Virus record (IMG/VR): IMGVR_UViG_3300027976_000007
Span: 78,111 to 142,110 of that record
DNA length: 64,000 nt
Origin: a virus
Strand: one strand, 5' to 3'
Numbering within the stretch: position 1 is the stretch's first letter; every line of letters begins with the position of its first letter. Made by a program: the position numbers and the translations under genes. Positions 1 through 64,000 of the stretch are shown here, piece after piece. The notes beneath the pieces were generated by a model. The model was not told where the DNA came from, ran no database searches, and worked only from the letters and a program-made list of their open reading frames with translations.

Positions 1-827
1 AGACTCTTAACTCCTGCCATAAGAGGGGATAGAGATTTAACATCTGGGATGTTTATTATAGATTCCTCCCCCGCCTGGGACGCAGCCTCTTGAGAGGTCA
101 TTCCTTCTTTTCTTTTTTCTTTATATAATCTCTTTTTTTCCTCCCACCTCCTCTCTAATGTTATTTTTTTAGCGGTTTCAGAACTAATGCCTTTAATATC
201 TCCAAATGCTTCTTTATTATATATAGCTTGTTGTCTAGAAGCTTCAGCCGCTTCTCCAAAGGAGGTGGAATATGATCTTAATCCAGGGATGCTTTTAGCT
301 ATATCATTAAAAGCCGCAAAGGAACCTACCCCAAAACTTCTTTGAATTTCTTCAGAATGGCTTTCTATGATAGCCAATTCGTTTCTAGTACGAACTATAT
401 TAGCTAATTGCTCCTCAATATTTTGAGCTTGAATGTCTGACCCTTCTACCCCAGACATAAGAAATTTAGCCTGAAGTTGATCCAGAAGTTGGGCTTGTTT
501 AGTTAAGGATAATCTTTTTTCTGTTAATTGGTTTTTTGTAGATTCTAATCCTAAACTATCTTTTTGGATTGAATATACAGATTCAATTTCTTTAGTTATT
601 TTGGAAGTAAGGGAAGATAAGGATCTTTGTTCGGTATTTAACCTTTTCGCAAATTTTGATTGGCTTTTAATAGAATTATTAATATCCTGTTGGGTATCTA
701 AAACTGTTGAAGAAATACCAGCCCTTTCTCTTAATATCTCAAGTATAGCTTTACCTATCTCATGTTCCTCCGTTAAGGAATTGTTAAGATTTTCTTGATC
801 ATTTATATTCTCCGGGGTTACTGCCAT
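1..827 (-). CDS. Tape measure protein, N-terminal part (runs off the left edge; not in the ORF track)
   Basis: ATG at 827 (MAVTPENINDQENLNNSL...). The frame reads open as a helical/coiled-coil sequence to the window edge. It lies directly downstream of the tube and chaperone genes, with a late motif at 837-846. Confidence 0.75.
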   Translation of the reverse strand, partial: MAVTPENINDQENLNNSLTEEHEIGKAILEILRERAGISSTVLDTQQDINNSIKSQSKFAKRLNTEQRSLSSLTSKITKEIESVYSIQKDSLGLESTKNQLTEKRLSLTKQAQLLDQLQAKFLMSGVEGSDIQAQNIEEQLANIVRTRNELAIIESHSEEIQRSFGVGSFAAFNDIAKSIPGLRSYSTSFGEAAEASRQQAIYNKEAFGDIKGISSETAKKITLERRWEEKKRLYKEKRKEGMTSQEAASQAGEESIINIPDVKSLSPLMAGVKS

Positions 828-845
828 TTATTTTGTTTATACATA

Positions 846-1094
846 TTAAGGTTTAGGGTTTTTTATAAAATTCCCGTCACTATCAAAAAAATCTTTACCT
901 TTAGGTTTTGATGATGGGATATCTTCTTTATTAAAATCCTGGATTTGTTTTAAAGTATAATTCCTTAACCAAATAGGCATATTATATAGGATTTCATAAG
1001 AGAAACCTCCCCTACCATGAAATGTTATTTCATGAAGGGTTTTAAAAAGGTTTTGCCTAAAAATTTGGAGATTTTCAATAGTCAGGCCAAAAAA
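846..1094 (-). CDS. gp51-like tail/baseplate assembly chaperone extension, probably made by frameshift from the upstream gene
   Basis: Open +1 frame FFGLTIENLQIFRQNLFKTLHEITFHGRGGFSYEILYNMPIWLRNYTLKQIQ...KNPKP*. No ATG/GTG/TTG occurs before the conserved-looking core. It overlaps the 3' end of 1075..1803 at a T7 run. Confidence 0.7.
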   Translation of the reverse strand, partial: FFGLTIENLQIFRQNLFKTLHEITFHGRGGFSYEILYNMPIWLRNYTLKQIQDFNKEDIPSSKPKGKDFFDSDGNFIKNPKP

Positions 1095-1803
1095 AGTTGA
1101 GCCCTATAGGGAGACTCACCTCCTTTCCTTTATTAGATATATATGTTAAATTGACATCGGGTTGAGTTTGTTTTATATGTCCTCTAAAGGCTCTAGAATC
1201 CATAGCTAAAAACCTATTATCTACAAATTCCCTTATATGTTTAGGTTCAGAATTTTCTTCTACTGAAAGGATCATATGTTTAAGTCTAGTGGTCAATTCT
1301 GGGGATTCGTTTGGATTTAATTTCTTTAATCCCTCTAATTCTCTAGTTATAGCCTTTTCATCCTTCCCAGTTAATAATTTATATTTAATTTCTACACCTG
1401 TTGAAGGTAAGGTGAAAGAAAAAGAATTTAAACCTAAGGTTATTGAAGTTTCATCAAACTCTTTATTTTCCAATGTAGTCAAATCTATAACTTGGGATTC
1501 TCCTCCTACATCAAATTCATAATTTTTACCATATCCTAAAACTCTAGATGCTATAAATAGAGCGTTTTTATCTCCTACTATAAGATCATCTACTTTAATT
1601 TTTTTATTTACAATTAAAGATTCCAAAAGCTTATCTAAAACTATTCCTTTCTCTATATAAGATTGGTTAGATAGGATATCTTCCTCTTTAGCTGTCATAT
1701 ATTTTATTTCAATTTTCCCTGATCTTAAAGGGTTATTTTCTTCATATATTAATCCTTTAGAAGGAAGTTCTATTTCTTCTGTAGGGAACATTTTTTCAAC
1801 CAT
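1075..1803 (-). CDS. T4 gp26-like baseplate hub / tail assembly chaperone
   Basis: LPSKG...MTAKEEDIL motif, LIVGDKNALFIASR, a second LPSTG repeat and a C-terminal FFWPD. Located between tube and tape measure. Confidence 0.8.
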   Translation of the reverse strand: MVEKMFPTEEIELPSKGLIYEENNPLRSGKIEIKYMTAKEEDILSNQSYIEKGIVLDKLLESLIVNKKIKVDDLIVGDKNALFIASRVLGYGKNYEFDVGGESQVIDLTTLENKEFDETSITLGLNSFSFTLPSTGVEIKYKLLTGKDEKAITRELEGLKKLNPNESPELTTRLKHMILSVEENSEPKHIREFVDNRFLAMDSRAFRGHIKQTQPDVNLTYISNKGKEVSLPIGLNFFWPDY

Positions 1804-1835
1804 AATATTTGTTTATTTGTTATAAATATAAAAAT

Positions 1836-1864
1836 AAAAAAAGAGCTTGACAAAGCCAAACTCC
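1836..1864 (-). terminator. Rho-independent terminator after the tail tube gene
   Basis: Minus strand GAGTTTGGC-TTT-GTCAAGCTC followed by T7. Confidence 0.6.
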
Positions 1865-1887
1865 TTTCTAAGGTAAAATCTTTTGAA

Positions 1888-2376
1888 TTAGAAATTCAAG
1901 ACACAATAATCCATCCCAATTGATAATTTTATGTTAAGGGCTTCATTTTCAGTATCCCAATTAAAATCTCCAAAATTTGCAGATTTAATAAAGGCTCCTT
2001 TTATGATCCATTCCGACACTGTATCATTGACAGGTCCTAGTACATTTATAGTTAAATCTTTTTTATAAAAATCGGAATAACCATCTCTGCCCGTAACAGA
2101 TTCGTGGTGCAATCTTACCCACTCCATAACGGATTGGGCTCCTGATGGGGTGATTGGATCAAATAACTCCAAATCAAGATCATTCCATTTTAATTTACCT
2201 TTTACTTTACGGTAAATATTAATATGGTTAAGAGTTATTTCATCTTGGGAAAAACCTAACCCACTGACCCCTTTGATGAGATATGAAGGAACCCCGTCTA
2301 CATACATTACGAATCTATTTGCTTGTTTAGGTTCCCATGCGGTGAAGAAGCTTTCGTTTGGATTTAATACTGCCAT
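1888..2376 (-). CDS. gp19: Tail tube protein (gp19-like)
   Basis: EPKQANRF, GKLKWNDL, YKKDLTINVLGP...EWIIKGAF. 162 aa, follows the sheath gene. Confidence 0.9.
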   Translation of the reverse strand: MAVLNPNESFFTAWEPKQANRFVMYVDGVPSYLIKGVSGLGFSQDEITLNHINIYRKVKGKLKWNDLDLELFDPITPSGAQSVMEWVRLHHESVTGRDGYSDFYKKDLTINVLGPVNDTVSEWIIKGAFIKSANFGDFNWDTENEALNIKLSIGMDYCVLNF

Positions 2377-2417
2377 TTTGTTATTTTATTATAAATATGT
2401 AAGAAATGAATTTTTAA

Positions 2418-4127
2418 TTAAGAAGGAAATTCTGCCCCTGTGGGAAGGATGTTGAAATCTAGGTAAATAAATTCTGATGTTCTTGTAGGTTGAATGTAAA
2501 TAGCTCCTCTCAATTCATTTCTATCTATTACATCTGGAGTATTATTACTATCATCCATAACTACTTTAAAAGCATATAACCCTTGTCTTTGTTGTACACT
2601 TTCCATTCTTGGATTTACTTGACTTAAGAAGGTATTTCTTGTGGCCACTGTATTCTGTTCGAATACTAGAGTATCAGCTATTTGACCTATCCAGCCTTTT
2701 AGGTCAATCAATAATCTTCTAACGTTAATTCTATCTAATGAGCTTGCTTGGGATTGTAATGTTTTATTACCAAACACTACTATTCCTCTTCCAGGAAAGG
2801 TGGCTAATGGGTTTACTTTACCTGCATATAAAGAGTTTCTATCAGAGTTTATTAATTTTCTTTCTGTTTGGATTACATTCTTTAATCCTCCTCTGCTTAT
2901 TCCTGCGGGAGCAAACCAAGGTTCAGATTTTTTATCACTAGAAGCATACATACCAGGAACTAAAGTTGAGGTAGGAACCCATACATTTTGTCTTGTATCT
3001 GGGTCTACTATTTGCACCCAAGGCCAATATGAAGCACAATAAGATGAGTCTAATGTAGCTGCTGTTCCTATAGCAGCTGTTATAGTAGAATCATATCCTT
3101 CTAGATCTAGAGGTATTATAGCGTCTCCTCTTCCCTCTATGTTAGAAATTAAAGTATTCAAGGAGGTTGCATGAGATGCAAAAGAATAAATAAGTCCAGG
3201 GGTAGAGATTACATTAAATCTAAATTCATCTTTATTAGCTAGTAAGTTTAAAGCAATAGTATAATTGTCTCCTACTAATCCCTGTGAATCTGTGTTTGTT
3301 ATATTGTGGTAATATTTTCCCGTTCCTGTAAGTATGGTTCCAGTTGCTCCTGAAAAAGAACCACTTTGAACTGTAGGCATTGATCCTGTATATTGATCTT
3401 GAGCTATTCCATTATTATTAAAATACCCAGGAGTTGGAAGTAATACTGAATCTACTCTTATATATCTTGAAGAGTTAGGATACGAACCTGATGATTGTAA
3501 GTATACTTCAGTTCCAGATCCTCTCAAAGTTTGGGTTTGGTCACCTATAATCCTAGAAATATAGTTGGGAGCTGTTGGATCTAAAGATAAGTTATTAAAT
3601 ACTTCTAATACTGATTTTGATTTAGTATTATCGTTTCCATTTCTTACTATCAGACTAAATGTACCGGATGAAGATGAAGGGCTTACTATTTCCCATCTAA
3701 TATTATTGGCTGAACCACTAGCTAAGGACCCCTTGGAATTTAATGAAGAGGAACTGTTCATGATTATCCCTTCACCTAGAGTTTTTAAGGTGAAAGCTAC
3801 AGTACCTAAAGAAGAGGATATACCACTTGAAGCGGGGGTAAATGAACCTGATGCTACTCTAGTTACTAATAAAGAATCTCCACCATTTTTGAAATAATTA
3901 TAAGCTGAGATAGATGTAAAGAAAGTATTTTGTTGGGATCCTGTTATAAAGGTAGAACCAAAAGCAGAAACATATTCACTATATGATGTTATTACTTTAG
4001 GTATGTTAACTTGACCTTTTACCGTAGGGCCTACTAAAGCCGCCCCAACCTGGATGGGTTGAGAAAGTATTTGGGATTGATCATTTTCTCTAGCAAGAAC
4101 GCCTGGAGATATTAAAGTTTCAGCCAT
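2418..4127 (-). CDS. gp18: Contractile tail sheath protein (gp18-like)
   Basis: SPGVLAREND, YWPW, PWFAPAG, FGNKTLQ, DRINVRRLL, FEQN and IQPTRTSEFI sheath motifs. Confidence 0.97.
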   Translation of the reverse strand: MAETLISPGVLARENDQSQILSQPIQVGAALVGPTVKGQVNIPKVITSYSEYVSAFGSTFITGSQQNTFFTSISAYNYFKNGGDSLLVTRVASGSFTPASSGISSSLGTVAFTLKTLGEGIIMNSSSSLNSKGSLASGSANNIRWEIVSPSSSSGTFSLIVRNGNDNTKSKSVLEVFNNLSLDPTAPNYISRIIGDQTQTLRGSGTEVYLQSSGSYPNSSRYIRVDSVLLPTPGYFNNNGIAQDQYTGSMPTVQSGSFSGATGTILTGTGKYYHNITNTDSQGLVGDNYTIALNLLANKDEFRFNVISTPGLIYSFASHATSLNTLISNIEGRGDAIIPLDLEGYDSTITAAIGTAATLDSSYCASYWPWVQIVDPDTRQNVWVPTSTLVPGMYASSDKKSEPWFAPAGISRGGLKNVIQTERKLINSDRNSLYAGKVNPLATFPGRGIVVFGNKTLQSQASSLDRINVRRLLIDLKGWIGQIADTLVFEQNTVATRNTFLSQVNPRMESVQQRQGLYAFKVVMDDSNNTPDVIDRNELRGAIYIQPTRTSEFIYLDFNILPTGAEFPS

Positions 4128-4176
4128 TTTGTTTTTTATTTAATTTTGTTATAAATATAATAAATACTGTTAAAGG

Positions 4177-4434
4177 TTAATCTAAAGGATGAAATTCCCC
4201 TGTATCTAATGATATTCTTCCTTTACCATGCTCTTTTGTTATTTTGTCTATCAAATCCTTTTCCCTTTTCTCTAAAGAATAAAATTTTTCCTTTATTTCT
4301 TTTTTAATTTTTTTAAGGGAGAGGATTTGTAAACCTATATTTCCCATTTCATAGGTTATAGTAGATAATTCTTCTCTTAATTCTTTTATAGAAGTTTGAA
4401 GTTCTAAGCTTAAGGTTTGTTGTTTGTTTTTCAT
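4177..4434 (-). CDS. Small coiled-coil hypothetical protein
   Basis: 85 aa heptad pattern ending GRISLDTGEF. Overlaps the stop of the upstream gene (ATGA). Confidence 0.6.
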   Translation of the reverse strand: MKNKQQTLSLELQTSIKELREELSTITYEMGNIGLQILSLKKIKKEIKEKFYSLEKREKDLIDKITKEHGKGRISLDTGEFHPLD

Positions 4435-5864
4435 AATAATGATGGTGTTGTCGTCAGGTAGTATGATTCTGCTACATATAAATTATCGAAAGTAACTGCA
4501 GCGTTTCCACCTTTAAAAGAATTTTGACCTGTGATTTCTGGCCAAAAGGTTTGGGATGATAAGTCTATATTTATATTTTGGGGTGGATGGAGTAGTTGCC
4601 AAGAATCTATGTTATCCCAATATGAAAATGTTAAAATTTTATTAATCCTATCTATATTCATTCTACATCTAGGATATGTAACTATAGAAACTGAAATATT
4701 ATCTATAGAAATTAAACCTGTACTATCCCTCCATAAAACCCTGTAGTTTCTTTGATCTGTTGAAGCCGCCATTATAGAAGCAAACATGAGATTTCCTGCG
4801 ACATTTACCGTTCCTCTTAATATTAACCTAGGAATAACATCCACCTCTAAATTATTTCCATAGATATCACATTGCATGGATAGATTATCACGTTCTGAAG
4901 ATATTGTTGGATATTTTATATTATGGGTAGATGGCGATATTGATCCTGCAGTACCGCTAAAAGTTAAAACACATCGGGAACCATTATTACTCCAACTATC
5001 TCCCGTTACTACCCCATTACCATTACTTCCATTAAAATTTTCATAGTATATTAATTTAGAATAGGTAGCAAATGAAGGTATTATGTCGGCCGTGGTTATT
5101 CCAACACTTGGTAAATTTTTTGGTACTACTTCATCTAAAAGGTTTGCTATGGAACCTGATACCGATTCTCTTTCTCCAAACCTATATAAAGATTTTAAAT
5201 TTGGTAAAGAGGTATAAAGTTTTCTTGGATCTCTAATATTTCTATTATTATAAATCTCTAAAAGTTCCTGGTGTGTTAATAATTTATCCCAATAAGCCAT
5301 CATTGAGATTGTAGACTTTAAACCTCCACTGGAACTCCCTAAAGCGTTGGCTGATATGTTTGCTTTAGTCAAAACTGAAACATCCCCAAACCAACTACCA
5401 TTATTTGCAGAAGCCCCCCCGAAGGATAAGGACGTTGATATTGTATAATACTCTCCATTGATCCATATTTTATATTCACTTCCTGTTGTTTGAAAAGCAA
5501 CAACATAGGTAGAGCCTACATTTATTGAAGGTCCAGCAAATATTACGTTAGTAGTAGTAACAGGGTCACCCCTCCAACTAATACCAAATCTACTTTCATT
5601 ATTAGTTTCATCGGCTAATCTGAATATGCCTATTATAAGTGCCCCACCAAGGCTCAAATCACTTTTTCTAGCCTGTAATATATTATATCCGTTTGTAGAT
5701 TCAACCACTAATGTATTTATTTCTATAGAAAATAAAATTGTTTTTCCTCCATCTTTCACATCACCTAAAAAAGATAAACCATCACCTATAATATATTTTC
5801 CCGTGTTACCATCTAAATTTATTTTCTTTTTGAGTTGGGTATTATGTTGTGCGTATTGGTTCAT
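4431..5864 (-). CDS. LamG/concanavalin-A-like lectin-domain virion protein (fibre or decoration)
   Basis: KIWING...ISMMAYWDKLLTHQELLEIYN...SLYRFGE LamG pattern plus a second beta-sandwich (ENFNG...VTFDNLYV). Confidence 0.65.
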   Translation of the reverse strand: MNQYAQHNTQLKKKINLDGNTGKYIIGDGLSFLGDVKDGGKTILFSIEINTLVVESTNGYNILQARKSDLSLGGALIIGIFRLADETNNESRFGISWRGDPVTTTNVIFAGPSINVGSTYVVAFQTTGSEYKIWINGEYYTISTSLSFGGASANNGSWFGDVSVLTKANISANALGSSSGGLKSTISMMAYWDKLLTHQELLEIYNNRNIRDPRKLYTSLPNLKSLYRFGERESVSGSIANLLDEVVPKNLPSVGITTADIIPSFATYSKLIYYENFNGSNGNGVVTGDSWSNNGSRCVLTFSGTAGSISPSTHNIKYPTISSERDNLSMQCDIYGNNLEVDVIPRLILRGTVNVAGNLMFASIMAASTDQRNYRVLWRDSTGLISIDNISVSIVTYPRCRMNIDRINKILTFSYWDNIDSWQLLHPPQNINIDLSSQTFWPEITGQNSFKGGNAAVTFDNLYVAESYYLTTTPSLL

Positions 5865-8218
5865 TATGATGGTGTCATTAATATGTAAACAATTAATCCC
5901 TTTCCTGAATCTCCTGTACCTACAGTGTCTATATCAACTTGGAATTCATCATCAGCAGTTATGGAGGTTGCTGATAAAACTGAAGGAATAGCAGCCCCTA
6001 CTGTAGTTCTAGAGTTAATATCTATTGTAGGTTTAGTTGAGAATATAGTGGTTCCATTTTTTTTTATATTCACCGTTACTTCGGCCCCTGTGGAGGCTTG
6101 TATTAATGATGCTCCCACTCCTGTTATAGTCCCAGCTAGTGGAATTCTTTTATATGAAGCTGTTGCTAAGGGGGCTAATGTGGAGACAAAATCAGAACAA
6201 GCAAATTCAAATACTCTAGTAGCTACCCCCTTACCGTCACCACTGCCAGTGTTAATTGTTACAGGGAAGGTTGAACCATCACCCTTGGTAAAGGTGATAG
6301 TGTTAACGTTTACTGAAGCTGTGGTTAGGAGTGAACCTGTTGGGGTAGTTCCCCCTCCACCACTGCCCGTGTTAATTGTTATAGGGAAGGTGGTTCCATT
6401 TCCTTTAGTGAAAGTTATAGTGTTAGCTTTTACTGAGGCCGTGGTTACAAATGAACCAGTGTTTCTATCAGTTAATATATAAGACCATAATAAACCTCCC
6501 TCGATATCATAAGCATCTGTTATTTTTAGTCTGTTATAGTTACCATCATCAGGGAAATACTTAACACCATCAGATTCAAACATAACATAACCTGGACTAT
6601 ATTTATGGAACTCCCCAGGACTCCCTACAACACCATCACCATCTATATTCCAACGCTTCTCATTATCAGGGTCTGCTATAGGAAGTTGTATTCCTCTATA
6701 TTTATTAAAAACCGTAGATAAAACATCATCAGAGGTAAATGAATTAATAACATATTCGTTATATTCTATAACTGAAGGAGTCTCGGAATAAAATTCTCTT
6801 AAATAAGAACCTCCATTATTACTATATATTTGGAATCTAGAGTTATTTAAAAGTAACTGTCGGTTTGATGATGAGACTTCAAGGTCACTATTTCCTATAT
6901 TAAAATCTTCAAAAGATCCTGTTGAAATTGTTATAGGGAAGGTGGTTCCATTTCCTTTAGTGAAAGTTATAGTGTTGGCGGACACTGAGGCTGTGGTTAG
7001 GAGTGAACCTGTTGGGGTAGTTCCCCCTCCACCACTACCAGTGTTAATTGTTACAGGGAAGGTTGAACCATCACCCTTGGTAAAGGTGATAGTGTTAACG
7101 TTTACTGAAGCTGTGGTTAGGAGTGAACTTGTTGAAACTTGACTGCTCGTTGAGATTTCTAAAGAAAAAGAATCCCCATTAGATTTTACAAAATTAAATA
7201 TTGAGCTTGATAAAGAACTCGTAACCGAACCTGTAACCATATACACCCCAGTATTACCCCCACCCCCACCAGATATGCTAGGGAAAGGAGGGTAAGTGAA
7301 AGTTGAAAATTCTCTAGGGCCCGCTATTTCTGTTCTAGAAGGGACTGAAGTATTATTTATGTTAGGAACCGTCTCTAAAGTAAATATAGTCTTAGCTTTA
7401 GAATTAAACTTTTTAAGAGAATTTAATTGTTTTTGAGTAGTATCAGGTATTACATAACCGTAAAGTTTTAATGTAAAATTACATTTAACCGACCTTTCCC
7501 CTGATGATGAAACTTCTACCGGAGTAGAGAATGAGTCTACTGTAGCCTTAAACTTAAAACTTTCAGGATCTCCCCAATAGGAGTCTGAAGCATAATTTAT
7601 GGCTTCTACTAATTTGTTTAATTGTTCTATATAATAAGTAGATATAGAGAAATCATATGTTACTGTAACATAGTCGGGTACTACTACAGCATAATGTTGT
7701 TTTACAGGTATTCTATTATTTAATATGCTAAAATTATCATATGTGTTTTTTGGGCTATATGTTTTAGTAAATATCTGGGTATTGATGGGGCTGTTAGCAT
7801 CCATCTTATTTGTAAGGTTCTTTATCTTTTCTATGTTGCTTCTTTTAAAAACTATCACGGGCATCATTAGAGCCCCATTTTTGTCTCTATAATATCCATC
7901 TTTTTGGATTTGTTTCCATCTTTCCGAATTACCATATAGGACAGGAACTTTTATTACATTCCCGTTTTGGACTACTGTGGGTTTGATTATGTTTTCTATG
8001 TAATAGAAAATGGCTTCATCTATTTCTTTAAAACCTAAACTTATGGGTTTTGTATTATCCTCTTTAAAGGATAATTGTTCCCCTCTATTGATTTCTGAAT
8101 CAATATCATTTGGGTTACCCTTACTTTCTCCAGTGTCAGGGTTAGTGTAAGGGGAATGTAGAGACTTGCTTATATCCTTTTGGGATTTAGGTGTAGGTTT
8201 TTTTCCTTTTTTAGCCAT
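5864..8218 (-). CDS. Tail terminator / sheath stabiliser (gp15-like) N-terminal domain fused to a repeat-rich fibre-like extension
   Basis: N-terminal KVPVLYGNSERW...MPVIVFKR...PDYVTVTYDF pattern next to the neck genes. The C-terminal half has four TTASV-NTITFTKG-G-TFP-TI repeats. Confidence 0.65.
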   Translation of the reverse strand: MAKKGKKPTPKSQKDISKSLHSPYTNPDTGESKGNPNDIDSEINRGEQLSFKEDNTKPISLGFKEIDEAIFYYIENIIKPTVVQNGNVIKVPVLYGNSERWKQIQKDGYYRDKNGALMMPVIVFKRSNIEKIKNLTNKMDANSPINTQIFTKTYSPKNTYDNFSILNNRIPVKQHYAVVVPDYVTVTYDFSISTYYIEQLNKLVEAINYASDSYWGDPESFKFKATVDSFSTPVEVSSSGERSVKCNFTLKLYGYVIPDTTQKQLNSLKKFNSKAKTIFTLETVPNINNTSVPSRTEIAGPREFSTFTYPPFPSISGGGGGNTGVYMVTGSVTSSLSSSIFNFVKSNGDSFSLEISTSSQVSTSSLLTTASVNVNTITFTKGDGSTFPVTINTGSGGGGTTPTGSLLTTASVSANTITFTKGNGTTFPITISTGSFEDFNIGNSDLEVSSSNRQLLLNNSRFQIYSNNGGSYLREFYSETPSVIEYNEYVINSFTSDDVLSTVFNKYRGIQLPIADPDNEKRWNIDGDGVVGSPGEFHKYSPGYVMFESDGVKYFPDDGNYNRLKITDAYDIEGGLLWSYILTDRNTGSFVTTASVKANTITFTKGNGTTFPITINTGSGGGGTTPTGSLLTTASVNVNTITFTKGDGSTFPVTINTGSGDGKGVATRVFEFACSDFVSTLAPLATASYKRIPLAGTITGVGASLIQASTGAEVTVNIKKNGTTIFSTKPTIDINSRTTVGAAIPSVLSATSITADDEFQVDIDTVGTGDSGKGLIVYILMTPS
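6244..7129. repeat. Two blocks of near-identical direct repeats (about 6244-6460 and 6926-7129) flanking a ~150-codon cassette
   Basis: For example gttaattgttacagggaaggttgaaccatcacccttggtaaaggtgatagtgttaacgtttactgaagctgtggttaggagtgaac occurs twice. Confidence 0.9.
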
Positions 8219-8222
8219 TATC

Positions 8223-8777
8223 TTATATTAAATTATTAACCTTAGAAATTCCTAAACGGTTTGGAGGTACCATATGGGTAGTACATATAACAGAAACATT
8301 ATACCCAAAATCTTCTAATCCAGGGTTTATAGGATTGGGTGAATTAGGATAATCTGGATCTTTACCCATAAAAAATTGGTTAGATTCTATCTTTGATATT
8401 TCGAAATAATTCTCTTGGTAGAGAATAATATCTCCGATTTCCGGATATATGTTAGCTCCATGGGAAGAAGTAGAATTAAAGTCTAAAGAGTTAGGTAATA
8501 AATCATCTCTGAGGATTTTAAATAAAGTATCCCAAGTAACGTCTATATTATAGTCATTAGAAGTCACATCTTGGGGTTTTCTTTCTACTAAACAATTAAC
8601 TAATATAGGACCTTCATAATATTTTTCATCAGAAGCCTCCCCATATAAATTAAACTTTGTAGAATTTAATCCCAGTTTATAAAAGGCACATTGTTGGGTT
8701 ATAATATCCCCCATTAGTTCCCTATTAATTTTTCTTATGAGACTAATGTCCCTTGATGATCCAAATAAAGCACACAT
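8223..8777 (-). CDS. Neck / head-closure protein (gp14-like)
   Basis: NLYGEA...PEIGDIILY...YFEI pattern, adjacent to a gp13-like gene. Confidence 0.7.
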   Translation of the reverse strand: MCALFGSSRDISLIRKINRELMGDIITQQCAFYKLGLNSTKFNLYGEASDEKYYEGPILVNCLVERKPQDVTSNDYNIDVTWDTLFKILRDDLLPNSLDFNSTSSHGANIYPEIGDIILYQENYFEISKIESNQFFMGKDPDYPNSPNPINPGLEDFGYNVSVICTTHMVPPNRLGISKVNNLI

Positions 8778-8780
8778 AGG

Positions 8781-9926
8781 TTAAAATATATATATTGGAA
8801 AGGGAACATTATTAAGTTCTTTTTGGAGAATCTCACTCTCTCTTCCTCTTCGTTCTAATAATTTATCTTTTGAAGTCTCATTTAAGAAATCTCTTAGGCT
8901 TTCTATTAAACTAGTTTTATCAGCAGTTGCAGAAGATATTAAATCACTTTGGTTAAGTTGAACATTATCTCCTGGAATTGGGATTGAACCGTATTTCCCT
9001 CTAATATAACCTAACATTTCTTTACATAGAGCTAAAGTATATTCAAATACCCAACTCCTTCCTACTGAATTCATTTGAGAGTATATAGGATTATTAAAAG
9101 GGACATTAGATACATTGGTTATTAAAGATGGAGAAGATACAACACTATTAGCAGCTCTTTCTGATTTTAATATGAAATGGAAGTATAATTTTTCTACACT
9201 ACCATTAGGAATGGGAAATATCCTAAGGTTATTGTTCTGTATTTCGAAGGAATAATTAGATTTTCTTATAGTATCATTTAATTCTATTTGTTGTAATACT
9301 TGTAAATCATAATTTAGAGGCATTAAAACGAAAGACATTGCGGGTGATGAGTTCCCAAAACCAAATTGGCTTCTTAAACCTCCACCATGTGACCCCACTA
9401 AGGGATCATAGAATTTAAGAATTGCAGGTGGGGATGAATGGAAAATCCTTTTTATTTCTAAATCTGAAGAGGTAAAACCTTCATCAACCGCCCAGGCATT
9501 TAAATCATAAGTTTGGATTGAGCTTGTTAGGTTGATGGAACCTGTCTTCCATGTAACATTTCCCCCGGTCCCCGCCTCGGATCCATATTGTTGTGCTTCC
9601 TTTATTAAATTTCCTAAATTAGGAGTAATGATAGCCGAATTTATTGAGGATCCTGTTGATGATCCCTCTAATGATAAATAATCCTGTCTTATTTTATAAG
9701 CATATAATTCATTACCATAAGTAGTGACTGCCTGTTCAAAAGCTGTGAAGAAATTTTTGTCTTGAAGTTCTATACTTACTATAGGAAATCCTAAACGTTG
9801 AGCACAAAAATTAGCCACTTTTACCGCGTCACTCTGAAACGTCACATCGTTATCGTAAAAACCAAAGGGAGTTGAAGAACCGGAAGTAAATACCGGTAAA
9901 CCGTCATATATTTGTATGTTAGCCAT
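8781..9926 (-). CDS. Neck / head-tail adaptor protein (gp13-like)
   Basis: RLGFPIVSIEL, WVFEYTLALCKEMLGYIRGKY..IPIPG...LN motifs. Confidence 0.85.
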   Translation of the reverse strand: MANIQIYDGLPVFTSGSSTPFGFYDNDVTFQSDAVKVANFCAQRLGFPIVSIELQDKNFFTAFEQAVTTYGNELYAYKIRQDYLSLEGSSTGSSINSAIITPNLGNLIKEAQQYGSEAGTGGNVTWKTGSINLTSSIQTYDLNAWAVDEGFTSSDLEIKRIFHSSPPAILKFYDPLVGSHGGGLRSQFGFGNSSPAMSFVLMPLNYDLQVLQQIELNDTIRKSNYSFEIQNNNLRIFPIPNGSVEKLYFHFILKSERAANSVVSSPSLITNVSNVPFNNPIYSQMNSVGRSWVFEYTLALCKEMLGYIRGKYGSIPIPGDNVQLNQSDLISSATADKTSLIESLRDFLNETSKDKLLERRGRESEILQKELNNVPFPIYIF

Positions 9927-9967
9927 GTTGAATTTTATTATAAATATGTAACTTTAAAAATTTATTA

Positions 9968-10672
9968 TTATTTTGATGGAGTTTGTTTTTCTCTTTCATC
10001 CTCATAAGCTTTAATTATATCATCTACTATAGGATCCCTATGATTATGAATTAAAGTTATGCTTTCCATATTCTTTATCTTTTTGGCGGCGGAATATATG
10101 AATCTAAATCCTGAGTCTCTTCTTGATTTTAAATCAACTTGATGGTCATCTCCGCATATCATCATTTTTGATCTAATTCCTATTCTAGTAGTAATCATTT
10201 CCATCTGTTCATGAGTAACATTTTGGGCTTCATCTACTACTATACATGAATCTAGAAAAGTGCGACCACGCATGAATGATAGAGGAACTATTTCTACTAT
10301 CCCATCAGCTATTAGTTTTTCTATTTTAGTTTTATCATATAGTAAAAACATATTTTGGTATATAGGTTGGATCCAGGGATCCATCTTTTCTCTTAGATCC
10401 CCAGGCAAGAAACCTATTTCCTCCTTTGATACTGTAGGTCGGGTGATGATTATTTTACTATATTCTTTTCTAAACAACCCATCTAATGCTACTTGACATG
10501 CTAATAAGGTTTTACCTGATCCAGCTTTACCTGCTAATATAGTTAAAGTGTTGTTTAAGATTTTATCTTTAGCTTCCTTCTGTTCTTGGTTTAAGTTGAT
10601 TTTAAATTTTATAGGGTTCTTAATAATTTTTTTGCTTTTAAAAATTTCGTCATCATGATGATTAGAGGCCAT
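9968..10672 (-). CDS. phoH: PhoH-like ATPase
   Basis: GKAGSGKT, ITRP, GFLPG, FMRGRTF, DEAQN, GD..Q.DL, HRDPIV. Confidence 0.97.
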   Translation of the reverse strand: MASNHHDDEIFKSKKIIKNPIKFKINLNQEQKEAKDKILNNTLTILAGKAGSGKTLLACQVALDGLFRKEYSKIIITRPTVSKEEIGFLPGDLREKMDPWIQPIYQNMFLLYDKTKIEKLIADGIVEIVPLSFMRGRTFLDSCIVVDEAQNVTHEQMEMITTRIGIRSKMMICGDDHQVDLKSRRDSGFRFIYSAAKKIKNMESITLIHNHRDPIVDDIIKAYEDEREKQTPSK

Positions 10673-10690
10673 ATATTTTTTTTATATTAT

Positions 10691-12040
10691 TCAATTATAC
10701 ATATTAGAATTCCATTCAAATTTTAGATTTCCCGTATTCCATACTCGGTAATATCCTCTATTTAACATAATCTCATATTCTGTAAGTTTGGGGTCTTCTC
10801 CTTGTTTTACTAATAGATCTTTTCTGAAGTTAAATCTATTATATTTTATTTTTGATTTAAACCAATGATATCCTGGAGTAGTAGGTTTTAAGGGGTTCAT
10901 ATTCAATTTATTGTATAAACCCCCATCACTCCAATCTCTGTTGGCATAAGATATTACTTTTATAGGGGAATGGAGGGTTATAAATTTCTTAAATAGTTTA
11001 GATGCTCCCCCTATAACATTATAGTATTTTTTATTACAAAATCTTAACAATTCAAAATGACCTTCGATATTATTTTGTTTTAAATTTTTTCGTAATTTAC
11101 TAAAGGTCATTACTGAAACTAATCCATCATTATAGAATAACCCTAAACTGTATTTACATATAGCATTTCCCTGTAGATGGTTTTCTTTTAAGAAAGAAGT
11201 ACTTTCTTTATTTGAAATGTTTTTTACAACACATTTTCTAGCATAAATTGAATTTGGAGTAATACTCAATTGGTTTTTGAGTATTGATTTGATAATATCG
11301 CTTTTTTGGATCCAATCACTATCCCAAATATGTATTAATTTTACCCCTAAAGAGTTACATTCTTTTGTTTTTTTTAGATGGTATGATTTGTCTTTTTTAA
11401 AGAGATCGGAATGATAATAAGTTCCATTAAATTCTATAGCTAATTTTAATTCAGGTAGATATATATCTATTTCTTTCCCATTTAATAATTCTGTATCATT
11501 ATTAATTATTTTATCTTTATATTCGTTTTTAATGAAAGAAAGTAGTTCTTTTTCTAGTTTGGATACTCCCTTAAATAATCCTTTTTCTTTTTCTATTCTC
11601 TTTATAGCACTTTTTCTCATTTGGTTTTTTGTTTCTATTGAGTGGGTGTTATATCCAGGTTTTACCCAATCCCAATGACCTTTAATATAGGAAGAAAACC
11701 AGTTCTTTTTGTCATATTTAATAAAAGTAGTTTCACCTTTACATCCACATTTACATAATGGAGGTTTATTATTAAATTTATGCTTTAGTATATAATTTTT
11801 GAAGGATATGTTATGTTCTTTAGAAATATGGAACATTAAATTCCTATAATCTTTTACATTAACACCACATTCCATACATTCCATTTTATAGGTTTTAGAG
11901 TCTTTTATTTCTTTGATTTTTTTGATTCTAAATTCCCCGTACTTCGAAAGGTATTCCTCCGTCTTTATTGAATGGTTCCATCTCAGATGCATCGCTAAGG
12001 ACCTAGCGGTTATTTCTTCATTACATATATTACATTTCAT
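10691..12040 (-). mobile_element. Free-standing Hef-like homing endonuclease (zinc fingers, NUMOD3-like motif, Vsr/DUF559-like nuclease, GNAT-like C-terminal domain)
   Basis: CxxC...HxxxxH twice, CKCGC, HSIETKNQM, EIDIYLPELKLAIEFNGTYYH, IYARKC...HLQG...ELLRFC...GGASKL...SYANRDWS. Confidence 0.8.
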
Positions 12041-12081
12041 GCTAATTAGGCTTTAAGTCCTGAATTTTATAATAAATATAT

Positions 12082-12114
12082 AAAAAAAATCCTGAAGTAA
12101 AAAACTTCAGGATT
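12082..12114 (-). terminator. Rho-independent terminator after the major capsid gene
   Basis: Perfect 11-bp stem aatcctgaagt / acttcaggatt, then a T-run on the minus strand. Confidence 0.85.
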
Positions 12115-12138
12115 CTTCTTTTAACTATTAATTAGTTA

Positions 12139-13767
12139 TTACAGTGTGTTCAATCCACTTACTAGGATCTTACCGTAAAATTCTGGTCTCACAACTTTCT
12201 TAGCGTATCTAGTCATCAAACCTTTACTTGGTACGTAAGTGTCTGGATCATATACAAGAGGTGTCATAATCAACGGAACATAAGGGGCGAAAACCGCTCC
12301 GGCTTCTAGGAATTGACCTCCTCTGAATCCCATAAGGATTACATTTTCAGTCATATAAGGGTTTTTATACACCGTATATCTTGAATTCATAGTTCCTGCT
12401 TTTTCAACTCCAAAAGCATATGTTTGTTTAGTAACATCACCGTCTGAATTAGAAGCAAATCCTGGGATAGACTCTAAAATAGTTCCTACTGCAGGAGAAC
12501 AAACTATGAAGTTAGCTCCTCCTCTTAAGGTTCTTTGGTGAATTATATTAGACAATTTTTGCATTTTAGTTCCAAGTGTTTGGAACCATTGTCCTTGGGA
12601 ATTAAAGAATCCTAAATCAGAATTTAATACACCAGCAGCACCTATTGAAAGGTTATTAACCGCTGACCAATATTCGGTACCAGCCGCTGCTGACTCAATC
12701 AACATATCAAGTATTTCTAAGTCTATATCTAAGGCGATATGTTCACTCATAATACTTGTTAATTCTGCTTCAGCATCCAAACTTTGGTAAGCATCAAGGT
12801 CTTGAGCGAACTCAGGAGTCCATTTAGCTTTAAGTTTTCTAGTTTTAGCAATTATACCTTCACTTCTCATTGAAATGTTAATTTCAGGGATAGAAATAGG
12901 ATCATTACTACCATTAAGGTTAGTATTTCCTTCTTCGTAATCTCCTCTATTAGCATCTGTAGGTTGTAGAGTATAAGTTATAGTAACGTTAGATCCTTCA
13001 ACAGGAGCTTGAGTTGAACTTACTACGAATCTCAAAGTAGAGCCTGAAGCCTTTGTAAAAGCGGACAATTGGATAGGTCCTGTTATAGATCCAGTACTCA
13101 ATTGGAAACTTCTGATTGCTTCAGCATCATAGTTAGGGATTGCAGAGGTAGGAATCATTACTACTTTCAAACCACCAGCAGAAACAGAAGCAGAATATGC
13201 TGAGTCAGCATTTATGTCTGTAAACCAGTTAGTAGATGAAGCCGTAGTAGCTGAAGAGATAGAAGCTGTGTTGTTAATTGAATAACCATATCTTCCAGCA
13301 CCATAAGATCCACCTGTTGTAGAGTTCCCGAAAGGACCAGTACCGTCAGCAGCTAAAGTCCCATATAAAGACTCACCAGCAGTGAAAGGGGTTTTTGAAG
13401 TTCCATATTGGAAATCAAGGAAGAATACTAAACCTGCAGGCAGGTTCATAGGTTGTACAGAGACAAACTCCTTAGTGGAGATTTGACCCATGATTTTTCT
13501 AACCATAGGAAGAGCTATTCCAGCCCATTGTGCTCCTGTACCAGTTGAGAAACTACCAGCACCAGCACCTCCACCAGTTGTAGAGTTTTCTACTACTAAT
13601 TGTTTTGACTGGTTCTCAAGGATCATAGACATATTGTTTCTTTCTGTTTCAGAATCAATACCTTCTAATAGTCCTGTAGTCTTCCATTTTTTGGCTAGTC
13701 TTGAAGCATCACTTTGTAGTGATTTATAAGGACTAGCACTTTCTAAAAGTGATTGTAATTTTGACAT
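12139..13767 (-). CDS. gp23: Major capsid protein (T4 gp23-like)
   Basis: VQPMNLPAGLVF, AKTRKLKAKWTPEFAQDL, DAEAEL, APYVPL, GLMTRYA. Confidence 0.98.
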   Translation of the reverse strand: MSKLQSLLESASPYKSLQSDASRLAKKWKTTGLLEGIDSETERNNMSMILENQSKQLVVENSTTGGGAGAGSFSTGTGAQWAGIALPMVRKIMGQISTKEFVSVQPMNLPAGLVFFLDFQYGTSKTPFTAGESLYGTLAADGTGPFGNSTTGGSYGAGRYGYSINNTASISSATTASSTNWFTDINADSAYSASVSAGGLKVVMIPTSAIPNYDAEAIRSFQLSTGSITGPIQLSAFTKASGSTLRFVVSSTQAPVEGSNVTITYTLQPTDANRGDYEEGNTNLNGSNDPISIPEINISMRSEGIIAKTRKLKAKWTPEFAQDLDAYQSLDAEAELTSIMSEHIALDIDLEILDMLIESAAAGTEYWSAVNNLSIGAAGVLNSDLGFFNSQGQWFQTLGTKMQKLSNIIHQRTLRGGANFIVCSPAVGTILESIPGFASNSDGDVTKQTYAFGVEKAGTMNSRYTVYKNPYMTENVILMGFRGGQFLEAGAVFAPYVPLIMTPLVYDPDTYVPSKGLMTRYAKKVVRPEFYGKILVSGLNTL

Positions 13768-13799
13768 ATTATTTTATGTTAATTTGTTGTTTTTATTAA

Positions 13800-14732
13800 T
13801 TAAATTTTAATACCAGCTAGTTTTTGGAATCTTGCAACCATAGGGTCAACCTCTATAATAGAAGTTTTAGATTCATTTAAATTGGCTAATGATTTTGAAG
13901 CAGAACCCATTTTGTTTTCTCTGATTGGAGCTTTTCCTCTAGGAGTTATGCTTTTTATCAAAGTCTCATATATGACTTTTGCTTCTGATGTTGTGGATGC
14001 CTTATCGAAAGATTCTAGAACTTGGATTTTTTGAGATTCTCTTAAATTGTTAACTTTAAAAATCTTATTTGTGTAAATAAGTTTAGCATTTAATAAATTA
14101 ATTTCATTAAGTTCATTTCTAAGAATTTTTACTGTTTTATAAGCTTCAAAAAGTTCTTTGTGATAATCAACTTCATCTTCTACTTCAGCTTCACCTTCAA
14201 CAGGGAAATCTGATTCGGATTCTAATTCACCATCTTGGTTCATTTCGTCTATAACGGAAGCTACAAAAGCTTTAAATTCTTCTTCAGTCATATCCCCTAC
14301 ATCGAAATCTTCTTCGTCTTCAGTTTCATCCTCCGTTTCTTTTTCTTCTTCTTCAGTTTCTTTTTCTTCTTCTTCAGTTTCTTCTTCTTCAGTTTCTTCT
14401 TCTTCAGTTTCTTCTTCAGTTATAGCTTCAGTTTCATCATCCATTTCTCTTTCGATTTCTGCTAGGATTTCGTCTAAGTTGAATTCCTCTTCTTCTTCTT
14501 CTGTAAAAGAGCTCTCTAAATCTTCTTCTTCTTCTTTCATTGTATCGTATTCTTCTTCTACATTTTCCTCCTCTTCTTCTTCTCCTAATTCGATTTCTTC
14601 TAACTTTGCAGCTAACATTGATTTCAAATGAGGGGTGAAGGCTTCTTCCAATGCTAGTTTAGCATTTTCAATAGCGGATTCTTTTATAGTCTTAGCATCA
14701 GCGATAGCATCTTCTAATATATTTCGTTTCAT
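13800..14732 (-). CDS. Prohead core / scaffolding protein
   Basis: Very acidic centre and coiled-coil ends. Lies between the protease and capsid genes. C-terminal RFQKLAGI. Confidence 0.85.
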   Translation of the reverse strand: MKRNILEDAIADAKTIKESAIENAKLALEEAFTPHLKSMLAAKLEEIELGEEEEEENVEEEYDTMKEEEEDLESSFTEEEEEEFNLDEILAEIEREMDDETEAITEEETEEEETEEEETEEEEKETEEEEKETEDETEDEEDFDVGDMTEEEFKAFVASVIDEMNQDGELESESDFPVEGEAEVEDEVDYHKELFEAYKTVKILRNELNEINLLNAKLIYTNKIFKVNNLRESQKIQVLESFDKASTTSEAKVIYETLIKSITPRGKAPIRENKMGSASKSLANLNESKTSIIEVDPMVARFQKLAGIKI

Positions 14733-14755
14733 GTTCCTAAATTTGTTTTGGAAAA

Positions 14756-14838
14756 TACGTTTATTGTAAACGTAATAGTTTTTTTGATATATAATCTTAC
14801 CATCATATAGAAAATGATGTATTGTTGATGATACATAT
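14756..14838 (-). promoter_or_regulatory. Structured leader of the scaffold/capsid operon: late motif plus two hairpins
   Basis: atacatat at 14831-14838; catcat/atgatg at 14801-14819; tacgttta/taaacgta at 14756-14774. Confidence 0.55.
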
Positions 14839-14856
14839 GTGAAGGAAATTCAAAGT

Positions 14857-14898
14857 AAAAAAAGACCCTAATGCTGATCTTACGGTAAACAGTTAGGG
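14857..14898 (-). terminator. Terminator-like hairpin after the prohead protease gene
   Basis: Minus strand CCCTAACTG...CGTAAG..CAGCATTAGGG-TC-T7. Confidence 0.65.
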
Positions 14899-14929
14899 TA
14901 CATTTAGTTTAGTAGGGGTAATAGTACTT

Positions 14930-15541
14930 TTAGTTTAAAGGACAAGATCCATTACCGCATAAAATATCTATGATTATAGAATTTATTACCCCATACTGGT
15001 TATAGTATTTAGATTCAGTAATGTTTTCTCTAAGAGGTTTCATAAAGGAGTTTGGATTGGATGGGGTGCTTACAAAATCCCAACATAACAATTCAAAATC
15101 ATCTTGAACCTCCATTATTCCACCTTCTTCTTTAAGAGATCCCATACCTCTAGAAGACACACCAACACGAATATTGTTTTCTATTAAAGCTTTTAAAATA
15201 TTACCTGATGGGGTAGGAAGGATTTCTATTTTCCCTATAATTTCATCCCCATCCCATCTATATTCTATAATATTATGTGATACGTTTTTTAAATTTACAG
15301 TTTGGGATTCTGGATGGTCTAGTTCTCCAGTTGCTCCATTACTTTTAATTAGTTCATCATACTTCTTCATTTCCCTAACCCAAAGCTCCCTGGAATAATA
15401 TCTACCGTTACCGTTTTTGATTTCCGCTGTGGCTAGTATCCCTTCAACTACAAGATTTCCCCTAGCTGATAGTTTACCCTCTGTAATGACAGGAGAGATT
15501 GTAGGTTTAAAGGTGGAAGTCTCTATTAATAGTTGTTTCAT
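14930..15541 (-). CDS. gp21: Prohead protease (gp21-like)
   Basis: NGNGRYY, GELDHP, TPSG, GVSSRGMGS, DFVSTPS. Confidence 0.97.
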   Translation of the reverse strand: MKQLLIETSTFKPTISPVITEGKLSARGNLVVEGILATAEIKNGNGRYYSRELWVREMKKYDELIKSNGATGELDHPESQTVNLKNVSHNIIEYRWDGDEIIGKIEILPTPSGNILKALIENNIRVGVSSRGMGSLKEEGGIMEVQDDFELLCWDFVSTPSNPNSFMKPLRENITESKYYNQYGVINSIIIDILCGNGSCPLN

Positions 15542-15544
15542 AAT

Positions 15545-17242
15545 TTATAGGGAATTTTTTCTTTTTAGAGGTCTTTTTCTTTCTTCAATATTATTATCTT
15601 CAATAGTATCACCACTAACTATTTCAGTTGGAGGAGAATAAGAACATCCTGCGGTTTTTTCGTACACTTTAACCATGGTGGCTTTTTTCTTTTCTAAAAG
15701 CTTTATTTCCTTCTCCATCTCCTTGATCTTTTTCTTGTCAACAAGTTCAGATAAACTTTCATCTTCAGAAACCATAGATAATCTTTTACTTTTTGAATCA
15801 ATAGCGTGTGATATAGCTTCTATTTGAAATTCTATAGTCGCAATCTTCCCTTGGTTTTCTATCTCCGATAATTTACTATCAAGGGTAGGTTTTTTCTCTT
15901 TTTTAGGTTTAGGGGATGGTTTTTCTCCTAAGGGGAGTTGTTCTTTTATAAGGTTTATCAGTTTTATGTGTTTCATATTTTTTTTACTTTCTGAGAATTG
16001 TCTTCCATCTTCAAATGATGCTACTGTGGATTCAGAATCATACCAATCCTCTACTCTATAATCAATATTACCTTTCCCGTCATCTATTCTATTTACATGC
16101 TGGGTAACTCTTTCTGATTTTGATATATCTCTTGCTTTGTTAATAGCTCTAGTTTTAAGGTCTTCACCCTCACCAGCATCGAACCCAAACCAAACATCAT
16201 CAGGGAATTCATTAAAATCATCTTGAGTATATTCTCTGCTATCAGCTTCAGGTGGGTTGAAATTATCATTATCATAAGGGGCTTTTAAAGGTTGTTTATT
16301 TGATACCCCTTCCTTCAATTTAACTTTAACCATTTGGTCTGTTTTTGAAGCTTTTAATCCAGGTAAGTCGTCTCTATATCCTAATCCTTTTACCCCAAAT
16401 TGACCATCCTTAACATAATGAAGTCTATCTTTAGTTAAGTTTTTAGCTACTATGTCTTTTATTTGTTCAACAGTTTTTTCGGAGTTCTTAGGATCTTTCA
16501 TTTCACAATAATAACCTGACAAGAATTCTTGTCCAAAGATATTATCAATGTTTTTTATATCTTTATAATCATATCCTTTAACCTCCATATCAATTACTTC
16601 TTTGGGGGTTTTCTTCTCTTCAGCTTTAGCTCCTTTTGCTTCTTTTGCTTCTTTTACAAAAGTTCTTCCACATTCTCTTAATCTTTTCAATTTATCGTCT
16701 ATTGAATTTAAAGCATCACCAAATCTGCCAGCGACTTCTCCTCCTTGAGGTTCAGCTTCTTGTTCCATATCTCTAGTAATTTGGGCTCTTTCATCCTCAA
16801 GTTCATATCTTTCTAAACCTTGTTGGGTTTTATCAACATGAAATCCTTTAGAATATTTAGGTTCACCATCTACTTGGTTTTTAAATCTGTCCCTTGATGT
16901 TCTAGCTCTCATTAAAGGGGAATCATTTACATCTTCTATTTCTTTTATTGAACTTTTAGATGTTGCGGCCGATATTTTACGATCCTCAAAATCTGAATAT
17001 TTCTTTTCCTTTTCATTTAATTTAGATTTAAATATAGAAAAGAAATCTGAATCTTCAGATTTAGTATTTTCATGGGAGTGAATTATATTATTTCTTTTTA
17101 AACTATTTATTGTTTCTTTTATATCCGCCGCATTACGGATAATAGAAGGGAATAGTTTCTTAGCAGTTTTTTTGAAAATTTCAACATTACCTTTTCCTTT
17201 AAGGATCAAATTATATTGTTCTTGTAAAGTTTTTTGTTTCAT
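15545..17242 (-). CDS. Modular head-associated / internal protein
   Basis: In the head operon. Charged segments punctuated by LQE/LNE/LRE/LKE/IKE, with an internal HIKLINLIKE. Confidence 0.6.
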   Translation of the reverse strand: MKQKTLQEQYNLILKGKGNVEIFKKTAKKLFPSIIRNAADIKETINSLKRNNIIHSHENTKSEDSDFFSIFKSKLNEKEKKYSDFEDRKISAATSKSSIKEIEDVNDSPLMRARTSRDRFKNQVDGEPKYSKGFHVDKTQQGLERYELEDERAQITRDMEQEAEPQGGEVAGRFGDALNSIDDKLKRLRECGRTFVKEAKEAKGAKAEEKKTPKEVIDMEVKGYDYKDIKNIDNIFGQEFLSGYYCEMKDPKNSEKTVEQIKDIVAKNLTKDRLHYVKDGQFGVKGLGYRDDLPGLKASKTDQMVKVKLKEGVSNKQPLKAPYDNDNFNPPEADSREYTQDDFNEFPDDVWFGFDAGEGEDLKTRAINKARDISKSERVTQHVNRIDDGKGNIDYRVEDWYDSESTVASFEDGRQFSESKKNMKHIKLINLIKEQLPLGEKPSPKPKKEKKPTLDSKLSEIENQGKIATIEFQIEAISHAIDSKSKRLSMVSEDESLSELVDKKKIKEMEKEIKLLEKKKATMVKVYEKTAGCSYSPPTEIVSGDTIEDNNIEERKRPLKRKNSL

Positions 17243-18102
17243 AGGTTGTTTATTTTAAAAAGCTCTTCCATTAAATTCTGATATTGTAGTAAATTAACTA
17301 AATGGTTATTAGTTATTTTCTCTTTAGAATTAACTTCTTGGAGAAGTTTTGATATTTCTTTTATTTTTATTTTTAATGTTGGGTCTTTAACTTTAAATAT
17401 TTCTTTTTTTAAGGAAGTTTTCAGTTCTAAAATCTCTTTATTATAAAAATCTTTAAGTTTAGAAGAATTATCTACAGATTCTATAAACTCCCTTAATATT
17501 TCTTTTTGTTTAGAGTTTAATGATGAATATTTAGTATTAAATTTCTCTAATAAAACATGGTATGTAAGAATTCTTAAATCTTTATCATAGGTTCTAAACT
17601 CAGACATTACATCGGTTTTGATTTTCCCTTTATTTATTTCTTTGGTAGAAGTAAGATATTCTAGTACTAGTATTTTGTTATCTATTATCTGAGTGGGGAG
17701 AACTTTATTGGAGGTATTGTAGATTTCAAATAAAGTATAAAAGGAAGCTAGTTCCTTATAGTTAGAGATGTTAGACTTAAATAATTCATCTACATCATAG
17801 ATTTCCTTCAATTCCTTTATAAGGTTATATTTTTCTTTTCTTAACTTAGTTCTATTGAGACTTTTTGAAGCTTTTAATATAGTATCTATTACCGTAGAAG
17901 CTTTACCTTCACTAAGGTTTTTATATTTAGATAGTATTTCATATAATTTATATTCCTTACCCAACTCTGTATTAGAGAAGTATTTTTTTAATAGAGGAAG
18001 GGATTTTGATTTTACCCCTGAGATAGTATCTGATGTTATTTTTTTCGTTAATAACTCAAATAGAATTCCTGTATTTTTAAATTTAGAATGTTTTATATTC
18101 AT
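17239..18102 (-). CDS. Helical hypothetical protein of the head module
   Basis: KHSKFKNTGILFELL start. Directly downstream of the portal gene, with a late motif upstream. Confidence 0.65.
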   Translation of the reverse strand: MNIKHSKFKNTGILFELLTKKITSDTISGVKSKSLPLLKKYFSNTELGKEYKLYEILSKYKNLSEGKASTVIDTILKASKSLNRTKLRKEKYNLIKELKEIYDVDELFKSNISNYKELASFYTLFEIYNTSNKVLPTQIIDNKILVLEYLTSTKEINKGKIKTDVMSEFRTYDKDLRILTYHVLLEKFNTKYSSLNSKQKEILREFIESVDNSSKLKDFYNKEILELKTSLKKEIFKVKDPTLKIKIKEISKLLQEVNSKEKITNNHLVNLLQYQNLMEELFKINNL

Positions 18103-18137
18103 TTCTATAGTTTCTTATAAATATGTAAAAGAGGATG

Positions 18138-20042
18138 TTATTTAATATTAGATTCATCTAAAAGCGGAGACGTATCTTCGGGAGATTCAACTAACAAACG
18201 AGTTTTTTCTTGAGGGATTAACTCTAAAGTATCCTTGTAAGATAAATAATGGGATGTTTGTGATTCTAAAGCTAATGGAGATCCACCTTTGGGTTTATAT
18301 TTTAATGGTGATTTTTCATTATTATAATCATTTTTCATCCCTTTCGAACCTAATCTATCATTCCCAAAATTGTCGGCTTGAGTATTTCGTTTAGTTTCAC
18401 TATTCTTAGGTCTACCTAAAGTTTCAGATTTGTTTTCATCATATCCCGGAGGAACGGATCCCGGAACCATTCTTCCTGGACCATACAGACTAGCCAGATC
18501 ATGAGGAGTACCATAAGATTTTCCTGTTTCTAGGGGATCATTACCTTCAGATTCAATTTGAGCCAATCTAAATTTACGATGTGAGTCCTGCATAATCAAA
18601 TCTCTATATTCATCATATTGATCCTCACTCAAATGGAAAATATGTTCATAAATAAAGTCAGTAGGGAATAAGTTTTGTTCTATCATGCTAGCAGCTAACT
18701 CTACCTTAGATTTTAATAATTCTATTCTCTCTTGATCATATATTATTGATGGGGTAGTTAATGAAATTTCAAAGTTTCCTAAATTCTCATCTCTATATCC
18801 TTGCGTGTATAAATGAATAATAGCTATTTTATACAATTCAGAAATAGTTATTCTTTGGATCCTTTCTATTGTTCTAGCGAATCTAATATCTTGGGCTGCC
18901 AATGTAGCTTTACCATCAGTATTTTCATCATATCCCATGAAAGCTTTAGGTACTTTTAAAGCCGCGAATAATTTGTCTCTAAAATATTCTACGTCTACTA
19001 TCCCATCCCATTGCATCCCTTGAGCCGTATCTATTTTTGTTGATGAGTCATTTCCCCTTACGGGGATGTAATAATCTTCTAGTAGGTTTTGAAGATTGAA
19101 TCTTAAATTATAATCTCCAGTTTCTGGATTTATATGGGGAGTTCGTTTCATAGTAGAAACTGTTTTTTCCATAAAAGCATCTACCTCATTTGGAGGGATT
19201 GATCCTACATTTAAATAAAATATTCTTTTTTCTGGTGCTCTTACTATCCTATGGATTAACATAGCATCCTCCATTAGTGTATATTGTTTAAATAATTTTC
19301 TTGCAGGTTCTATATAAGAACGGCCATAAGGTAAATAATTAACATCCGCAAGTAGTCTAAAGTGAGCAATTTCGTAATTATCAAATAAATTGTCGGTTGA
19401 ACCATTATCCTTTGAAGGTTTATAGTTATAGGAAGTATTGGGGCCTTCGGGACTATATCTAAATTGAATTTTGGTAGGGTTTTCTCTATCTCTTCCTTCT
19501 AATCTCTCTATATTAAATGCGGTATAAGGTATTACATTATATACTCCAAATTTTTCAGCAATTTCTAATTTTAGGAAAAAGTCTCCATATTTACACATAT
19601 TTCTTATCCAAGGCCATAAATTGAATTCTATGTTTAAAACATCATAGAATAAATTATATAAGATTTTTTGAATATCTTCATCGGTAGATTTTATTTGTAG
19701 CACCTCCCCCATATCATTTTTTAAAGTAGATTCATCTGCTATAATATCTAAAGCAGAAGCTACTATTGCATCTGTATCCATAGAATCATAATCTGAATAT
19801 AGTTGTGTTCTTATATTCTGGTGGTTTTGGTGGAGTTGATTTCCATATATTGAAGTACCATTTCCTGATGTAAATACTTTGTTGAATCTATCGATTACAG
19901 TATTAGTAGCTACTTGGCCTGATTGTTGTATTTGGTTTATGTCAAATACTTTTAATTGATTTTCCCCATTATTTCTTATGATAACATCAGTAGAGAATAA
20001 TCTTCTAAGTCTTGAGAATAAATCTTTTTTTATAGGATCCAT
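18138..20042 (-). CDS. gp20: Portal protein (gp20-like)
   Basis: ALDIIADE, MEDAMLIHRIVRAPEKRIFY, EDYYIPVR, ALKVPK, DIRFARTIERIQ. Confidence 0.97.
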   Translation of the reverse strand: MDPIKKDLFSRLRRLFSTDVIIRNNGENQLKVFDINQIQQSGQVATNTVIDRFNKVFTSGNGTSIYGNQLHQNHQNIRTQLYSDYDSMDTDAIVASALDIIADESTLKNDMGEVLQIKSTDEDIQKILYNLFYDVLNIEFNLWPWIRNMCKYGDFFLKLEIAEKFGVYNVIPYTAFNIERLEGRDRENPTKIQFRYSPEGPNTSYNYKPSKDNGSTDNLFDNYEIAHFRLLADVNYLPYGRSYIEPARKLFKQYTLMEDAMLIHRIVRAPEKRIFYLNVGSIPPNEVDAFMEKTVSTMKRTPHINPETGDYNLRFNLQNLLEDYYIPVRGNDSSTKIDTAQGMQWDGIVDVEYFRDKLFAALKVPKAFMGYDENTDGKATLAAQDIRFARTIERIQRITISELYKIAIIHLYTQGYRDENLGNFEISLTTPSIIYDQERIELLKSKVELAASMIEQNLFPTDFIYEHIFHLSEDQYDEYRDLIMQDSHRKFRLAQIESEGNDPLETGKSYGTPHDLASLYGPGRMVPGSVPPGYDENKSETLGRPKNSETKRNTQADNFGNDRLGSKGMKNDYNNEKSPLKYKPKGGSPLALESQTSHYLSYKDTLELIPQEKTRLLVESPEDTSPLLDESNIK

Positions 20043-20070
20043 TTTTAATTTTGATTTTAATTTTAGTTTT

Positions 20071-21648
20071 TTATAACAACCATTTAAGGTCTATATTATG
20101 TTCACCTATCTGGGATTTATAGGGGTTTGGGGTATTGGAATTAATAAAACCTCCAGTATATGTGGTTTTATTGGTTCTAATAGAATTTAAAGTAGCCTTA
20201 GCCATATCTAACCCCTGTTGTTGAAATCTTAATGATGTATCTCTTAAAAACATACCTATAGCATAAGATATGACCAAATCATCGTTGTTCCCCGTTCTAG
20301 CTTGAGGCTTCCCATTTTTCCATATAAATACTTTCATTTCACCTAATAATCTTCTAGACCTTATAATAGTGCCTCCATCTTTAACACATTCGACAAATTT
20401 ACTTATACATAAAGGACGAGTTCTGGTGGACATTGTAAACCCAGGAACCATATCAGAACTAGAGTCATAGGATCTTAAATAAGATTCAGATGTAAGTTTC
20501 TCTCCTTTAGGGGAATAGTATAAATTTTTATAATTTAACTCTAATACAGTTTCAATAGTAGCCCAACCTACATTAGCATTTTCTATTACTAATAAAGCGT
20601 TATTATATTCAGTACCTAAAGAAGTTACAAAATGTCCTAACTCTTTAGGGGAAAGTCTTCCCCTATATTCGGCTACTTGGGTATTTGTCTCTATATCTAT
20701 AACATGAGCTGCCGAATTATCCTTCCCATCTCCTCGGGCTACATCAACTAATATTATGTAGTCTTTAGAGTAATCAGGATATTCCCATATCCACAAATCC
20801 TTAGTAGCCCCTCTATATTCTATGGGGTCTTTTATAGTTTCTTTTTCTATTATTTCAAGGAACTCCGCAATGAAAACCGTGTCTCCAGAGTTATTAAAGT
20901 CACAATCACATTCTTGGGCGGCGGTTTTTTCTCCTAACAGATCATCTTGTTCATCTCTCCAAGTTTGGTTTCTTTCAGGATGGACAAACCAAGGGAGTTT
21001 GATGGGTAAAAATTTACCTGTTCCCTTCTTTTGACCTTGTACAGCATCTTCCCACATATCGGAAAACCAATTTCCTATCCCATTTGGGGTTGATAAAACT
21101 ATACATCCTCCCCCGGTAGCTAGAGTTTGTTGAGCCGACCCCCAAGTTTCTTCTATATTATCTATAAAAGCAGCCTCATCTATTACTAGTAGAGATACAG
21201 CTTCAGATCGGGCGGAATCGCTGTTTGATGATTTGGCTTGGATTTTGGATCCATTAGATAGTCTAAGGGATAATTTATTGTTTTCTACAGAGTCTACTTT
21301 CAACCATGAAGGAAGGTTTTCCCACATAAATTGAACTTTAGTTACTAAGTTTTTTGCTGTTATTTGTGTAGTTGCTAGGGCCAGTATATTTTTATCTTTA
21401 TGGAAAGTCATTAACCATAAACTATAACCTGATATTAGGGTGGAGATTCCTAATTGTCTTGATTTTAAAATAAAAACATAAGGGTTATCTTTTACTAAAT
21501 TTAGAGCTTTTTCTTGGAATGGATATAAACCAAACTTAATACGACCCGCTTGAGGATGTTGAATATAGCAGTATTTTTTCATGAAATGGGTCGGATCTTT
21601 CGCACATTTCAAATATTCCTCTCGTATGGCTCTCTTTATATCACTCAT
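20071..21648 (-). CDS. gp17: Terminase large subunit (gp17-like)
   Basis: LYPFQ, KSRQLGIST, DEAAF, STPNG, DVARGDGKD, DDLV. Confidence 0.97.
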   Translation of the reverse strand: MSDIKRAIREEYLKCAKDPTHFMKKYCYIQHPQAGRIKFGLYPFQEKALNLVKDNPYVFILKSRQLGISTLISGYSLWLMTFHKDKNILALATTQITAKNLVTKVQFMWENLPSWLKVDSVENNKLSLRLSNGSKIQAKSSNSDSARSEAVSLLVIDEAAFIDNIEETWGSAQQTLATGGGCIVLSTPNGIGNWFSDMWEDAVQGQKKGTGKFLPIKLPWFVHPERNQTWRDEQDDLLGEKTAAQECDCDFNNSGDTVFIAEFLEIIEKETIKDPIEYRGATKDLWIWEYPDYSKDYIILVDVARGDGKDNSAAHVIDIETNTQVAEYRGRLSPKELGHFVTSLGTEYNNALLVIENANVGWATIETVLELNYKNLYYSPKGEKLTSESYLRSYDSSSDMVPGFTMSTRTRPLCISKFVECVKDGGTIIRSRRLLGEMKVFIWKNGKPQARTGNNDDLVISYAIGMFLRDTSLRFQQQGLDMAKATLNSIRTNKTTYTGGFINSNTPNPYKSQIGEHNIDLKWLL

Positions 21649-21657
21649 AGAGGTTTT

Positions 21658-22575
21658 TTATAGAGAACCTTCTAACTTCTTCTTGGTTTTGGTTAGATCC
21701 TTTAGCTGGTTTAAGTATTTTTCTTTTTTATCCCCTTCAGAACTTTTATATAGTTTAGCTATTTTCTTCATTTTTTCTACCGCAGATTGGAGTTGTAAAG
21801 CGGTATTTGAAGTGGAATCCTTTTTGAAATCTTTCTTTGTTGGTTCTTTTTCGAATTCAGAAGAATCATCATCTTTATCTGCTTTATAATAGTTATCTTC
21901 TATTTCTTCACCCCCATCGTCTTGGTTTTTCTTTTTCCTACCTTCAAACCTCAAAGCTGTAGCTATTTTCCTCATTTTTTCTACCGCAGATTGGAGTTGT
22001 AAAGCGGTATTTGAAGTGGAATCCTTTTTGAAATCTTTCTTTGTTGGTTTTTTTTCGAATTCAGAAGAATCATCATCTTTATCTGCTTTATAATAGTTAT
22101 CTTCTATTTCTTCACCCCCATCGTCTTGGTTTTTCTTTTTCCTACCTTCAAACCTCAAAGCTGTACCGGCACCGGCACCCATATCTTGGAGCAATTTAAC
22201 AAGTTTGTCTAAGAAAGGTTTGGATTTTTTTCCTGCTCTTACTATAGCTTTTATTAATTCGTTCTCATCCGTTATCTCTGGACCGTGTGTTTCTTCAATG
22301 TTTATATCTTTGGTAATTTTTGAAGTTTTTTCAAGTTCCTTATTTAATTCTTTTTGGTTTATTACTTCTTCTTTGGTAGCTTCTTCTAAATCATATTTAC
22401 CTTCTCCAAATTTACCTTTTATCCTATTCATTATACCCTCTATAGCTGTAAAAGAATCATATGGGCTGTATCCATTACGTATAGCTATTTTTTGGATAAA
22501 TTTTATTACTATTTGTTCTAAAGAACCATTAATATTGGATTCTTTGATGGAAGATTTTTTGGAAAGATGTTTCAT
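21658..22575 (-). CDS. Charged hypothetical (probable internal) protein with a 68-aa duplication
   Basis: ORF with late motif at 22601-22610 and a duplicated segment. Confidence 0.7.
   Translation of the reverse strand: MKHLSKKSSIKESNINGSLEQIVIKFIQKIAIRNGYSPYDSFTAIEGIMNRIKGKFGEGKYDLEEATKEEVINQKELNKELEKTSKITKDINIEETHGPEITDENELIKAIVRAGKKSKPFLDKLVKLLQDMGAGAGTALRFEGRKKKNQDDGGEEIEDNYYKADKDDDSSEFEKKPTKKDFKKDSTSNTALQLQSAVEKMRKIATALRFEGRKKKNQDDGGEEIEDNYYKADKDDDSSEFEKEPTKKDFKKDSTSNTALQLQSAVEKMKKIAKLYKSSEGDKKEKYLNQLKDLTKTKKKLEGSL
21757..22164. repeat. 204-bp in-frame tandem duplication (2 copies, 2 differences seen)
   Basis: 21757-21960 versus 21961-22164. Confidence 0.95.
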
Positions 22576-22609
22576 AGTTTATTGTAAAAATTAAAGTTTA
22601 TTATAAATA

Positions 22610-23140
22610 TTACAGAGAGAGTGCATGTTTAATAGAAGATATTCTATCCTCCATACTTCCTTCTATCTTATAGAAGTTTTTGATTCGGTGTTTGTATATG
22701 TTGATTATCCTTTGGATGCTATGGTCTATTTCTTCCCTATATTCAGCATCAGTTTCCCTGACTCCATTATCTTCTATATTTACCCCTTCAGGTGAAACAT
22801 AAAATATATAATCATATTCAGATATGAGATTTTTAGCCATTATACAAAAATCGTCCTTATCATTTGGAGGGATTGATTTGGATAGAAGGGAAAATGCCAT
22901 TACATCTATAATAGTTCTATCGGTAATTATGTTTTCTTCAAGAAGTTCCCTTGACCTTTCTGCGGCAAATATTATTTGTCCTTTAAGGGTTGAGTCTGTA
23001 TTTAAGGGTATTCCTAAATCCCTTAAATATTTAGATCTTTCTGTTGTGAATTTATAATGAGAAAATTCTGGGAGTGATTTTAATTCATTCACCAATGAAG
23101 TTTTCCCTACAGAAACTGTTCCACAAAATCCTATTTTCAT
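22610..23140 (-). CDS. NadR-type (AAA_28) P-loop kinase
   Basis: GTVSVGKT Walker A, ERSK, TDRTIID, YDYIFY, EDNGVR. Confidence 0.8.
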   Translation of the reverse strand: MKIGFCGTVSVGKTSLVNELKSLPEFSHYKFTTERSKYLRDLGIPLNTDSTLKGQIIFAAERSRELLEENIITDRTIIDVMAFSLLSKSIPPNDKDDFCIMAKNLISEYDYIFYVSPEGVNIEDNGVRETDAEYREEIDHSIQRIINIYKHRIKNFYKIEGSMEDRISSIKHALSL

Positions 23141-23143
23141 TAT

Positions 23144-23368
23144 TTATACATTTTGACAATAAATGATAAAGTCATCTATTACTTCTTTACCATGAGAATT
23201 TAAACCTGTTTTATAGGATTCTAAGGTAAGTATAGAATTTTTAGACTCCAAAAGTAAAGGTTTAATATCTAACAGAATAGATTCGTTTATGGATAATTGG
23301 TCTAAAGTATCCCCTGAATATGATATGCTATCATTTATATAATCTTCTATATGATCCGAGTATTTCAT
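23144..23368 (-). CDS. Small hypothetical protein
   Basis: 74-aa ORF in the operon; INES and LLES motifs. Confidence 0.55.
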   Translation of the reverse strand: MKYSDHIEDYINDSISYSGDTLDQLSINESILLDIKPLLLESKNSILTLESYKTGLNSHGKEVIDDFIIYCQNV

Positions 23369-23822
23369 TTAATAAGGTAGTTAGTTTGATGAATGTTTCT
23401 TTTATTTGAGAATTAAGCCATTGGAGTCTTTCTCCCATCCTTTTCCCTTCCATAGGTTTCTCAATATTTTTTTCAGGGATGTATAAAGTTAGGGGTTTTA
23501 TATATTCACTCCCCACAAGAAATATAAATTTATCTTTTTTTAAATCTATACCTTTTTTTATCATTTGGGATGCTACTTTTTTACCCCACTTCTCTTTTTC
23601 TTCTTTAGACATATCCTTTAAAGTAAGATCATAAGGGCCTAATTTCATATCATATGGAACCAAATGATGTTTAGCAGATAATATAAACTTTTTATTAGGT
23701 TTCAAAGACTCACCATAAGCCAAAGTTTTTTGAAACATTGGGGATGGGGAATATAAATCTACAGCTTTAGATACTTTGTCTAGTTTAGATTTAGTACAAC
23801 TTAATAATACAATTCGGGCCAT
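23331..23822 (-). CDS. DUF6884 / YaaA-like fold protein
   Basis: IVLLSCTKSK...DLYS...ILSAKHHLV...PYDLTL...Y...GERLQWL. Carries a C-terminal IKLTTLLNE tail. Confidence 0.75.
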   Translation of the reverse strand: MARIVLLSCTKSKLDKVSKAVDLYSPSPMFQKTLAYGESLKPNKKFILSAKHHLVPYDMKLGPYDLTLKDMSKEEKEKWGKKVASQMIKKGIDLKKDKFIFLVGSEYIKPLTLYIPEKNIEKPMEGKRMGERLQWLNSQIKETFIKLTTLLNEILGSYRRLYK

Positions 23823-23842
23823 ATGTTTTTATTATAAATATA

Positions 23843-24046
23843 TTAAGATACTTTTTCAATCAAATTCATAAAAGTCTTCATAATTTGAACTTCATTTATG
23901 AATAACTCTACATTAATCCCTCTAACCCCAACACAAACTGTTGGGGTTTTGTTTGTAGTTAAATTTTTATTTAATCCACTTAGAAAAACCCCATAAAAGG
24001 GTTCTTCCTTTATTGACCGTTTACCAGCTTGAATTATTTCTTCCAA
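23843..24046 (-). pseudogene. Truncated remnant of a DUF2201-type (VWA-associated) metallopeptidase gene
   Basis: EPFYGVFLSGLNK....PTVCV...GINVELFIN resembles the family N-terminus but stops before any HExxH. It has only a TTG start. Confidence 0.5.
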
Positions 24047-24057
24047 ACCATATAGAT

Positions 24058-24321
24058 TTAGTTTCTGGTATCAGACAACTTGCCTTTCATAGATGAATTT
24101 TTGTAGTAAGGCAAACCCTCTCTTTGAGATCTTGCTTCTTTCCATTCATCTTTAGTTTTTTGAAGGCCATAGAGATAATATTCAGCTTTCTTGCTGTTTC
24201 CTTCAGGGGTCAAAGCGGGGCCATCCCATCTGTGAAGTTTTCCATCCCAGATATAAGCTATAGTCCCATCTGCTTTTCTTAATTTCCTACTTTGAGGGAA
24301 TGGTGTTCTTTCCTGTGTCAT
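24058..24321 (-). CDS. Small protein with an LHRxDGPA motif
   Basis: GKLHRWDGPA...EYYLYG. Start moved to ATG 24321 because the longer call overlaps the promoter at 24343-24374. Confidence 0.7.
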   Translation of the reverse strand: MTQERTPFPQSRKLRKADGTIAYIWDGKLHRWDGPALTPEGNSKKAEYYLYGLQKTKDEWKEARSQREGLPYYKNSSMKGKLSDTRN

Positions 24322-24342
24322 ATATACATTTTTGATTATACA

Positions 24343-24374
24343 TAAATATAACATCCTTTCCCCGGGAGGCCAAA
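24343..24374 (-). promoter_or_regulatory. Bacteroidota-type housekeeping-sigma promoter
   Basis: TTTG-N20-TATATTTA. Confidence 0.75.
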
Positions 24375-24390
24375 CAGGGGGGGAAATTTG

Positions 24391-25743
24391 TTATATATCC
24401 TTTAATATTGATTCGGCTGAGTAAATACCTTGGCTCCCACTAACCGTAATACCCCTAGCAGATAAAGCATCACCAACGAAATGAATATTAGGATATTTAG
24501 TTAAGGATAAATCTTTATAGCTGACCAAAGGTTCAGGAGAAAGATATTTGACCTCTGGCATGTATATCCCATAGTCATTCCCTAAGGTTGGGAATACTTC
24601 TTTCATATCTTCTATAAATCCCTCAATGTAAAGGGCATAGTCTCCTAAAGCATCATATAAAGGCTGGATTGAATTAACCACATTACATTTTAAATATTCC
24701 CCTTCTGAATTTTTGGAAGGTTGGCGGTTGTTGTTGGGGGAATAAAATGAACCCATTCCTTTATTTTGGAGAGTTTTTACAGCAGTTCTGGAATACTCAA
24801 AGGGGTTTTCTATGTTTTGAATTTCCATCAATATCCCAAAATTAGTCATATTATTACGATGAGCTTCATCTTTTTTGGCATGTCCATTATAAGAATGATC
24901 CCCGTATGTTTCTTCTATGGCTATATAAGCTGCGTTGTTGTTCGTACAAAAAGTTCTTAACGAAACTCCTTTATCTTCAAATTTTCTATATAATTTGAAA
25001 TCATAACTAATATCAATTAACTTTTGGAAATGATGTTGAGGTGCCTCAAAACGGATCCCTATTTGTACTGATTTAGGTTCAGTTGGTAGGTCGTATTTTT
25101 CTGCTAATTTTTTTCCAAAGTCTATGCCGGATTTACCTACACCAAATATAAGTGTATCGTATTTTAATATCACATTATTGGCCCATTTCATACCTTCGGG
25201 TAAGCTCTCACTATCCATTTTTGCTGTTTTAGGATAATATACTTTATTATTTTCAAAATCAATATCCGTTACTTTAGTCTCCCATTCAAAGTGGACACCT
25301 TTTCCAACTAAATAATCATACCAGTTCTTTGCAATTTCAGATAAGTAATCTGTCCCTATATGCCAAACAGGAAATAACCTTAAACCAAAATAAGGTTTAA
25401 TGAAATCAGGTTCTGTTTCTGGGTTTGAACAATGGACTTCTTTAGGGTTAGGGTGGAATCGTTTGAAATTATTTATCACCTGATCCATCAATTCCATTGC
25501 TTTTTCTTCACCACAATATTTAGATAGTTGACCTCCTATTGAAGTATGATAAGTTAATTTACCATCACTCCAACCTCCAGCTCCTAACATACCTTCCATT
25601 ACCTCACTAGGTAACCTATCATATGGGCCTTTACCCATATCTATTATGGTTATTAGTTCCCCCGGGTAACCATTATCTATTAATTTAGTGGCAGCATTGA
25701 TTCCTGAGACTCCGGCTCCTACAATTACTATTTTTTTATCCAT
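24391..25743 (-). CDS. FAD-dependent oxidoreductase (COG2509-like)
   Basis: IVGAGVSG Rossmann motif, GAGGWSDGKL, RTFCTN, NGH, TNFGIL, PEVKY, FVGD...RGI. Confidence 0.9.
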   Translation of the reverse strand: MDKKIVIVGAGVSGINAATKLIDNGYPGELITIIDMGKGPYDRLPSEVMEGMLGAGGWSDGKLTYHTSIGGQLSKYCGEEKAMELMDQVINNFKRFHPNPKEVHCSNPETEPDFIKPYFGLRLFPVWHIGTDYLSEIAKNWYDYLVGKGVHFEWETKVTDIDFENNKVYYPKTAKMDSESLPEGMKWANNVILKYDTLIFGVGKSGIDFGKKLAEKYDLPTEPKSVQIGIRFEAPQHHFQKLIDISYDFKLYRKFEDKGVSLRTFCTNNNAAYIAIEETYGDHSYNGHAKKDEAHRNNMTNFGILMEIQNIENPFEYSRTAVKTLQNKGMGSFYSPNNNRQPSKNSEGEYLKCNVVNSIQPLYDALGDYALYIEGFIEDMKEVFPTLGNDYGIYMPEVKYLSPEPLVSYKDLSLTKYPNIHFVGDALSARGITVSGSQGIYSAESILKDI

Positions 25744-25763
25744 TATTTATTATTTATTATTTA

Positions 25764-25795
25764 TTAATATACGAAAAAAAAATGTGGTCTCCAAA
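25764..25795 (-). promoter_or_regulatory. Bacteroidota-type promoter
   Basis: TTTG-N20-TATATTAA upstream of the oxidoreductase. Confidence 0.65.
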
Positions 25796-25805
25796 TTCTG
25801 ATTTT

Positions 25806-26723
25806 TTATTTTATTATATCTGATATTATGTCTTGTAATATAGTATGAACTTCTTTACCTTTGATTAATGATTTAATTGTATATAATCCCCCTTTAATAT
25901 AACTAGCACTTTTAATATATTTTATTCCATCTCCCCCGGCTTGTCCTGCCATCAATAATATTACAATGGCATATAAAACATCAGATATATTTTTTTTATA
26001 TTTTTCATTCTTAGTAAACAAACCAACTACTTTTTTTATTGGGGCCTTAAAGGCTTGTTCATTCTTATGAGTGAAATGTTCTATTTTTTTAGCGGCCTCT
26101 TCCCCCTTTCCAAAATTATGTTTAGCAAATTGGTTTTTAGCAAACTTAGACAGCATATGGGCTACCGTGTTAGATAGAAGAATATAACCTAAAATTCCTA
26201 TTAAAGATTCATTAAGATCTTTTTTACCTTCTAATTCTTTTTTGATAGCATCCGCTAATTCATCTCCTAAGTCAGCAAATTCATCTCCTAAGTCAGCAAA
26301 TTCATTTTCTCTTTCGAATTGTAGGGGTTGAATTCCATTTATGTTCGAAGGGGTGTGTTTCATATTTTTAACACTTAGGGAACCCCCCTCAAGGTTAGAA
26401 AACATTTCATGTAAACATTTTTTAATTTTATTTTTTTCAAAATCTTTATATGAAGATAAATTTAAATCTCTATTTTCTAAAACTTTTTTATTTTTCCCTC
26501 CTACATCAAGTAAACCTCTAGAATATAAATATCGTGCTTCATCTATCATTTTTAGATACTCATATTTAGACATATGACCTTTATATGAGGTTAACGGTAA
26601 ATTAGCGCCTATATAACGCTTAAGTGTAGGGGTCAATATTATGGGTGAAATCAGATTTTCATTTAAAGAAATCGCATACTTTTTAATGGAGCAGGGACCA
26701 CATTTATGATTATTATTGCACAT
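25806..26723 (-). CDS. Hypothetical modular protein with hydrophobic C-terminal helices (possible internal/ejected protein)
   Basis: LNE sites, hydrophobic segments LIGILGYILLS and VLYAIVILLMAG, and a 21-bp tandem duplication at 26257-26298. Confidence 0.6.
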   Translation of the reverse strand: MCNNNHKCGPCSIKKYAISLNENLISPIILTPTLKRYIGANLPLTSYKGHMSKYEYLKMIDEARYLYSRGLLDVGGKNKKVLENRDLNLSSYKDFEKNKIKKCLHEMFSNLEGGSLSVKNMKHTPSNINGIQPLQFERENEFADLGDEFADLGDELADAIKKELEGKKDLNESLIGILGYILLSNTVAHMLSKFAKNQFAKHNFGKGEEAAKKIEHFTHKNEQAFKAPIKKVVGLFTKNEKYKKNISDVLYAIVILLMAGQAGGDGIKYIKSASYIKGGLYTIKSLIKGKEVHTILQDIISDIIK

Positions 26724-26724
26724 A

Positions 26725-27822
26725 TTATTTCATTATTTCTTTATAGGTCAATTCTATCTTATTTCCTGATAAATCTCCTTTAGGGTACACCTGCTTTTTA
26801 GGAACTACTGTAGCTCTTAAACCTCCAGTAATATTCCTTGTAGAATCATGTCTTATATTTAATAATGGTTCCAAATCATACTCTTCTATATCTACCATAT
26901 TTTCTAACACTTTGGAAACCTCAACATATATTGTATCTCCTTTTAGGGTGAAATCTTGAGGTGAATAGGTTTTATATATAACTACAGAATTATCTGACCC
27001 GAATATTATTAATTCTTCTTCAGATTCAGGTAAATCCAATACTATTACTCCTGAAACTTTGCTTTTTGTTTCTTTATTATACATAGTATATATTCCTTTC
27101 TTTTTATTCCCTAACTTATCTAGGAAAGGTTTGAAAGTTAATTGTGGGGCAAATCCTCCATTTTGGATTTTGGTGAATAATGCATTTACTAATTCTCTAT
27201 ATCTAGAGTCTGAACTTTCCCAGAAACCTGCATTGTCTTTTTTTATTGATATAGGATAATCTTTTTTACCTTTTAATATTATATCTGCTTTTTTACCTCC
27301 TTGAGTATCATAACCCACACTTTCTACTTTATTGATATTTTTAACAGTATAAGTTTTATTTTCCCCTTTAAATTTTATAGTTTTAGGACCATCCTCTAAA
27401 TATTTATTTAATTCATCTACTATGATGTCTTCATTTCCTGTACCCGCAGAAGATCTGCCTTGAGAGTTATCAGGTTTAACTACAAAAGTAACGGTTTTAT
27501 ATTTTATGGCTCCTGTTGAAGATCCTGGGGCGTTAGGGTCAAAGTTAAAATCTTTTAATTTAGAGATTTTTTCAATATAATCAAACCTTTCGGTTCTGGG
27601 AACTAATATTTTATATTTCTTAGAAGAAATTTTAGCGAAATTTTCATCCCCAAACCCAATTTTTGATTTTAGAATTTGTATAGCATTATACATATCATCT
27701 TCTTTTAACATACCTTCTATTAATGAATTAAATAAGTTAATGTCTTCAGGGGATGAGGGGTCTAAATATCCTTTGGGGAATTTATAACCGTACTTTCGTA
27801 TTAGTTTTTCTATTATTTCCAT
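26725..27822 (-). CDS. Restriction-endonuclease-like PD-(D/E)XK fold protein
   Basis: G..NE...KADIIL......ISIKK pattern. Confidence 0.5.
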   Translation of the reverse strand: MEIIEKLIRKYGYKFPKGYLDPSSPEDINLFNSLIEGMLKEDDMYNAIQILKSKIGFGDENFAKISSKKYKILVPRTERFDYIEKISKLKDFNFDPNAPGSSTGAIKYKTVTFVVKPDNSQGRSSAGTGNEDIIVDELNKYLEDGPKTIKFKGENKTYTVKNINKVESVGYDTQGGKKADIILKGKKDYPISIKKDNAGFWESSDSRYRELVNALFTKIQNGGFAPQLTFKPFLDKLGNKKKGIYTMYNKETKSKVSGVIVLDLPESEEELIIFGSDNSVVIYKTYSPQDFTLKGDTIYVEVSKVLENMVDIEEYDLEPLLNIRHDSTRNITGGLRATVVPKKQVYPKGDLSGNKIELTYKEIMK

Positions 27823-28661
27823 TAAAACCGCATTCCATCAATAATATTTTCTATTTGATCTTTTAGATCTTCCATATAAGAAATTATATCTGATTTTTGA
27901 TCTCCAGCCAAAGCATAGGCGCCTCTTCTGGCGTTTTTGATTTCGTAATCTAACTTAGCTACGGAAGATGTAAAACCCAATAATCCCAAATCTTCAAAAT
28001 ATTCTTCTTTCCAACCATCATTTGAATATGATTCCTCTTCAAAGTTATCATCAGGTCCTTGTCCTTTATAGACTTCTAATATTAGTTTTTTTAGTTTAGA
28101 TTTTTTCATTTTTGTTTCTTGTATTTCTTCGGGTTCAATATCAAAGTTATCATCAGGTCCTTGTCCCTTATAGACTTCTAATATTAGTTTTTTTAGTTTA
28201 GATTTTTTCATTTTTGTTTCTTGTATTTCTTCGGGTTCAATATCATCGATTTCTACATCTTCTGTTTCTTCAGGTTCATCTAAAGGTTCAGTTTCTTCTT
28301 TTGCCCCATATCTTAATATTCGGGAGATGGCTTCTACCGCTCTATGCTCCTCTGGTAGATTTAATAAATAATATTTTTTACCTTCTATTTGAGCTATCCA
28401 ACTTCTACCATTATATACTAAGTAAAAACTTTGATCGTTTTTTAGATTAATTCTAAATGTAGTAGGTTTTGGAGAAACCCAGTCTATAGAATCTAGAAAG
28501 CTATTAAAATCTAAAGATAACAAATCTACAATTATCTTTTTTAATTCTGGGAATTTAGTTATTTCATCATATTCTATAGAACTGTCATCTACCTTTTTTA
28601 TATCTTTTAAGATAGTAGGGATTATAGATTTGACTTTAGATTTTAATTCTTCCTTGTTCAT
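27822..28661 (-). CDS. Hypothetical protein with a duplicated internal MKKSKLKKLILE module
   Basis: ORF track; 34-aa duplication. Confidence 0.7.
   Translation of the reverse strand: MNKEELKSKVKSIIPTILKDIKKVDDSSIEYDEITKFPELKKIIVDLLSLDFNSFLDSIDWVSPKPTTFRINLKNDQSFYLVYNGRSWIAQIEGKKYYLLNLPEEHRAVEAISRILRYGAKEETEPLDEPEETEDVEIDDIEPEEIQETKMKKSKLKKLILEVYKGQGPDDNFDIEPEEIQETKMKKSKLKKLILEVYKGQGPDDNFEEESYSNDGWKEEYFEDLGLLGFTSSVAKLDYEIKNARRGAYALAGDQKSDIISYMEDLKDQIENIIDGMRF
28039..28242. repeat. 102-bp in-frame tandem duplication (2 copies, 1 difference seen)
   Basis: 28039-28140 versus 28141-28242. Confidence 0.95.
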
Positions 28662-28662
28662 T

Positions 28663-28869
28663 TTATTGTAATAAATCGGTTAGAGACCCTATTAGGAGAT
28701 CTATTTGATTATTTATTTTAGGAGTAGAAAATTTTTCAGATTTGAAGTTTTGTAACCTTATAATCGTTCTATTTACTTCCTCCTTCATTTCCTTTTTAGG
28801 GGAGTCTCTTTTTTCATGTTGGGGGTTCAGAGATTCTCTAATTATATTTTTTAATTCGGATTTTTTTAT
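28663..28869 (-). CDS. 68-aa protein with an ATA start (KKSELKNIIRES...), missed by the ORF track
   Basis: Open frame fills the gap exactly. ATA overlaps the upstream TAA. The N-terminus matches neighbouring MKKxELKxxIxE proteins. Confidence 0.6.
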   Translation of the reverse strand: MKKSELKNIIRESLNPQHEKRDSPKKEMKEEVNRTIIRLQNFKSEKFSTPKINNQIDLLIGSLTDLLQ

Positions 28870-29021
28870 TTGTGGTTTCTTTTAAAATCAGCAGATAGTT
28901 GCTTTATTTTAGTAGCAGCAGCTCTACACCTTTGTTTTGCAACCGCTGTTGATTTTTCTATTTCTGTTTCTATTAATATGATTTGTTCTTTAATTCCTTC
29001 TAATAATTCTTTAGTTTCCAT
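28866..29021 (-). CDS. Histone H1-like (Hc1-family) small DNA-binding protein, missed by the ORF track
   Basis: METKELLEGIKEQIILIETEIEKSTAVAKQRCRAAATKIKQLSADFKRNHK resembles the helical-hairpin AxxRxRxA...KxL..F[KR] pattern of Bacteroidota Hc1-like proteins. Confidence 0.65.
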   Translation of the reverse strand: METKELLEGIKEQIILIETEIEKSTAVAKQRCRAAATKIKQLSADFKRNHK

Positions 29022-29046
29022 AATTGTTTTTTATTTTTATAATTGT

Positions 29047-29625
29047 TTATTTTATTATTCCTGCTATTACTTGCATTCTTCTTTTGAAGTCAGATTCTTG
29101 CAGTCTTTCGGATTCGGTGATTTCTCTATTTCTTCTCCTTTCCCTCTCTTTAGCAAAGTCTTCATTTGGATATTCTGTATTTATAAAGGGGGTTGATTTA
29201 TTTAATTCATTATCATAAGGGGTATCATCTATATTCAAATTGTCTCTAGGAGATCCTACTTCTTTTACAACATGCTGTCTGGTGAAAAAGGTTAATGAGT
29301 TACCTATTTGTTTAGTTAACTTGTCATCTCCTAATTGCCTAGCTCCTTCTAAAGCGGCTTCTAGATTGTTTTGTATATCACCTGATATTCCAGAAAGTTC
29401 TGTTTCCGCATCTTGGTATATGTGCATTTTGTCACCCCCTCCTTCTAAATCGTAAAAATTCTCTAAATCTTCGATTTCTTCATCATCCTTGATTTCTTCA
29501 TCTTCAACTTCTTCTTCCTCTTCCTCTTTATCCTTTTTCTTAGTTTCCATAAGTTTAGAATAAAAAGCTTCCTTAAGGTATGGGGGTTTAACTGGTAATT
29601 TTTTTACTGTTTTTTTCATTTTCAA
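29047..29625 (-). CDS. Acidic hypothetical protein with a scaffold-like C-terminus
   Basis: Ends RRMQVIAGIIK. Late motif at 29635-29644. True start is probably ATG 29619. Confidence 0.7.
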   Translation of the reverse strand: MKMKKTVKKLPVKPPYLKEAFYSKLMETKKKDKEEEEEEVEDEEIKDDEEIEDLENFYDLEGGGDKMHIYQDAETELSGISGDIQNNLEAALEGARQLGDDKLTKQIGNSLTFFTRQHVVKEVGSPRDNLNIDDTPYDNELNKSTPFINTEYPNEDFAKERERRRNREITESERLQESDFKRRMQVIAGIIK

Positions 29626-29656
29626 TTTCGTTTATTATAAATATTAAATCCTACGT

Positions 29657-29956
29657 TTAAGATACATCCATCTCATCTTCATCGGCTTCAAACCCTTTAG
29701 ATCTTAAAGAATTTATAATTTCTTCAGAGTTGTATTTGTCCCCTACTCCCCCTTCAACCTCAATCCCTATCCTTTTTAGGAAAGCATTCGTTTCGTCTTT
29801 GTTTAAAGTTTTTCTTTCTCCGTTTTTTAGGTAAAAGTATGCTTTATAAAAACGTGACCCTGGATAAGTATAAGATATCAAGATTCTTTTGATTTTTATA
29901 GCATCCCTTAGAGATAATTCTTCCTTTATTAATTTTTTTAGTTCAAATTTTTTCAT
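29657..29956 (-). CDS. Small probable internal protein
   Basis: N-terminus MKKFELKKLIKEE. Confidence 0.65.
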   Translation of the reverse strand: MKKFELKKLIKEELSLRDAIKIKRILISYTYPGSRFYKAYFYLKNGERKTLNKDETNAFLKRIGIEVEGGVGDKYNSEEIINSLRSKGFEADEDEMDVS

Positions 29957-30513
29957 TTTTTTAATTTTTCTAAGTTTTCTATAGTTTTGTTAAGACTATC
30001 TAATATTTTTTCTTTATCTACCCCACCAATCCAATTTTCTAAATCTCCATTTTCGGAGATGAAGGAATTGGAAGTTTCATTTATTTGTTCTAAAACCCAA
30101 TTTTTATATCCTTTAATAAAACCTTCTAAATCAGCATTATGGATATTTTTTTCATATTGAACATATAGACCTGCCTTTTTTAAGTCATGTTCAAAATCAA
30201 TAACACAGTCAAAACACATTTTATGTACTTTATAATAATCAGGGTCGAACCTCTTTTTCATCAGGTTAGTACAGTTAGGGCAAAATAAAGGTGGAATATT
30301 TAAGGCCCTTGCCTTATCTAATTTAGTTATGTTTTGTTTTATTCCTTCTTTTATAGTCCATTTCCTTCCATCTTCTTCCCAAATGTCTCCTTCAGAATAG
30401 AATTCTTTTGGTTTACTGTATCCTGAACTTGATCCTGTTTTCTCTTCAGATTTACCTTGGATGAGATTTCTCATCCTTTGAACTTCCTTTTTATTAAATT
30501 CTTTTTTTAACAT
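29953..30513 (-). CDS. Zinc-finger hypothetical protein
   Basis: CPNC...CFDC and EGDIWEEDGRKW. Confidence 0.7.
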   Translation of the reverse strand: MLKKEFNKKEVQRMRNLIQGKSEEKTGSSSGYSKPKEFYSEGDIWEEDGRKWTIKEGIKQNITKLDKARALNIPPLFCPNCTNLMKKRFDPDYYKVHKMCFDCVIDFEHDLKKAGLYVQYEKNIHNADLEGFIKGYKNWVLEQINETSNSFISENGDLENWIGGVDKEKILDSLNKTIENLEKLKK

Positions 30514-32729
30514 TATAATCCTAATTCTTTTAATTCCTTAATAGTTTGGGTCGTTGATTTAAATAATATACCAATACCCCCGGCCTTATTCCAATTTATT
30601 ATGGTTTCCTCCCTATCATCGATTAATATATCATTGGAGGTTAATTTAGGTTTTATTAAATGTTTTTCCTTAGCAGGTTTCATATTCATTTTAGGTTTTG
30701 AAGGGAAAAGACCTTTGTTAACCCATATATCTAACCAAGCTTTTTTACCTTCTACTGATTGTTCTTTGATAGAAGGAGCAGTAAGAAGTTCATAATTATA
30801 TTTAGATACAAACTTAATTAATTTTTTAGCTTCAGGCAGGGGAGGAATTCCTTTCCAGAACACCATTTTATTAGGACCTTCATCTATAAAATCCCAAAAA
30901 GCTTTAACCCCAAATTCATCTCTATAATCCCCAGGACTTATACCTTGAGATAATTCAGTAAATCTTCCATCAAAATCTGCTATTACCCCATCCATATCAA
31001 CATATATCATAGGGTTATCCAATTTAAAAGATTCAAATAAAGGCAAAGATAAAGATTTAGATCTAGTTCTCCATTTGGAAAGTATTTTATCCTTTTGCAA
31101 AGAAGTGAGTTCTTGGTCTTCTAGATAAGCATCAATAACATCCTTCATTGGTTTTTTTGATTTTTTAGCTTGAGTATACATCCCATATAACATAGCATCT
31201 ATCTCTGTAGGTAAAGTGAAATATTTCCAATATGGATTTTTTCCTGTTTCTATTTTATCTCTAAGATCATTGTCTTTGTCTAAGTCAAAATCTTTGGATG
31301 GGGTTTTATTAAGACCATCCTGAGTAAGATGTTCTATTTCATGTCTAAGTATGTCAGAGACTGCATAGGATACTTTTTCCCATATTTGGGGGAAATCTTC
31401 TTTGGGGACTTTAAAAATAAGTTGGATTTTGGCAGGTTTTGAAGCAAATGATCCACCTTCATCATAAAATTCATATGATTTAGTATTTAGGGATGCTTCT
31501 AGATTGAATTTTAACCCTGATTCTTCAACTTTAAATTTTAGTTTAGAAAGTTGATTACCTTCTTCAACATCATACTTCCAACCTTTAATTACCTGGTTAG
31601 TAAGTTTGGTTACTAGACTATCATATTTACCTTCCTTTAAGTTTATTACTTCGTGGAAAAAAGATATTGCTTTTTCATTCAAACCAAATATGTCTTTTGA
31701 TTCCTTTACATCCCAATTCTTATTAACGGTTTCTAAATCTCCTTTTTCCGTTTGAGATAACAGTTCATCATAGGAAATAGATTCATTTAAACTATCAGTC
31801 CAATTTCTAAAATTCATATTTCCATTTAAATATGCTTCTTTTTCTAATTCCACTAAACCCTCATCTTCGTTAGTGTTGGTTGTTTGTATATTACCTAATC
31901 GGTTTTCTAAATCTTGCAAATAATGAATAATCTCATGGGAATAAGATCTAATTAAATCTTTAGGATGTCTTCCTTCAGTATATAAAACTATAGTTTGATT
32001 TGTAGGATCATAATAAGCAGTTTTTCCAAAGAAATCTTTTGCGTTTTTTACATCTCCATGTTTGAATATAACTTTAGGGAGGGTTTTGATTTCTGGATGT
32101 TTATTTAAGAACCATTTAGTGAGGGATTTTATTTGGGATTTATAGTCTATCTCTTTAGAGTAAGTAGCATCCTCGTTTAGTTCCTCTAGGGTTTTGTTAT
32201 CTAGAATATTAAATATTTCTTCCTTTTCATTCTCAGATAATTCGCTAGGTAAATATTTTGAAAATTCTTCAATACCTTGTTTTAATGCCTTTCTAGCATT
32301 TGATCCGCTCATACTTCCATCTGGGGTTGATATTATCTTGAGAACCATATTAGGGTATTTTGAATCTATATTTTTGGTTCTCTGTTTAATATCCAATTCG
32401 TCATCTTCCCTACCCTCTCTACTCCCTATAACAAAATATATTAGGCCTTGGGGGTTGTTTTTTGCTAGTCTTAATATTTCCCCTATAGGGGCATGGGCGG
32501 GGATAAGTTTTACTTTAGAAGGGAGATATTTTAAATATATTTCCCATATTTTTATAGATAATTCTTGAGATATACCACCCCTTTCTCCACCCCCAACATA
32601 AATTATAAACTCACCAACGTTTGGGAGTGCTTCTAATGCTTTTTTAACTACAGAAAGATGGCCTGCGGTTGGAGGTTTGAAGGACCCTCCAAAAACTGCT
32701 GTAGGGTTCTTTTGAGTTGGTGAAGTCAT
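30513..32729 (-). CDS. Four-domain protein: HxGH-class nucleotidyltransferase, two HExxH metallopeptidase-like domains and a HAD 5'-nucleotidase (NT5C-like)
   Basis: FGGSFKPPTAGH...MSGSNAR; SHEIIHYLQ..EKEAY; RHEIEHLTQ..EIDA; YVDMDGVIADF...LTAP...GK..W...LIDD. Confidence 0.85.
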   Translation of the reverse strand: MTSPTQKNPTAVFGGSFKPPTAGHLSVVKKALEALPNVGEFIIYVGGGERGGISQELSIKIWEIYLKYLPSKVKLIPAHAPIGEILRLAKNNPQGLIYFVIGSREGREDDELDIKQRTKNIDSKYPNMVLKIISTPDGSMSGSNARKALKQGIEEFSKYLPSELSENEKEEIFNILDNKTLEELNEDATYSKEIDYKSQIKSLTKWFLNKHPEIKTLPKVIFKHGDVKNAKDFFGKTAYYDPTNQTIVLYTEGRHPKDLIRSYSHEIIHYLQDLENRLGNIQTTNTNEDEGLVELEKEAYLNGNMNFRNWTDSLNESISYDELLSQTEKGDLETVNKNWDVKESKDIFGLNEKAISFFHEVINLKEGKYDSLVTKLTNQVIKGWKYDVEEGNQLSKLKFKVEESGLKFNLEASLNTKSYEFYDEGGSFASKPAKIQLIFKVPKEDFPQIWEKVSYAVSDILRHEIEHLTQDGLNKTPSKDFDLDKDNDLRDKIETGKNPYWKYFTLPTEIDAMLYGMYTQAKKSKKPMKDVIDAYLEDQELTSLQKDKILSKWRTRSKSLSLPLFESFKLDNPMIYVDMDGVIADFDGRFTELSQGISPGDYRDEFGVKAFWDFIDEGPNKMVFWKGIPPLPEAKKLIKFVSKYNYELLTAPSIKEQSVEGKKAWLDIWVNKGLFPSKPKMNMKPAKEKHLIKPKLTSNDILIDDREETIINWNKAGGIGILFKSTTQTIKELKELGL

Positions 32730-33523
32730 TTTAAAAATTGGTTTATTTTAGATTGGGCTTCTTCTTTTGATACGGAAGAAGCAATTATATTTTGAGTTTT
32801 GTCTGATTGAAGAAATGATTGGAGATCTTTATTCAGTTTTTCTTTATTCTTTTCGTCTCTTAACTTTTCTTTATCTGTTTTATCCCTCCCATCTCGGGGA
32901 ATGAAGGGGTATATATAATTTTTTAAAATATCTTCTACAGACTTCATAGTTTCTTTTTTTCCTAAATTGGAAACAGACACAAAATTGGAGAATGATTTTT
33001 TATATATAGGAAAGTTTTCTGAAACTTTTAACCATGTTTGGAGGATTGAGGAGGGAACTAAACTCCTATCTTTTCCTTTACTTTTTTCAAATCGATTTTG
33101 GTTTCTCTTTAGGGATGTTTCTAGGTCTGTATAGACATATAACATCATAACATCATATCCGGATTCTTGAAGTTTATTTTTTAATTCTAATGTTGGTTCT
33201 GATGATGAAGAGGTTCCGTCTAATATGAAAGACTCCTTGTTTGCTATTATTTTAGGCAATTGTTCTTGTTTGAGTTTTTTTGAAGCATTTTGCATGGCTT
33301 TCATAAATTTACTCCTATCTTTAGCACTGGTATCTTTTTGATTGAGTGAAAAATTTTCTATTTTGGATAAAGCTAAAATATTATCATCAACATTTAGTAT
33401 AGTTAATCCTTTTAAATCCAAATCTTGTAAAATAGAACCTTTTCCTGAACCTGGAGCCCCCGCAAGAATGAGGGCTTTAGGATTGGAAAGGGATTCTTTT
33501 AAAAGCTGAATTAACGATATCAT
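32726..33523 (-). CDS. Zeta-toxin / AAA_33-like P-loop kinase
   Basis: LAGAPGSGKG, NVDD, FILDGT, GYDVMMLYVYT....SLKRNQNR. N-terminal MISLIQLLKES. Confidence 0.8.
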   Translation of the reverse strand: MISLIQLLKESLSNPKALILAGAPGSGKGSILQDLDLKGLTILNVDDNILALSKIENFSLNQKDTSAKDRSKFMKAMQNASKKLKQEQLPKIIANKESFILDGTSSSSEPTLELKNKLQESGYDVMMLYVYTDLETSLKRNQNRFEKSKGKDRSLVPSSILQTWLKVSENFPIYKKSFSNFVSVSNLGKKETMKSVEDILKNYIYPFIPRDGRDKTDKEKLRDEKNKEKLNKDLQSFLQSDKTQNIIASSVSKEEAQSKINQFLK

Positions 33524-33575
33524 TGTTTATGGTTTTTGTTATAAATATATTAAACAAATTGAGGATATATTAAAT

Positions 33576-34346
33576 TCAAGTAATCCTTTTAGCTGAAGTT
33601 TTGGAGCTGTTAGTAATAGGTTTTGGGTTTGGGTTTTCAAGGTCAAATAATTTCTTTACAGTTAAATAAATATCAAAATTTTCTTCTTGTGATCTAGAAG
33701 ATTCATACATTTCCCAACCTTTTCCTTGCATTTTACCTACCGAAGCCTTTCTTTTGTTAGAGTTTAACCATAACACTCCTGATCTTTTGGGTTTTATACC
33801 ATAACATTCCTCATAACATTGGCTGTAGGCTGAAGTTTGTAGATCATATGTTATTTGAAGGTGGTTTGAGGTTTTATAATCTATAATCCATAATTCATGA
33901 TCTATTTCACATACCATATCGCAAGTTCCTGCTATTTTATATTTATCTGAAAATAAATGTACTTCTGTTTCTATTAAAGTAGGTTTATATAATTCCCACC
34001 ATTCAACAAACCTTATAAACATATTCCAGGAATCTATAGGATATTTTAACTCATCATTTTTTAATAAGGTTAATTCTTCCCCATCCAAATATTTTTCTAT
34101 CATCTCATGAACCTGGGTTCCTCTTTTTCCTGCTTCCTTTACTATATGATTAGCTGAATATCCTACTTTTTTTAACCAATCTTCAAAATATATTCCCTTT
34201 GGATAGTATGATAATATATGAGTAATACTAGGATAATATAAACCATTTCGTCTATAAAACCTTGAATCAGGCATGGTTATTTGTTTAGAATCTGGGGAGA
34301 TTTCTAATACCCTATTATAGGATTTTTTTATTAATTTACTTTTCAT
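33576..34346 (-). CDS. PD-(D/E)XK exonuclease (Cas4/RecB-like)
   Basis: YPSITHIL, RGTQVH, E..L.S....AGTCD, IIDYKTS, LQ..AY. Confidence 0.88.
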   Translation of the reverse strand: MKSKLIKKSYNRVLEISPDSKQITMPDSRFYRRNGLYYPSITHILSYYPKGIYFEDWLKKVGYSANHIVKEAGKRGTQVHEMIEKYLDGEELTLLKNDELKYPIDSWNMFIRFVEWWELYKPTLIETEVHLFSDKYKIAGTCDMVCEIDHELWIIDYKTSNHLQITYDLQTSAYSQCYEECYGIKPKRSGVLWLNSNKRKASVGKMQGKGWEMYESSRSQEENFDIYLTVKKLFDLENPNPKPITNSSKTSAKRIT

Positions 34347-35293
34347 AGTATTTGTATCTGTCTTTTTAATAACCCTGACATAGATAATGGGGGAGTTTTT
34401 TGTATTATATGGGTAAAATGACGAAAACCTAACTTAGATGGGTCTTTTTCATTTATGTCTACTATATATACTTCTTTACCCATTTTCATAAAATATTCAG
34501 CATGTACTAGACAATGTTTTAAAGCATCTTTATCTAGAGCCAAATATATTTGTTTTACATCAGAAGTAATTATTTTTTTTATTAAGGAATCTTGGATTTT
34601 ATTACTTAACAAAGGGATAGCATTTCTCTTAATAGCCATAGCATCAAAAAATCCTTCACATAATATTATAGGTAAATCCCAATTTATAAACAAATCGAAA
34701 GCTATAATATCTCTGGAAATCTTAGGGTTAAGATAAGGGAGAAATTTATTATTCATAAAGGATCTACCAGTAAAATAATTAAGTTCTCCTAGGGAGTTAT
34801 ATGAAGGGATAATTATTCTATTAGCATATTCCCCATATTCACAATATCCTATATTATGTTTATCAATATCCTCCTGAGTTATATTTCTTTCTTTTAGATA
34901 ATTGAAAGCATGCCTCATTATTAAATCCCTAGGGGTTTTGAAATTTTTAAATTCTTTAGGGAGAGATAAAGAATATTCTACCATATCCGGTAGAGAGGAA
35001 TATAGGTTTGGTGATGATTTGGATGTTAGGTTTTTAAGCTCTAGCCTTAATTTCTTTTCTACTTTTAAGGATTTGAATAGATTTTCAATTTTAGTCCCTT
35101 TAAACCCATGTTTTAGAGAACCACATACCCAACAACTATATTGTCCTGTAGTAATATTTACTTCTAATTTATTCTTTATAGGATGGCAAAAGTTAGGACA
35201 TTTAAATGAATAATTCCCTCCATTTTTCTTATATCCTGGACCTAATACTCTAGTTAATAAATTTAAAACAAGTTCTTCATTCATATAAGACAT
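34343..35293 (-). CDS. DNA primase (zinc-binding plus TOPRIM)
   Basis: CPNFCH...CWVC, RIIIP, FTGR, CEGFFDA, LDKDA, KDP. Confidence 0.92.
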   Translation of the reverse strand: MSYMNEELVLNLLTRVLGPGYKKNGGNYSFKCPNFCHPIKNKLEVNITTGQYSCWVCGSLKHGFKGTKIENLFKSLKVEKKLRLELKNLTSKSSPNLYSSLPDMVEYSLSLPKEFKNFKTPRDLIMRHAFNYLKERNITQEDIDKHNIGYCEYGEYANRIIIPSYNSLGELNYFTGRSFMNNKFLPYLNPKISRDIIAFDLFINWDLPIILCEGFFDAMAIKRNAIPLLSNKIQDSLIKKIITSDVKQIYLALDKDALKHCLVHAEYFMKMGKEVYIVDINEKDPSKLGFRHFTHIIQKTPPLSMSGLLKRQIQIL

Positions 35294-35301
35294 TTAATAT
35301 T

Positions 35302-35333
35302 AAAATATAACATCAAAATTTAGGGAAAACAAA
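35302..35333 (-). promoter_or_regulatory. Bacteroidota-type promoter for primase/exonuclease
   Basis: TTTG-N20-TATATTTT with a GATGT extension. Confidence 0.7.
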
Positions 35334-35774
35334 TTATAGAATAATATCCCTGTAAAAGAATCTTCCTTGGATAGAATCATTATAATATTGTTCAGGATAT
35401 TCTATAACTGAATTCGAAAATAAGGCTTTGTTTTCAAAATATGTTAATTGTTTTTTAGTATAATGGACTGAAATGATGGTCTTTATTATATCATCCCCCT
35501 TTTCTATGTCTTTGAGAAGACCTTTATGAGAACCACAATAAGTTTTCCAATCAGATTCTTTTCTGTTTTGTTTGAATTTTATAGGGCGGCCTTTAGAACC
35601 TTGAAGTTCTTTAAGTTCTTTTTTCCCTAATTTCATTTTTCGGTTAAAAAATAGCACTTTCTTTCCTATATAAATCTTACCATTAGATAGGTTTTTTATT
35701 TTATAAATAAACCCATAAACCTCTTCAGGGAAGTCCTCTATTGATTTAAAATTAACACCTTCAAATACCCACAT
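35334..35774 (-). CDS. GIY-YIG endonuclease, T4 EndoII (DenA)-like
   Basis: YGFIYKI.N...KIYIGKK...ESDWKTYCGS...YYND.I. Confidence 0.85.
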   Translation of the reverse strand: MWVFEGVNFKSIEDFPEEVYGFIYKIKNLSNGKIYIGKKVLFFNRKMKLGKKELKELQGSKGRPIKFKQNRKESDWKTYCGSHKGLLKDIEKGDDIIKTIISVHYTKKQLTYFENKALFSNSVIEYPEQYYNDSIQGRFFYRDIIL

Positions 35775-36700
35775 TATATGTCAAAGTTTATTATTATATT
35801 GGTATCTATGTCTTGAGATTTTGGTAAAGGTTGAGATAATTTACCTACGGCTATAAGTTCAGAATTTCTATTATATAGCCCTATAGTAGTTATATAAGGT
35901 GAAAATGAAGAACCTGTAACAAAACCATAATACTCATTAGTATCATTAACTAGTAAAGAAGGATTCTGTGAGTAATTAAACTCATTAGCTCTTATTGAAC
36001 ATTGGTATTGGTTCTCATATAACGTAATTGTTGATGAAAAAGACATAGTAATAGCCTCTAAATACGAAGATGTATTATATACTCTATCTCCTATCTCTCT
36101 ACTGTTTATATTTCCTATAGGGAGAATTACTAAACCATGGGAATAAAAAATATTACCTGATTTAAGGTTGGAGCTTAAAGAATTTAAAACATTTCCCTCA
36201 CCATCATCATACAGAGAACTAGAAGCTAAATTATTATCTATCAAAGCAAAGCTGGAAGGGACAATATTTTCTCCAAATAATCTTTGAGGAATAGAAACCA
36301 CTGTTTGGTTATAGGTAGAAGATGATGAAAGAGTTCTAGATTGGGTTATATCTGTTTGTAAGTAATTATCATATCTGGGAGCATTTACTTCACCATAATA
36401 TTTGTCATCTTTAACAAAATATCCAGGTATTAATGAAGGTAAAGGAACTTCATCCCCTCTACTAGAAGACCTATAATTGGAATAATATAATTGCTTTACT
36501 CCATTCCATAATGAATATTTATCATATTCTAAAGATAAACCTGAAGAACTAACCCCATAAGATCCCGGGTTTTCTATAGCGAAAATATTAATCCCCACAT
36601 CACTCCCTGTAATCTCATTTCCGTAAAAAATGAATTCTTTATTTACTTCAAAGGGAGTTATAGTTACATCATTAGTATTGAATTGTTTATAAGCACTCAT
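35774..36700 (-). CDS. Baseplate/tail structural protein
   Basis: C-terminal EFNYSQNPS...PYITTIGLYN..ELIAVGKLSQP shared with its neighbour. Confidence 0.7.
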   Translation of the reverse strand: MSAYKQFNTNDVTITPFEVNKEFIFYGNEITGSDVGINIFAIENPGSYGVSSSGLSLEYDKYSLWNGVKQLYYSNYRSSSRGDEVPLPSLIPGYFVKDDKYYGEVNAPRYDNYLQTDITQSRTLSSSSTYNQTVVSIPQRLFGENIVPSSFALIDNNLASSSLYDDGEGNVLNSLSSNLKSGNIFYSHGLVILPIGNINSREIGDRVYNTSSYLEAITMSFSSTITLYENQYQCSIRANEFNYSQNPSLLVNDTNEYYGFVTGSSFSPYITTIGLYNRNSELIAVGKLSQPLPKSQDIDTNIIINFDI

Positions 36701-36716
36701 CTAATGTTGTTGTAGG

Positions 36717-37730
36717 TTAAAATGTTAATTTCGCTCTAATCAATAGCTCTCTAGTAAAGTCTTTTAATAAAGGTCTTGAAAGTTTAGCTACGGCTAGAAG
36801 TTCTTGATTTGAATTATATAATCCTATGGTAGTTATATAAGTTTGAGGGTTGTCTATAAAAGAGTTATATAATATAGTTCCAGTTGAACCCGATATGAAT
36901 GAAGGGTTTGTAGAGTAATTATATTCATTATTTCTACCTCTCACAAATATATAATCTGAAGATAATGTTTCTTTACTGTTAAGAGTAAATTCACCAGAGG
37001 CATTTAAGGCTTCATATAAAAGTTGAGGGTTATTATTGTTAGTATTTGAATTTCTCAAAGTACTTAAACCAACACCTCCGGCGGCAATAGAACCATTTAA
37101 AGCTTCTCCACTTAATATAATTAAGCCTACATCTGGTAATAACCAACCGTAAGAACCTGAATTTATAGTCCAACCATTATTATTAACTCCAGTATAAATT
37201 GTTCCTGATGATCCCGATACTATATTATATCTTCTTCCCGCGTCTGTAAATACAGCACTTCCATTGAGAGAGCTATCATCTGTAAGAGATATTTCATTTG
37301 CGGAACCAGAGAGTTTTAATGTCATGGTTCCGGGTAATATTGATTCTTTGTATCCTGCTCTCTCTATGGGTAAAGCATAAAAATATCCAGATGTTTGGTT
37401 TCCAAATACAAAGCTAGAATTTTCATCCCCTAAGACTAAGGTTCTATATTGACCATAATTGGTTTTTGAAGGGGAAGCCCCATTAACTGCGGCGTTATAA
37501 AGACTACTTCCACTACCCTGAGAATCACAATAAGCTATACTAAATTGGCTTAATCCTTCTGTTCCTACTGTAGCATAAATGTTATAGTAGAATCTTCCGG
37601 TATTACTAGCCTCCTGAGTGGAGGATGTAAAGAATGAAGTTAATGTTGGGGAGTTTCCCTCCCATACTGTTGTAGTTATAGGTTCAGAGGCTATTAATAA
37701 ATCTCTAGGGTCAAATTGGGTAAATGCCAT
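36717..37730 (-). CDS. Baseplate/tail structural protein (paralog of 35774..36700)
   Basis: EYNYSTNPS...YITTIGLYN..ELLAVAKLSRP. Confidence 0.7.
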   Translation of the reverse strand: MAFTQFDPRDLLIASEPITTTVWEGNSPTLTSFFTSSTQEASNTGRFYYNIYATVGTEGLSQFSIAYCDSQGSGSSLYNAAVNGASPSKTNYGQYRTLVLGDENSSFVFGNQTSGYFYALPIERAGYKESILPGTMTLKLSGSANEISLTDDSSLNGSAVFTDAGRRYNIVSGSSGTIYTGVNNNGWTINSGSYGWLLPDVGLIILSGEALNGSIAAGGVGLSTLRNSNTNNNNPQLLYEALNASGEFTLNSKETLSSDYIFVRGRNNEYNYSTNPSFISGSTGTILYNSFIDNPQTYITTIGLYNSNQELLAVAKLSRPLLKDFTRELLIRAKLTF

Positions 37731-37748
37731 ATTGTTATTTGTTTTTTA

Positions 37749-38432
37749 TTATGAAACTGTTTGGGTTGTGATTTTAGATATAGTAATTGGGATTTGAAGT
37801 CTAGCCCCACTATCTCTACCTATTACAGTTAAAGTACTATATAAAGAAGTGTCACTCCCAAATAAACTATTAACCCCAGTAGCTATAAGAGTTAAAGAAG
37901 TTCCTATAACAGCTCTAGAAATATTAGTTCCTATGGTTGATGAAGATTGGATTTGAGAATTATCCGTGGCTTTTCTTCCTATATTAACTCCTGTTCCTGT
38001 GATAGTGCTAAATAATCTAGCGTCTCCTACTATAAATTGATATCCTGAAGATTCATGAGTTGAATTATTTCCTAAATATGAAAGTGTTTGAGGTGTAATA
38101 GTTTTTTCTGAAGTTTGGAGCATAGTAATATTACCCTGACCAATAGATAAAGTAGGCATTTTTGAAGTCCCTCTAGGTAAAGTAGTAAGTTTATACTTCA
38201 TTATCTGATTCTCATCGGGGAATGCTTCCAATAAAGGCATATTTTCTATGGCTTCTCCATAATATGCTGATCCTGAGGGATGTGTAGGGTTGAATAGAGT
38301 ATAGTCTATTTCATCATCTGATAATGCGAATTGAGTAATTTTAAAAGTTCCATCACCTCTAGCCAGAAGTTCTCTTCCTTTTTTTGTTAATATCGCGTCT
38401 ACAGTTATGAGTTGATTGTTAAGATAGCCCAT
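37749..38432 (-). CDS. Baseplate / tail-fibre attachment protein
   Basis: AILTKKGRELLA....KITQFALSD resembles fibre/collar N-terminal domains. Late motif upstream. Confidence 0.65.
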   Translation of the reverse strand: MGYLNNQLITVDAILTKKGRELLARGDGTFKITQFALSDDEIDYTLFNPTHPSGSAYYGEAIENMPLLEAFPDENQIMKYKLTTLPRGTSKMPTLSIGQGNITMLQTSEKTITPQTLSYLGNNSTHESSGYQFIVGDARLFSTITGTGVNIGRKATDNSQIQSSSTIGTNISRAVIGTSLTLIATGVNSLFGSDTSLYSTLTVIGRDSGARLQIPITISKITTQTVS

Positions 38433-38483
38433 GAATTTTTTATTTAATTGTTAATTTATTATAAATATGCGTTTTTGTTTTTT

Positions 38484-41400
38484 TCAACCAAATGAATTTT
38501 TCTCTTTTAATATATCAATTAAACCTTGTATATTATTCTTTTGTGTTATAGAGAAATCATTTGGTATTATAAATCCTCCCCCTGTTATATTATTATTACC
38601 TAATACTCCTTGGGGGGGTGTTTGGTATATTATTATTCTATTATCTTTTTCTTCTCTTCTTCTGATAATAATGTTATCTATTTCCCCATTTGCTATGTTT
38701 AAGGTTGAAGGATCAGGAGATACATTTATTTTATTGAATAAGGAAGAAGAATGTATAGTGTTTGTAGGGTTGGTAGGGCTGGAACCTGAATATTGGTATA
38801 GAGATCCTACCCCATCTTCACTTGATACTGAAGTTACTATGAATTCTTGAGTTATATGAGGCTGTTTAGCGCTCCCCCCCATTGGGAGATAAGTAATTTG
38901 TATTTCATCATTCTGTTTTATGATAAAAGGTAAAAGTTGGGTAGAATATCCAGCAATACTAGAAGAAGAAAAATTAAAGGTATGATAATTTTTATAATCC
39001 CCTTTTGAAGTTGAGAGAGATAATGAACTGTTTATAGGAAAACCTAATATATACCCTTCACCTAAAGAATAAGTTGTAGGTTGGTTTAACTCTAATACTG
39101 TATTAATAGAATTGATTAGACCTAATCCTGGACCATAAAAACTACATACTTCTCCTGTGGTGATATTTAATGATTGAGATACTTTTATATTACTTCCCCC
39201 TAATATAAAGCTATTGCTTGAGGTTATTAATAAGGGACCGTAAACTGTATTACCTATGGTATAACTTAATTCAAATCTATAAGTTTCTTGGAAGGATGAA
39301 GTCGTAAAGGACATTGCAGGGCTTGAATTAGGGAAATTATTAGGGGAAGGACCATATAGTCCTGTAGTAGTAGCCCCAATAATGTTATACTGTATTCCCC
39401 CTTGGAAAATTTTAGATTTTTTCTCTTTTAAAGTACTATAATTAATACTACTTGATATGTTAGAATCATATAAAATTAAAGAATCTCTATTTTTCTCAAA
39501 CGCGCTGCTTACTATTTGCAAGAAATCTGAATTCCCTTTTGTTTTTAATGTAGGTGTGTTTATTTTAAAATTTGTAACGTTTATATCTTCTTGTGGTGAT
39601 TCTATTAGGGTATCGATTTCAAAAATATAAGTTCCTTCTAGAGCTAAATTTGAATATGAACTTTTAAAGTGAGCAAAATATCTAGGGTAGGAATTTATAA
39701 CAGATTCATTTCCATAAGAAACATCTCCATCCCAACTTCCACTATCACCATTTATAAAGGAGATTGATGAAGATCGGGGGGTATAATAATTATAATTTAC
39801 ACTTTTAAGCTTAGACCCTAAATATCGAGGTTGGGTGAAGGACTTCTGATGATAGTTACTATCTGGAGTCTCTACTCTAGAGGCTTTATTTTGTTTTATG
39901 AGATTTAGGTTAGAAGGAAGATGCATACCCGATTGATATTCTATAGATTGGATATGTTTACTTTTTCTTATCCCTTCATCATTATTAAGGAGGGCGTTGA
40001 AGTCTGAATTTGAAAATATAAAGTCTGAAGGAAGAATAGGAGAGAAGTTATAAAGCACGTTGGATGTTGTGGTTAAAGAGAAATCTGAAGATCCACTGTT
40101 TATTCTTCCATCAATATTATATTGGAAATATGTATTAGTATCGTCTGTGCTTTCTCCTTGGGATTCTATTAAATTATATTCATTATTTATGATAGATCCA
40201 GATAAGTTATATACCCCTTGAGATTGAGGGGTTCCATTATAATCTAAAGTTATTTGAAAGGTAGGGTTATTTGCTAAAGTATTAATATTATTAATAGTAT
40301 CTCCCCCATTAAGACTTAACCTATTGAATATGAAAGAGGTAGGGATCCATTTAGCTATATCACTCCCTGAATTAAAGTATGTTAGGGGGTACATATTTAC
40401 ACTCGCCGTCCCTATATTATATATATTTTTAATATGGAAATCTCTTTGGGTTTTAAATGATCCTAAATATAAAGTTTTGGAGGCAAAACCACCTGAAGGA
40501 GTAACCAAACTAAAACTTGATCTGAAAAGTCTTCTATCTTTTTGATATTTGAATATTCTGTATTGTTTCGTATTTTGAACCCATAATTTATCATCTGTTG
40601 GGATGCCTAATAAGGAAGATGCTATTTTACCTGAAGAGGGGGTTCCCGGGAGGTAGGGGTCTACATTTCCTGTTTCTAAATCAAAATAAAAATAAGGTGC
40701 TCTTACATTTTGGGGGTATTTCTTTTCATTAGGGTATAAATAATCCCCCCATCCGGGAATTGTAGGGTTATCTCTTCCATCTAGAGTTTCAGGTTTGTTT
40801 TTTGTCCAAAGAGCTATTGAAGCTAAAGAATAAGTAGGGGCGGTGCGTGCTAAATATAAAGATAGTATTACAGCATCTGTTTCTGGTGGGGGATTATTTG
40901 TCATTAATTCTTCTATCTCTAAAGCTGACGTATAATCACTACTCACGTAATAATGGATATCTACTGAATATGAAGGGTAATTTATACTTGAAGTTATTAG
41001 AGTATGATAGAATATAGGTTCACCTTTAAAGGAAGAATATGGGTTATTAAAGAGAGATTGGGTTGTTATAGGAAGTTCAGTTCCTTCATATTCTCCATTA
41101 TAAAATTCTTTTTGTGTATCTTCAATTTTTTCTATTATTCCTATAGGCGTATGTTGGGATGAAGTATAAGATTGATTAAATGAAGGATTATTATAAGGAT
41201 TTAATACCCCCCCAGGGCCTTCAGTAAAGGAATAAATTTCTGTAGGAGGGATTGAGGCTGTTATTTCAATATTTTTAAATGATATAGATTCATTCATCGA
41301 TGAAGACGAATTAGTTGCCACCTTAGTATTTATAGTAAATTGGGTGGGGTGGACTCTATTTCTTTCTAATAAATGTTGTTTAATTATTATACCAGTATTA

Positions 41401-44400
41401 ACTTTAGTTCTGGCGGGGGTATAGGCTTTTATTGAAGAAAATAAGGAATTATCATAATATTTGATAAGACGTATATAGTCCTGTAAATTACCTTTTGAGT
41501 ATTTTTTAAAGTATTCCTTGGCTATTACTCTAAGTTGAGGGTAAAATACTGAACCTGTAGTCATGAATCTAGGATCTCCTAAAGTATCTGATATAAAGTT
41601 ATATCCAAGAGATTGGATAATATCATCATTCACTTCATCTTGAGGGGAGAATCCTACCTCTAACATCGTTGTATCTTCTACATAACTCCTACTTACTTGA
41701 TAATCTTGTTGTATAGAAGTTTCTCTAGATAATAGATTTCCATAATATGGATTATTCTTTATTTGGATTTTATTTGAAATCTTATTATTAACCCCAGAAG
41801 AAGGTTGGTTCATAAAATAAACCTCAACATTAGAAGTACTTAAATCCCCACTAGAAGTTAATTCTGAAGTTAATGAATACCCTGATGTTACTACTCCATC
41901 ATATATGAAAGAGCCTGTAATTAAAGAAGGAACTTCATTATATGTAGAAGGATGTGATGAAGAATAGTATGTAGTACTAACCCCTGAAGGTAAAGTGAAT
42001 TTAGTTTCAAGTTCGTTTCCTAAAGGGGCTCTAAAAGCCAACATATCAAAAGAACTTTCTGGACCTGTAACAGAATTACCTTCTATAGATTCAGGGTTCA
42101 TTACAAAACTATTAAAAGAATTTCCGTTCAGAGGTTTTGTGTAATATCTAAGTTCTTGGAAAGATCCTGTGAATTGTACCCCTGAGACATTTAATATTTT
42201 AGTAGTACCTTTTATTTGAGTACCATCTTTCCCTCCACCTAACAATAAACCTACACCAGCACCAGAAGATGTAGATTCAAACATGGTATTATATAATTGA
42301 GCCCCCGCATCAGAACTACCTGTAATTATGAAACTAGCAGAAGCTTGGAATCCTAAAGAATTTCCATCAGAACCATTATATTGTTTATTTTTAGCATATA
42401 AAGTATAAGTAATATCATTAGCACTACCTTTAGTAGTAGCTCCTTCTCGTTTCAATAATACACTCCACCATCCCTTATCGAAGAAGGGTAAATAAATATC
42501 ATCACTTTCTATAAAATTCCCACTATTATCCCCTAATACAAAATTTAAAGTTCCATATTCACCGTAAGGGTTTGAACCTGTACCTTGATAGTTCCCTAAA
42601 GATTGAGTTGCATAATTTAAAGTTATACCAAAACCACATCCATCAGAAGTTGAAGAATTTAAGTTAGATATTAAAGATTGAGTGAAATGAGATTCATCAG
42701 GAATTCCTAAAGTTTGAAATCTAAAAGCTATAGATGAAGGTACATTTCTTTCCCCTTTAAGGAATGAACTATAAGTTTCTTCCCATGGGGTTATTAAAGT
42801 ATAATATGAAGCATTAGAATTAGTTTTAAAAGCATAACTAAATCTGTTATACCAATCATCATAATCATTGTCATTATCTTTATTCTTACCTCCGAATTCA
42901 TTTATTCTAAGAATAGTATTAGGTATTCCCCAAACGTTTATAAGCTGTCTTAACCCCGAAATTGTACCTTTTTTCTTTATTAAATATGAAAGGTTATGAT
43001 AAAGACGTTTTAAAATTTCTTTATTTATTTTATCTAAAGCGTAAGGAAATGATTGGATTATATTAGGGGTACTTCCACTTACATTTACGGCTATATAATC
43101 ATTTATAAATTCACTCCCCGTGGAGGGGGCATAATATCCATCATTTTCCCCTATTAACCCTATGAAATTATCTGTATTTTTTGATGTGACTGAAGTAAAT
43201 CCTAAACTGTCTATAGCATCTTTTATTAACCCTAAAGGAAGACCTTGGTCTAGATTGTTAGTTGTATTATATCTTTCACTTAAAGCTTTAGTATACATCC
43301 AAACTTCATCAAAATGTTGACCTACCATATTAGAAAATTCTATATATTGGTTATTGTCATCATTGTCTCTTATAAATTCTGGTATTGTATAATATAACCA
43401 GTTTTGGTTTTTATTATCATAAAGAGATGCTGATAAAATATATCCTCCATAATATTGATGGTTTTCTATATCATTTCCCATCCAGGTTAACACTTGGGTA
43501 CTTCCTGTATTTAAAAGAGTATAGGGGTAATTAGACCCAGTTTTAGGATATGAAAATGAAGAACTGTTATAATATTGATAGTATTCAAAATCATCAAAGT
43601 TCTTTATAGTATTTTCTATCCTAGAATAAAAAGAATTTATTGTAGGAGAAGAGGAAGTTGTTGAGGTTAATAGGCTAATTTGATCCTCCCAACCTTGTAT
43701 ATTTGATACTTTTTTATAAAAATTATTTATTCTTGATTTAGCAGAAGAAAAGTTAACAAACTCATTGAAAGTACCATATGAATAATTAGGGGTGATTTTA
43801 ACCCCCTCATCTTTTAATATTTTTAAGAGGTTGAATTTTGAAGCTGAAGAATTGGTTTCCATCAAATCATTTTCTGATTTCAATTCAGTTGATGGGTTCT
43901 GTTTAGCTTTGAAATCAAGGTTTGTGTTTGGGCCTTGTAAATATGTTATATTTTTTCGTTGTGAGGGGTCTGTAGATAGAAATGTAACTTCATAAGCTTT
44001 ACTCTCACCTACTTTTATAACTACATTAAGTTCATCTTTAACATTATAGTTTGAGGGAAGGGGTTGGTATAATTTAACTATAACTTTCCCATCATCTTCA
44101 TTTCCTACATAATCTATATTAATACCTATAGAATAATTATTATCCCCTAAATTAAGATAAAACTCATCAAAATAAGGACTTAAACCTTTTAAAACTTGGG
44201 AACCAGATTGAATATTTTCTAATTCTTCCTTCAGGGTTTTTACTAAAGGAATTATATTCTTTGAATTTATATAATTACTCTTTAAAGATACCTCTGTTCT
44301 ATCCGAAGATATTTCGTTTATATAATATTTTTTGTCTTGAGATGATCCTAATTTATATTTAATGAAATTATAAACCCCATAAAGTTTACCTCTATCGAAT

Positions 44401-44687
44401 CCCAATCTAGATAAATCATAGTCAGGAGATACTATTATAGAATTGGTATTGGTTTTTCCCTTTATGCTAGTATTAGAACCATCAACCGACCAACCTGTAT
44501 ATGAATAGTCTGAGTGTAGGGTTTCTTTGTTAGAATCATAAACATGAAATTCCATAGTATCTTCCCCTGGATCATAAGACCCTTCCAATTCATAGTTCGG
44601 AATTAGGGTTTGATCAATATTATTAAAACCCCCTTTAGATAAAAGATAGGGATTAATAGTATTTATTGAAGAAGAAATATTATTCAT
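38484..44687 (-). CDS. Large baseplate wedge protein (gp7-like region with KKGT..GL plus a LamG-like domain)
   Basis: FSNMVGQHFD, YLIKKKGTISGLRQLINVWGIP, FTGSFQELRYY, IKAYTPART. Lies near gp6. Confidence 0.7.
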   Translation of the reverse strand: MNNISSSINTINPYLLSKGGFNNIDQTLIPNYELEGSYDPGEDTMEFHVYDSNKETLHSDYSYTGWSVDGSNTSIKGKTNTNSIIVSPDYDLSRLGFDRGKLYGVYNFIKYKLGSSQDKKYYINEISSDRTEVSLKSNYINSKNIIPLVKTLKEELENIQSGSQVLKGLSPYFDEFYLNLGDNNYSIGINIDYVGNEDDGKVIVKLYQPLPSNYNVKDELNVVIKVGESKAYEVTFLSTDPSQRKNITYLQGPNTNLDFKAKQNPSTELKSENDLMETNSSASKFNLLKILKDEGVKITPNYSYGTFNEFVNFSSAKSRINNFYKKVSNIQGWEDQISLLTSTTSSSPTINSFYSRIENTIKNFDDFEYYQYYNSSSFSYPKTGSNYPYTLLNTGSTQVLTWMGNDIENHQYYGGYILSASLYDNKNQNWLYYTIPEFIRDNDDNNQYIEFSNMVGQHFDEVWMYTKALSERYNTTNNLDQGLPLGLIKDAIDSLGFTSVTSKNTDNFIGLIGENDGYYAPSTGSEFINDYIAVNVSGSTPNIIQSFPYALDKINKEILKRLYHNLSYLIKKKGTISGLRQLINVWGIPNTILRINEFGGKNKDNDNDYDDWYNRFSYAFKTNSNASYYTLITPWEETYSSFLKGERNVPSSIAFRFQTLGIPDESHFTQSLISNLNSSTSDGCGFGITLNYATQSLGNYQGTGSNPYGEYGTLNFVLGDNSGNFIESDDIYLPFFDKGWWSVLLKREGATTKGSANDITYTLYAKNKQYNGSDGNSLGFQASASFIITGSSDAGAQLYNTMFESTSSGAGVGLLLGGGKDGTQIKGTTKILNVSGVQFTGSFQELRYYTKPLNGNSFNSFVMNPESIEGNSVTGPESSFDMLAFRAPLGNELETKFTLPSGVSTTYYSSSHPSTYNEVPSLITGSFIYDGVVTSGYSLTSELTSSGDLSTSNVEVYFMNQPSSGVNNKISNKIQIKNNPYYGNLLSRETSIQQDYQVSRSYVEDTTMLEVGFSPQDEVNDDIIQSLGYNFISDTLGDPRFMTTGSVFYPQLRVIAKEYFKKYSKGNLQDYIRLIKYYDNSLFSSIKAYTPARTKVNTGIIIKQHLLERNRVHPTQFTINTKVATNSSSSMNESISFKNIEITASIPPTEIYSFTEGPGGVLNPYNNPSFNQSYTSSQHTPIGIIEKIEDTQKEFYNGEYEGTELPITTQSLFNNPYSSFKGEPIFYHTLITSSINYPSYSVDIHYYVSSDYTSALEIEELMTNNPPPETDAVILSLYLARTAPTYSLASIALWTKNKPETLDGRDNPTIPGWGDYLYPNEKKYPQNVRAPYFYFDLETGNVDPYLPGTPSSGKIASSLLGIPTDDKLWVQNTKQYRIFKYQKDRRLFRSSFSLVTPSGGFASKTLYLGSFKTQRDFHIKNIYNIGTASVNMYPLTYFNSGSDIAKWIPTSFIFNRLSLNGGDTINNINTLANNPTFQITLDYNGTPQSQGVYNLSGSIINNEYNLIESQGESTDDTNTYFQYNIDGRINSGSSDFSLTTTSNVLYNFSPILPSDFIFSNSDFNALLNNDEGIRKSKHIQSIEYQSGMHLPSNLNLIKQNKASRVETPDSNYHQKSFTQPRYLGSKLKSVNYNYYTPRSSSISFINGDSGSWDGDVSYGNESVINSYPRYFAHFKSSYSNLALEGTYIFEIDTLIESPQEDINVTNFKINTPTLKTKGNSDFLQIVSSAFEKNRDSLILYDSNISSSINYSTLKEKKSKIFQGGIQYNIIGATTTGLYGPSPNNFPNSSPAMSFTTSSFQETYRFELSYTIGNTVYGPLLITSSNSFILGGSNIKVSQSLNITTGEVCSFYGPGLGLINSINTVLELNQPTTYSLGEGYILGFPINSSLSLSTSKGDYKNYHTFNFSSSSIAGYSTQLLPFIIKQNDEIQITYLPMGGSAKQPHITQEFIVTSVSSEDGVGSLYQYSGSSPTNPTNTIHSSSLFNKINVSPDPSTLNIANGEIDNIIIRRREEKDNRIIIYQTPPQGVLGNNNITGGGFIIPNDFSITQKNNIQGLIDILKEKNSFG

Positions 44688-45045
44688 TGTTTATTATAGT
44701 ATTAGTAAATTCCTCTATTAAGGATGCAGTTTCTTTTCTTAGTTCTAAGTTTTCATTTCTTAAATTATCTATTTCTTCTAAAAGGGCGTTAATTTCATCT
44801 TGGTTTGGGGTGAAATCTATATGTTCAGTACTTTCTTTTACCAAATATTCGTGTGAATTATTATCCCCATATTTAGGGATCTCGAAAAAGAGCTTGTTAT
44901 ATAAGGTAAAAAAGTCCTCTACGTTAGCCAAGTTGACATCGAAAAAATTAGGGTCTTTAACTTCCTTTAACTCTTTAAATGAAGCATCTACTGTCTTATA
45001 GAATTTTGATTTATCAAAAACGTTTCTATTTAATTTTATATCCAT
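44680..45045 (-). CDS. Hypothetical baseplate-module protein with a coiled-coil C-terminus
   Basis: In-operon ORF. Confidence 0.65.
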   Translation of the reverse strand: MDIKLNRNVFDKSKFYKTVDASFKELKEVKDPNFFDVNLANVEDFFTLYNKLFFEIPKYGDNNSHEYLVKESTEHIDFTPNQDEINALLEEIDNLRNENLELRKETASLIEEFTNTIINNE

Positions 45046-45046
45046 A

Positions 45047-46183
45047 TCACTTTTCTATTTTAAATCTAATATCTTCATTAAAAGTTTTTGTTACTCCATC
45101 TAATGTAGTCTTTATCAGTATTGTATATTCTCTATAAGGTTCTAACCCATCCATATAAACATCAAAATAACTAGATACAGGATCTGAGCTTATTTTGGTA
45201 TATAAATTATCAAATTCTACAACAAATTCATTAGTCCCAGTATCTTTTATAGCATACCAAGATGAATTACCTGGTAAGTAATAATTTTGAGAATAGAAAG
45301 AAGAGGTTGAAAAAGTTCTTGTTGGGTATTTTGGAGTTGCAGATACTCTAAATCTAACTATATCTTCCATATAGTATACTTTTTCATTATTATATATAGA
45401 AATAAAGGATTGAGGATCACTTAAAATTGTTTGAGTAGATGAACCAGTATTAAAGGAGTAATCATCCCATCTAAATTCTAGTTCTGGTGGGTAAATAGTA
45501 TGTGTATCTATTGAGAAATAACGCATAATTACGTCATTATTTAAATTGTCTATGAATTCATCACTATCTCGTTGTTTTATTAAGAATCCTTGGTTTAACA
45601 CGCCATCTGAAGGATTAATAGAATTACTATACCATGTTTGGACTGTTGTAGTTACATCTACTTTTATATCTTTCTCATCAGAATAAGAAAAGCTTTGGGT
45701 TTGTACTAAGTTCAACCCTAAATTAGATCCTGTATACCAGTTTCCTCCTCCAGGAAGAGAAGTTTGGAATGAAGAAGTCACATATTCTGGTAAACTTGAA
45801 GTAGGCCATAGAGAGGACCCTTGATAATCTAAATACCTCCAACTAACACCATTAGTTACTTGAGGGGAATCCCCAAATTGACCCGTACCCATACCCCAAT
45901 CCCCCGATATTGGATAGAAATATAGTTTTTTATCTAAATTCAAACCCGTTAATAAGGCCATTTTGTTTTTCAAATAAACAACAGAGGAAGATGAATTGAT
46001 TTTATTATCTATAATACCTACAATCTCCTCCGTTGAAAATTTTATTAAATACCTGCTAACTTGAGGATATGAATCTCCCATATAAGTTGAAGCTTCCAAT
46101 ATAGGATCTAACCCTGAATTAGCATCAGGATATTGGGTGTATAATGTAGCATCCTTTTCAGGAAAGATCTTGTAAATTGCCAT
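45047..46183 (-). CDS. Structural protein with a DNRLRE-like beta-sandwich
   Basis: DATLY...N.G....L...RYLIKF...W..G...DVT..V..W.....NQGFLIK...P.LE pattern. Confidence 0.6.
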   Translation of the reverse strand: MAIYKIFPEKDATLYTQYPDANSGLDPILEASTYMGDSYPQVSRYLIKFSTEEIVGIIDNKINSSSSVVYLKNKMALLTGLNLDKKLYFYPISGDWGMGTGQFGDSPQVTNGVSWRYLDYQGSSLWPTSSLPEYVTSSFQTSLPGGGNWYTGSNLGLNLVQTQSFSYSDEKDIKVDVTTTVQTWYSNSINPSDGVLNQGFLIKQRDSDEFIDNLNNDVIMRYFSIDTHTIYPPELEFRWDDYSFNTGSSTQTILSDPQSFISIYNNEKVYYMEDIVRFRVSATPKYPTRTFSTSSFYSQNYYLPGNSSWYAIKDTGTNEFVVEFDNLYTKISSDPVSSYFDVYMDGLEPYREYTILIKTTLDGVTKTFNEDIRFKIEK

Positions 46184-46199
46184 TTAAATGTTTTATGTT

Positions 46200-48062
46200 T
46201 TAAAAATTAACTATCCTTCCCTTTATATCATTATTAGGAAACTTCACTTCAAATATCATAGGGTCTATTGAAGGGTAAACCACACCATCTATAGCCGCTC
46301 CCTTAATATCATATGCAAAATTACTATAACCTAAAACTTCTTCTGTTAAATTGTGGATTTCAACTAATTTTACAGTTTGAACCCCTTCTACTTTATCTAA
46401 AAGAACATATAAGTCTCTCAATATTATAGGTTCATTTATTTGCCATTTATCTATTTGGAAATGTTCTTGAACTCTGTCTATACATTTAGTAAGTACTTCA
46501 CTATTGTTATAAGATGGGAGGGTAATTATATTAAAATTTATACCTATATTAATAATAAAGGCATCTTTAATTCTAATAGAATCATTTATCATTCTATATT
46601 CTGATAGATATGTTTTTAAGTTGTTTTTAATTAAAGGTGAAGCTATTCTTAAGTTCTTATTATTATCAAAAGTCAGGATATAGAGATCTAGGACAGTAGG
46701 AAGTTCTCCCAACTGGTAGTCTCCTACTTTACTTTGAGCGGTAAAAGCTTTAGCTATAGAACCTAAGTTTGAAGGCATAGATAAAGCCCTAATTAAATAA
46801 TCTGAAGTAGTTACACTTCTTAATTGATTTTGGAAATTTCCTAAAGCCTTAACTTTTAAATCCTCAATGGTATCTCCATCAGACCCCCCATCTGCTGCTA
46901 GGGCATTATTAGATGCTAAAGAATTGAATGTTATGTCAGCTAATGAAGAGTTAGATAAATTAGGATTATTAAAGGTAATATTGCTAGTATCCAACACTGA
47001 TAGAGAACCAGCCTCAACGTTGGAGGTGATTCCTCCCCCTGTAAGATATCTAACAGTTAATGTTATGTTAGAAGGTGATATTCCATAAGTTTTAGTATAC
47101 ATGAAATTCAATGGAGAGAATGCTGTGGTTAATTTGTCTTTCTCAAAAGGAAGTCCTAAACCTACATTATCAGGGTTTGGGGTGATTTCCTCATCACTAT
47201 CCATAAAGGATCCTGCTCCAAATTGGATTTCTAAAGTAGTTGGATTTATAAATCTAGAGGCAAATCTCCTTTGGGTTTGTTTTAGCTGTAATATATAAGG
47301 GGATGATGGATCGGAAGTATATAGAGGATCATTTACGTTTGTATTTCTTATATAATCAAATACACTTTCTTGGGCCAAGTTTGGTACTTCATACCAAGTA
47401 TTTCCTTCACTATCCACAGCATCTAATATTCCTATTATGTTGGAAGCATTTAGGGTCCTACTATCAAATTTAACTGGAGAGTTAAAGGAAAATGTAGTTG
47501 TATTAATAGTAGAAGAAATAGATTTCCTTGTTTTCTTTAATAAGAAAGATGTAGGATCATCTCCTGATATTTCATATATAGTAGTTTCCGTAGGGTCGAA
47601 AGAAGAAGATGAGGAAAAATCTAAAGGATCCTCAATTATAAATTTAATGTTAGAGTTTGAATTTGAAGATATTTGAGTGTTTTGAGGGATAGTAAGACAA
47701 TATGAAAAGTCTGGTACGTAAGAAGAAGCACTTAATATAGAAGGTAATGTTTGGTAAAAGTCTACATCTACAGAAGAGGCTGTAGTAGTTTTCGGTTTAT
47801 ATCCTAAAAATTGAGACATTTGATATACATTTTCTATTTGTCTAGAATGTTGTATAAATGTTTCTTGAATTTGGTTATCTAGGTAAAAAGATAAAACATC
47901 CCCTACATAAGAAGCCATCTCTATAAATAACATCCCCGTTGATGAGGGGGAAAAATCATTATAAGTATCAGAAAAATATGTTTTTGAATACTCTATTAAG
48001 GAATTCTTAAAACTGTTAAAGTCTTTATTTATATATTTTATGTCTTTAGTAGAATTTGCCAT
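46200..48062 (-). CDS. gp6: Baseplate wedge protein (gp6 / J-like)
   Basis: KDFNSFK..LI, YNDFS, SYVGDVLSFY, LGYKP, IQFG.G, GGSDGD, Q.RSVT..DY. Confidence 0.93.
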   Translation of the reverse strand: MANSTKDIKYINKDFNSFKNSLIEYSKTYFSDTYNDFSPSSTGMLFIEMASYVGDVLSFYLDNQIQETFIQHSRQIENVYQMSQFLGYKPKTTTASSVDVDFYQTLPSILSASSYVPDFSYCLTIPQNTQISSNSNSNIKFIIEDPLDFSSSSSFDPTETTIYEISGDDPTSFLLKKTRKSISSTINTTTFSFNSPVKFDSRTLNASNIIGILDAVDSEGNTWYEVPNLAQESVFDYIRNTNVNDPLYTSDPSSPYILQLKQTQRRFASRFINPTTLEIQFGAGSFMDSDEEITPNPDNVGLGLPFEKDKLTTAFSPLNFMYTKTYGISPSNITLTVRYLTGGGITSNVEAGSLSVLDTSNITFNNPNLSNSSLADITFNSLASNNALAADGGSDGDTIEDLKVKALGNFQNQLRSVTTSDYLIRALSMPSNLGSIAKAFTAQSKVGDYQLGELPTVLDLYILTFDNNKNLRIASPLIKNNLKTYLSEYRMINDSIRIKDAFIINIGINFNIITLPSYNNSEVLTKCIDRVQEHFQIDKWQINEPIILRDLYVLLDKVEGVQTVKLVEIHNLTEEVLGYSNFAYDIKGAAIDGVVYPSIDPMIFEVKFPNNDIKGRIVNF

Positions 48063-48063
48063 T

Positions 48064-48471
48064 TTATTTTAAAACGATATTAAATGAATCTTTTACATCC
48101 AACCTAGAGATTTGGTAATCTAATCTAAATTCAATTGTATTAAAATTTGGGGAATTATTAAATGCTATTTTTTCTATTATAACGTCGGGGAAATATCTCC
48201 TTATATCTTCTTGAATTCTTTCCTTTAATTCGTCTGTAGTATAATCTGTTATGTTTTCAAACAGTAAAGTTTTTAAATCAGAACCAAAATTAGGGTTAAA
48301 TACTCTTTCTCTTTTATTAGTTAATAAGTAATTAATCAAATTAGCTTTGGTTTGGTCCTTGGTTTGGTAAGTAGTATTAAAAACGGCATTCCCGTTTAAA
48401 GGGAAGCCAAAACCTATCCCTTTATGTAGAAAAGTATCTATTGGATATTTATTAGGTAAAAGCTGAGCCAT
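48064..48471 (-). CDS. gp25: Baseplate wedge protein (gp25 / W-like)
   Basis: NLINYLLTNKRERVFNPNFGSDL..LLFE. Confidence 0.93.
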   Translation of the reverse strand: MAQLLPNKYPIDTFLHKGIGFGFPLNGNAVFNTTYQTKDQTKANLINYLLTNKRERVFNPNFGSDLKTLLFENITDYTTDELKERIQEDIRRYFPDVIIEKIAFNNSPNFNTIEFRLDYQISRLDVKDSFNIVLK

Positions 48472-48788
48472 TATTTCCCAATAAGTTGTTTAATTACATC
48501 CATACTTACCTCGCCTGAAGGTAAAGTCCCATTTATTATATCCATCCCTCCTAAGGGAGAGAATTGTGGAAGATCCTTAGTAGTTAAAGATATTTCTGTT
48601 TGATCTATCATATCTAGATATAATTTTCTCTTTTCAGATTCAGTTAAGGTTGATTTGCTGATTTCTTTTTTTTCATTAATAGGGGCCTTTCCTTGGGATA
48701 AGGCCTCAATAAGGAAAGTTTTAATTTCCTCTTGAAAAGCTTCTTTAACCGCTTCTTTAATTATTTTTTTAAAAGTTTTTGTTTTCAT
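48471..48788 (-). CDS. Small probable virion protein
   Basis: MKTKTFKKIIKEAVKE start, INE and LTE sites, late motif at 48792-48801. Confidence 0.65.
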   Translation of the reverse strand: MKTKTFKKIIKEAVKEAFQEEIKTFLIEALSQGKAPINEKKEISKSTLTESEKRKLYLDMIDQTEISLTTKDLPQFSPLGGMDIINGTLPSGEVSMDVIKQLIGK

Positions 48789-48816
48789 TTGTTATAAATA
48801 TTAAGTAATTAAATTT

Positions 48817-50613
48817 TTAAATAGGAAGAGATAGCCAATTAATATAATTATTTAAATAAAACTGGAAGGATTGGGATGAAATATTTAAATTTAAATCCTC
48901 TACCTTATCCCATTTATATAAAGAATCATCCCAAGTGAAAACTCTCTTTCTTATTTCATAGAATAAAACACCGCCTAATTCTTCATAAGTTATTACTGTT
49001 TGGTTGTTTTCCCCAAAATCATTAAAAGGATATAAATTAGGAGTATATGTAACCCATTCATTATTTTGGAATTGATATAAATATGTAGTATTAGGAATAG
49101 GTCTTATTTCATCTACAAATCCAGGAACACCAAAAGGAACATAAGCATTTAAAGGAATAACTCCAGTTTCAGCCAATACCCTCCCATCAGATAAAATACG
49201 AAATTCACCTACTATAAAAATATTATTTACTAGTAAAGCATTATATCCAGAAATCCCAATACTATTATATATTTTTTTAAAGGATAACATCCATCTACTT
49301 AAAGTTGAATTCCAAAGATATCTTCTTATTTCTAGATTTATATTATTATTTACATTTATAGAAGATTCTAAAACCTCATATGTCTCTTTAATTTCCCCTT
49401 CATATTCACCTGGAAAACTGAATGGATAGTTTGAAGGAGGTATTGTATAATTACCCCCGGAAAGTATTACAGATTCTTCCCAACTGTTGTGGGATTCATT
49501 TATTATATCTTCTAATTCAAATGGAGTTTGAGGGTATGCTAAAGATTTGTCTATAAGATCCCACTTCTTAGTAAAAATATCAAATTTATATTTTCTTAAA
49601 GTAACTGTATAAGATTGGGGGTTTTCTGTAGTTATGTTAGTATTAGAAACGTTATAGTTACTGATGGTATTTATTATTTGATATAGTTGTCTTATTTCTA
49701 AAGCTGAAGTTCCAGGGGTAGTAAAGGGAAAATAAAAATTTAAATCACCCTCGAAACTTTGATCAACTAACTCATAATCGGTTATAGAATCTATCATAAA
49801 TTTGATCTCGTTAACTAGAACTTCTAATGTTGTAGAATATGAATAGGTTCCTTCTAAAGTATTATATACTATTTCATTGGGGTCTTTCTTTCCTTCGACT
49901 CTTCTGGATAATAAATTTAAAGGATTATTATCATTGGTTTGTAATGTAATTTTATATCCTTTATAAATTAGGGGATCATAAGTATTAGGTTGGAGTTTTT
50001 CTTCAAGTATGTTACTATGAATTATATTTAAATCTTCTGAAGGAAATAGGTTACTTTGGGCTGTTATATTTCCTATCTCTTCTATTAGTTCTAATTTTTC
50101 ATCTTCTGATAGGGAAATAGCTAATTCAGAAATACATTTATCTAATAGTATGTCTAATTGTTGCAGTTTAGAGGTTATATTATTTACTGATTGAGATATT
50201 TCTTTTAAAACCGTTGGGATGATATTTATAGTTCCTTTTCCGCTTTTTATTAAGTCTCCTAGTTTATCTAAAGCGTCCGCCAATATTGTTATTACGTTAA
50301 TAGGAATACCCACACCAGCAACCGCCACAGGAACGGGGATTGATTTTATTACTTTTATAGCTATATCTACTGAAGTTATTAAGGTCTTCGCTGTAGTAGA
50401 TGTTTTATTTAAGTTTGATGTTATAGAAGTAATATTAGATAGGGATGATTGTATTTGGTTTTTTTGTTTTACTATCCTTAATAATACATCTTTGATTGGG
50501 CAACTATCTTGAAACTTGTTTAAAATATCATCTATAGCTATATCAAATCTTTCAGTACTTTTTATTACTTTAGATATACTATTAATTACTATTTTGGATA
50601 AGAGTATAGACAT
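48817..50613 (-). CDS. Hypothetical protein: coiled coil, hydrophobic hairpin and four C-terminal (Y/F)PF...G / R.Y.W...W repeats
   Basis: IPVPVAVAGVGIPINVI hairpin and degenerate repeats. Confidence 0.65.
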   Translation of the reverse strand: MSILLSKIVINSISKVIKSTERFDIAIDDILNKFQDSCPIKDVLLRIVKQKNQIQSSLSNITSITSNLNKTSTTAKTLITSVDIAIKVIKSIPVPVAVAGVGIPINVITILADALDKLGDLIKSGKGTINIIPTVLKEISQSVNNITSKLQQLDILLDKCISELAISLSEDEKLELIEEIGNITAQSNLFPSEDLNIIHSNILEEKLQPNTYDPLIYKGYKITLQTNDNNPLNLLSRRVEGKKDPNEIVYNTLEGTYSYSTTLEVLVNEIKFMIDSITDYELVDQSFEGDLNFYFPFTTPGTSALEIRQLYQIINTISNYNVSNTNITTENPQSYTVTLRKYKFDIFTKKWDLIDKSLAYPQTPFELEDIINESHNSWEESVILSGGNYTIPPSNYPFSFPGEYEGEIKETYEVLESSINVNNNINLEIRRYLWNSTLSRWMLSFKKIYNSIGISGYNALLVNNIFIVGEFRILSDGRVLAETGVIPLNAYVPFGVPGFVDEIRPIPNTTYLYQFQNNEWVTYTPNLYPFNDFGENNQTVITYEELGGVLFYEIRKRVFTWDDSLYKWDKVEDLNLNISSQSFQFYLNNYINWLSLPI

Positions 50614-51839
50614 TATTTAGATTTACTTACTTTTGATTTATAAGTTTCTAATTTATTAATCATATTTTGAGCTTTTACCCCTAATTTAATAGCAGGGGCG
50701 GGTATTGAAGCGTTAACAACATTAGGAGGACCTGCACCTATAGGGGTAGATAAAGCATTACTTATAGATACTATCCCTTTAAGAACTTCTTTTAAGTCCT
50801 TAAAAAACTTATCCCCCAATATCATAGATTCAGTAGCGTCCTTAGACCCTAATAATACCTTTTTAGAATTGACTATATGTAATGGGGAATCTATATTTAC
50901 ACTCTTTATTGAGTTTAAATTTATAGACTCATATGAAGAAAATAATATTGAATCTTTTTTAGCATTTATTAAGATTCTATCACTATTTATTATTACCTGT
51001 TCTTTATTAAATTCTGATGGTTTAATAGGAGGGTTTTTATATGAAGAATAGTCATTGCTAACTACTTCTATTGGGATTTTTTGGGTTGAAGTAAACCAAA
51101 TACTAGATCCATTTTTATTTATATCCTCAATTTGAGGTACCCATGGGGAGGATGATTCTTTATATTGTTTATTTTTTATAATAGTTATAGGATCTCCATT
51201 TTCCCCTTCTGAAGACCAATAGTTTATTATGTTTTTTCCTTTTACAGTAGACCCAAATCTTATACTTTGACCCCATCTCCCTTCATATATTATATCTCCT
51301 TCGTAAGGGTAGGAATTTCTTATATCATCCTTTTCTTTAAAGCTTTCACCAAGAAATATGTTACTACTATTCCCTACAATTTTATTAAAAGACCCTAATG
51401 CCGTTTGTTCATAATCAGAAGAAGGGGAATTATAAACCCCATGGATGGGGTCTGGTATTGCGTTATGATGGGAGCTGTTCCATATGTTTATAGGATGAAA
51501 ATAGTAGTAAGAACCATCATTAACATCCCTTTGAATATTATTGTTAGGTAAAGATATTACATAAACTGTTTCATTTATTAATGGATAATTTTTTATATTA
51601 GGAAATAAAGGTTTGGCGAAAGAATTAGAAGTAAGATCTTTAGATGGGTTTGGGGAGTTTAAACTAGAAAAAAATATAGCCCCTAAAGAATCCCATCCAC
51701 CATAATCGTTAAAAATTTCTGGATGGGTCTTATCATTTAAAAAAACATATCTAACCCTAGCAGAGAAAATTCCTAATGGTGGGGTTTTTATTCCCTTCTC
51801 ATGTAGTAAACTCCCTAAACCATAAATAGACTTTTTCAT
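50613..51839 (-). CDS. Baseplate central spike / hub (gp5-like OB fold plus beta-helix)
   Basis: AKPL......PLINETV, EGDIIYEGRWGQSIRF, QVIINSDRILINAK, LGS..A....LGD. Confidence 0.7.
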   Translation of the reverse strand: MKKSIYGLGSLLHEKGIKTPPLGIFSARVRYVFLNDKTHPEIFNDYGGWDSLGAIFFSSLNSPNPSKDLTSNSFAKPLFPNIKNYPLINETVYVISLPNNNIQRDVNDGSYYYFHPINIWNSSHHNAIPDPIHGVYNSPSSDYEQTALGSFNKIVGNSSNIFLGESFKEKDDIRNSYPYEGDIIYEGRWGQSIRFGSTVKGKNIINYWSSEGENGDPITIIKNKQYKESSSPWVPQIEDINKNGSSIWFTSTQKIPIEVVSNDYSSYKNPPIKPSEFNKEQVIINSDRILINAKKDSILFSSYESINLNSIKSVNIDSPLHIVNSKKVLLGSKDATESMILGDKFFKDLKEVLKGIVSISNALSTPIGAGPPNVVNASIPAPAIKLGVKAQNMINKLETYKSKVSKSK

Positions 51840-51840
51840 T

Positions 51841-52179
51841 TTACTTGGATGGGGGGGAAAGTTTCTCTAATTCCTCCATTAACTGTTCTTTTTCTTCTTC
51901 AGATAATGAGAAATCAGATTCTGAAGATGCATTTTGGAATGCTTTTTGTATTATCCCTGCCATTTTAAGGAGGGCATCATCATTTTTTACCCCTATATCC
52001 ATATAATCTTTTATTAAGGGGACTAGGAGGGTAGCATCTCCTATGTCTTGCATAAGGGGTTTTAGTTGGTTGATTAAGGTAGTAACTTGGGATTGTCTAG
52101 CTTTTTGGTTATTGTAGATTTCCTCTAATAAACCCCCAAAGGTTTTATTTTTAAATAATTTTTTTCCTAATATATCCAT
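51841..52179 (-). CDS. Small helical hypothetical protein (late-expressed)
   Basis: ORF with late motif at 52197-52206. Confidence 0.65.
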   Translation of the reverse strand: MDILGKKLFKNKTFGGLLEEIYNNQKARQSQVTTLINQLKPLMQDIGDATLLVPLIKDYMDIGVKNDDALLKMAGIIQKAFQNASSESDFSLSEEEKEQLMEELEKLSPPSK

Positions 52180-52215
52180 AACATTCTATATTTTGTTTAT
52201 AAATATATAACTTTA

Positions 52216-53181
52216 TTAAAGGAAATAATCATTCTCCCTATAGAACTCATATTTTTCTTTAAATAGGGTATGGAGTTTTTTAGCTATTTTAGTAATTTTA
52301 GGGGCGGGAACATCTATTTTTTCCCTAATATTAATATATAATGCTTTTTTATTAAAAATATCTATGTTATGTCTAAACCTAAACAGATCTAAAATTGCGT
52401 CTGCTATAATAGCTTCTTCTAATTTAGGAAATATGGTATATATTTTTTTAGTACAATATAAAATATATTCATCTATAAAAACTGATAGGAGATCATTTTC
52501 TACATATTCTGAAGTGAGGGTAGGAGAAAGGTAATGATTTTCATTAAAATTCATTGTTTTTTCTTCTATTTCTTTAACTAAATCTTCAGTAACTAAGGAA
52601 TCATCATCCGAGGAATTATTGATTGTGTTAAAAGATATGTTTTTTATTTTTGAAGCATAATTTTGTTTATTATATGCTATCAACCATCTTTTTATTATAG
52701 TCCCAAAATAAGAATAAGCTTTGGGGGGTGTTAGTTTCTGTAATTCTATGAAACATTCAGGGGATACTGTGAGATCAATAATAAAAACATCAATATCCTC
52801 TTGGGAAATTATATCTCTATCCCCTATAAAAGAACAAAAATCCCCAGAATAGGATTCATTAAATTTTTTGGTGATGGTTTTTAGGATACGATCTTGGATA
52901 TTCTGTTTATGACTATATAAGTGAATCTTAGTAAGAAGAACTGTTATTATCTCATGTTGCAGGTCTTCTAAATTACTTACTTTAGTGTTATAGAATTTAA
53001 AGGTATGGATTATATTTTCTGTAAGCTTGAAAAAAGGATAGTGTATGCTTTCCTGATATATTTTACTTTTCTTAGCTTTACTCTTGGTGTTATTATAATC
53101 TATAATAGCCCTTTCTGTAGCTTCTGTAAAATATCTTCTTTTTTGTTTCTTACTTTTTTCTTGTCTTATTATATAATCCAT
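52216..53181 (-). CDS. Phage late-transcription sigma factor (gp55-like)
   Basis: YFT...E.AI..YN, FFKLTENIIHTFKF, DLQHE, KAYSYFGTIIKR..I resemble sigma region 2 of gp55-type factors. Confidence 0.75.
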   Translation of the reverse strand: MDYIIRQEKSKKQKRRYFTEATERAIIDYNNTKSKAKKSKIYQESIHYPFFKLTENIIHTFKFYNTKVSNLEDLQHEIITVLLTKIHLYSHKQNIQDRILKTITKKFNESYSGDFCSFIGDRDIISQEDIDVFIIDLTVSPECFIELQKLTPPKAYSYFGTIIKRWLIAYNKQNYASKIKNISFNTINNSSDDDSLVTEDLVKEIEEKTMNFNENHYLSPTLTSEYVENDLLSVFIDEYILYCTKKIYTIFPKLEEAIIADAILDLFRFRHNIDIFNKKALYINIREKIDVPAPKITKIAKKLHTLFKEKYEFYRENDYFL

Positions 53182-53191
53182 GAATGTTTTT

Positions 53192-53473
53192 TTACTTAAG
53201 GGTGAAATTGTTGAGTAAAGATTGTATATCTTTAAGTTGTTTAAAGAAAAAACCTACTTCATCATCAGATTCGAAAGCACCTTTAGCACCCACCTTGTTT
53301 AATTCCTGGTTAGAAATTTCTATTATTTTAGATATCTCTGAGAGGTATATTAAATATCCCCTTAATACTCTCTCCTGAGATTCTATTTTTCTTAATGAAT
53401 TTATATTAACAAAAATAGAAATTAACGAGATAACACTTAAAATTACTATAGTTACAATTATTTCTGTACTCAT
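53192..53473 (-). CDS. Small single-pass membrane protein
   Basis: N-terminal hydrophobic helix; GAFESDDEVGFFF. Confidence 0.7.
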   Translation of the reverse strand: MSTEIIVTIVILSVISLISIFVNINSLRKIESQERVLRGYLIYLSEISKIIEISNQELNKVGAKGAFESDDEVGFFFKQLKDIQSLLNNFTLK

Positions 53474-54255
53474 ATACTATCAAATATATCTTTTAAACCT
53501 TGACTTTTTATAGACCCTAGAGCTTTAGACTTCATAGGGGTTTTCTTTTTGTCTAAGGTAGGGGAGATAGATGAGGGCTCCAAATTCGAATTAGAGGAAT
53601 CCTTATTTAATTTAGGAAGCCATTCCATTTCAAATTCTATTCTCGCGGCCATTAAATCAGCTTGATGGAGGATGAAGGGAATAGAAGTTCTAGGTTTAGT
53701 TTCTGCATTCCAACCCATCAGATATTTTTTATTAGCTTCATCATATAACCCATCATGAGTCTGTATAGCTAACATTTCATTAAAAGTATAAGGGATATTA
53801 TTGGATTGAAGGAGGAATAGAGATCTATCGGGTACTGAAGCGAAAGATACTTTATTATTAAACATATAGTCTTCTCCTAACTTATCTTTCCTCCATTGAT
53901 CAGTTTGAGGGATGTATGAAGCGTTTGATTCATCTCCTATTTTTCCTAAATCATGATTGATTGCAGAGAATATTAGTTCTTCATAAGTGAATGTAGTCAT
54001 ATCACAACCAAAAGATTCCCACACCTTATACAAGGCCATAGATCCTTTAATAACATTATTTACATGATAGATATAACCTCCCGGGAAAGCTGAATGATAT
54101 TCTTTCTTATTAGCCGCTGGATATAATATTATTCTATCTTCATAAGATTTATAGAAAAGTAATAATTTTTCCTTTCTAGGTTCTGAGATATATGTTTCTA
54201 TATATTCTAAGAATTCGTTCCAATTATGTAGAATTTGTTCTGGAGTTAATTTCAT
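53470..54255 (-). CDS. HD-domain phosphohydrolase
   Basis: H...GG...H, NHDLGK, HDG, LHQAD. Confidence 0.9.
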   Translation of the reverse strand: MKLTPEQILHNWNEFLEYIETYISEPRKEKLLLFYKSYEDRIILYPAANKKEYHSAFPGGYIYHVNNVIKGSMALYKVWESFGCDMTTFTYEELIFSAINHDLGKIGDESNASYIPQTDQWRKDKLGEDYMFNNKVSFASVPDRSLFLLQSNNIPYTFNEMLAIQTHDGLYDEANKKYLMGWNAETKPRTSIPFILHQADLMAARIEFEMEWLPKLNKDSSNSNLEPSSISPTLDKKKTPMKSKALGSIKSQGLKDIFDSI

Positions 54256-54281
54256 TATTTTTTATTTTTATATAATTATTT

Positions 54282-54458
54282 TCAGAATGATGGGGGTAAA
54301 TCTCTATAGATTAGAATTTTTAAATCATTTATAGTAGAATAAAGAGTTTCATATTCTTTCTTATCCTGTTCACTATGATTTGATAGAGCATATTTTAGAT
54401 ATTTCATCTTATATTCTATCTGATCAAATCTTTTTTCTATTAATTCCTTATTCTTCAT
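54282..54458 (-). CDS. 58-aa helical protein, missed by the ORF track
   Basis: MKNKELIEKRFDQIEYKMKYLK...YRDLPPSF*, directly after the promoter at 54482-54513. Confidence 0.65.
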   Translation of the reverse strand: MKNKELIEKRFDQIEYKMKYLKYALSNHSEQDKKEYETLYSTINDLKILIYRDLPPSF

Positions 54459-54481
54459 ATTATTTTTATTTCCTTATTTTG

Positions 54482-54513
54482 AGAAGTTATCAAGGATATC
54501 TTTGGAAGCCAAA
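54482..54513 (-). promoter_or_regulatory. Bacteroidota-type promoter driving the HD / late-sigma operon
   Basis: TTTG-N20-TAACTTCT (degenerate -7 box). Confidence 0.5.
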
Positions 54514-54526
54514 CTATAATTTAAAT

Positions 54527-54901
54527 TCAGCGAAGAATTTTTATAATTTTATAAATACTCCCACATTTCTCATATTCCTCCCGCTTTTCAAAATAAGAAA
54601 GGATTTGTTCTAGGGACCTTTTGAAAGAAGGTTTTCCGAATTTTTTTAGAGCTAAAATATGATATGGATTAACAACTTCAAACCTCTCAATATATTTCAG
54701 ACATAGGTTATATACTAATATTTCTTTCTGTTCACTATCAAACCCCCCACCTTTAATTTTAACTTTAAGGATGGTGGGATAGTTTTTTAATAGTTTAATG
54801 ACTAAATTCATCCAATATATAGGATTATCCTCTATATCCCCAGAAGGGAAATTTTTTAGAGGATCCTCTACATAATCCATATTTAGTTTTTCTTTATCCA
54901 T
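54527..54901 (-). CDS. Hypothetical protein with a UVR-like EEYEKC motif
   Basis: YFEKREEYEKC..I. Confidence 0.65.
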   Translation of the reverse strand: MDKEKLNMDYVEDPLKNFPSGDIEDNPIYWMNLVIKLLKNYPTILKVKIKGGGFDSEQKEILVYNLCLKYIERFEVVNPYHILALKKFGKPSFKRSLEQILSYFEKREEYEKCGSIYKIIKILR

Positions 54902-54918
54902 TTATTATAAATATGGAT

Positions 54919-55296
54919 TTAAATTTTTCTGTTTTCCTTAAAATATCTCCTCAGATCCCATTTATATTTTTCAGCTATTGTTTCAGCTTCTATTTCTTGG
55001 GGGTGGTCTTCGTAACCATATTCTTCTAAAAGTTCATTATAGACCCACATATCTTGAAGGTAATGAATATATTCATGAATAACAGTATCACATATATTTA
55101 TTAAAGACCCTCTAGGATTTATTATCATAGTATTTATAGGTCCATCATATATTCCTTGATAAACACCATACTTATCCTTCCCTTTCCTTATCCTAATCTT
55201 CAACTCCTCATCAATAAATTCAGACTCCCCAAATTTAATCTTACACCACTTAACCATTAAGGTTATATCTTTTCTTCCTAACGAGGATTTTCCCAT
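54919..55296 (-). CDS. Small HExxH zinc metallopeptidase-like protein
   Basis: GIY...I.IN...TVIHEYIHYLQ...Y..HPQEIEA. Confidence 0.82.
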   Translation of the reverse strand: MGKSSLGRKDITLMVKWCKIKFGESEFIDEELKIRIRKGKDKYGVYQGIYDGPINTMIINPRGSLINICDTVIHEYIHYLQDMWVYNELLEEYGYEDHPQEIEAETIAEKYKWDLRRYFKENRKI

Positions 55297-55318
55297 ATAA
55301 AAAATTTAATTATTACTA

Positions 55319-55350
55319 TAAATATAAGTAAAAAAATTTGAGAGGCCAAA
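55319..55350 (-). promoter_or_regulatory. Bacteroidota-type promoter
   Basis: TTTG-N20-TATATTTA. Confidence 0.7.
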
Positions 55351-55365
55351 CCTGTTTTTGGTGGA

Positions 55366-55507
55366 TATGTTATAACATAAACATAATGTTAAATATCAAC
55401 ATAAAATCCCGCCCTTTAACGGTGAATTAGGCCGTTATAGCGGCTACCTATATAGGTTCGATAATATATGCGAGGAAGTAGAGGTAGTGGTTTAAATCGA
55501 GGATTTT
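55366..55507. other. Non-coding palindrome-rich element
   Basis: Three TATA-centred palindromes and nested inverted repeats (see findings). Confidence 0.55.
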
Positions 55508-55911
55508 TAATATATAACCCCCAAGGAATTCAATGTCTCAATGTTTAAACCCCCCACAGGAAGGCCTTGATCCTTCTGATATTTTAGGAGAGCGGCTCTT
55601 GTTGAAGGCCCTAACATTCTGTCTGCCCCTCCTGAACCTAAATCAAACCCATTAGAAATTAAGGCCCTTTGAATGTTCCCAATTGTTCCTATTGTTAATT
55701 TATCTTCACAAAGGACTTCTCTCCATTCCGTATATGATCCCTCTTTAACCATAACACTATCTATAACCGTTTCATATTGGCTGGGGATATAACATTTGGG
55801 GTAACATTTTCCTATTTCAGGGTTAAATGTATTCTCCTCATTAAAAGGATTGATCTGGGAGAACAATCCTGTATTAATTATTAACAGTATATATAAGAAA
55901 AAATATTTCAT
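55507..55911 (-). CDS. Secreted peptidoglycan-binding-domain protein
   Basis: Signal peptide; IQRAL...GFDLG..GAD..LGPSTRAALLKYQKDQGL PG_binding_1 pattern. Confidence 0.85.
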   Translation of the reverse strand: MKYFFLYILLIINTGLFSQINPFNEENTFNPEIGKCYPKCYIPSQYETVIDSVMVKEGSYTEWREVLCEDKLTIGTIGNIQRALISNGFDLGSGGADRMLGPSTRAALLKYQKDQGLPVGGLNIETLNSLGVIY

Positions 55912-56017
55912 GATTTTTTAATCTTTTTAGCTTTGGTATTTGCTTTTCACTAGTTTCAATATTAGGGATTTTTTCCTTTAAATTTTTTATTATACATATT
56001 AGGGTTTTATTACTAAT

Positions 56018-56812
56018 TTAATTTTTAACATAAGACATAGCTAAAGCAAACAAATCAGTATTTACTTTGATGTCCTGGTTGAAGTTCTTGATTTTTCTTG
56101 CTTTCCTGACTTTAGTCCCTGCAATGTATTGGAAATCTCCTTCAATTAATTTTTCTTGAACTATATTAAATACCCTCCATAAATCATTTCCCTTATCTTC
56201 TTTTCTGACGGGGTCAACTAAATCCATATAGTTAATAGATATTCTCTTAAGATCATCTTTTTTGAATCTTATTTCAAGAGCTTCTTTAGCAAACTTTACA
56301 ATTTGGTCTTGGTTCAATTCTGCCTGTTTCATCCTATTCATTGATTCTACAGTTAAGGGAAGATTTTCTACCATCTCATGAATCTCTTTTTGTAATTCCT
56401 CAAAAGAATATCCCATATGTCTTATTTTTACATCCCCAAACTTTTCAGTAGCTATAACTAAACCATTGGAACAAATTAACCTAAAAAGCCCGGGGGTGAA
56501 AGTGAAAGCATTTTTACCATCATGAGAATTAGTAAGGAGAATTTGAGGGAAAACATCATCCCCATCTTCCCCTGTTATTACTATATCCTCATTCCTAAAA
56601 ATAACTAAATGTTTTTGAAACCCAATCCCTACCCTAGATTTAACTTGTTTAACTTCATTCACCCCCCATCCAAGGGTTTTCATATCATCTATAACTTTTA
56701 TGGTGGGGATATGAGTATAATGTTTAGACACACCTTCAGATGGTTCCTTTGTAAAGATTGAAGGAGCCATAATTAACATTTGGGTTGGAGTAAGAAATTT
56801 TTGAGTTTTCAT
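56018..56812 (-). CDS. DUF932 / DUF945-family protein
   Basis: APSIF...S.HY..IPT, KHL, LTNSHDG, GLFRLICSNGL, RH, LW..FN..QE. Confidence 0.9.
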   Translation of the reverse strand: MKTQKFLTPTQMLIMAPSIFTKEPSEGVSKHYTHIPTIKVIDDMKTLGWGVNEVKQVKSRVGIGFQKHLVIFRNEDIVITGEDGDDVFPQILLTNSHDGKNAFTFTPGLFRLICSNGLVIATEKFGDVKIRHMGYSFEELQKEIHEMVENLPLTVESMNRMKQAELNQDQIVKFAKEALEIRFKKDDLKRISINYMDLVDPVRKEDKGNDLWRVFNIVQEKLIEGDFQYIAGTKVRKARKIKNFNQDIKVNTDLFALAMSYVKN

Positions 56813-56835
56813 AAGTTTAAGATTTTATATATACC

Positions 56836-56867
56836 TAAATATAACATCCTTATCCGTGATGGCCAAA
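56836..56867 (-). promoter_or_regulatory. Bacteroidota-type promoter
   Basis: TTTG-N20-TATATTTA with a GATGT extension. Confidence 0.75.
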
Positions 56868-56890
56868 TTGAGGTTTACGTTATAAATGGT

Positions 56891-56920
56891 AAAGGACCCC
56901 ATTTTTTGGGGTCCTTTTTT
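56891..56920. terminator. Terminator-like hairpin, possibly bidirectional
   Basis: aaaggacccca / tggggtccttt stem; the longer T-run is on the plus strand. Confidence 0.7.
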
Positions 56921-56962
56921 ATCTCTTCAATAAATGATGTTTTTTGTTTTGGTTCCCTTATG

Positions 56963-58027
56963 TTAATAAGGGTTACTTATTACACCAGCCCCACCATTTG
57001 ACTTAAATGTAATTTTGGTAAATTGAGATATCGGTAAGTTCACAAGCTGTCCATTATTTATTCCTTGACAAAATAATGATGAGATATTTGTTGTGTTACC
57101 TATTTCATACCCTTGCATATCAGAATTTAGTAAAGTAAAAGATGTGTTAACTCCCTGATAGTTTATTGTAACGGGTTCTGCTTCAAGAACAGATTCTTGG
57201 AATATTTGAGTTACATCTGGAGGATATGATTGTAGATAACCTGTACCAGTAAATACTGATTGTGATGATCCTTCTCCTATCCTTATAAAGCAATACCTTT
57301 TGAATCTTAAAGTATCCCCTAAATTATGGATTGCCTCACATTCTAGAGTCCATAAAGCTCCAGAATAAAGCCTATTTTGGGTGTCTTTGAAAGGGTTAAT
57401 ATCCCACGTTCCTATATTTCCTATATTAGGATTCCCAAACACTTTGAAATTTCCATACCCCTGGATGTTATTAGTTGTTAATGTTTGAATTAAAGTTTCA
57501 CCAGTTATTGTAACCGATTGTCCTATTAGACCATTATCTATAACATAGATCCAATTCAAGTTTTCGTTACCTATTTTAGTAAATATTATTACGGAATAAT
57601 TACGATCTTGATAAGGTGTATCATACCAGTAAGCATAGTATTTCTGTCCTGATATAGTATCCATAGCACCCCTCAACTGTCCATTAGGTTTCCCTCCAAA
57701 AATCATATTTGAGAGAGTGAGTGGGTCTTGTGGGGATGAATATATTATATAAGGATAATATTGTCCAAACCCATCATAATAATCTGCTATATTTGTGTCT
57801 AGAAGCGTTAGGGCTTTTTCCCCTTCATTCCAATCCCAATCATATAGATCTATGGGTCTGTTCCTTTCTGATGTCTCAATGAATGTTTGGTCTTGATTTG
57901 GAATGTTGGATGATTTTTCACATCCAAAAGTTCCGGTCATGACCATAACCATGAATATAAATATTCCAGTTATTATGGTTGTTCTTTGAGGTTTAAAAAC
58001 CCCATCTTTATTTTCAAAAATGTTCAT
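56963..58027 (-). CDS. Probable lipoprotein / exported protein
   Basis: Hydrophobic stretch followed by TFGC (lipobox-like). Confidence 0.6.
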   Translation of the reverse strand: MNIFENKDGVFKPQRTTIITGIFIFMVMVMTGTFGCEKSSNIPNQDQTFIETSERNRPIDLYDWDWNEGEKALTLLDTNIADYYDGFGQYYPYIIYSSPQDPLTLSNMIFGGKPNGQLRGAMDTISGQKYYAYWYDTPYQDRNYSVIIFTKIGNENLNWIYVIDNGLIGQSVTITGETLIQTLTTNNIQGYGNFKVFGNPNIGNIGTWDINPFKDTQNRLYSGALWTLECEAIHNLGDTLRFKRYCFIRIGEGSSQSVFTGTGYLQSYPPDVTQIFQESVLEAEPVTINYQGVNTSFTLLNSDMQGYEIGNTTNISSLFCQGINNGQLVNLPISQFTKITFKSNGGAGVISNPY

Positions 58028-58043
58028 TTGTTTTATTTATTTA

Positions 58044-58373
58044 TTAATTGTAACAGGGTAAGATAACCTCCCCTAGATTTTCAGTTTGTATCTTAATTTG
58101 GAGTTTGTATTTATCATCAATTTGAATTGAATCATATCCCACAAACCCACCGTATATTTCTAGATAAGTATCACAATCATAGAAATATATTACTTTATTG
58201 TTTTTCTTGTTAGTATGCAATATTGAAGTTTTATTACACAATTCTTCAATTTCATATTCATACCCTTCAATAGAATCATCCTCTTGTAAGGTAGAAAAAT
58301 AATATAAGAATAAGGAAATGGCTATTAACCATAAAATGCACCCCTTAATTATATATCCTATTTCTTCCTTCAT
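58044..58373 (-). CDS. Membrane-anchored hypothetical protein
   Basis: N-terminal transmembrane helix. Confidence 0.6.
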   Translation of the reverse strand: MKEEIGYIIKGCILWLIAISLFLYYFSTLQEDDSIEGYEYEIEELCNKTSILHTNKKNNKVIYFYDCDTYLEIYGGFVGYDSIQIDDKYKLQIKIQTENLGEVILPCYN

Positions 58374-58495
58374 TTAGGTTTATGTTTGTCCTTTCTAGAA
58401 TATTTCTTTTTATTCTTATAAGGTGGGGGAGTCCTTAAAGCATTCCTCCACTCCTCAAGTGTCAATTCTCTAATTTTTAAAGTTTTATCTTCCAT
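58370..58495 (-). CDS. 41-aa basic protein with an ArfA-like KxKKKYxRKxKH tail, missed by the ORF track
   Basis: MEDKTLKIRELTLEEWRNALRTPPPYKNKKKYSRKDKHKPK*. Overlaps both neighbours (ATGA coupling at 58370-58373). Confidence 0.65.
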   Translation of the reverse strand: MEDKTLKIRELTLEEWRNALRTPPPYKNKKKYSRKDKHKPK

Positions 58496-58721
58496 AACCT
58501 ACGGGTTGAAATGGTTTTACTCTCTGAATGAAATCCATCAACATATTATGTTGAAGATGATGTATATGAAAGGAATTTGATTCTTGATAAAAGAAGGCAC
58601 ATTCCCTCAACCTTCCATAGCTCTTCTGTCTTAAAACTATTATGAGTTCTTCTTTAATAGAATCATAATTTATGTATTTTAGACTATATCCAGCTCCTAT
58701 ATCTTCAATCCTATTTACCAT
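58485..58721 (-). CDS. Hypothetical protein
   Basis: First ORF after the promoter at 58739-58770. Confidence 0.6.
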   Translation of the reverse strand: MVNRIEDIGAGYSLKYINYDSIKEELIIVLRQKSYGRLRECAFFYQESNSFHIHHLQHNMLMDFIQRVKPFQPVGYGR

Positions 58722-58738
58722 ATTTTTTATTTAATACG

Positions 58739-58770
58739 TAAATATAACATCAATTTTTGGGGAAACCAAA
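58739..58770 (-). promoter_or_regulatory. Bacteroidota-type promoter
   Basis: CCCTG-TTTG-N20-TATATTTA. Confidence 0.75.
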
Positions 58771-58778
58771 CAGGGTTT

Positions 58779-59705
58779 TTATCCTAACCAAACATCACCA
58801 ACTTTAGGGAACTCGGTTCTGAGGATTTTCCTGTTAATTTCATATGGGAAAGTATCAAGATAAATAGTAACATTTCTCAATTTTTTGAATGACCACCAAG
58901 GGGTATTATCAACAATTTTAATAATAGTGACAGTATTAACTTCCTCATTTTTATTTACCCATTCTCCTAGAGGTGTCAATTTACCTTCATGTATAAGACC
59001 AACGGGAGATATTGATTCCATTAATTGAACCCCCATAATGTCTTTATTCCTTAATTTTTCGATTATCCTATCCCATAAAGCAATAGTTCTAGGATAAAAG
59101 TCAGTTTTATCTCCAACCGTTGATGTATTAATTCCACTTTCAATTATAACTAAAGATTGTTCCCATTTAGAAGTTTCATCAAAATAATCTAATGAAATGT
59201 CAGGTTTAGACCAATCTTGGTATACATGGAGGTCAATTCTAGCCTCCTGGCTTATGTTGGCCCTTAAATAATCATTCCATCTAGATCTATACTTACCGGA
59301 TGCTTGGGTATTCCTTACAAACTCACCACAATATATTTCATTATAACCAAATTGGAATTCCTTACTTCTTTTTATATAAACTAAGCAATCTTTTTCTGAC
59401 GTGTTAGGGTCTTTACTTTTTTTAAAGGCATGAAACCCTTCCTCATTCCCATACCTTACCCCTAGTATCTCAATCCCAAACCCTTCATATCTCTTAATCT
59501 CAGCCAATTCATCTTTTGGGGTTCTAGCTAAACATACAGAATAGATTATAGGTTTTCCTAAAACCGCTAGTTCTTGTAATTGTTTATCAGTGGCGAAGTT
59601 TTTAGGATCTCTAGTCCAAGTCCCACCATTACATAGATATTTGATTAGGGATAAATACCAAGTAGTTATATTTATATTTCCTCTTAAAGGGGCATTAACA
59701 ATCAT
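58779..59705 (-). CDS. Putative clan GH-A glycoside hydrolase-like protein
   Basis: YGNE (acid/base), DLHVY and IIESG (nucleophile) in clan-A order. Confidence 0.55.
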   Translation of the reverse strand: MIVNAPLRGNINITTWYLSLIKYLCNGGTWTRDPKNFATDKQLQELAVLGKPIIYSVCLARTPKDELAEIKRYEGFGIEILGVRYGNEEGFHAFKKSKDPNTSEKDCLVYIKRSKEFQFGYNEIYCGEFVRNTQASGKYRSRWNDYLRANISQEARIDLHVYQDWSKPDISLDYFDETSKWEQSLVIIESGINTSTVGDKTDFYPRTIALWDRIIEKLRNKDIMGVQLMESISPVGLIHEGKLTPLGEWVNKNEEVNTVTIIKIVDNTPWWSFKKLRNVTIYLDTFPYEINRKILRTEFPKVGDVWLG

Positions 59706-59903
59706 ATTATTTTTTTTTTTATTTATTATAAATATGAAAATTAGAAGGGAAGATTGAGAAATTTATAATCTATTTTCTCTTATAGATACCGAGGGAATTC
59801 ACAATCATATTTTATTATAAATAATAGGATTGCTAGTTTTAGTATAGATCTTCACTATATAATTTATCAGTATAAGATCTATCTTCTCCAAATAATTGAT
59901 CAT

Positions 59904-60143
59904 TTAAAATATTTTAATTATTTGGTTTTCCTTAGTAAGGATGTTAATTTTAAAGTAATTATCCAAGGATTGTATAAAATTAACCATATGGCCCCTCTGA
60001 TTCAAAAACTCTATTATAAATGAAAACTTATCCCCTTCCAACTCCCCACCTTCACTTATAAAAAGATTCCAAACCAAATTATTAAAATCTAAACAAAATC
60101 TCATTTGTATATAATTATCTCTTGACGTTTTTAATTCCTTCAT
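59904..60143 (-). CDS. Hypothetical protein
   Basis: Coupled to the pnk gene (ATGA overlap). Confidence 0.6.
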   Translation of the reverse strand: MKELKTSRDNYIQMRFCLDFNNLVWNLFISEGGELEGDKFSFIIEFLNQRGHMVNFIQSLDNYFKINILTKENQIIKIF

Positions 60144-60553
60144 AATATTCTAGTAAAATTGTCATACATTCTTCTGATTACTTTTTCTCCTACAGGATTT
60201 TCTCTACCTAAATCTCTTTTGATAGCTTCCTCCACTTCTATATCAAATATTTTGTATTCAACATCTCCTAATATACTACAAAACTCAACTAATTGATTTA
60301 AGTATTTCTTATTACAGTTTGTTTGATCTACTATAACATCGTAACCATAGGCTATAGCAGTAATAATGCTAGAATTTACTAGGTCTGTAACTAGTTTTTC
60401 TAATATAGAATCCCCCATGGGTATTGCTTTTAACATCAAACGAAATCCATCTCTAGAGATCCTAACATAACTTTCATTTTCTTGTACAAACTTTTTTGAC
60501 CAAGTAGTTTTACCGGATCCTGGTATTCCAATAGTTAATATAACTTTTTTCAT
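60140..60553 (-). CDS. pseT: Polynucleotide 5'-kinase (PseT kinase domain only)
   Basis: GIPGSGKTT, RISRD..R, VDQTN, RD..R....VG..VIRRM. Confidence 0.85.
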   Translation of the reverse strand: MKKVILTIGIPGSGKTTWSKKFVQENESYVRISRDGFRLMLKAIPMGDSILEKLVTDLVNSSIITAIAYGYDVIVDQTNCNKKYLNQLVEFCSILGDVEYKIFDIEVEEAIKRDLGRENPVGEKVIRRMYDNFTRIL

Positions 60554-61611
60554 AATATTCGGTGTTTAGGTTTTATTGTTTTCCAGATTATATCTTTATA
60601 ATCTTTTTTATCTAACATCCTGAATAATATTACAGGATATTTCTTCTTACTGGCTTGGAATGCAAATTCTTTCCTATCATCCTCTCCAGTTTTAAGTATC
60701 ACCTCCATATAATCCAACCAAGACGTCATGTTTATCATCTTAGTTTTATTCTCCAAGCCCCTTTCAAAATCCTTTATCTTATCATAAATCTCATCAGGAA
60801 CATCTTTCAATATATCCTCTACTTTACCTCCATCTTTCAGTATTTCCCATATTGAAAGTGTAGATAGATTTGTCATCACTTTATGTAGTCTTATGTAGTC
60901 TTCAAACTTAATCTTGACTCTATAATCGTCTTTAAACCTTAAAACATATCCTTCCTTGTTTTTAAAATTATGGGATTTCAAATTCATATATTCACTTTCT
61001 ATGAAATTGGCCTTTCCCTTTCTAGTATCCAAATAATATTTTAAAGGAACATTCTCCATAAGTGTATTTCTGAATAACGGTCCATTCATCTCATCATAAC
61101 CTAAAAAGGCAGTTATAAACTTACACATTTCTTCCTCATATAAGACAACTATTCTATTGTCTTTATATATTATTTCAAATATATAAGTAAATGTAGTATC
61201 AAAATCTGATTCTTTAAAGTTTTCCCACATCCATTTTTCAGCCCATTTGGCCTGATCAGATTCAAATGATCCTCTTGTTGCAAATATCCATTGTCCTTGA
61301 TACCAAAACATCATACCCATACTACCATCAAGTTTCTCTTGAATGATATAAGGTTGATTACAAATCATATTCATAACTTCTGGTGAATTTGCTATTTCTT
61401 CATAGTTGAAAAATTTATCAAAGGATTTAGCAATAAAATCTCCCTTAGTATTGGTCACTAATCCCCTACATTTTAATAGAAGGGGTGTCCATTCTCTTGA
61501 AAACTGTACCTGTTCAGTATAATTCCATATAACCAAATCTAAAGTTGGATGTGTTTGACATCTAACCTTTCCTTGGTCTAGTAATTCATTGAGTTCTTTG
61601 ATACAATTCAT
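60550..61611 (-). CDS. rnlA: RNA ligase 1 (Rnl1 family)
   Basis: CRGL, KFFN, EKLDGS, TRGSF, FEI, EGYV, KIK...Y..LH. Confidence 0.93.
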   Translation of the reverse strand: MNCIKELNELLDQGKVRCQTHPTLDLVIWNYTEQVQFSREWTPLLLKCRGLVTNTKGDFIAKSFDKFFNYEEIANSPEVMNMICNQPYIIQEKLDGSMGMMFWYQGQWIFATRGSFESDQAKWAEKWMWENFKESDFDTTFTYIFEIIYKDNRIVVLYEEEMCKFITAFLGYDEMNGPLFRNTLMENVPLKYYLDTRKGKANFIESEYMNLKSHNFKNKEGYVLRFKDDYRVKIKFEDYIRLHKVMTNLSTLSIWEILKDGGKVEDILKDVPDEIYDKIKDFERGLENKTKMINMTSWLDYMEVILKTGEDDRKEFAFQASKKKYPVILFRMLDKKDYKDIIWKTIKPKHRIL

Positions 61612-61683
61612 TTTTCTAAAAATTTACCGTTCCTCCCTGTATAGTATTTAAAACAAAAGTTGTATTTGTATGATTTTTTGTTT

Positions 61684-62733
61684 TCAGTATAATACAATTT
61701 TCTCCATCAACATTTGTCTTGCTCGAGTTGAGACTTCCTTCTGAACTTCAGATGGTGTCAAATTAGAGGCCCCCAAAACATCAATTTCTTCTGTGAATAT
61801 ATCATCTTTTATCCATTTCAAAAACTCACCAGTTTTCTTTATATCTAATTCAGGATTTGATTCCTGAATGGCTTGATTTACCCTATTAATGGTAACAGAG
61901 TAATTAACGAAATCAGCAACAGCCCCCATAACTTCCGGATCAACCTCAGCTAAGGTTTTAACTTTGGAAACAGAATGTTTTTCACCTTTTACCTTGAATT
62001 TGTAAACCCTACCGTTCCATTTACCCGTCCAAACAATCCCTTCCCCTATTCCTTTTACTCCTAATTTTAAGGCTACAGGACATTGTTCTTCAACCTTATT
62101 GATTAACTCAACAAGTTCATTTGTTGCTAACTTAGGATTAACAAAATCAATCTCCATACTATAGACAGGAAAGTCATAAATTGAAAAGACATTTTGATGT
62201 CTATAGGACCATGTTATTGTAGAGTTTAAAATTTCTCTTACATCTACCCACTCATTATCCTCTTTCTCTGAATTATGTGCAATTTTAATTCCAAAGATAA
62301 AGAAGGATTTTGAAATACTGGAAATTCCTACTCCTTTTTGAATACCTTCACCTGCCCACTCACCATAAACTATTAAAGTATCATCCTCTTGAAGTGATAA
62401 TTTATCATGAATTTCAATCATAAGATCCTTAAAGAATTCCTTGGTCTCCCCTAACAATATAAAAGATGTAAAACCAAAATGAGATCCACCATCCCCTTTC
62501 TTTATAACACGATTTCTAGTTTGAATTGCAATACCATCTTTAGGAGAATATCTCACGGAAGCATTTGTCCCATGTAACTTAACTGTACCTTCAAATAATA
62601 TTTTTGGAAGGACAGGATTGGGATTGTAAATAATTTCTCCATGTTCATCCTTACCTTCGTAAGATGCATGTTTATTGACATTAAAAACTATGTTTCTAAA
62701 CTGTTCAACCTTTGGGAATTTTATTGTATTCAT
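61684..62733 (-). CDS. RNA ligase 2 (Rnl2 family)
   Basis: KLHGTN motif I, YGEWAG.GIQKGV, F.I, GEGIV, KVK plus a C-terminal domain. Confidence 0.88.
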   Translation of the reverse strand: MNTIKFPKVEQFRNIVFNVNKHASYEGKDEHGEIIYNPNPVLPKILFEGTVKLHGTNASVRYSPKDGIAIQTRNRVIKKGDGGSHFGFTSFILLGETKEFFKDLMIEIHDKLSLQEDDTLIVYGEWAGEGIQKGVGISSISKSFFIFGIKIAHNSEKEDNEWVDVREILNSTITWSYRHQNVFSIYDFPVYSMEIDFVNPKLATNELVELINKVEEQCPVALKLGVKGIGEGIVWTGKWNGRVYKFKVKGEKHSVSKVKTLAEVDPEVMGAVADFVNYSVTINRVNQAIQESNPELDIKKTGEFLKWIKDDIFTEEIDVLGASNLTPSEVQKEVSTRARQMLMEKIVLY

Positions 62734-62742
62734 GTTCTTTAA

Positions 62743-62877
62743 TTATTTTTTAAGGTTCTTAGTTTCTTCTTTTAATTTAACATAGAACTCCTTTGATTTA
62801 ATTTGGAAATACGTTTCCATATCTTTTCCCCTCCATCTTTCTTTTAGGATGTCTAATACTCTGTTCATGTTTTTCAT
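62743..62877 (-). CDS. 44-aa protein heading the RNA-repair operon, missed by the ORF track
   Basis: MKNMNRVLDILKERWRGKDMETYFQIKSKEFYVKLKEETKNLKK*, starting just after the promoter. Confidence 0.5.
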   Translation of the reverse strand: MKNMNRVLDILKERWRGKDMETYFQIKSKEFYVKLKEETKNLKK

Positions 62878-62884
62878 TTATATC

Positions 62885-62916
62885 TAAATATAACATCTCT
62901 ATCTTGGGGAGCCAAA
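62885..62916 (-). promoter_or_regulatory. Bacteroidota-type promoter driving the RNA-repair operon
   Basis: CCCTG-TTTG-N20-TATATTTA with a GATGT extension. Confidence 0.75.
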
Positions 62917-62927
62917 CAGGGGTTCTT

Positions 62928-63539
62928 TCATACCCACCATCCAGGAATTTTATATGCCATGTAATTGAATAAAACACGTTTTGCCTTTTCATGTAAACTC
63001 ATACTCATATGAAATGCAATATTTTCACATTCCTCCGGAGTGAATTCCTCTCCAACCCTGTTGGTCTTTAATTTAGCCTTTCTATATTCATTAGGGTACA
63101 ATTTAAAGTACTCTGGGAATTTATGTCCTGTTATCTCAGATTCACATCTATAAAATTTCTCCATTCTATCTCCCCTCTTTTCCTCAAACTCGGTCCATAA
63201 AAATGCAGATTCATGGTAATCAAGATACTCCAGATTATAGAATTCATCATCAACCTTTTTTAAGAGTTCGATGACAACTTTCATACTTTTGCTTTCTTCT
63301 TCCCAATATTCGATTATCTTACTTCCTTTTTCTGACATATATACTTCCATGTCAGTAATATTTTTTATGAGAATTTTATAAATCCCATTATTATCCCAAG
63401 GTCGTAACTTCCACAACAAGGGGATCCATGTCATTATCCTCCATATACTTTTAAAGAATTCTCTAATGGGATACCATATATCATATAATATATCGTATAG
63501 TTTTTTTCCTATTACACTTCTCTTCTTTTGTGATCTCAT
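62928..63539 (-). CDS. Hypothetical phage protein
   Basis: W.P.LW..R.WD...I.GWW pattern; intact ORF. Confidence 0.7.
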   Translation of the reverse strand: MRSQKKRSVIGKKLYDILYDIWYPIREFFKSIWRIMTWIPLLWKLRPWDNNGIYKILIKNITDMEVYMSEKGSKIIEYWEEESKSMKVVIELLKKVDDEFYNLEYLDYHESAFLWTEFEEKRGDRMEKFYRCESEITGHKFPEYFKLYPNEYRKAKLKTNRVGEEFTPEECENIAFHMSMSLHEKAKRVLFNYMAYKIPGWWV

Positions 63540-63602
63540 TTTTTATGCTTTTTTAAATTGTTCCTCATTGAATTTTGTATCCGCAAGTACAAACCATTGT
63601 GA

Positions 63603-63944
63603 CTAATGTATTTCCAGTTCAACTACCATGAATTGAAATTGTGGGTCATTCATAGACCATACATCAACTTCTTTCTTTGCATCTTCTAATTTCCAATGGC
63701 TAGACTCAACAGTCCTCTTATCCTCGTTTGTCACTAAGTAGATAACACTAGGCATTACACCAGAAACGTCTTCAACATCACTTATTGATTCACTTAAAAC
63801 ATTTAGAGGTTCTTCTAAGGCTTTGCGTACTGCTTCCATCAAATCTTTTTTGTCATACCAGTTACTTACAGGAGTTTGGGCCTTATCAAACATCCAATAT
63901 CTGTCAATCAGGTCTAAAATTTCGTGTTCCATAATATATTTCAT
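63603..63944 (-). CDS. Hypothetical protein
   Basis: Intact ORF on the coding strand. Confidence 0.6.
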   Translation of the reverse strand: MKYIMEHEILDLIDRYWMFDKAQTPVSNWYDKKDLMEAVRKALEEPLNVLSESISDVEDVSGVMPSVIYLVTNEDKRTVESSHWKLEDAKKEVDVWSMNDPQFQFMVVELEIH

Positions 63945-64000
63945 TTAAGTTATTCGCCTCAATCTGCGGATATAGAGGCGTTATGTGGCATTGACTAAAT

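What the first reader, a model, noticed from the sequence alone, without database searches (positions are those of the whole stretch)
21658..33548. Candidate capsid-cargo system: a shared targeting/cleavage tag on a block of late-expressed enzymes
Seen: unrelated proteins share an amphipathic motif, roughly L-x-x-(L/I)-(L/I)-x-E. It is N-terminal in the major capsid (MSKLQSLLES), the zeta-like kinase (MISLIQLLKES), 29956 (MKKFELKKLIKEE), 28869 (KKSELKNIIRES) and 48788 (MKTKTFKKIIKEA). It is internal in 28661 (MKKSKLKKLILEV, twice) and 17242 (HIKLINLIKEQ), and C-terminal in the DUF6884 protein (FIKLTTLLNEI). Many of these genes sit behind the late motif (33539, 29635, 23832, 22601, 48792), although several encode enzymes. 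Known: T4 internal proteins carry a short capsid-targeting sequence removed by gp21, which cuts after Glu in (I/L)-x-E, and a gp21 homologue is at 14930..15541. Inference: this phage tags a kinase, a nucleotidyltransferase, peptidases, a nucleotidase, a nuclease-like protein and a DUF6884 protein for packaging and injection with the DNA, using a portable tag that works at either end or inside a protein.
Basis: partly seen in the sequence, partly recalled or inferred. Interest (0 to 1): 0.85.

Follow-up and report, generated by a model that had tools for sequence, protein, structure and literature searches.

The report
Head-loading leader peptides on phage cargo

Summary
The quoted strings are in the sequence, and part of the pattern is real. 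A portable N-terminal leader exists: hydrophobic residues at positions 4, 7 and 8 and Glu at 10 (kinase, MISLIQLLKE), or the same core shifted by two (Glu12; the 99-aa protein at 29657-29956). Conservation is at the protein level. It sits beside the head genes and has the register of T4's gp24 propeptide (MAKINELLRE) and of the IPIII capsid-targeting sequence. An S77 prohead protease, a Gp23-family capsid protein and a scaffold candidate lie nearby.

The sweeping inference fails. The "internal, twice" case is a 102-bp tandem duplication inside a gene fusion. ORF 28869 has no canonical start codon. The motif is not enriched at C-termini. The oxidoreductase, AAA_28 kinase, PD-(D/E)XK nuclease and DUF6884 protein have no portable N-terminal leader. 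The nucleotidyltransferase polyprotein is tagged in 17 of 22 relatives but not in this genome.

A second address motif, RMQxLAGI, copies the scaffold's C-terminus and does occur at either end of proteins.

Packaging and cleavage are inferred, not shown. The scan has noted similar leader systems before, elsewhere in this genome and on other phage DNA. Verdict: new variant of a known kind.

The parts
32726..33523 (-). Zeta-toxin/adenylate-kinase-like P-loop kinase (265 aa) with a class-B leader MISLIQLLKE (codons at 33494-33523), followed by SLSNP and strand beta-1.
   Evidence: Pfam Zeta_toxin 2.5e-17. The leader is conserved in 71 of 76 orthologues. Leaderless distant homologues exist. The model has pLDDT 93 overall but 69 for residues 1-10.
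29657..29956 (-). 99-aa protein with the Glu12 form of the leader, MKKFELKKLIKE (29921-29956).
   Evidence: The body homologue in cultured phage immuto begins MKKSQLREIIRKE.
27822..28661 (-). 279-aa fusion protein: a conserved N-domain (aa 1-123), an acidic linker, then two copies of a leader-bearing unit (MKKSKLKKLILE at 28176-28211 and 28074-28109) and a C-terminal body.
   Evidence: 102-bp tandem repeat at 28039-28245. In relatives the N-domain is a separate protein of about 150 aa, followed by a separate gene that starts MKKFQLKELIKEE.
28663..28869 (-). 68-codon open frame beginning ATA (I)KKSELKNIIRES, with no canonical start codon. The ATA overlaps the TAA stop of the upstream 51-aa ORF.
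   Evidence: A similar leader, MKRSELRKIIREE, heads a 103-aa protein in relative L053.
29047..29625 (-). 192-aa acidic protein ending RMQVIAGIIK (29050-29079), a copy of the scaffold's C-terminal motif. It sits behind the late motif.
   Evidence: Homologous bodies in relatives carry class-A or class-C leaders at the N-terminus.
30513..32729 (-). 738-aa multi-domain protein: HxGH nucleotidyltransferase, two HExxH motifs (aa 265 and 463) and an NT5C-type nucleotidase. It has no leader in this genome.
   Evidence: Pfam and PHROG, motifs. Seventeen of 22 relatives have a 13-17-aa leader, such as MSKLSDFLVESILNE, before the HxGH strand.
25806..26723 (-). 305-aa Cys-rich protein, leaderless in this genome. 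Relatives carry MNRLRKLIIEAL or MERLRQLIKEAL leaders in front of the Cys motif.
14930..15541 (-). S77 prohead protease (gp21 homologue). Its N-terminus MKQLLIET resembles T4 gp21's MNEPQLLIET.
   Evidence: Pfam PF03420 3e-27, T4 sequence, relatives.
13800..14732 (-). Scaffold candidate (310 aa) in the position of T4 gene 22. Its C-terminus is RFQKLAGIKI (13803-13832) and its N-terminus is MKRNILED.
   Evidence: Gene order. The C-terminal R[WFM]QKLAGI is conserved in three relatives. There is no family hit, so the identity rests on position and composition.
12139..13767 (-). Gp23-family major capsid protein. It has the N-terminal leader MSKLQSLLE (13741-13767) and a likely maturation site LVVE60|NSTTGGG (13588-13596).
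   Evidence: Pfam Gp23 7e-73, alignment to T4 gp23, relatives.
48471..48788 (-). 105-aa protein with the Glu12-type N-terminus MKTKTFKKIIKE, encoded in the baseplate module. Whether it is head cargo is uncertain.
   Evidence: The N-terminus is conserved in three relatives, always next to gp25-like and gp6-like genes.
23331..23822 (-). DUF6884 protein. The C-terminal FIKLTTLLNE (23364-23393) was considered as a tag and is not supported.
   Evidence: Pfam. No C-terminal enrichment. The family is absent from five relatives. The one homologue has a similar but shifted element.
33540..33547 (+). One example of the late-gene motif (TATAAATA on the + strand, TATTTATA on the gene strand), 24 nt upstream of the kinase start. 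Others lie at 29636, 23833, 22602 and 48793.
   Evidence: A similar element lies upstream of kinase genes in relatives.

Best explanation
The stretch from about 33523 down to 25806 (minus strand), between the tail-fibre/neck genes and the terminase, is this clade's variable block of candidate head-cargo genes. Some of its proteins begin with a T4-type propeptide. This is a short amphipathic helix with hydrophobic residues at positions 4, 7 and 8 and Glu at 10 (kinase, MISLIQLLKE|S), or the same core two residues later (Glu12; MKKFELKKLIKE|E). The capsid protein, the scaffold candidate and the protease have N-termini of the same kind. By analogy with T4, the leader docks the protein onto the scaffold core while the prohead forms. 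The S77 protease (14930-15541) then cuts after the Glu, and the mature protein stays in the head and enters the host with the DNA. Shown here: the leader is real, portable, conserved at the protein level, added on to the kinase fold, confined to genes beside the head module, and found together with an S77 protease. Inferred only: docking, cleavage, retention in the head and injection. Among the recognisable enzymes of this genome, only the kinase carries the leader. A second address element, R-[MFW]-Q-x-L-A-G-I, is the scaffold's conserved C-terminus. It recurs at the C-terminus of ORF 29047-29625 and, in relatives, at N-termini followed by I-T-E.
For: An S77 protease, a Gp23 capsid protein, portal and TerL are present. 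By family, the motif is enriched at N-termini: 16 families against 1-7 in later windows and against 2.7 in N-terminal shuffles. Glu falls at position 10 in 9 families and at position 12 in 5. The same body carries different leader classes in different phages (families 20, 36 and 48). Leu positions use both TTR and CTN codons, Ser uses both AGY and TCN, and the upstream DNA differs between genes. The kinase core occurs without a leader, with the class-B leader in a fixed register, or with other leaders. Leaders are on 0 of 371 conserved structural ORFs, on 71 of 76 kinases and on 83 of 427 downstream ORFs. In the wide scan, 134 of 150 matches are true ORF starts heading 66 body families. Of those 120 loci, 102 hold homologues of this phage, chiefly the block genes, TerL, portal and S77. 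S77 is present in 7 of 9 large leader-bearing contigs, including all 4 that are at least 90% complete. T4 gp24 begins MAKINELLRE, gp21 begins MNEPQLLIET and IPII begins MKTYQEFIAE. In the T4 targeting sequence, residues 4 and 7 govern targeting and residues 8 and 10 govern processing (PMC9026906).
Against: No proteomic or biochemical data exist for this phage or any relative, so cleavage, packaging and injection are all inferred. Short amphipathic helices ending in Glu are common, and (L/I)-x-E occurs near the N-terminus of about 60 of the 175 proteins, including TerL and replication proteins. The kinase's residues 8-15 align with the N-terminus of adenylate kinase 1, so only about seven residues lie clearly outside a kinase fold. 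ORF 48788 has the leader but sits in the baseplate module. The S77 linkage test had no negative control set.
Confidence: 0.6

Rival explanations
1. The leader marks prohead-core assembly components rather than delivered effectors. The tagged proteins join the scaffold core, are cut by the protease and are mostly expelled before DNA packaging, so nothing functional is injected.
For: In T4 the core proteins gp22, gp67 and gp68 are cut into fragments and mostly leave the head (PMC9026906). Many tagged proteins are small, acidic and without known domains. One tagged protein shares a 46-residue segment with the 565-aa protein encoded between portal and protease.
Against: An intact, highly conserved P-loop kinase is tagged in 71 of 76 relatives, and an enzyme polyprotein is tagged in 17 of 22. 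Neither is expected for disposable scaffolding. T4 Alt and the internal proteins show that tagged proteins can be retained and injected.
Confidence: 0.17
2. The leader is an address or recognition peptide for some other partner, not the capsid. Candidates are the phage's own GroEL/GroES-like chaperonin, a modifying enzyme, or a multi-enzyme complex.
For: The genome encodes GroEL-like and GroES-like proteins (C1:34616-36581; N-termini read, identified from my own knowledge only). The T4 gp23 N-terminus targets fusion proteins to GroEL (PMC3012670). An earlier scan note on another phage found that a shared leader was better explained as an enzyme recognition site.
Against: The leader has the register of the T4 gp24 propeptide and of the IPIII targeting sequence. 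It ends in the S77 cleavage motif, is shared with the capsid, scaffold and protease N-termini, and its genes cluster beside the head-module genes.
Confidence: 0.13
3. The shared motif is a by-product of composition. An AT-rich genome has a proteome rich in K, I, L, E and N, so amphipathic L-x-x-L-L-x-E helices recur by chance, or through codon or translation-start constraints.
For: K, I, L and E are four of the five commonest residues. The reversed motif is also mildly enriched overall (14 against 8.9).
Against: Positional enrichment by family, a fixed Glu register, leader swapping on homologous bodies, abundant synonymous codon variation, and 134 of 150 pattern matches being true ORF starts.
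Confidence: 0.05

Closest known systems
[quoted passage not shown]
   Same: A 10-residue N-terminal leader with hydrophobic residues at 4, 7 and 8 and Glu at 10. It is placed on unrelated, fast-evolving proteins, and a gp21-type S77 protease is encoded in the same genome.
   Different: The sequence differs (MIKLxDLLKE). There are several interchangeable leader classes and far more body families, which include recognisable enzymes. Nothing has been tested experimentally.
Phage T4 vertex protein gp24 propeptide (MAKINELLRE|S)
   Same: Nearly the same register as the class-B leader: K3, I/L4, an acidic residue at 6, L7, L8, a basic residue at 9 and E10. This phage's capsid protein starts MSKLQSLLE|S.
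   Different: In T4 this peptide sits on a capsid-shell protein, whereas here the same type heads many non-structural proteins.
Phage T4 Alt, an ADP-ribosyltransferase packaged in the head and injected
   Same: A precedent for an enzyme that carries short gp21-cleaved propeptides and is delivered with the DNA. Alt is processed at both ends (PMC9026906).
   Different: The enzyme here is a P-loop kinase of unknown substrate, and it has no homology to Alt.
Propeptide-bearing ejection and inner-body proteins of giant phages (phiKZ, 201phi2-1, SPN3US)
   Same: Many head-internal proteins are processed after Glu by a gp21-related protease (PMC9026906).
   Different: Their cleavage motif is S/A-x-E, and no short shared N-terminal address peptide of this kind is described in the review read here.
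Polyvalent proteins of phages and conjugative elements (Iyer et al. 2017, PMC5512222)
   Same: Multi-domain enzyme chains with HExxH peptidase-like modules, encoded next to virion genes and predicted to be packaged. The 738-aa protein has this look, and the kinase domain also occurs inside proteins of 1300-3700 aa.
   Different: The HExxH segments have no profile support as zincins here, and this genome's copy has no leader.
Encapsulin cargo-loading peptides; scaffold C-terminal coat-binding domains such as that of P22 (from my own knowledge)
   Same: A short peptide at either end of a cargo protein addresses it to the inside of an HK97-fold shell. The RMQxLAGI motif copies the scaffold's C-terminus and occurs at N- or C-termini.
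   Different: This is an analogy only. There is no sequence relationship and binding has not been tested.

Membership tests
T4-type gp21-processed head proteins / capsid-targeting sequence system | The genome encodes an S77 (gp21-type) prohead serine protease next to the scaffold and a Gp23-family capsid gene. | tested here: met
   PF03420 3e-27 at 14930-15541 and PF07068 7e-73 at 12139-13767.
T4-type gp21-processed head proteins / capsid-targeting sequence system | An N-terminal leader of about 7-12 residues ending in (L/I)-x-E, with hydrophobic residues at the T4 targeting positions 4 and 7 and processing positions 8 and 10. | tested here: met
   Kinase MISLIQLLKE. Glu is at position 10 in 9 families. 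T4 positions are taken from PMC9026906.
T4-type gp21-processed head proteins / capsid-targeting sequence system | The same leader sits on otherwise unrelated proteins (portability). | tested here: met
   Sixteen families in 80 loci and 66 families in the wide scan. Leaders are swapped on homologous bodies.
T4-type gp21-processed head proteins / capsid-targeting sequence system | The leader is removed by the prohead protease in the assembled head. | not testable with these tools
   This needs virion mass spectrometry or an in-vitro protease assay.
T4-type gp21-processed head proteins / capsid-targeting sequence system | The tagged protein is present in the virion and delivered to the host, and the leader is sufficient to encapsidate a reporter. 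| not testable with these tools
   No proteome or fusion experiment is available.
Zeta/PezT toxin kinases (UDP-GlcNAc kinases of toxin-antitoxin pairs) | Zeta_toxin P-loop kinase fold. | tested here: met
   PF06414 2.5e-17. Foldseek top hits are PezT and zeta, but polynucleotide kinase aligns better (target-normalised TM 0.71, rmsd 3.5) and adenylate/UMP-CMP kinases also align.
Zeta/PezT toxin kinases (UDP-GlcNAc kinases of toxin-antitoxin pairs) | An adjacent cognate antitoxin gene (epsilon/PezA type). | tested here: not met
   The neighbours are a PD-(D/E)XK exonuclease and the nucleotidyltransferase polyprotein, conserved in relatives. No small antitoxin-like gene is present.
Polyvalent proteins (Iyer et al. 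2017) | Several effector domains in one chain together with a zincin-like metallopeptidase domain. | tested here: inconclusive
   The 738-aa protein has nucleotidyltransferase and NT5C domains and two HExxH motifs, but no profile or PDB match supports a zincin fold.

The most novel reading that the evidence does not exclude
A large clade of uncultured marine T4-like phages uses a small set of interchangeable address peptides, one of which copies the scaffold's own C-terminal motif, to load dozens of unrelated proteins into the capsid. These would include a near-universal P-loop kinase and, in most members, a nucleotidyltransferase/HExxH/nucleotidase polyprotein. That would amount to a programmable, encapsulin-like cargo code for a tailed-phage head that delivers enzymes with the DNA.
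Probability: 0.4. Interest if true: 0.8.

Novelty: new variant of a known kind. Interest (0 to 1): 0.6.

Why it matters
T4's capsid-targeting sequence is known from a handful of internal proteins in one model phage. If these leaders work the same way, abundant marine phages of Flavobacteria would carry a much larger and rapidly exchanged set of injected proteins, enzymes included. Those proteins could then be predicted from sequence alone. That would give a way to find early host-takeover and anti-defence effectors in metagenomes. It would also supply natural address peptides for loading foreign proteins into phage heads. In addition, it suggests that cargo can be addressed by copying the scaffold's C-terminal motif. 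The cultured phage immuto carries the same leader classes, so the idea can be tested directly.

Tried and rejected
- **Single-protein locus search:** a search with the kinase alone found one distant locus, so an alignment was needed.
- **Family searches on cargo:** Pfam and PHROGs on ten leader-bearing proteins from relatives, and on the small proteins of the block, named almost nothing.
- **DUF7438:** the weak hit on ORF 27822-28661 (E 0.0015, below the cut-off) was not pursued.
- **(L/I)-x-E site density:** per protein it is only mildly raised in the 287-aa protein, the protease and the 565-aa protein (z 2-3), and it does not discriminate cargo.
- **Bare (L/I)-x-E near the N-terminus:** it occurs in about 60 of 175 proteins, including TerL, so it is useless alone as a criterion.
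- **Nucleotide-level explanation:** rejected because of the synonymous codon variety.
- **Zeta toxin-antitoxin reading of the kinase:** rejected, because there is no antitoxin neighbour.
- **HIKLINLIKEQ in the 565-aa protein:** it could not be shown to be conserved in orthologues and is left open.
- **Literature:** searches found no description of such leaders outside T4 and the giant phages.
Full report
**What the window is.** The 64-kb window is the right-hand part of a 142-kb viral contig. GC is about 31% and all long ORFs are on the minus strand. It encodes a T4-type head module:
- TerL at 20071-21648 and portal at 18138-20042 (PHROGs).
- An S77 prohead protease at 14930-15541 and a Gp23-family capsid protein at 12139-13767 (Pfam).
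- Between protease and capsid gene, a 310-aa helical, charged protein in the position of T4 gene 22. I take this to be the scaffold on position alone.

The nearest cultured relative is Flavobacterium phage immuto, with 51% capsid identity.

The flagged block, 33523 down to 21658, lies just upstream of TerL. Its genes are:
- a zeta-toxin/adenylate-kinase-like P-loop kinase;
- a 738-aa protein with an HxGH nucleotidyltransferase, two HExxH motifs and an NT5C nucleotidase;
- several small proteins without known families;
- a pyridine-nucleotide oxidoreductase;
- a DUF6884 protein;
- an AAA_28 kinase.

**Checking the observation.** Every quoted peptide is present, but four details change the count.
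- The '28869' peptide lies in a 68-codon open frame with no ATG, GTG or TTG. Its first codon, ATA, overlaps the TAA stop of the 51-aa ORF upstream.
- The 'twice' in ORF 27822-28661 is one 102-bp tandem duplication.
- The capsid protein and ORF 48788 fit the stated consensus only loosely.
- The 'late motif' is TATTTATA on the gene strand. It precedes 21 genes, including tail tube, sheath, the kinase, 29047-29625, DUF6884, 21658-22575 and 48471-48788, so co-expression with structural genes is plausible.

Statistically, the strict motif is enriched in the whole proteome: 21 observed against 8.7 expected. The enrichment is stronger in the first 15 residues: 4 against 0.31. The reversed motif is not found at N-termini at all.

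**Evidence from relatives.** I fetched 80 loci around kinase homologues. I called 1034 ORFs and, together with this genome's ORFs, grouped them into 321 body families using residues 26 onward.
- Sixteen families have the motif starting at residues 2-8. Each later 7-residue window has 1-7 families (1-4 from residue 23 onward), and the reversed motif gives 0-3.
- Shuffling only residues 2-16 gives 2.7 +/- 1.4 families.
- Glu falls at position 10 in nine families and at position 12 in five.
- The commonest form, M-I-[KS]-L-x-x-[LI]-L-x-E, heads the kinase and many unrelated bodies.
- Homologous bodies carry different leaders in different phages. One family begins MIKLTDILSEAELNKCP, MKLLDILNEVELNECP or MKNFDLKEYLKDTKKCP.
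- Conservation is at the protein level. Leu positions use both TTR and CTN codons, Ser uses both AGY and TCN, and the upstream DNA differs between genes.
- Leaders are absent from all 371 conserved structural ORFs upstream of the kinase. They are present on 71 of 76 kinases and on 83 of 427 downstream ORFs, in 20 of 92 families.

A back-translated pattern for M-I-K-L-x-D-[LI]-L-x-E was scanned over the viral contig collection.
- 134 of the matches are true ORF starts, heading 66 body families.
- 102 of the loci contain homologues of this phage's proteins, chiefly the block genes, TerL, portal and S77.
- S77 is present in 7 of 9 large leader-bearing contigs, including all four that are at least 90% complete.

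**The kinase.** Its N-terminus is conserved in close homologues. Among relatives below 50% identity, four forms occur:
- some start directly at strand beta-1, for example MKKALILAGSPGSGKS;
- many have the class-B leader with the P-loop at exactly residue 22;
- others have ENWRKYLxE-type leaders;
- one has two leaders in series.

The leader is therefore a module added to the kinase fold. The AlphaFold model is confident (pLDDT 93) except for residues 1-10 (pLDDT 69). These form a short helix joined by a loop to beta-1. Foldseek places the protein among PezT/zeta toxins, polynucleotide kinases and adenylate/UMP-CMP kinases, so the substrate is open. There is no antitoxin-like neighbour.

- **738-aa polyprotein.** It is leaderless in this genome and in five relatives, but 17 of 22 relatives have a 13-17-residue leader such as MSKLSDFLVESILNE.
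- **Cys-rich protein 25806-26723.** It is likewise leaderless here and tagged in relatives.
- **Oxidoreductase, AAA_28 kinase, PD-(D/E)XK nuclease and the 186-aa zinc-ribbon-like protein.** None carries a portable leader in any homologue.
- **DUF6884.** It is missing from five related records. The motif shows no C-terminal enrichment overall. The single homologue has a similar but shifted C-terminal element. This case is inconclusive.
- **Internal copies in ORF 27822-28661.** They correspond to the N-terminus of a separate downstream gene in relatives, fused in frame here and then duplicated.
- **ORF 48471-48788.** It keeps its leader-like N-terminus in three relatives but always lies in the baseplate module.

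**A second motif.** The scaffold candidate ends RFQKLAGIKI, and three relatives end R[WM]QKLAGI. The same eight-residue element occurs in 19 proteins of the data set: 13 near the N-terminus, typically FRRMQQLAGIITE with an I-T-E site, 4 at the C-terminus and 2 internal. In this window it ends ORF 29047-29625.

Elsewhere in the genome, four adjacent proteins share M[DN]NFDLKKYL[VA]EG[KR]LLKE and nothing else. The body of one of them carries the RMQKLAGLITE leader in a relative.

**Comparison with what is known.** In T4, gp21 cuts after L/I-X-E, and the first ten residues of IPIII suffice for encapsidation. Residues 4 and 7 matter for targeting and residues 8 and 10 for processing. Alt is an injected enzyme with cleaved termini (PMC9026906; PMC3012670). 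T4 sequences read with the tools show gp24 MAKINELLRE|S, gp21 MNEPQLLIET and IPII MKTYQEFIAE. The class-B leader matches the gp24 propeptide almost position for position, and this phage's protease begins MKQLLIET.

By alignment to T4 gp23, the capsid maturation site falls at about LVVE60|NSTTGGG, so the capsid's own leader would leave with the propeptide.

The 738-aa protein resembles the polyvalent proteins of Iyer et al. (PMC5512222), without profile support for its HExxH segments. The kinase domain also matches a 'minor head protein' PHROG and occurs inside very large proteins.

**Verdict.** A T4-like, clip-off, head-addressing leader on a kinase and several small proteins is the best reading (confidence about 0.6). 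Its function is inferred from sequence logic only. The claims about the other enzymes, and about one tag acting at any position, do not hold. Cultured phage immuto has the same leader classes on adjacent genes, which makes a direct test possible.

Earlier notes of this scan reached similar readings elsewhere in this genome and on other phage DNA. I used one as a lead and checked it myself. I do not count any of them as evidence.

Noticed in passing
window 28863-28871: The 51-aa ORF's TAA stop and the next frame's first codon ATA overlap as ATAA, the geometry of an ATGA stop-start overlap with G changed to A. The downstream 68-codon frame is open and protein-like but has no canonical start. It may be translated by re-initiation at ATA, or it may be a decaying gene.
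   Followed up: partly
genome C1:3270-5662 and 8859-10861 (outside the window): About ten tandem paralogues begin MMTIAEQLKITEFPF, with IAE and ITE sites near the N-terminus. The whole proteins are homologous, so this is a paralogue family rather than a portable tag. They inflate naive counts of (L/I)-x-E at N-termini.
   Followed up: no
genome C1:34616-36581 (outside the window): The phage appears to encode its own GroEL-like (550 aa) and GroES-like (100 aa) proteins. I judged this from the N-terminal sequences only.
   Followed up: no
L085 (Pelagibacter phage HTVC008M, KC465899.1 106562-111718): The gene set kinase, HxGH nucleotidyltransferase protein and NT5C-like HAD protein is also present in this T4-like pelagiphage. 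The kinase there begins MIPFILKEGLYDPGIFKA.
   Followed up: partly
window 60140-61611: A separate small P-loop kinase (137 aa, MKKVILTIGIPGSGKT) overlaps the start of a 353-aa protein. This could be a polynucleotide kinase and RNA ligase pair, but I did not examine it.
   Followed up: no
L213 (immuto MW353176.1 100792-101229): The gene annotated 'NAD synthetase' in immuto is homologous by its N-terminus to window ORF 35334-35774, a conserved structural-module protein. The deposited name looks doubtful.
   Followed up: no
window 21658-22575: A 305-aa protein with no family hit sits behind the late motif immediately upstream of TerL, and no homologue was found in the fetched loci. It could be a small terminase subunit or a strain-specific gene.
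   Followed up: no
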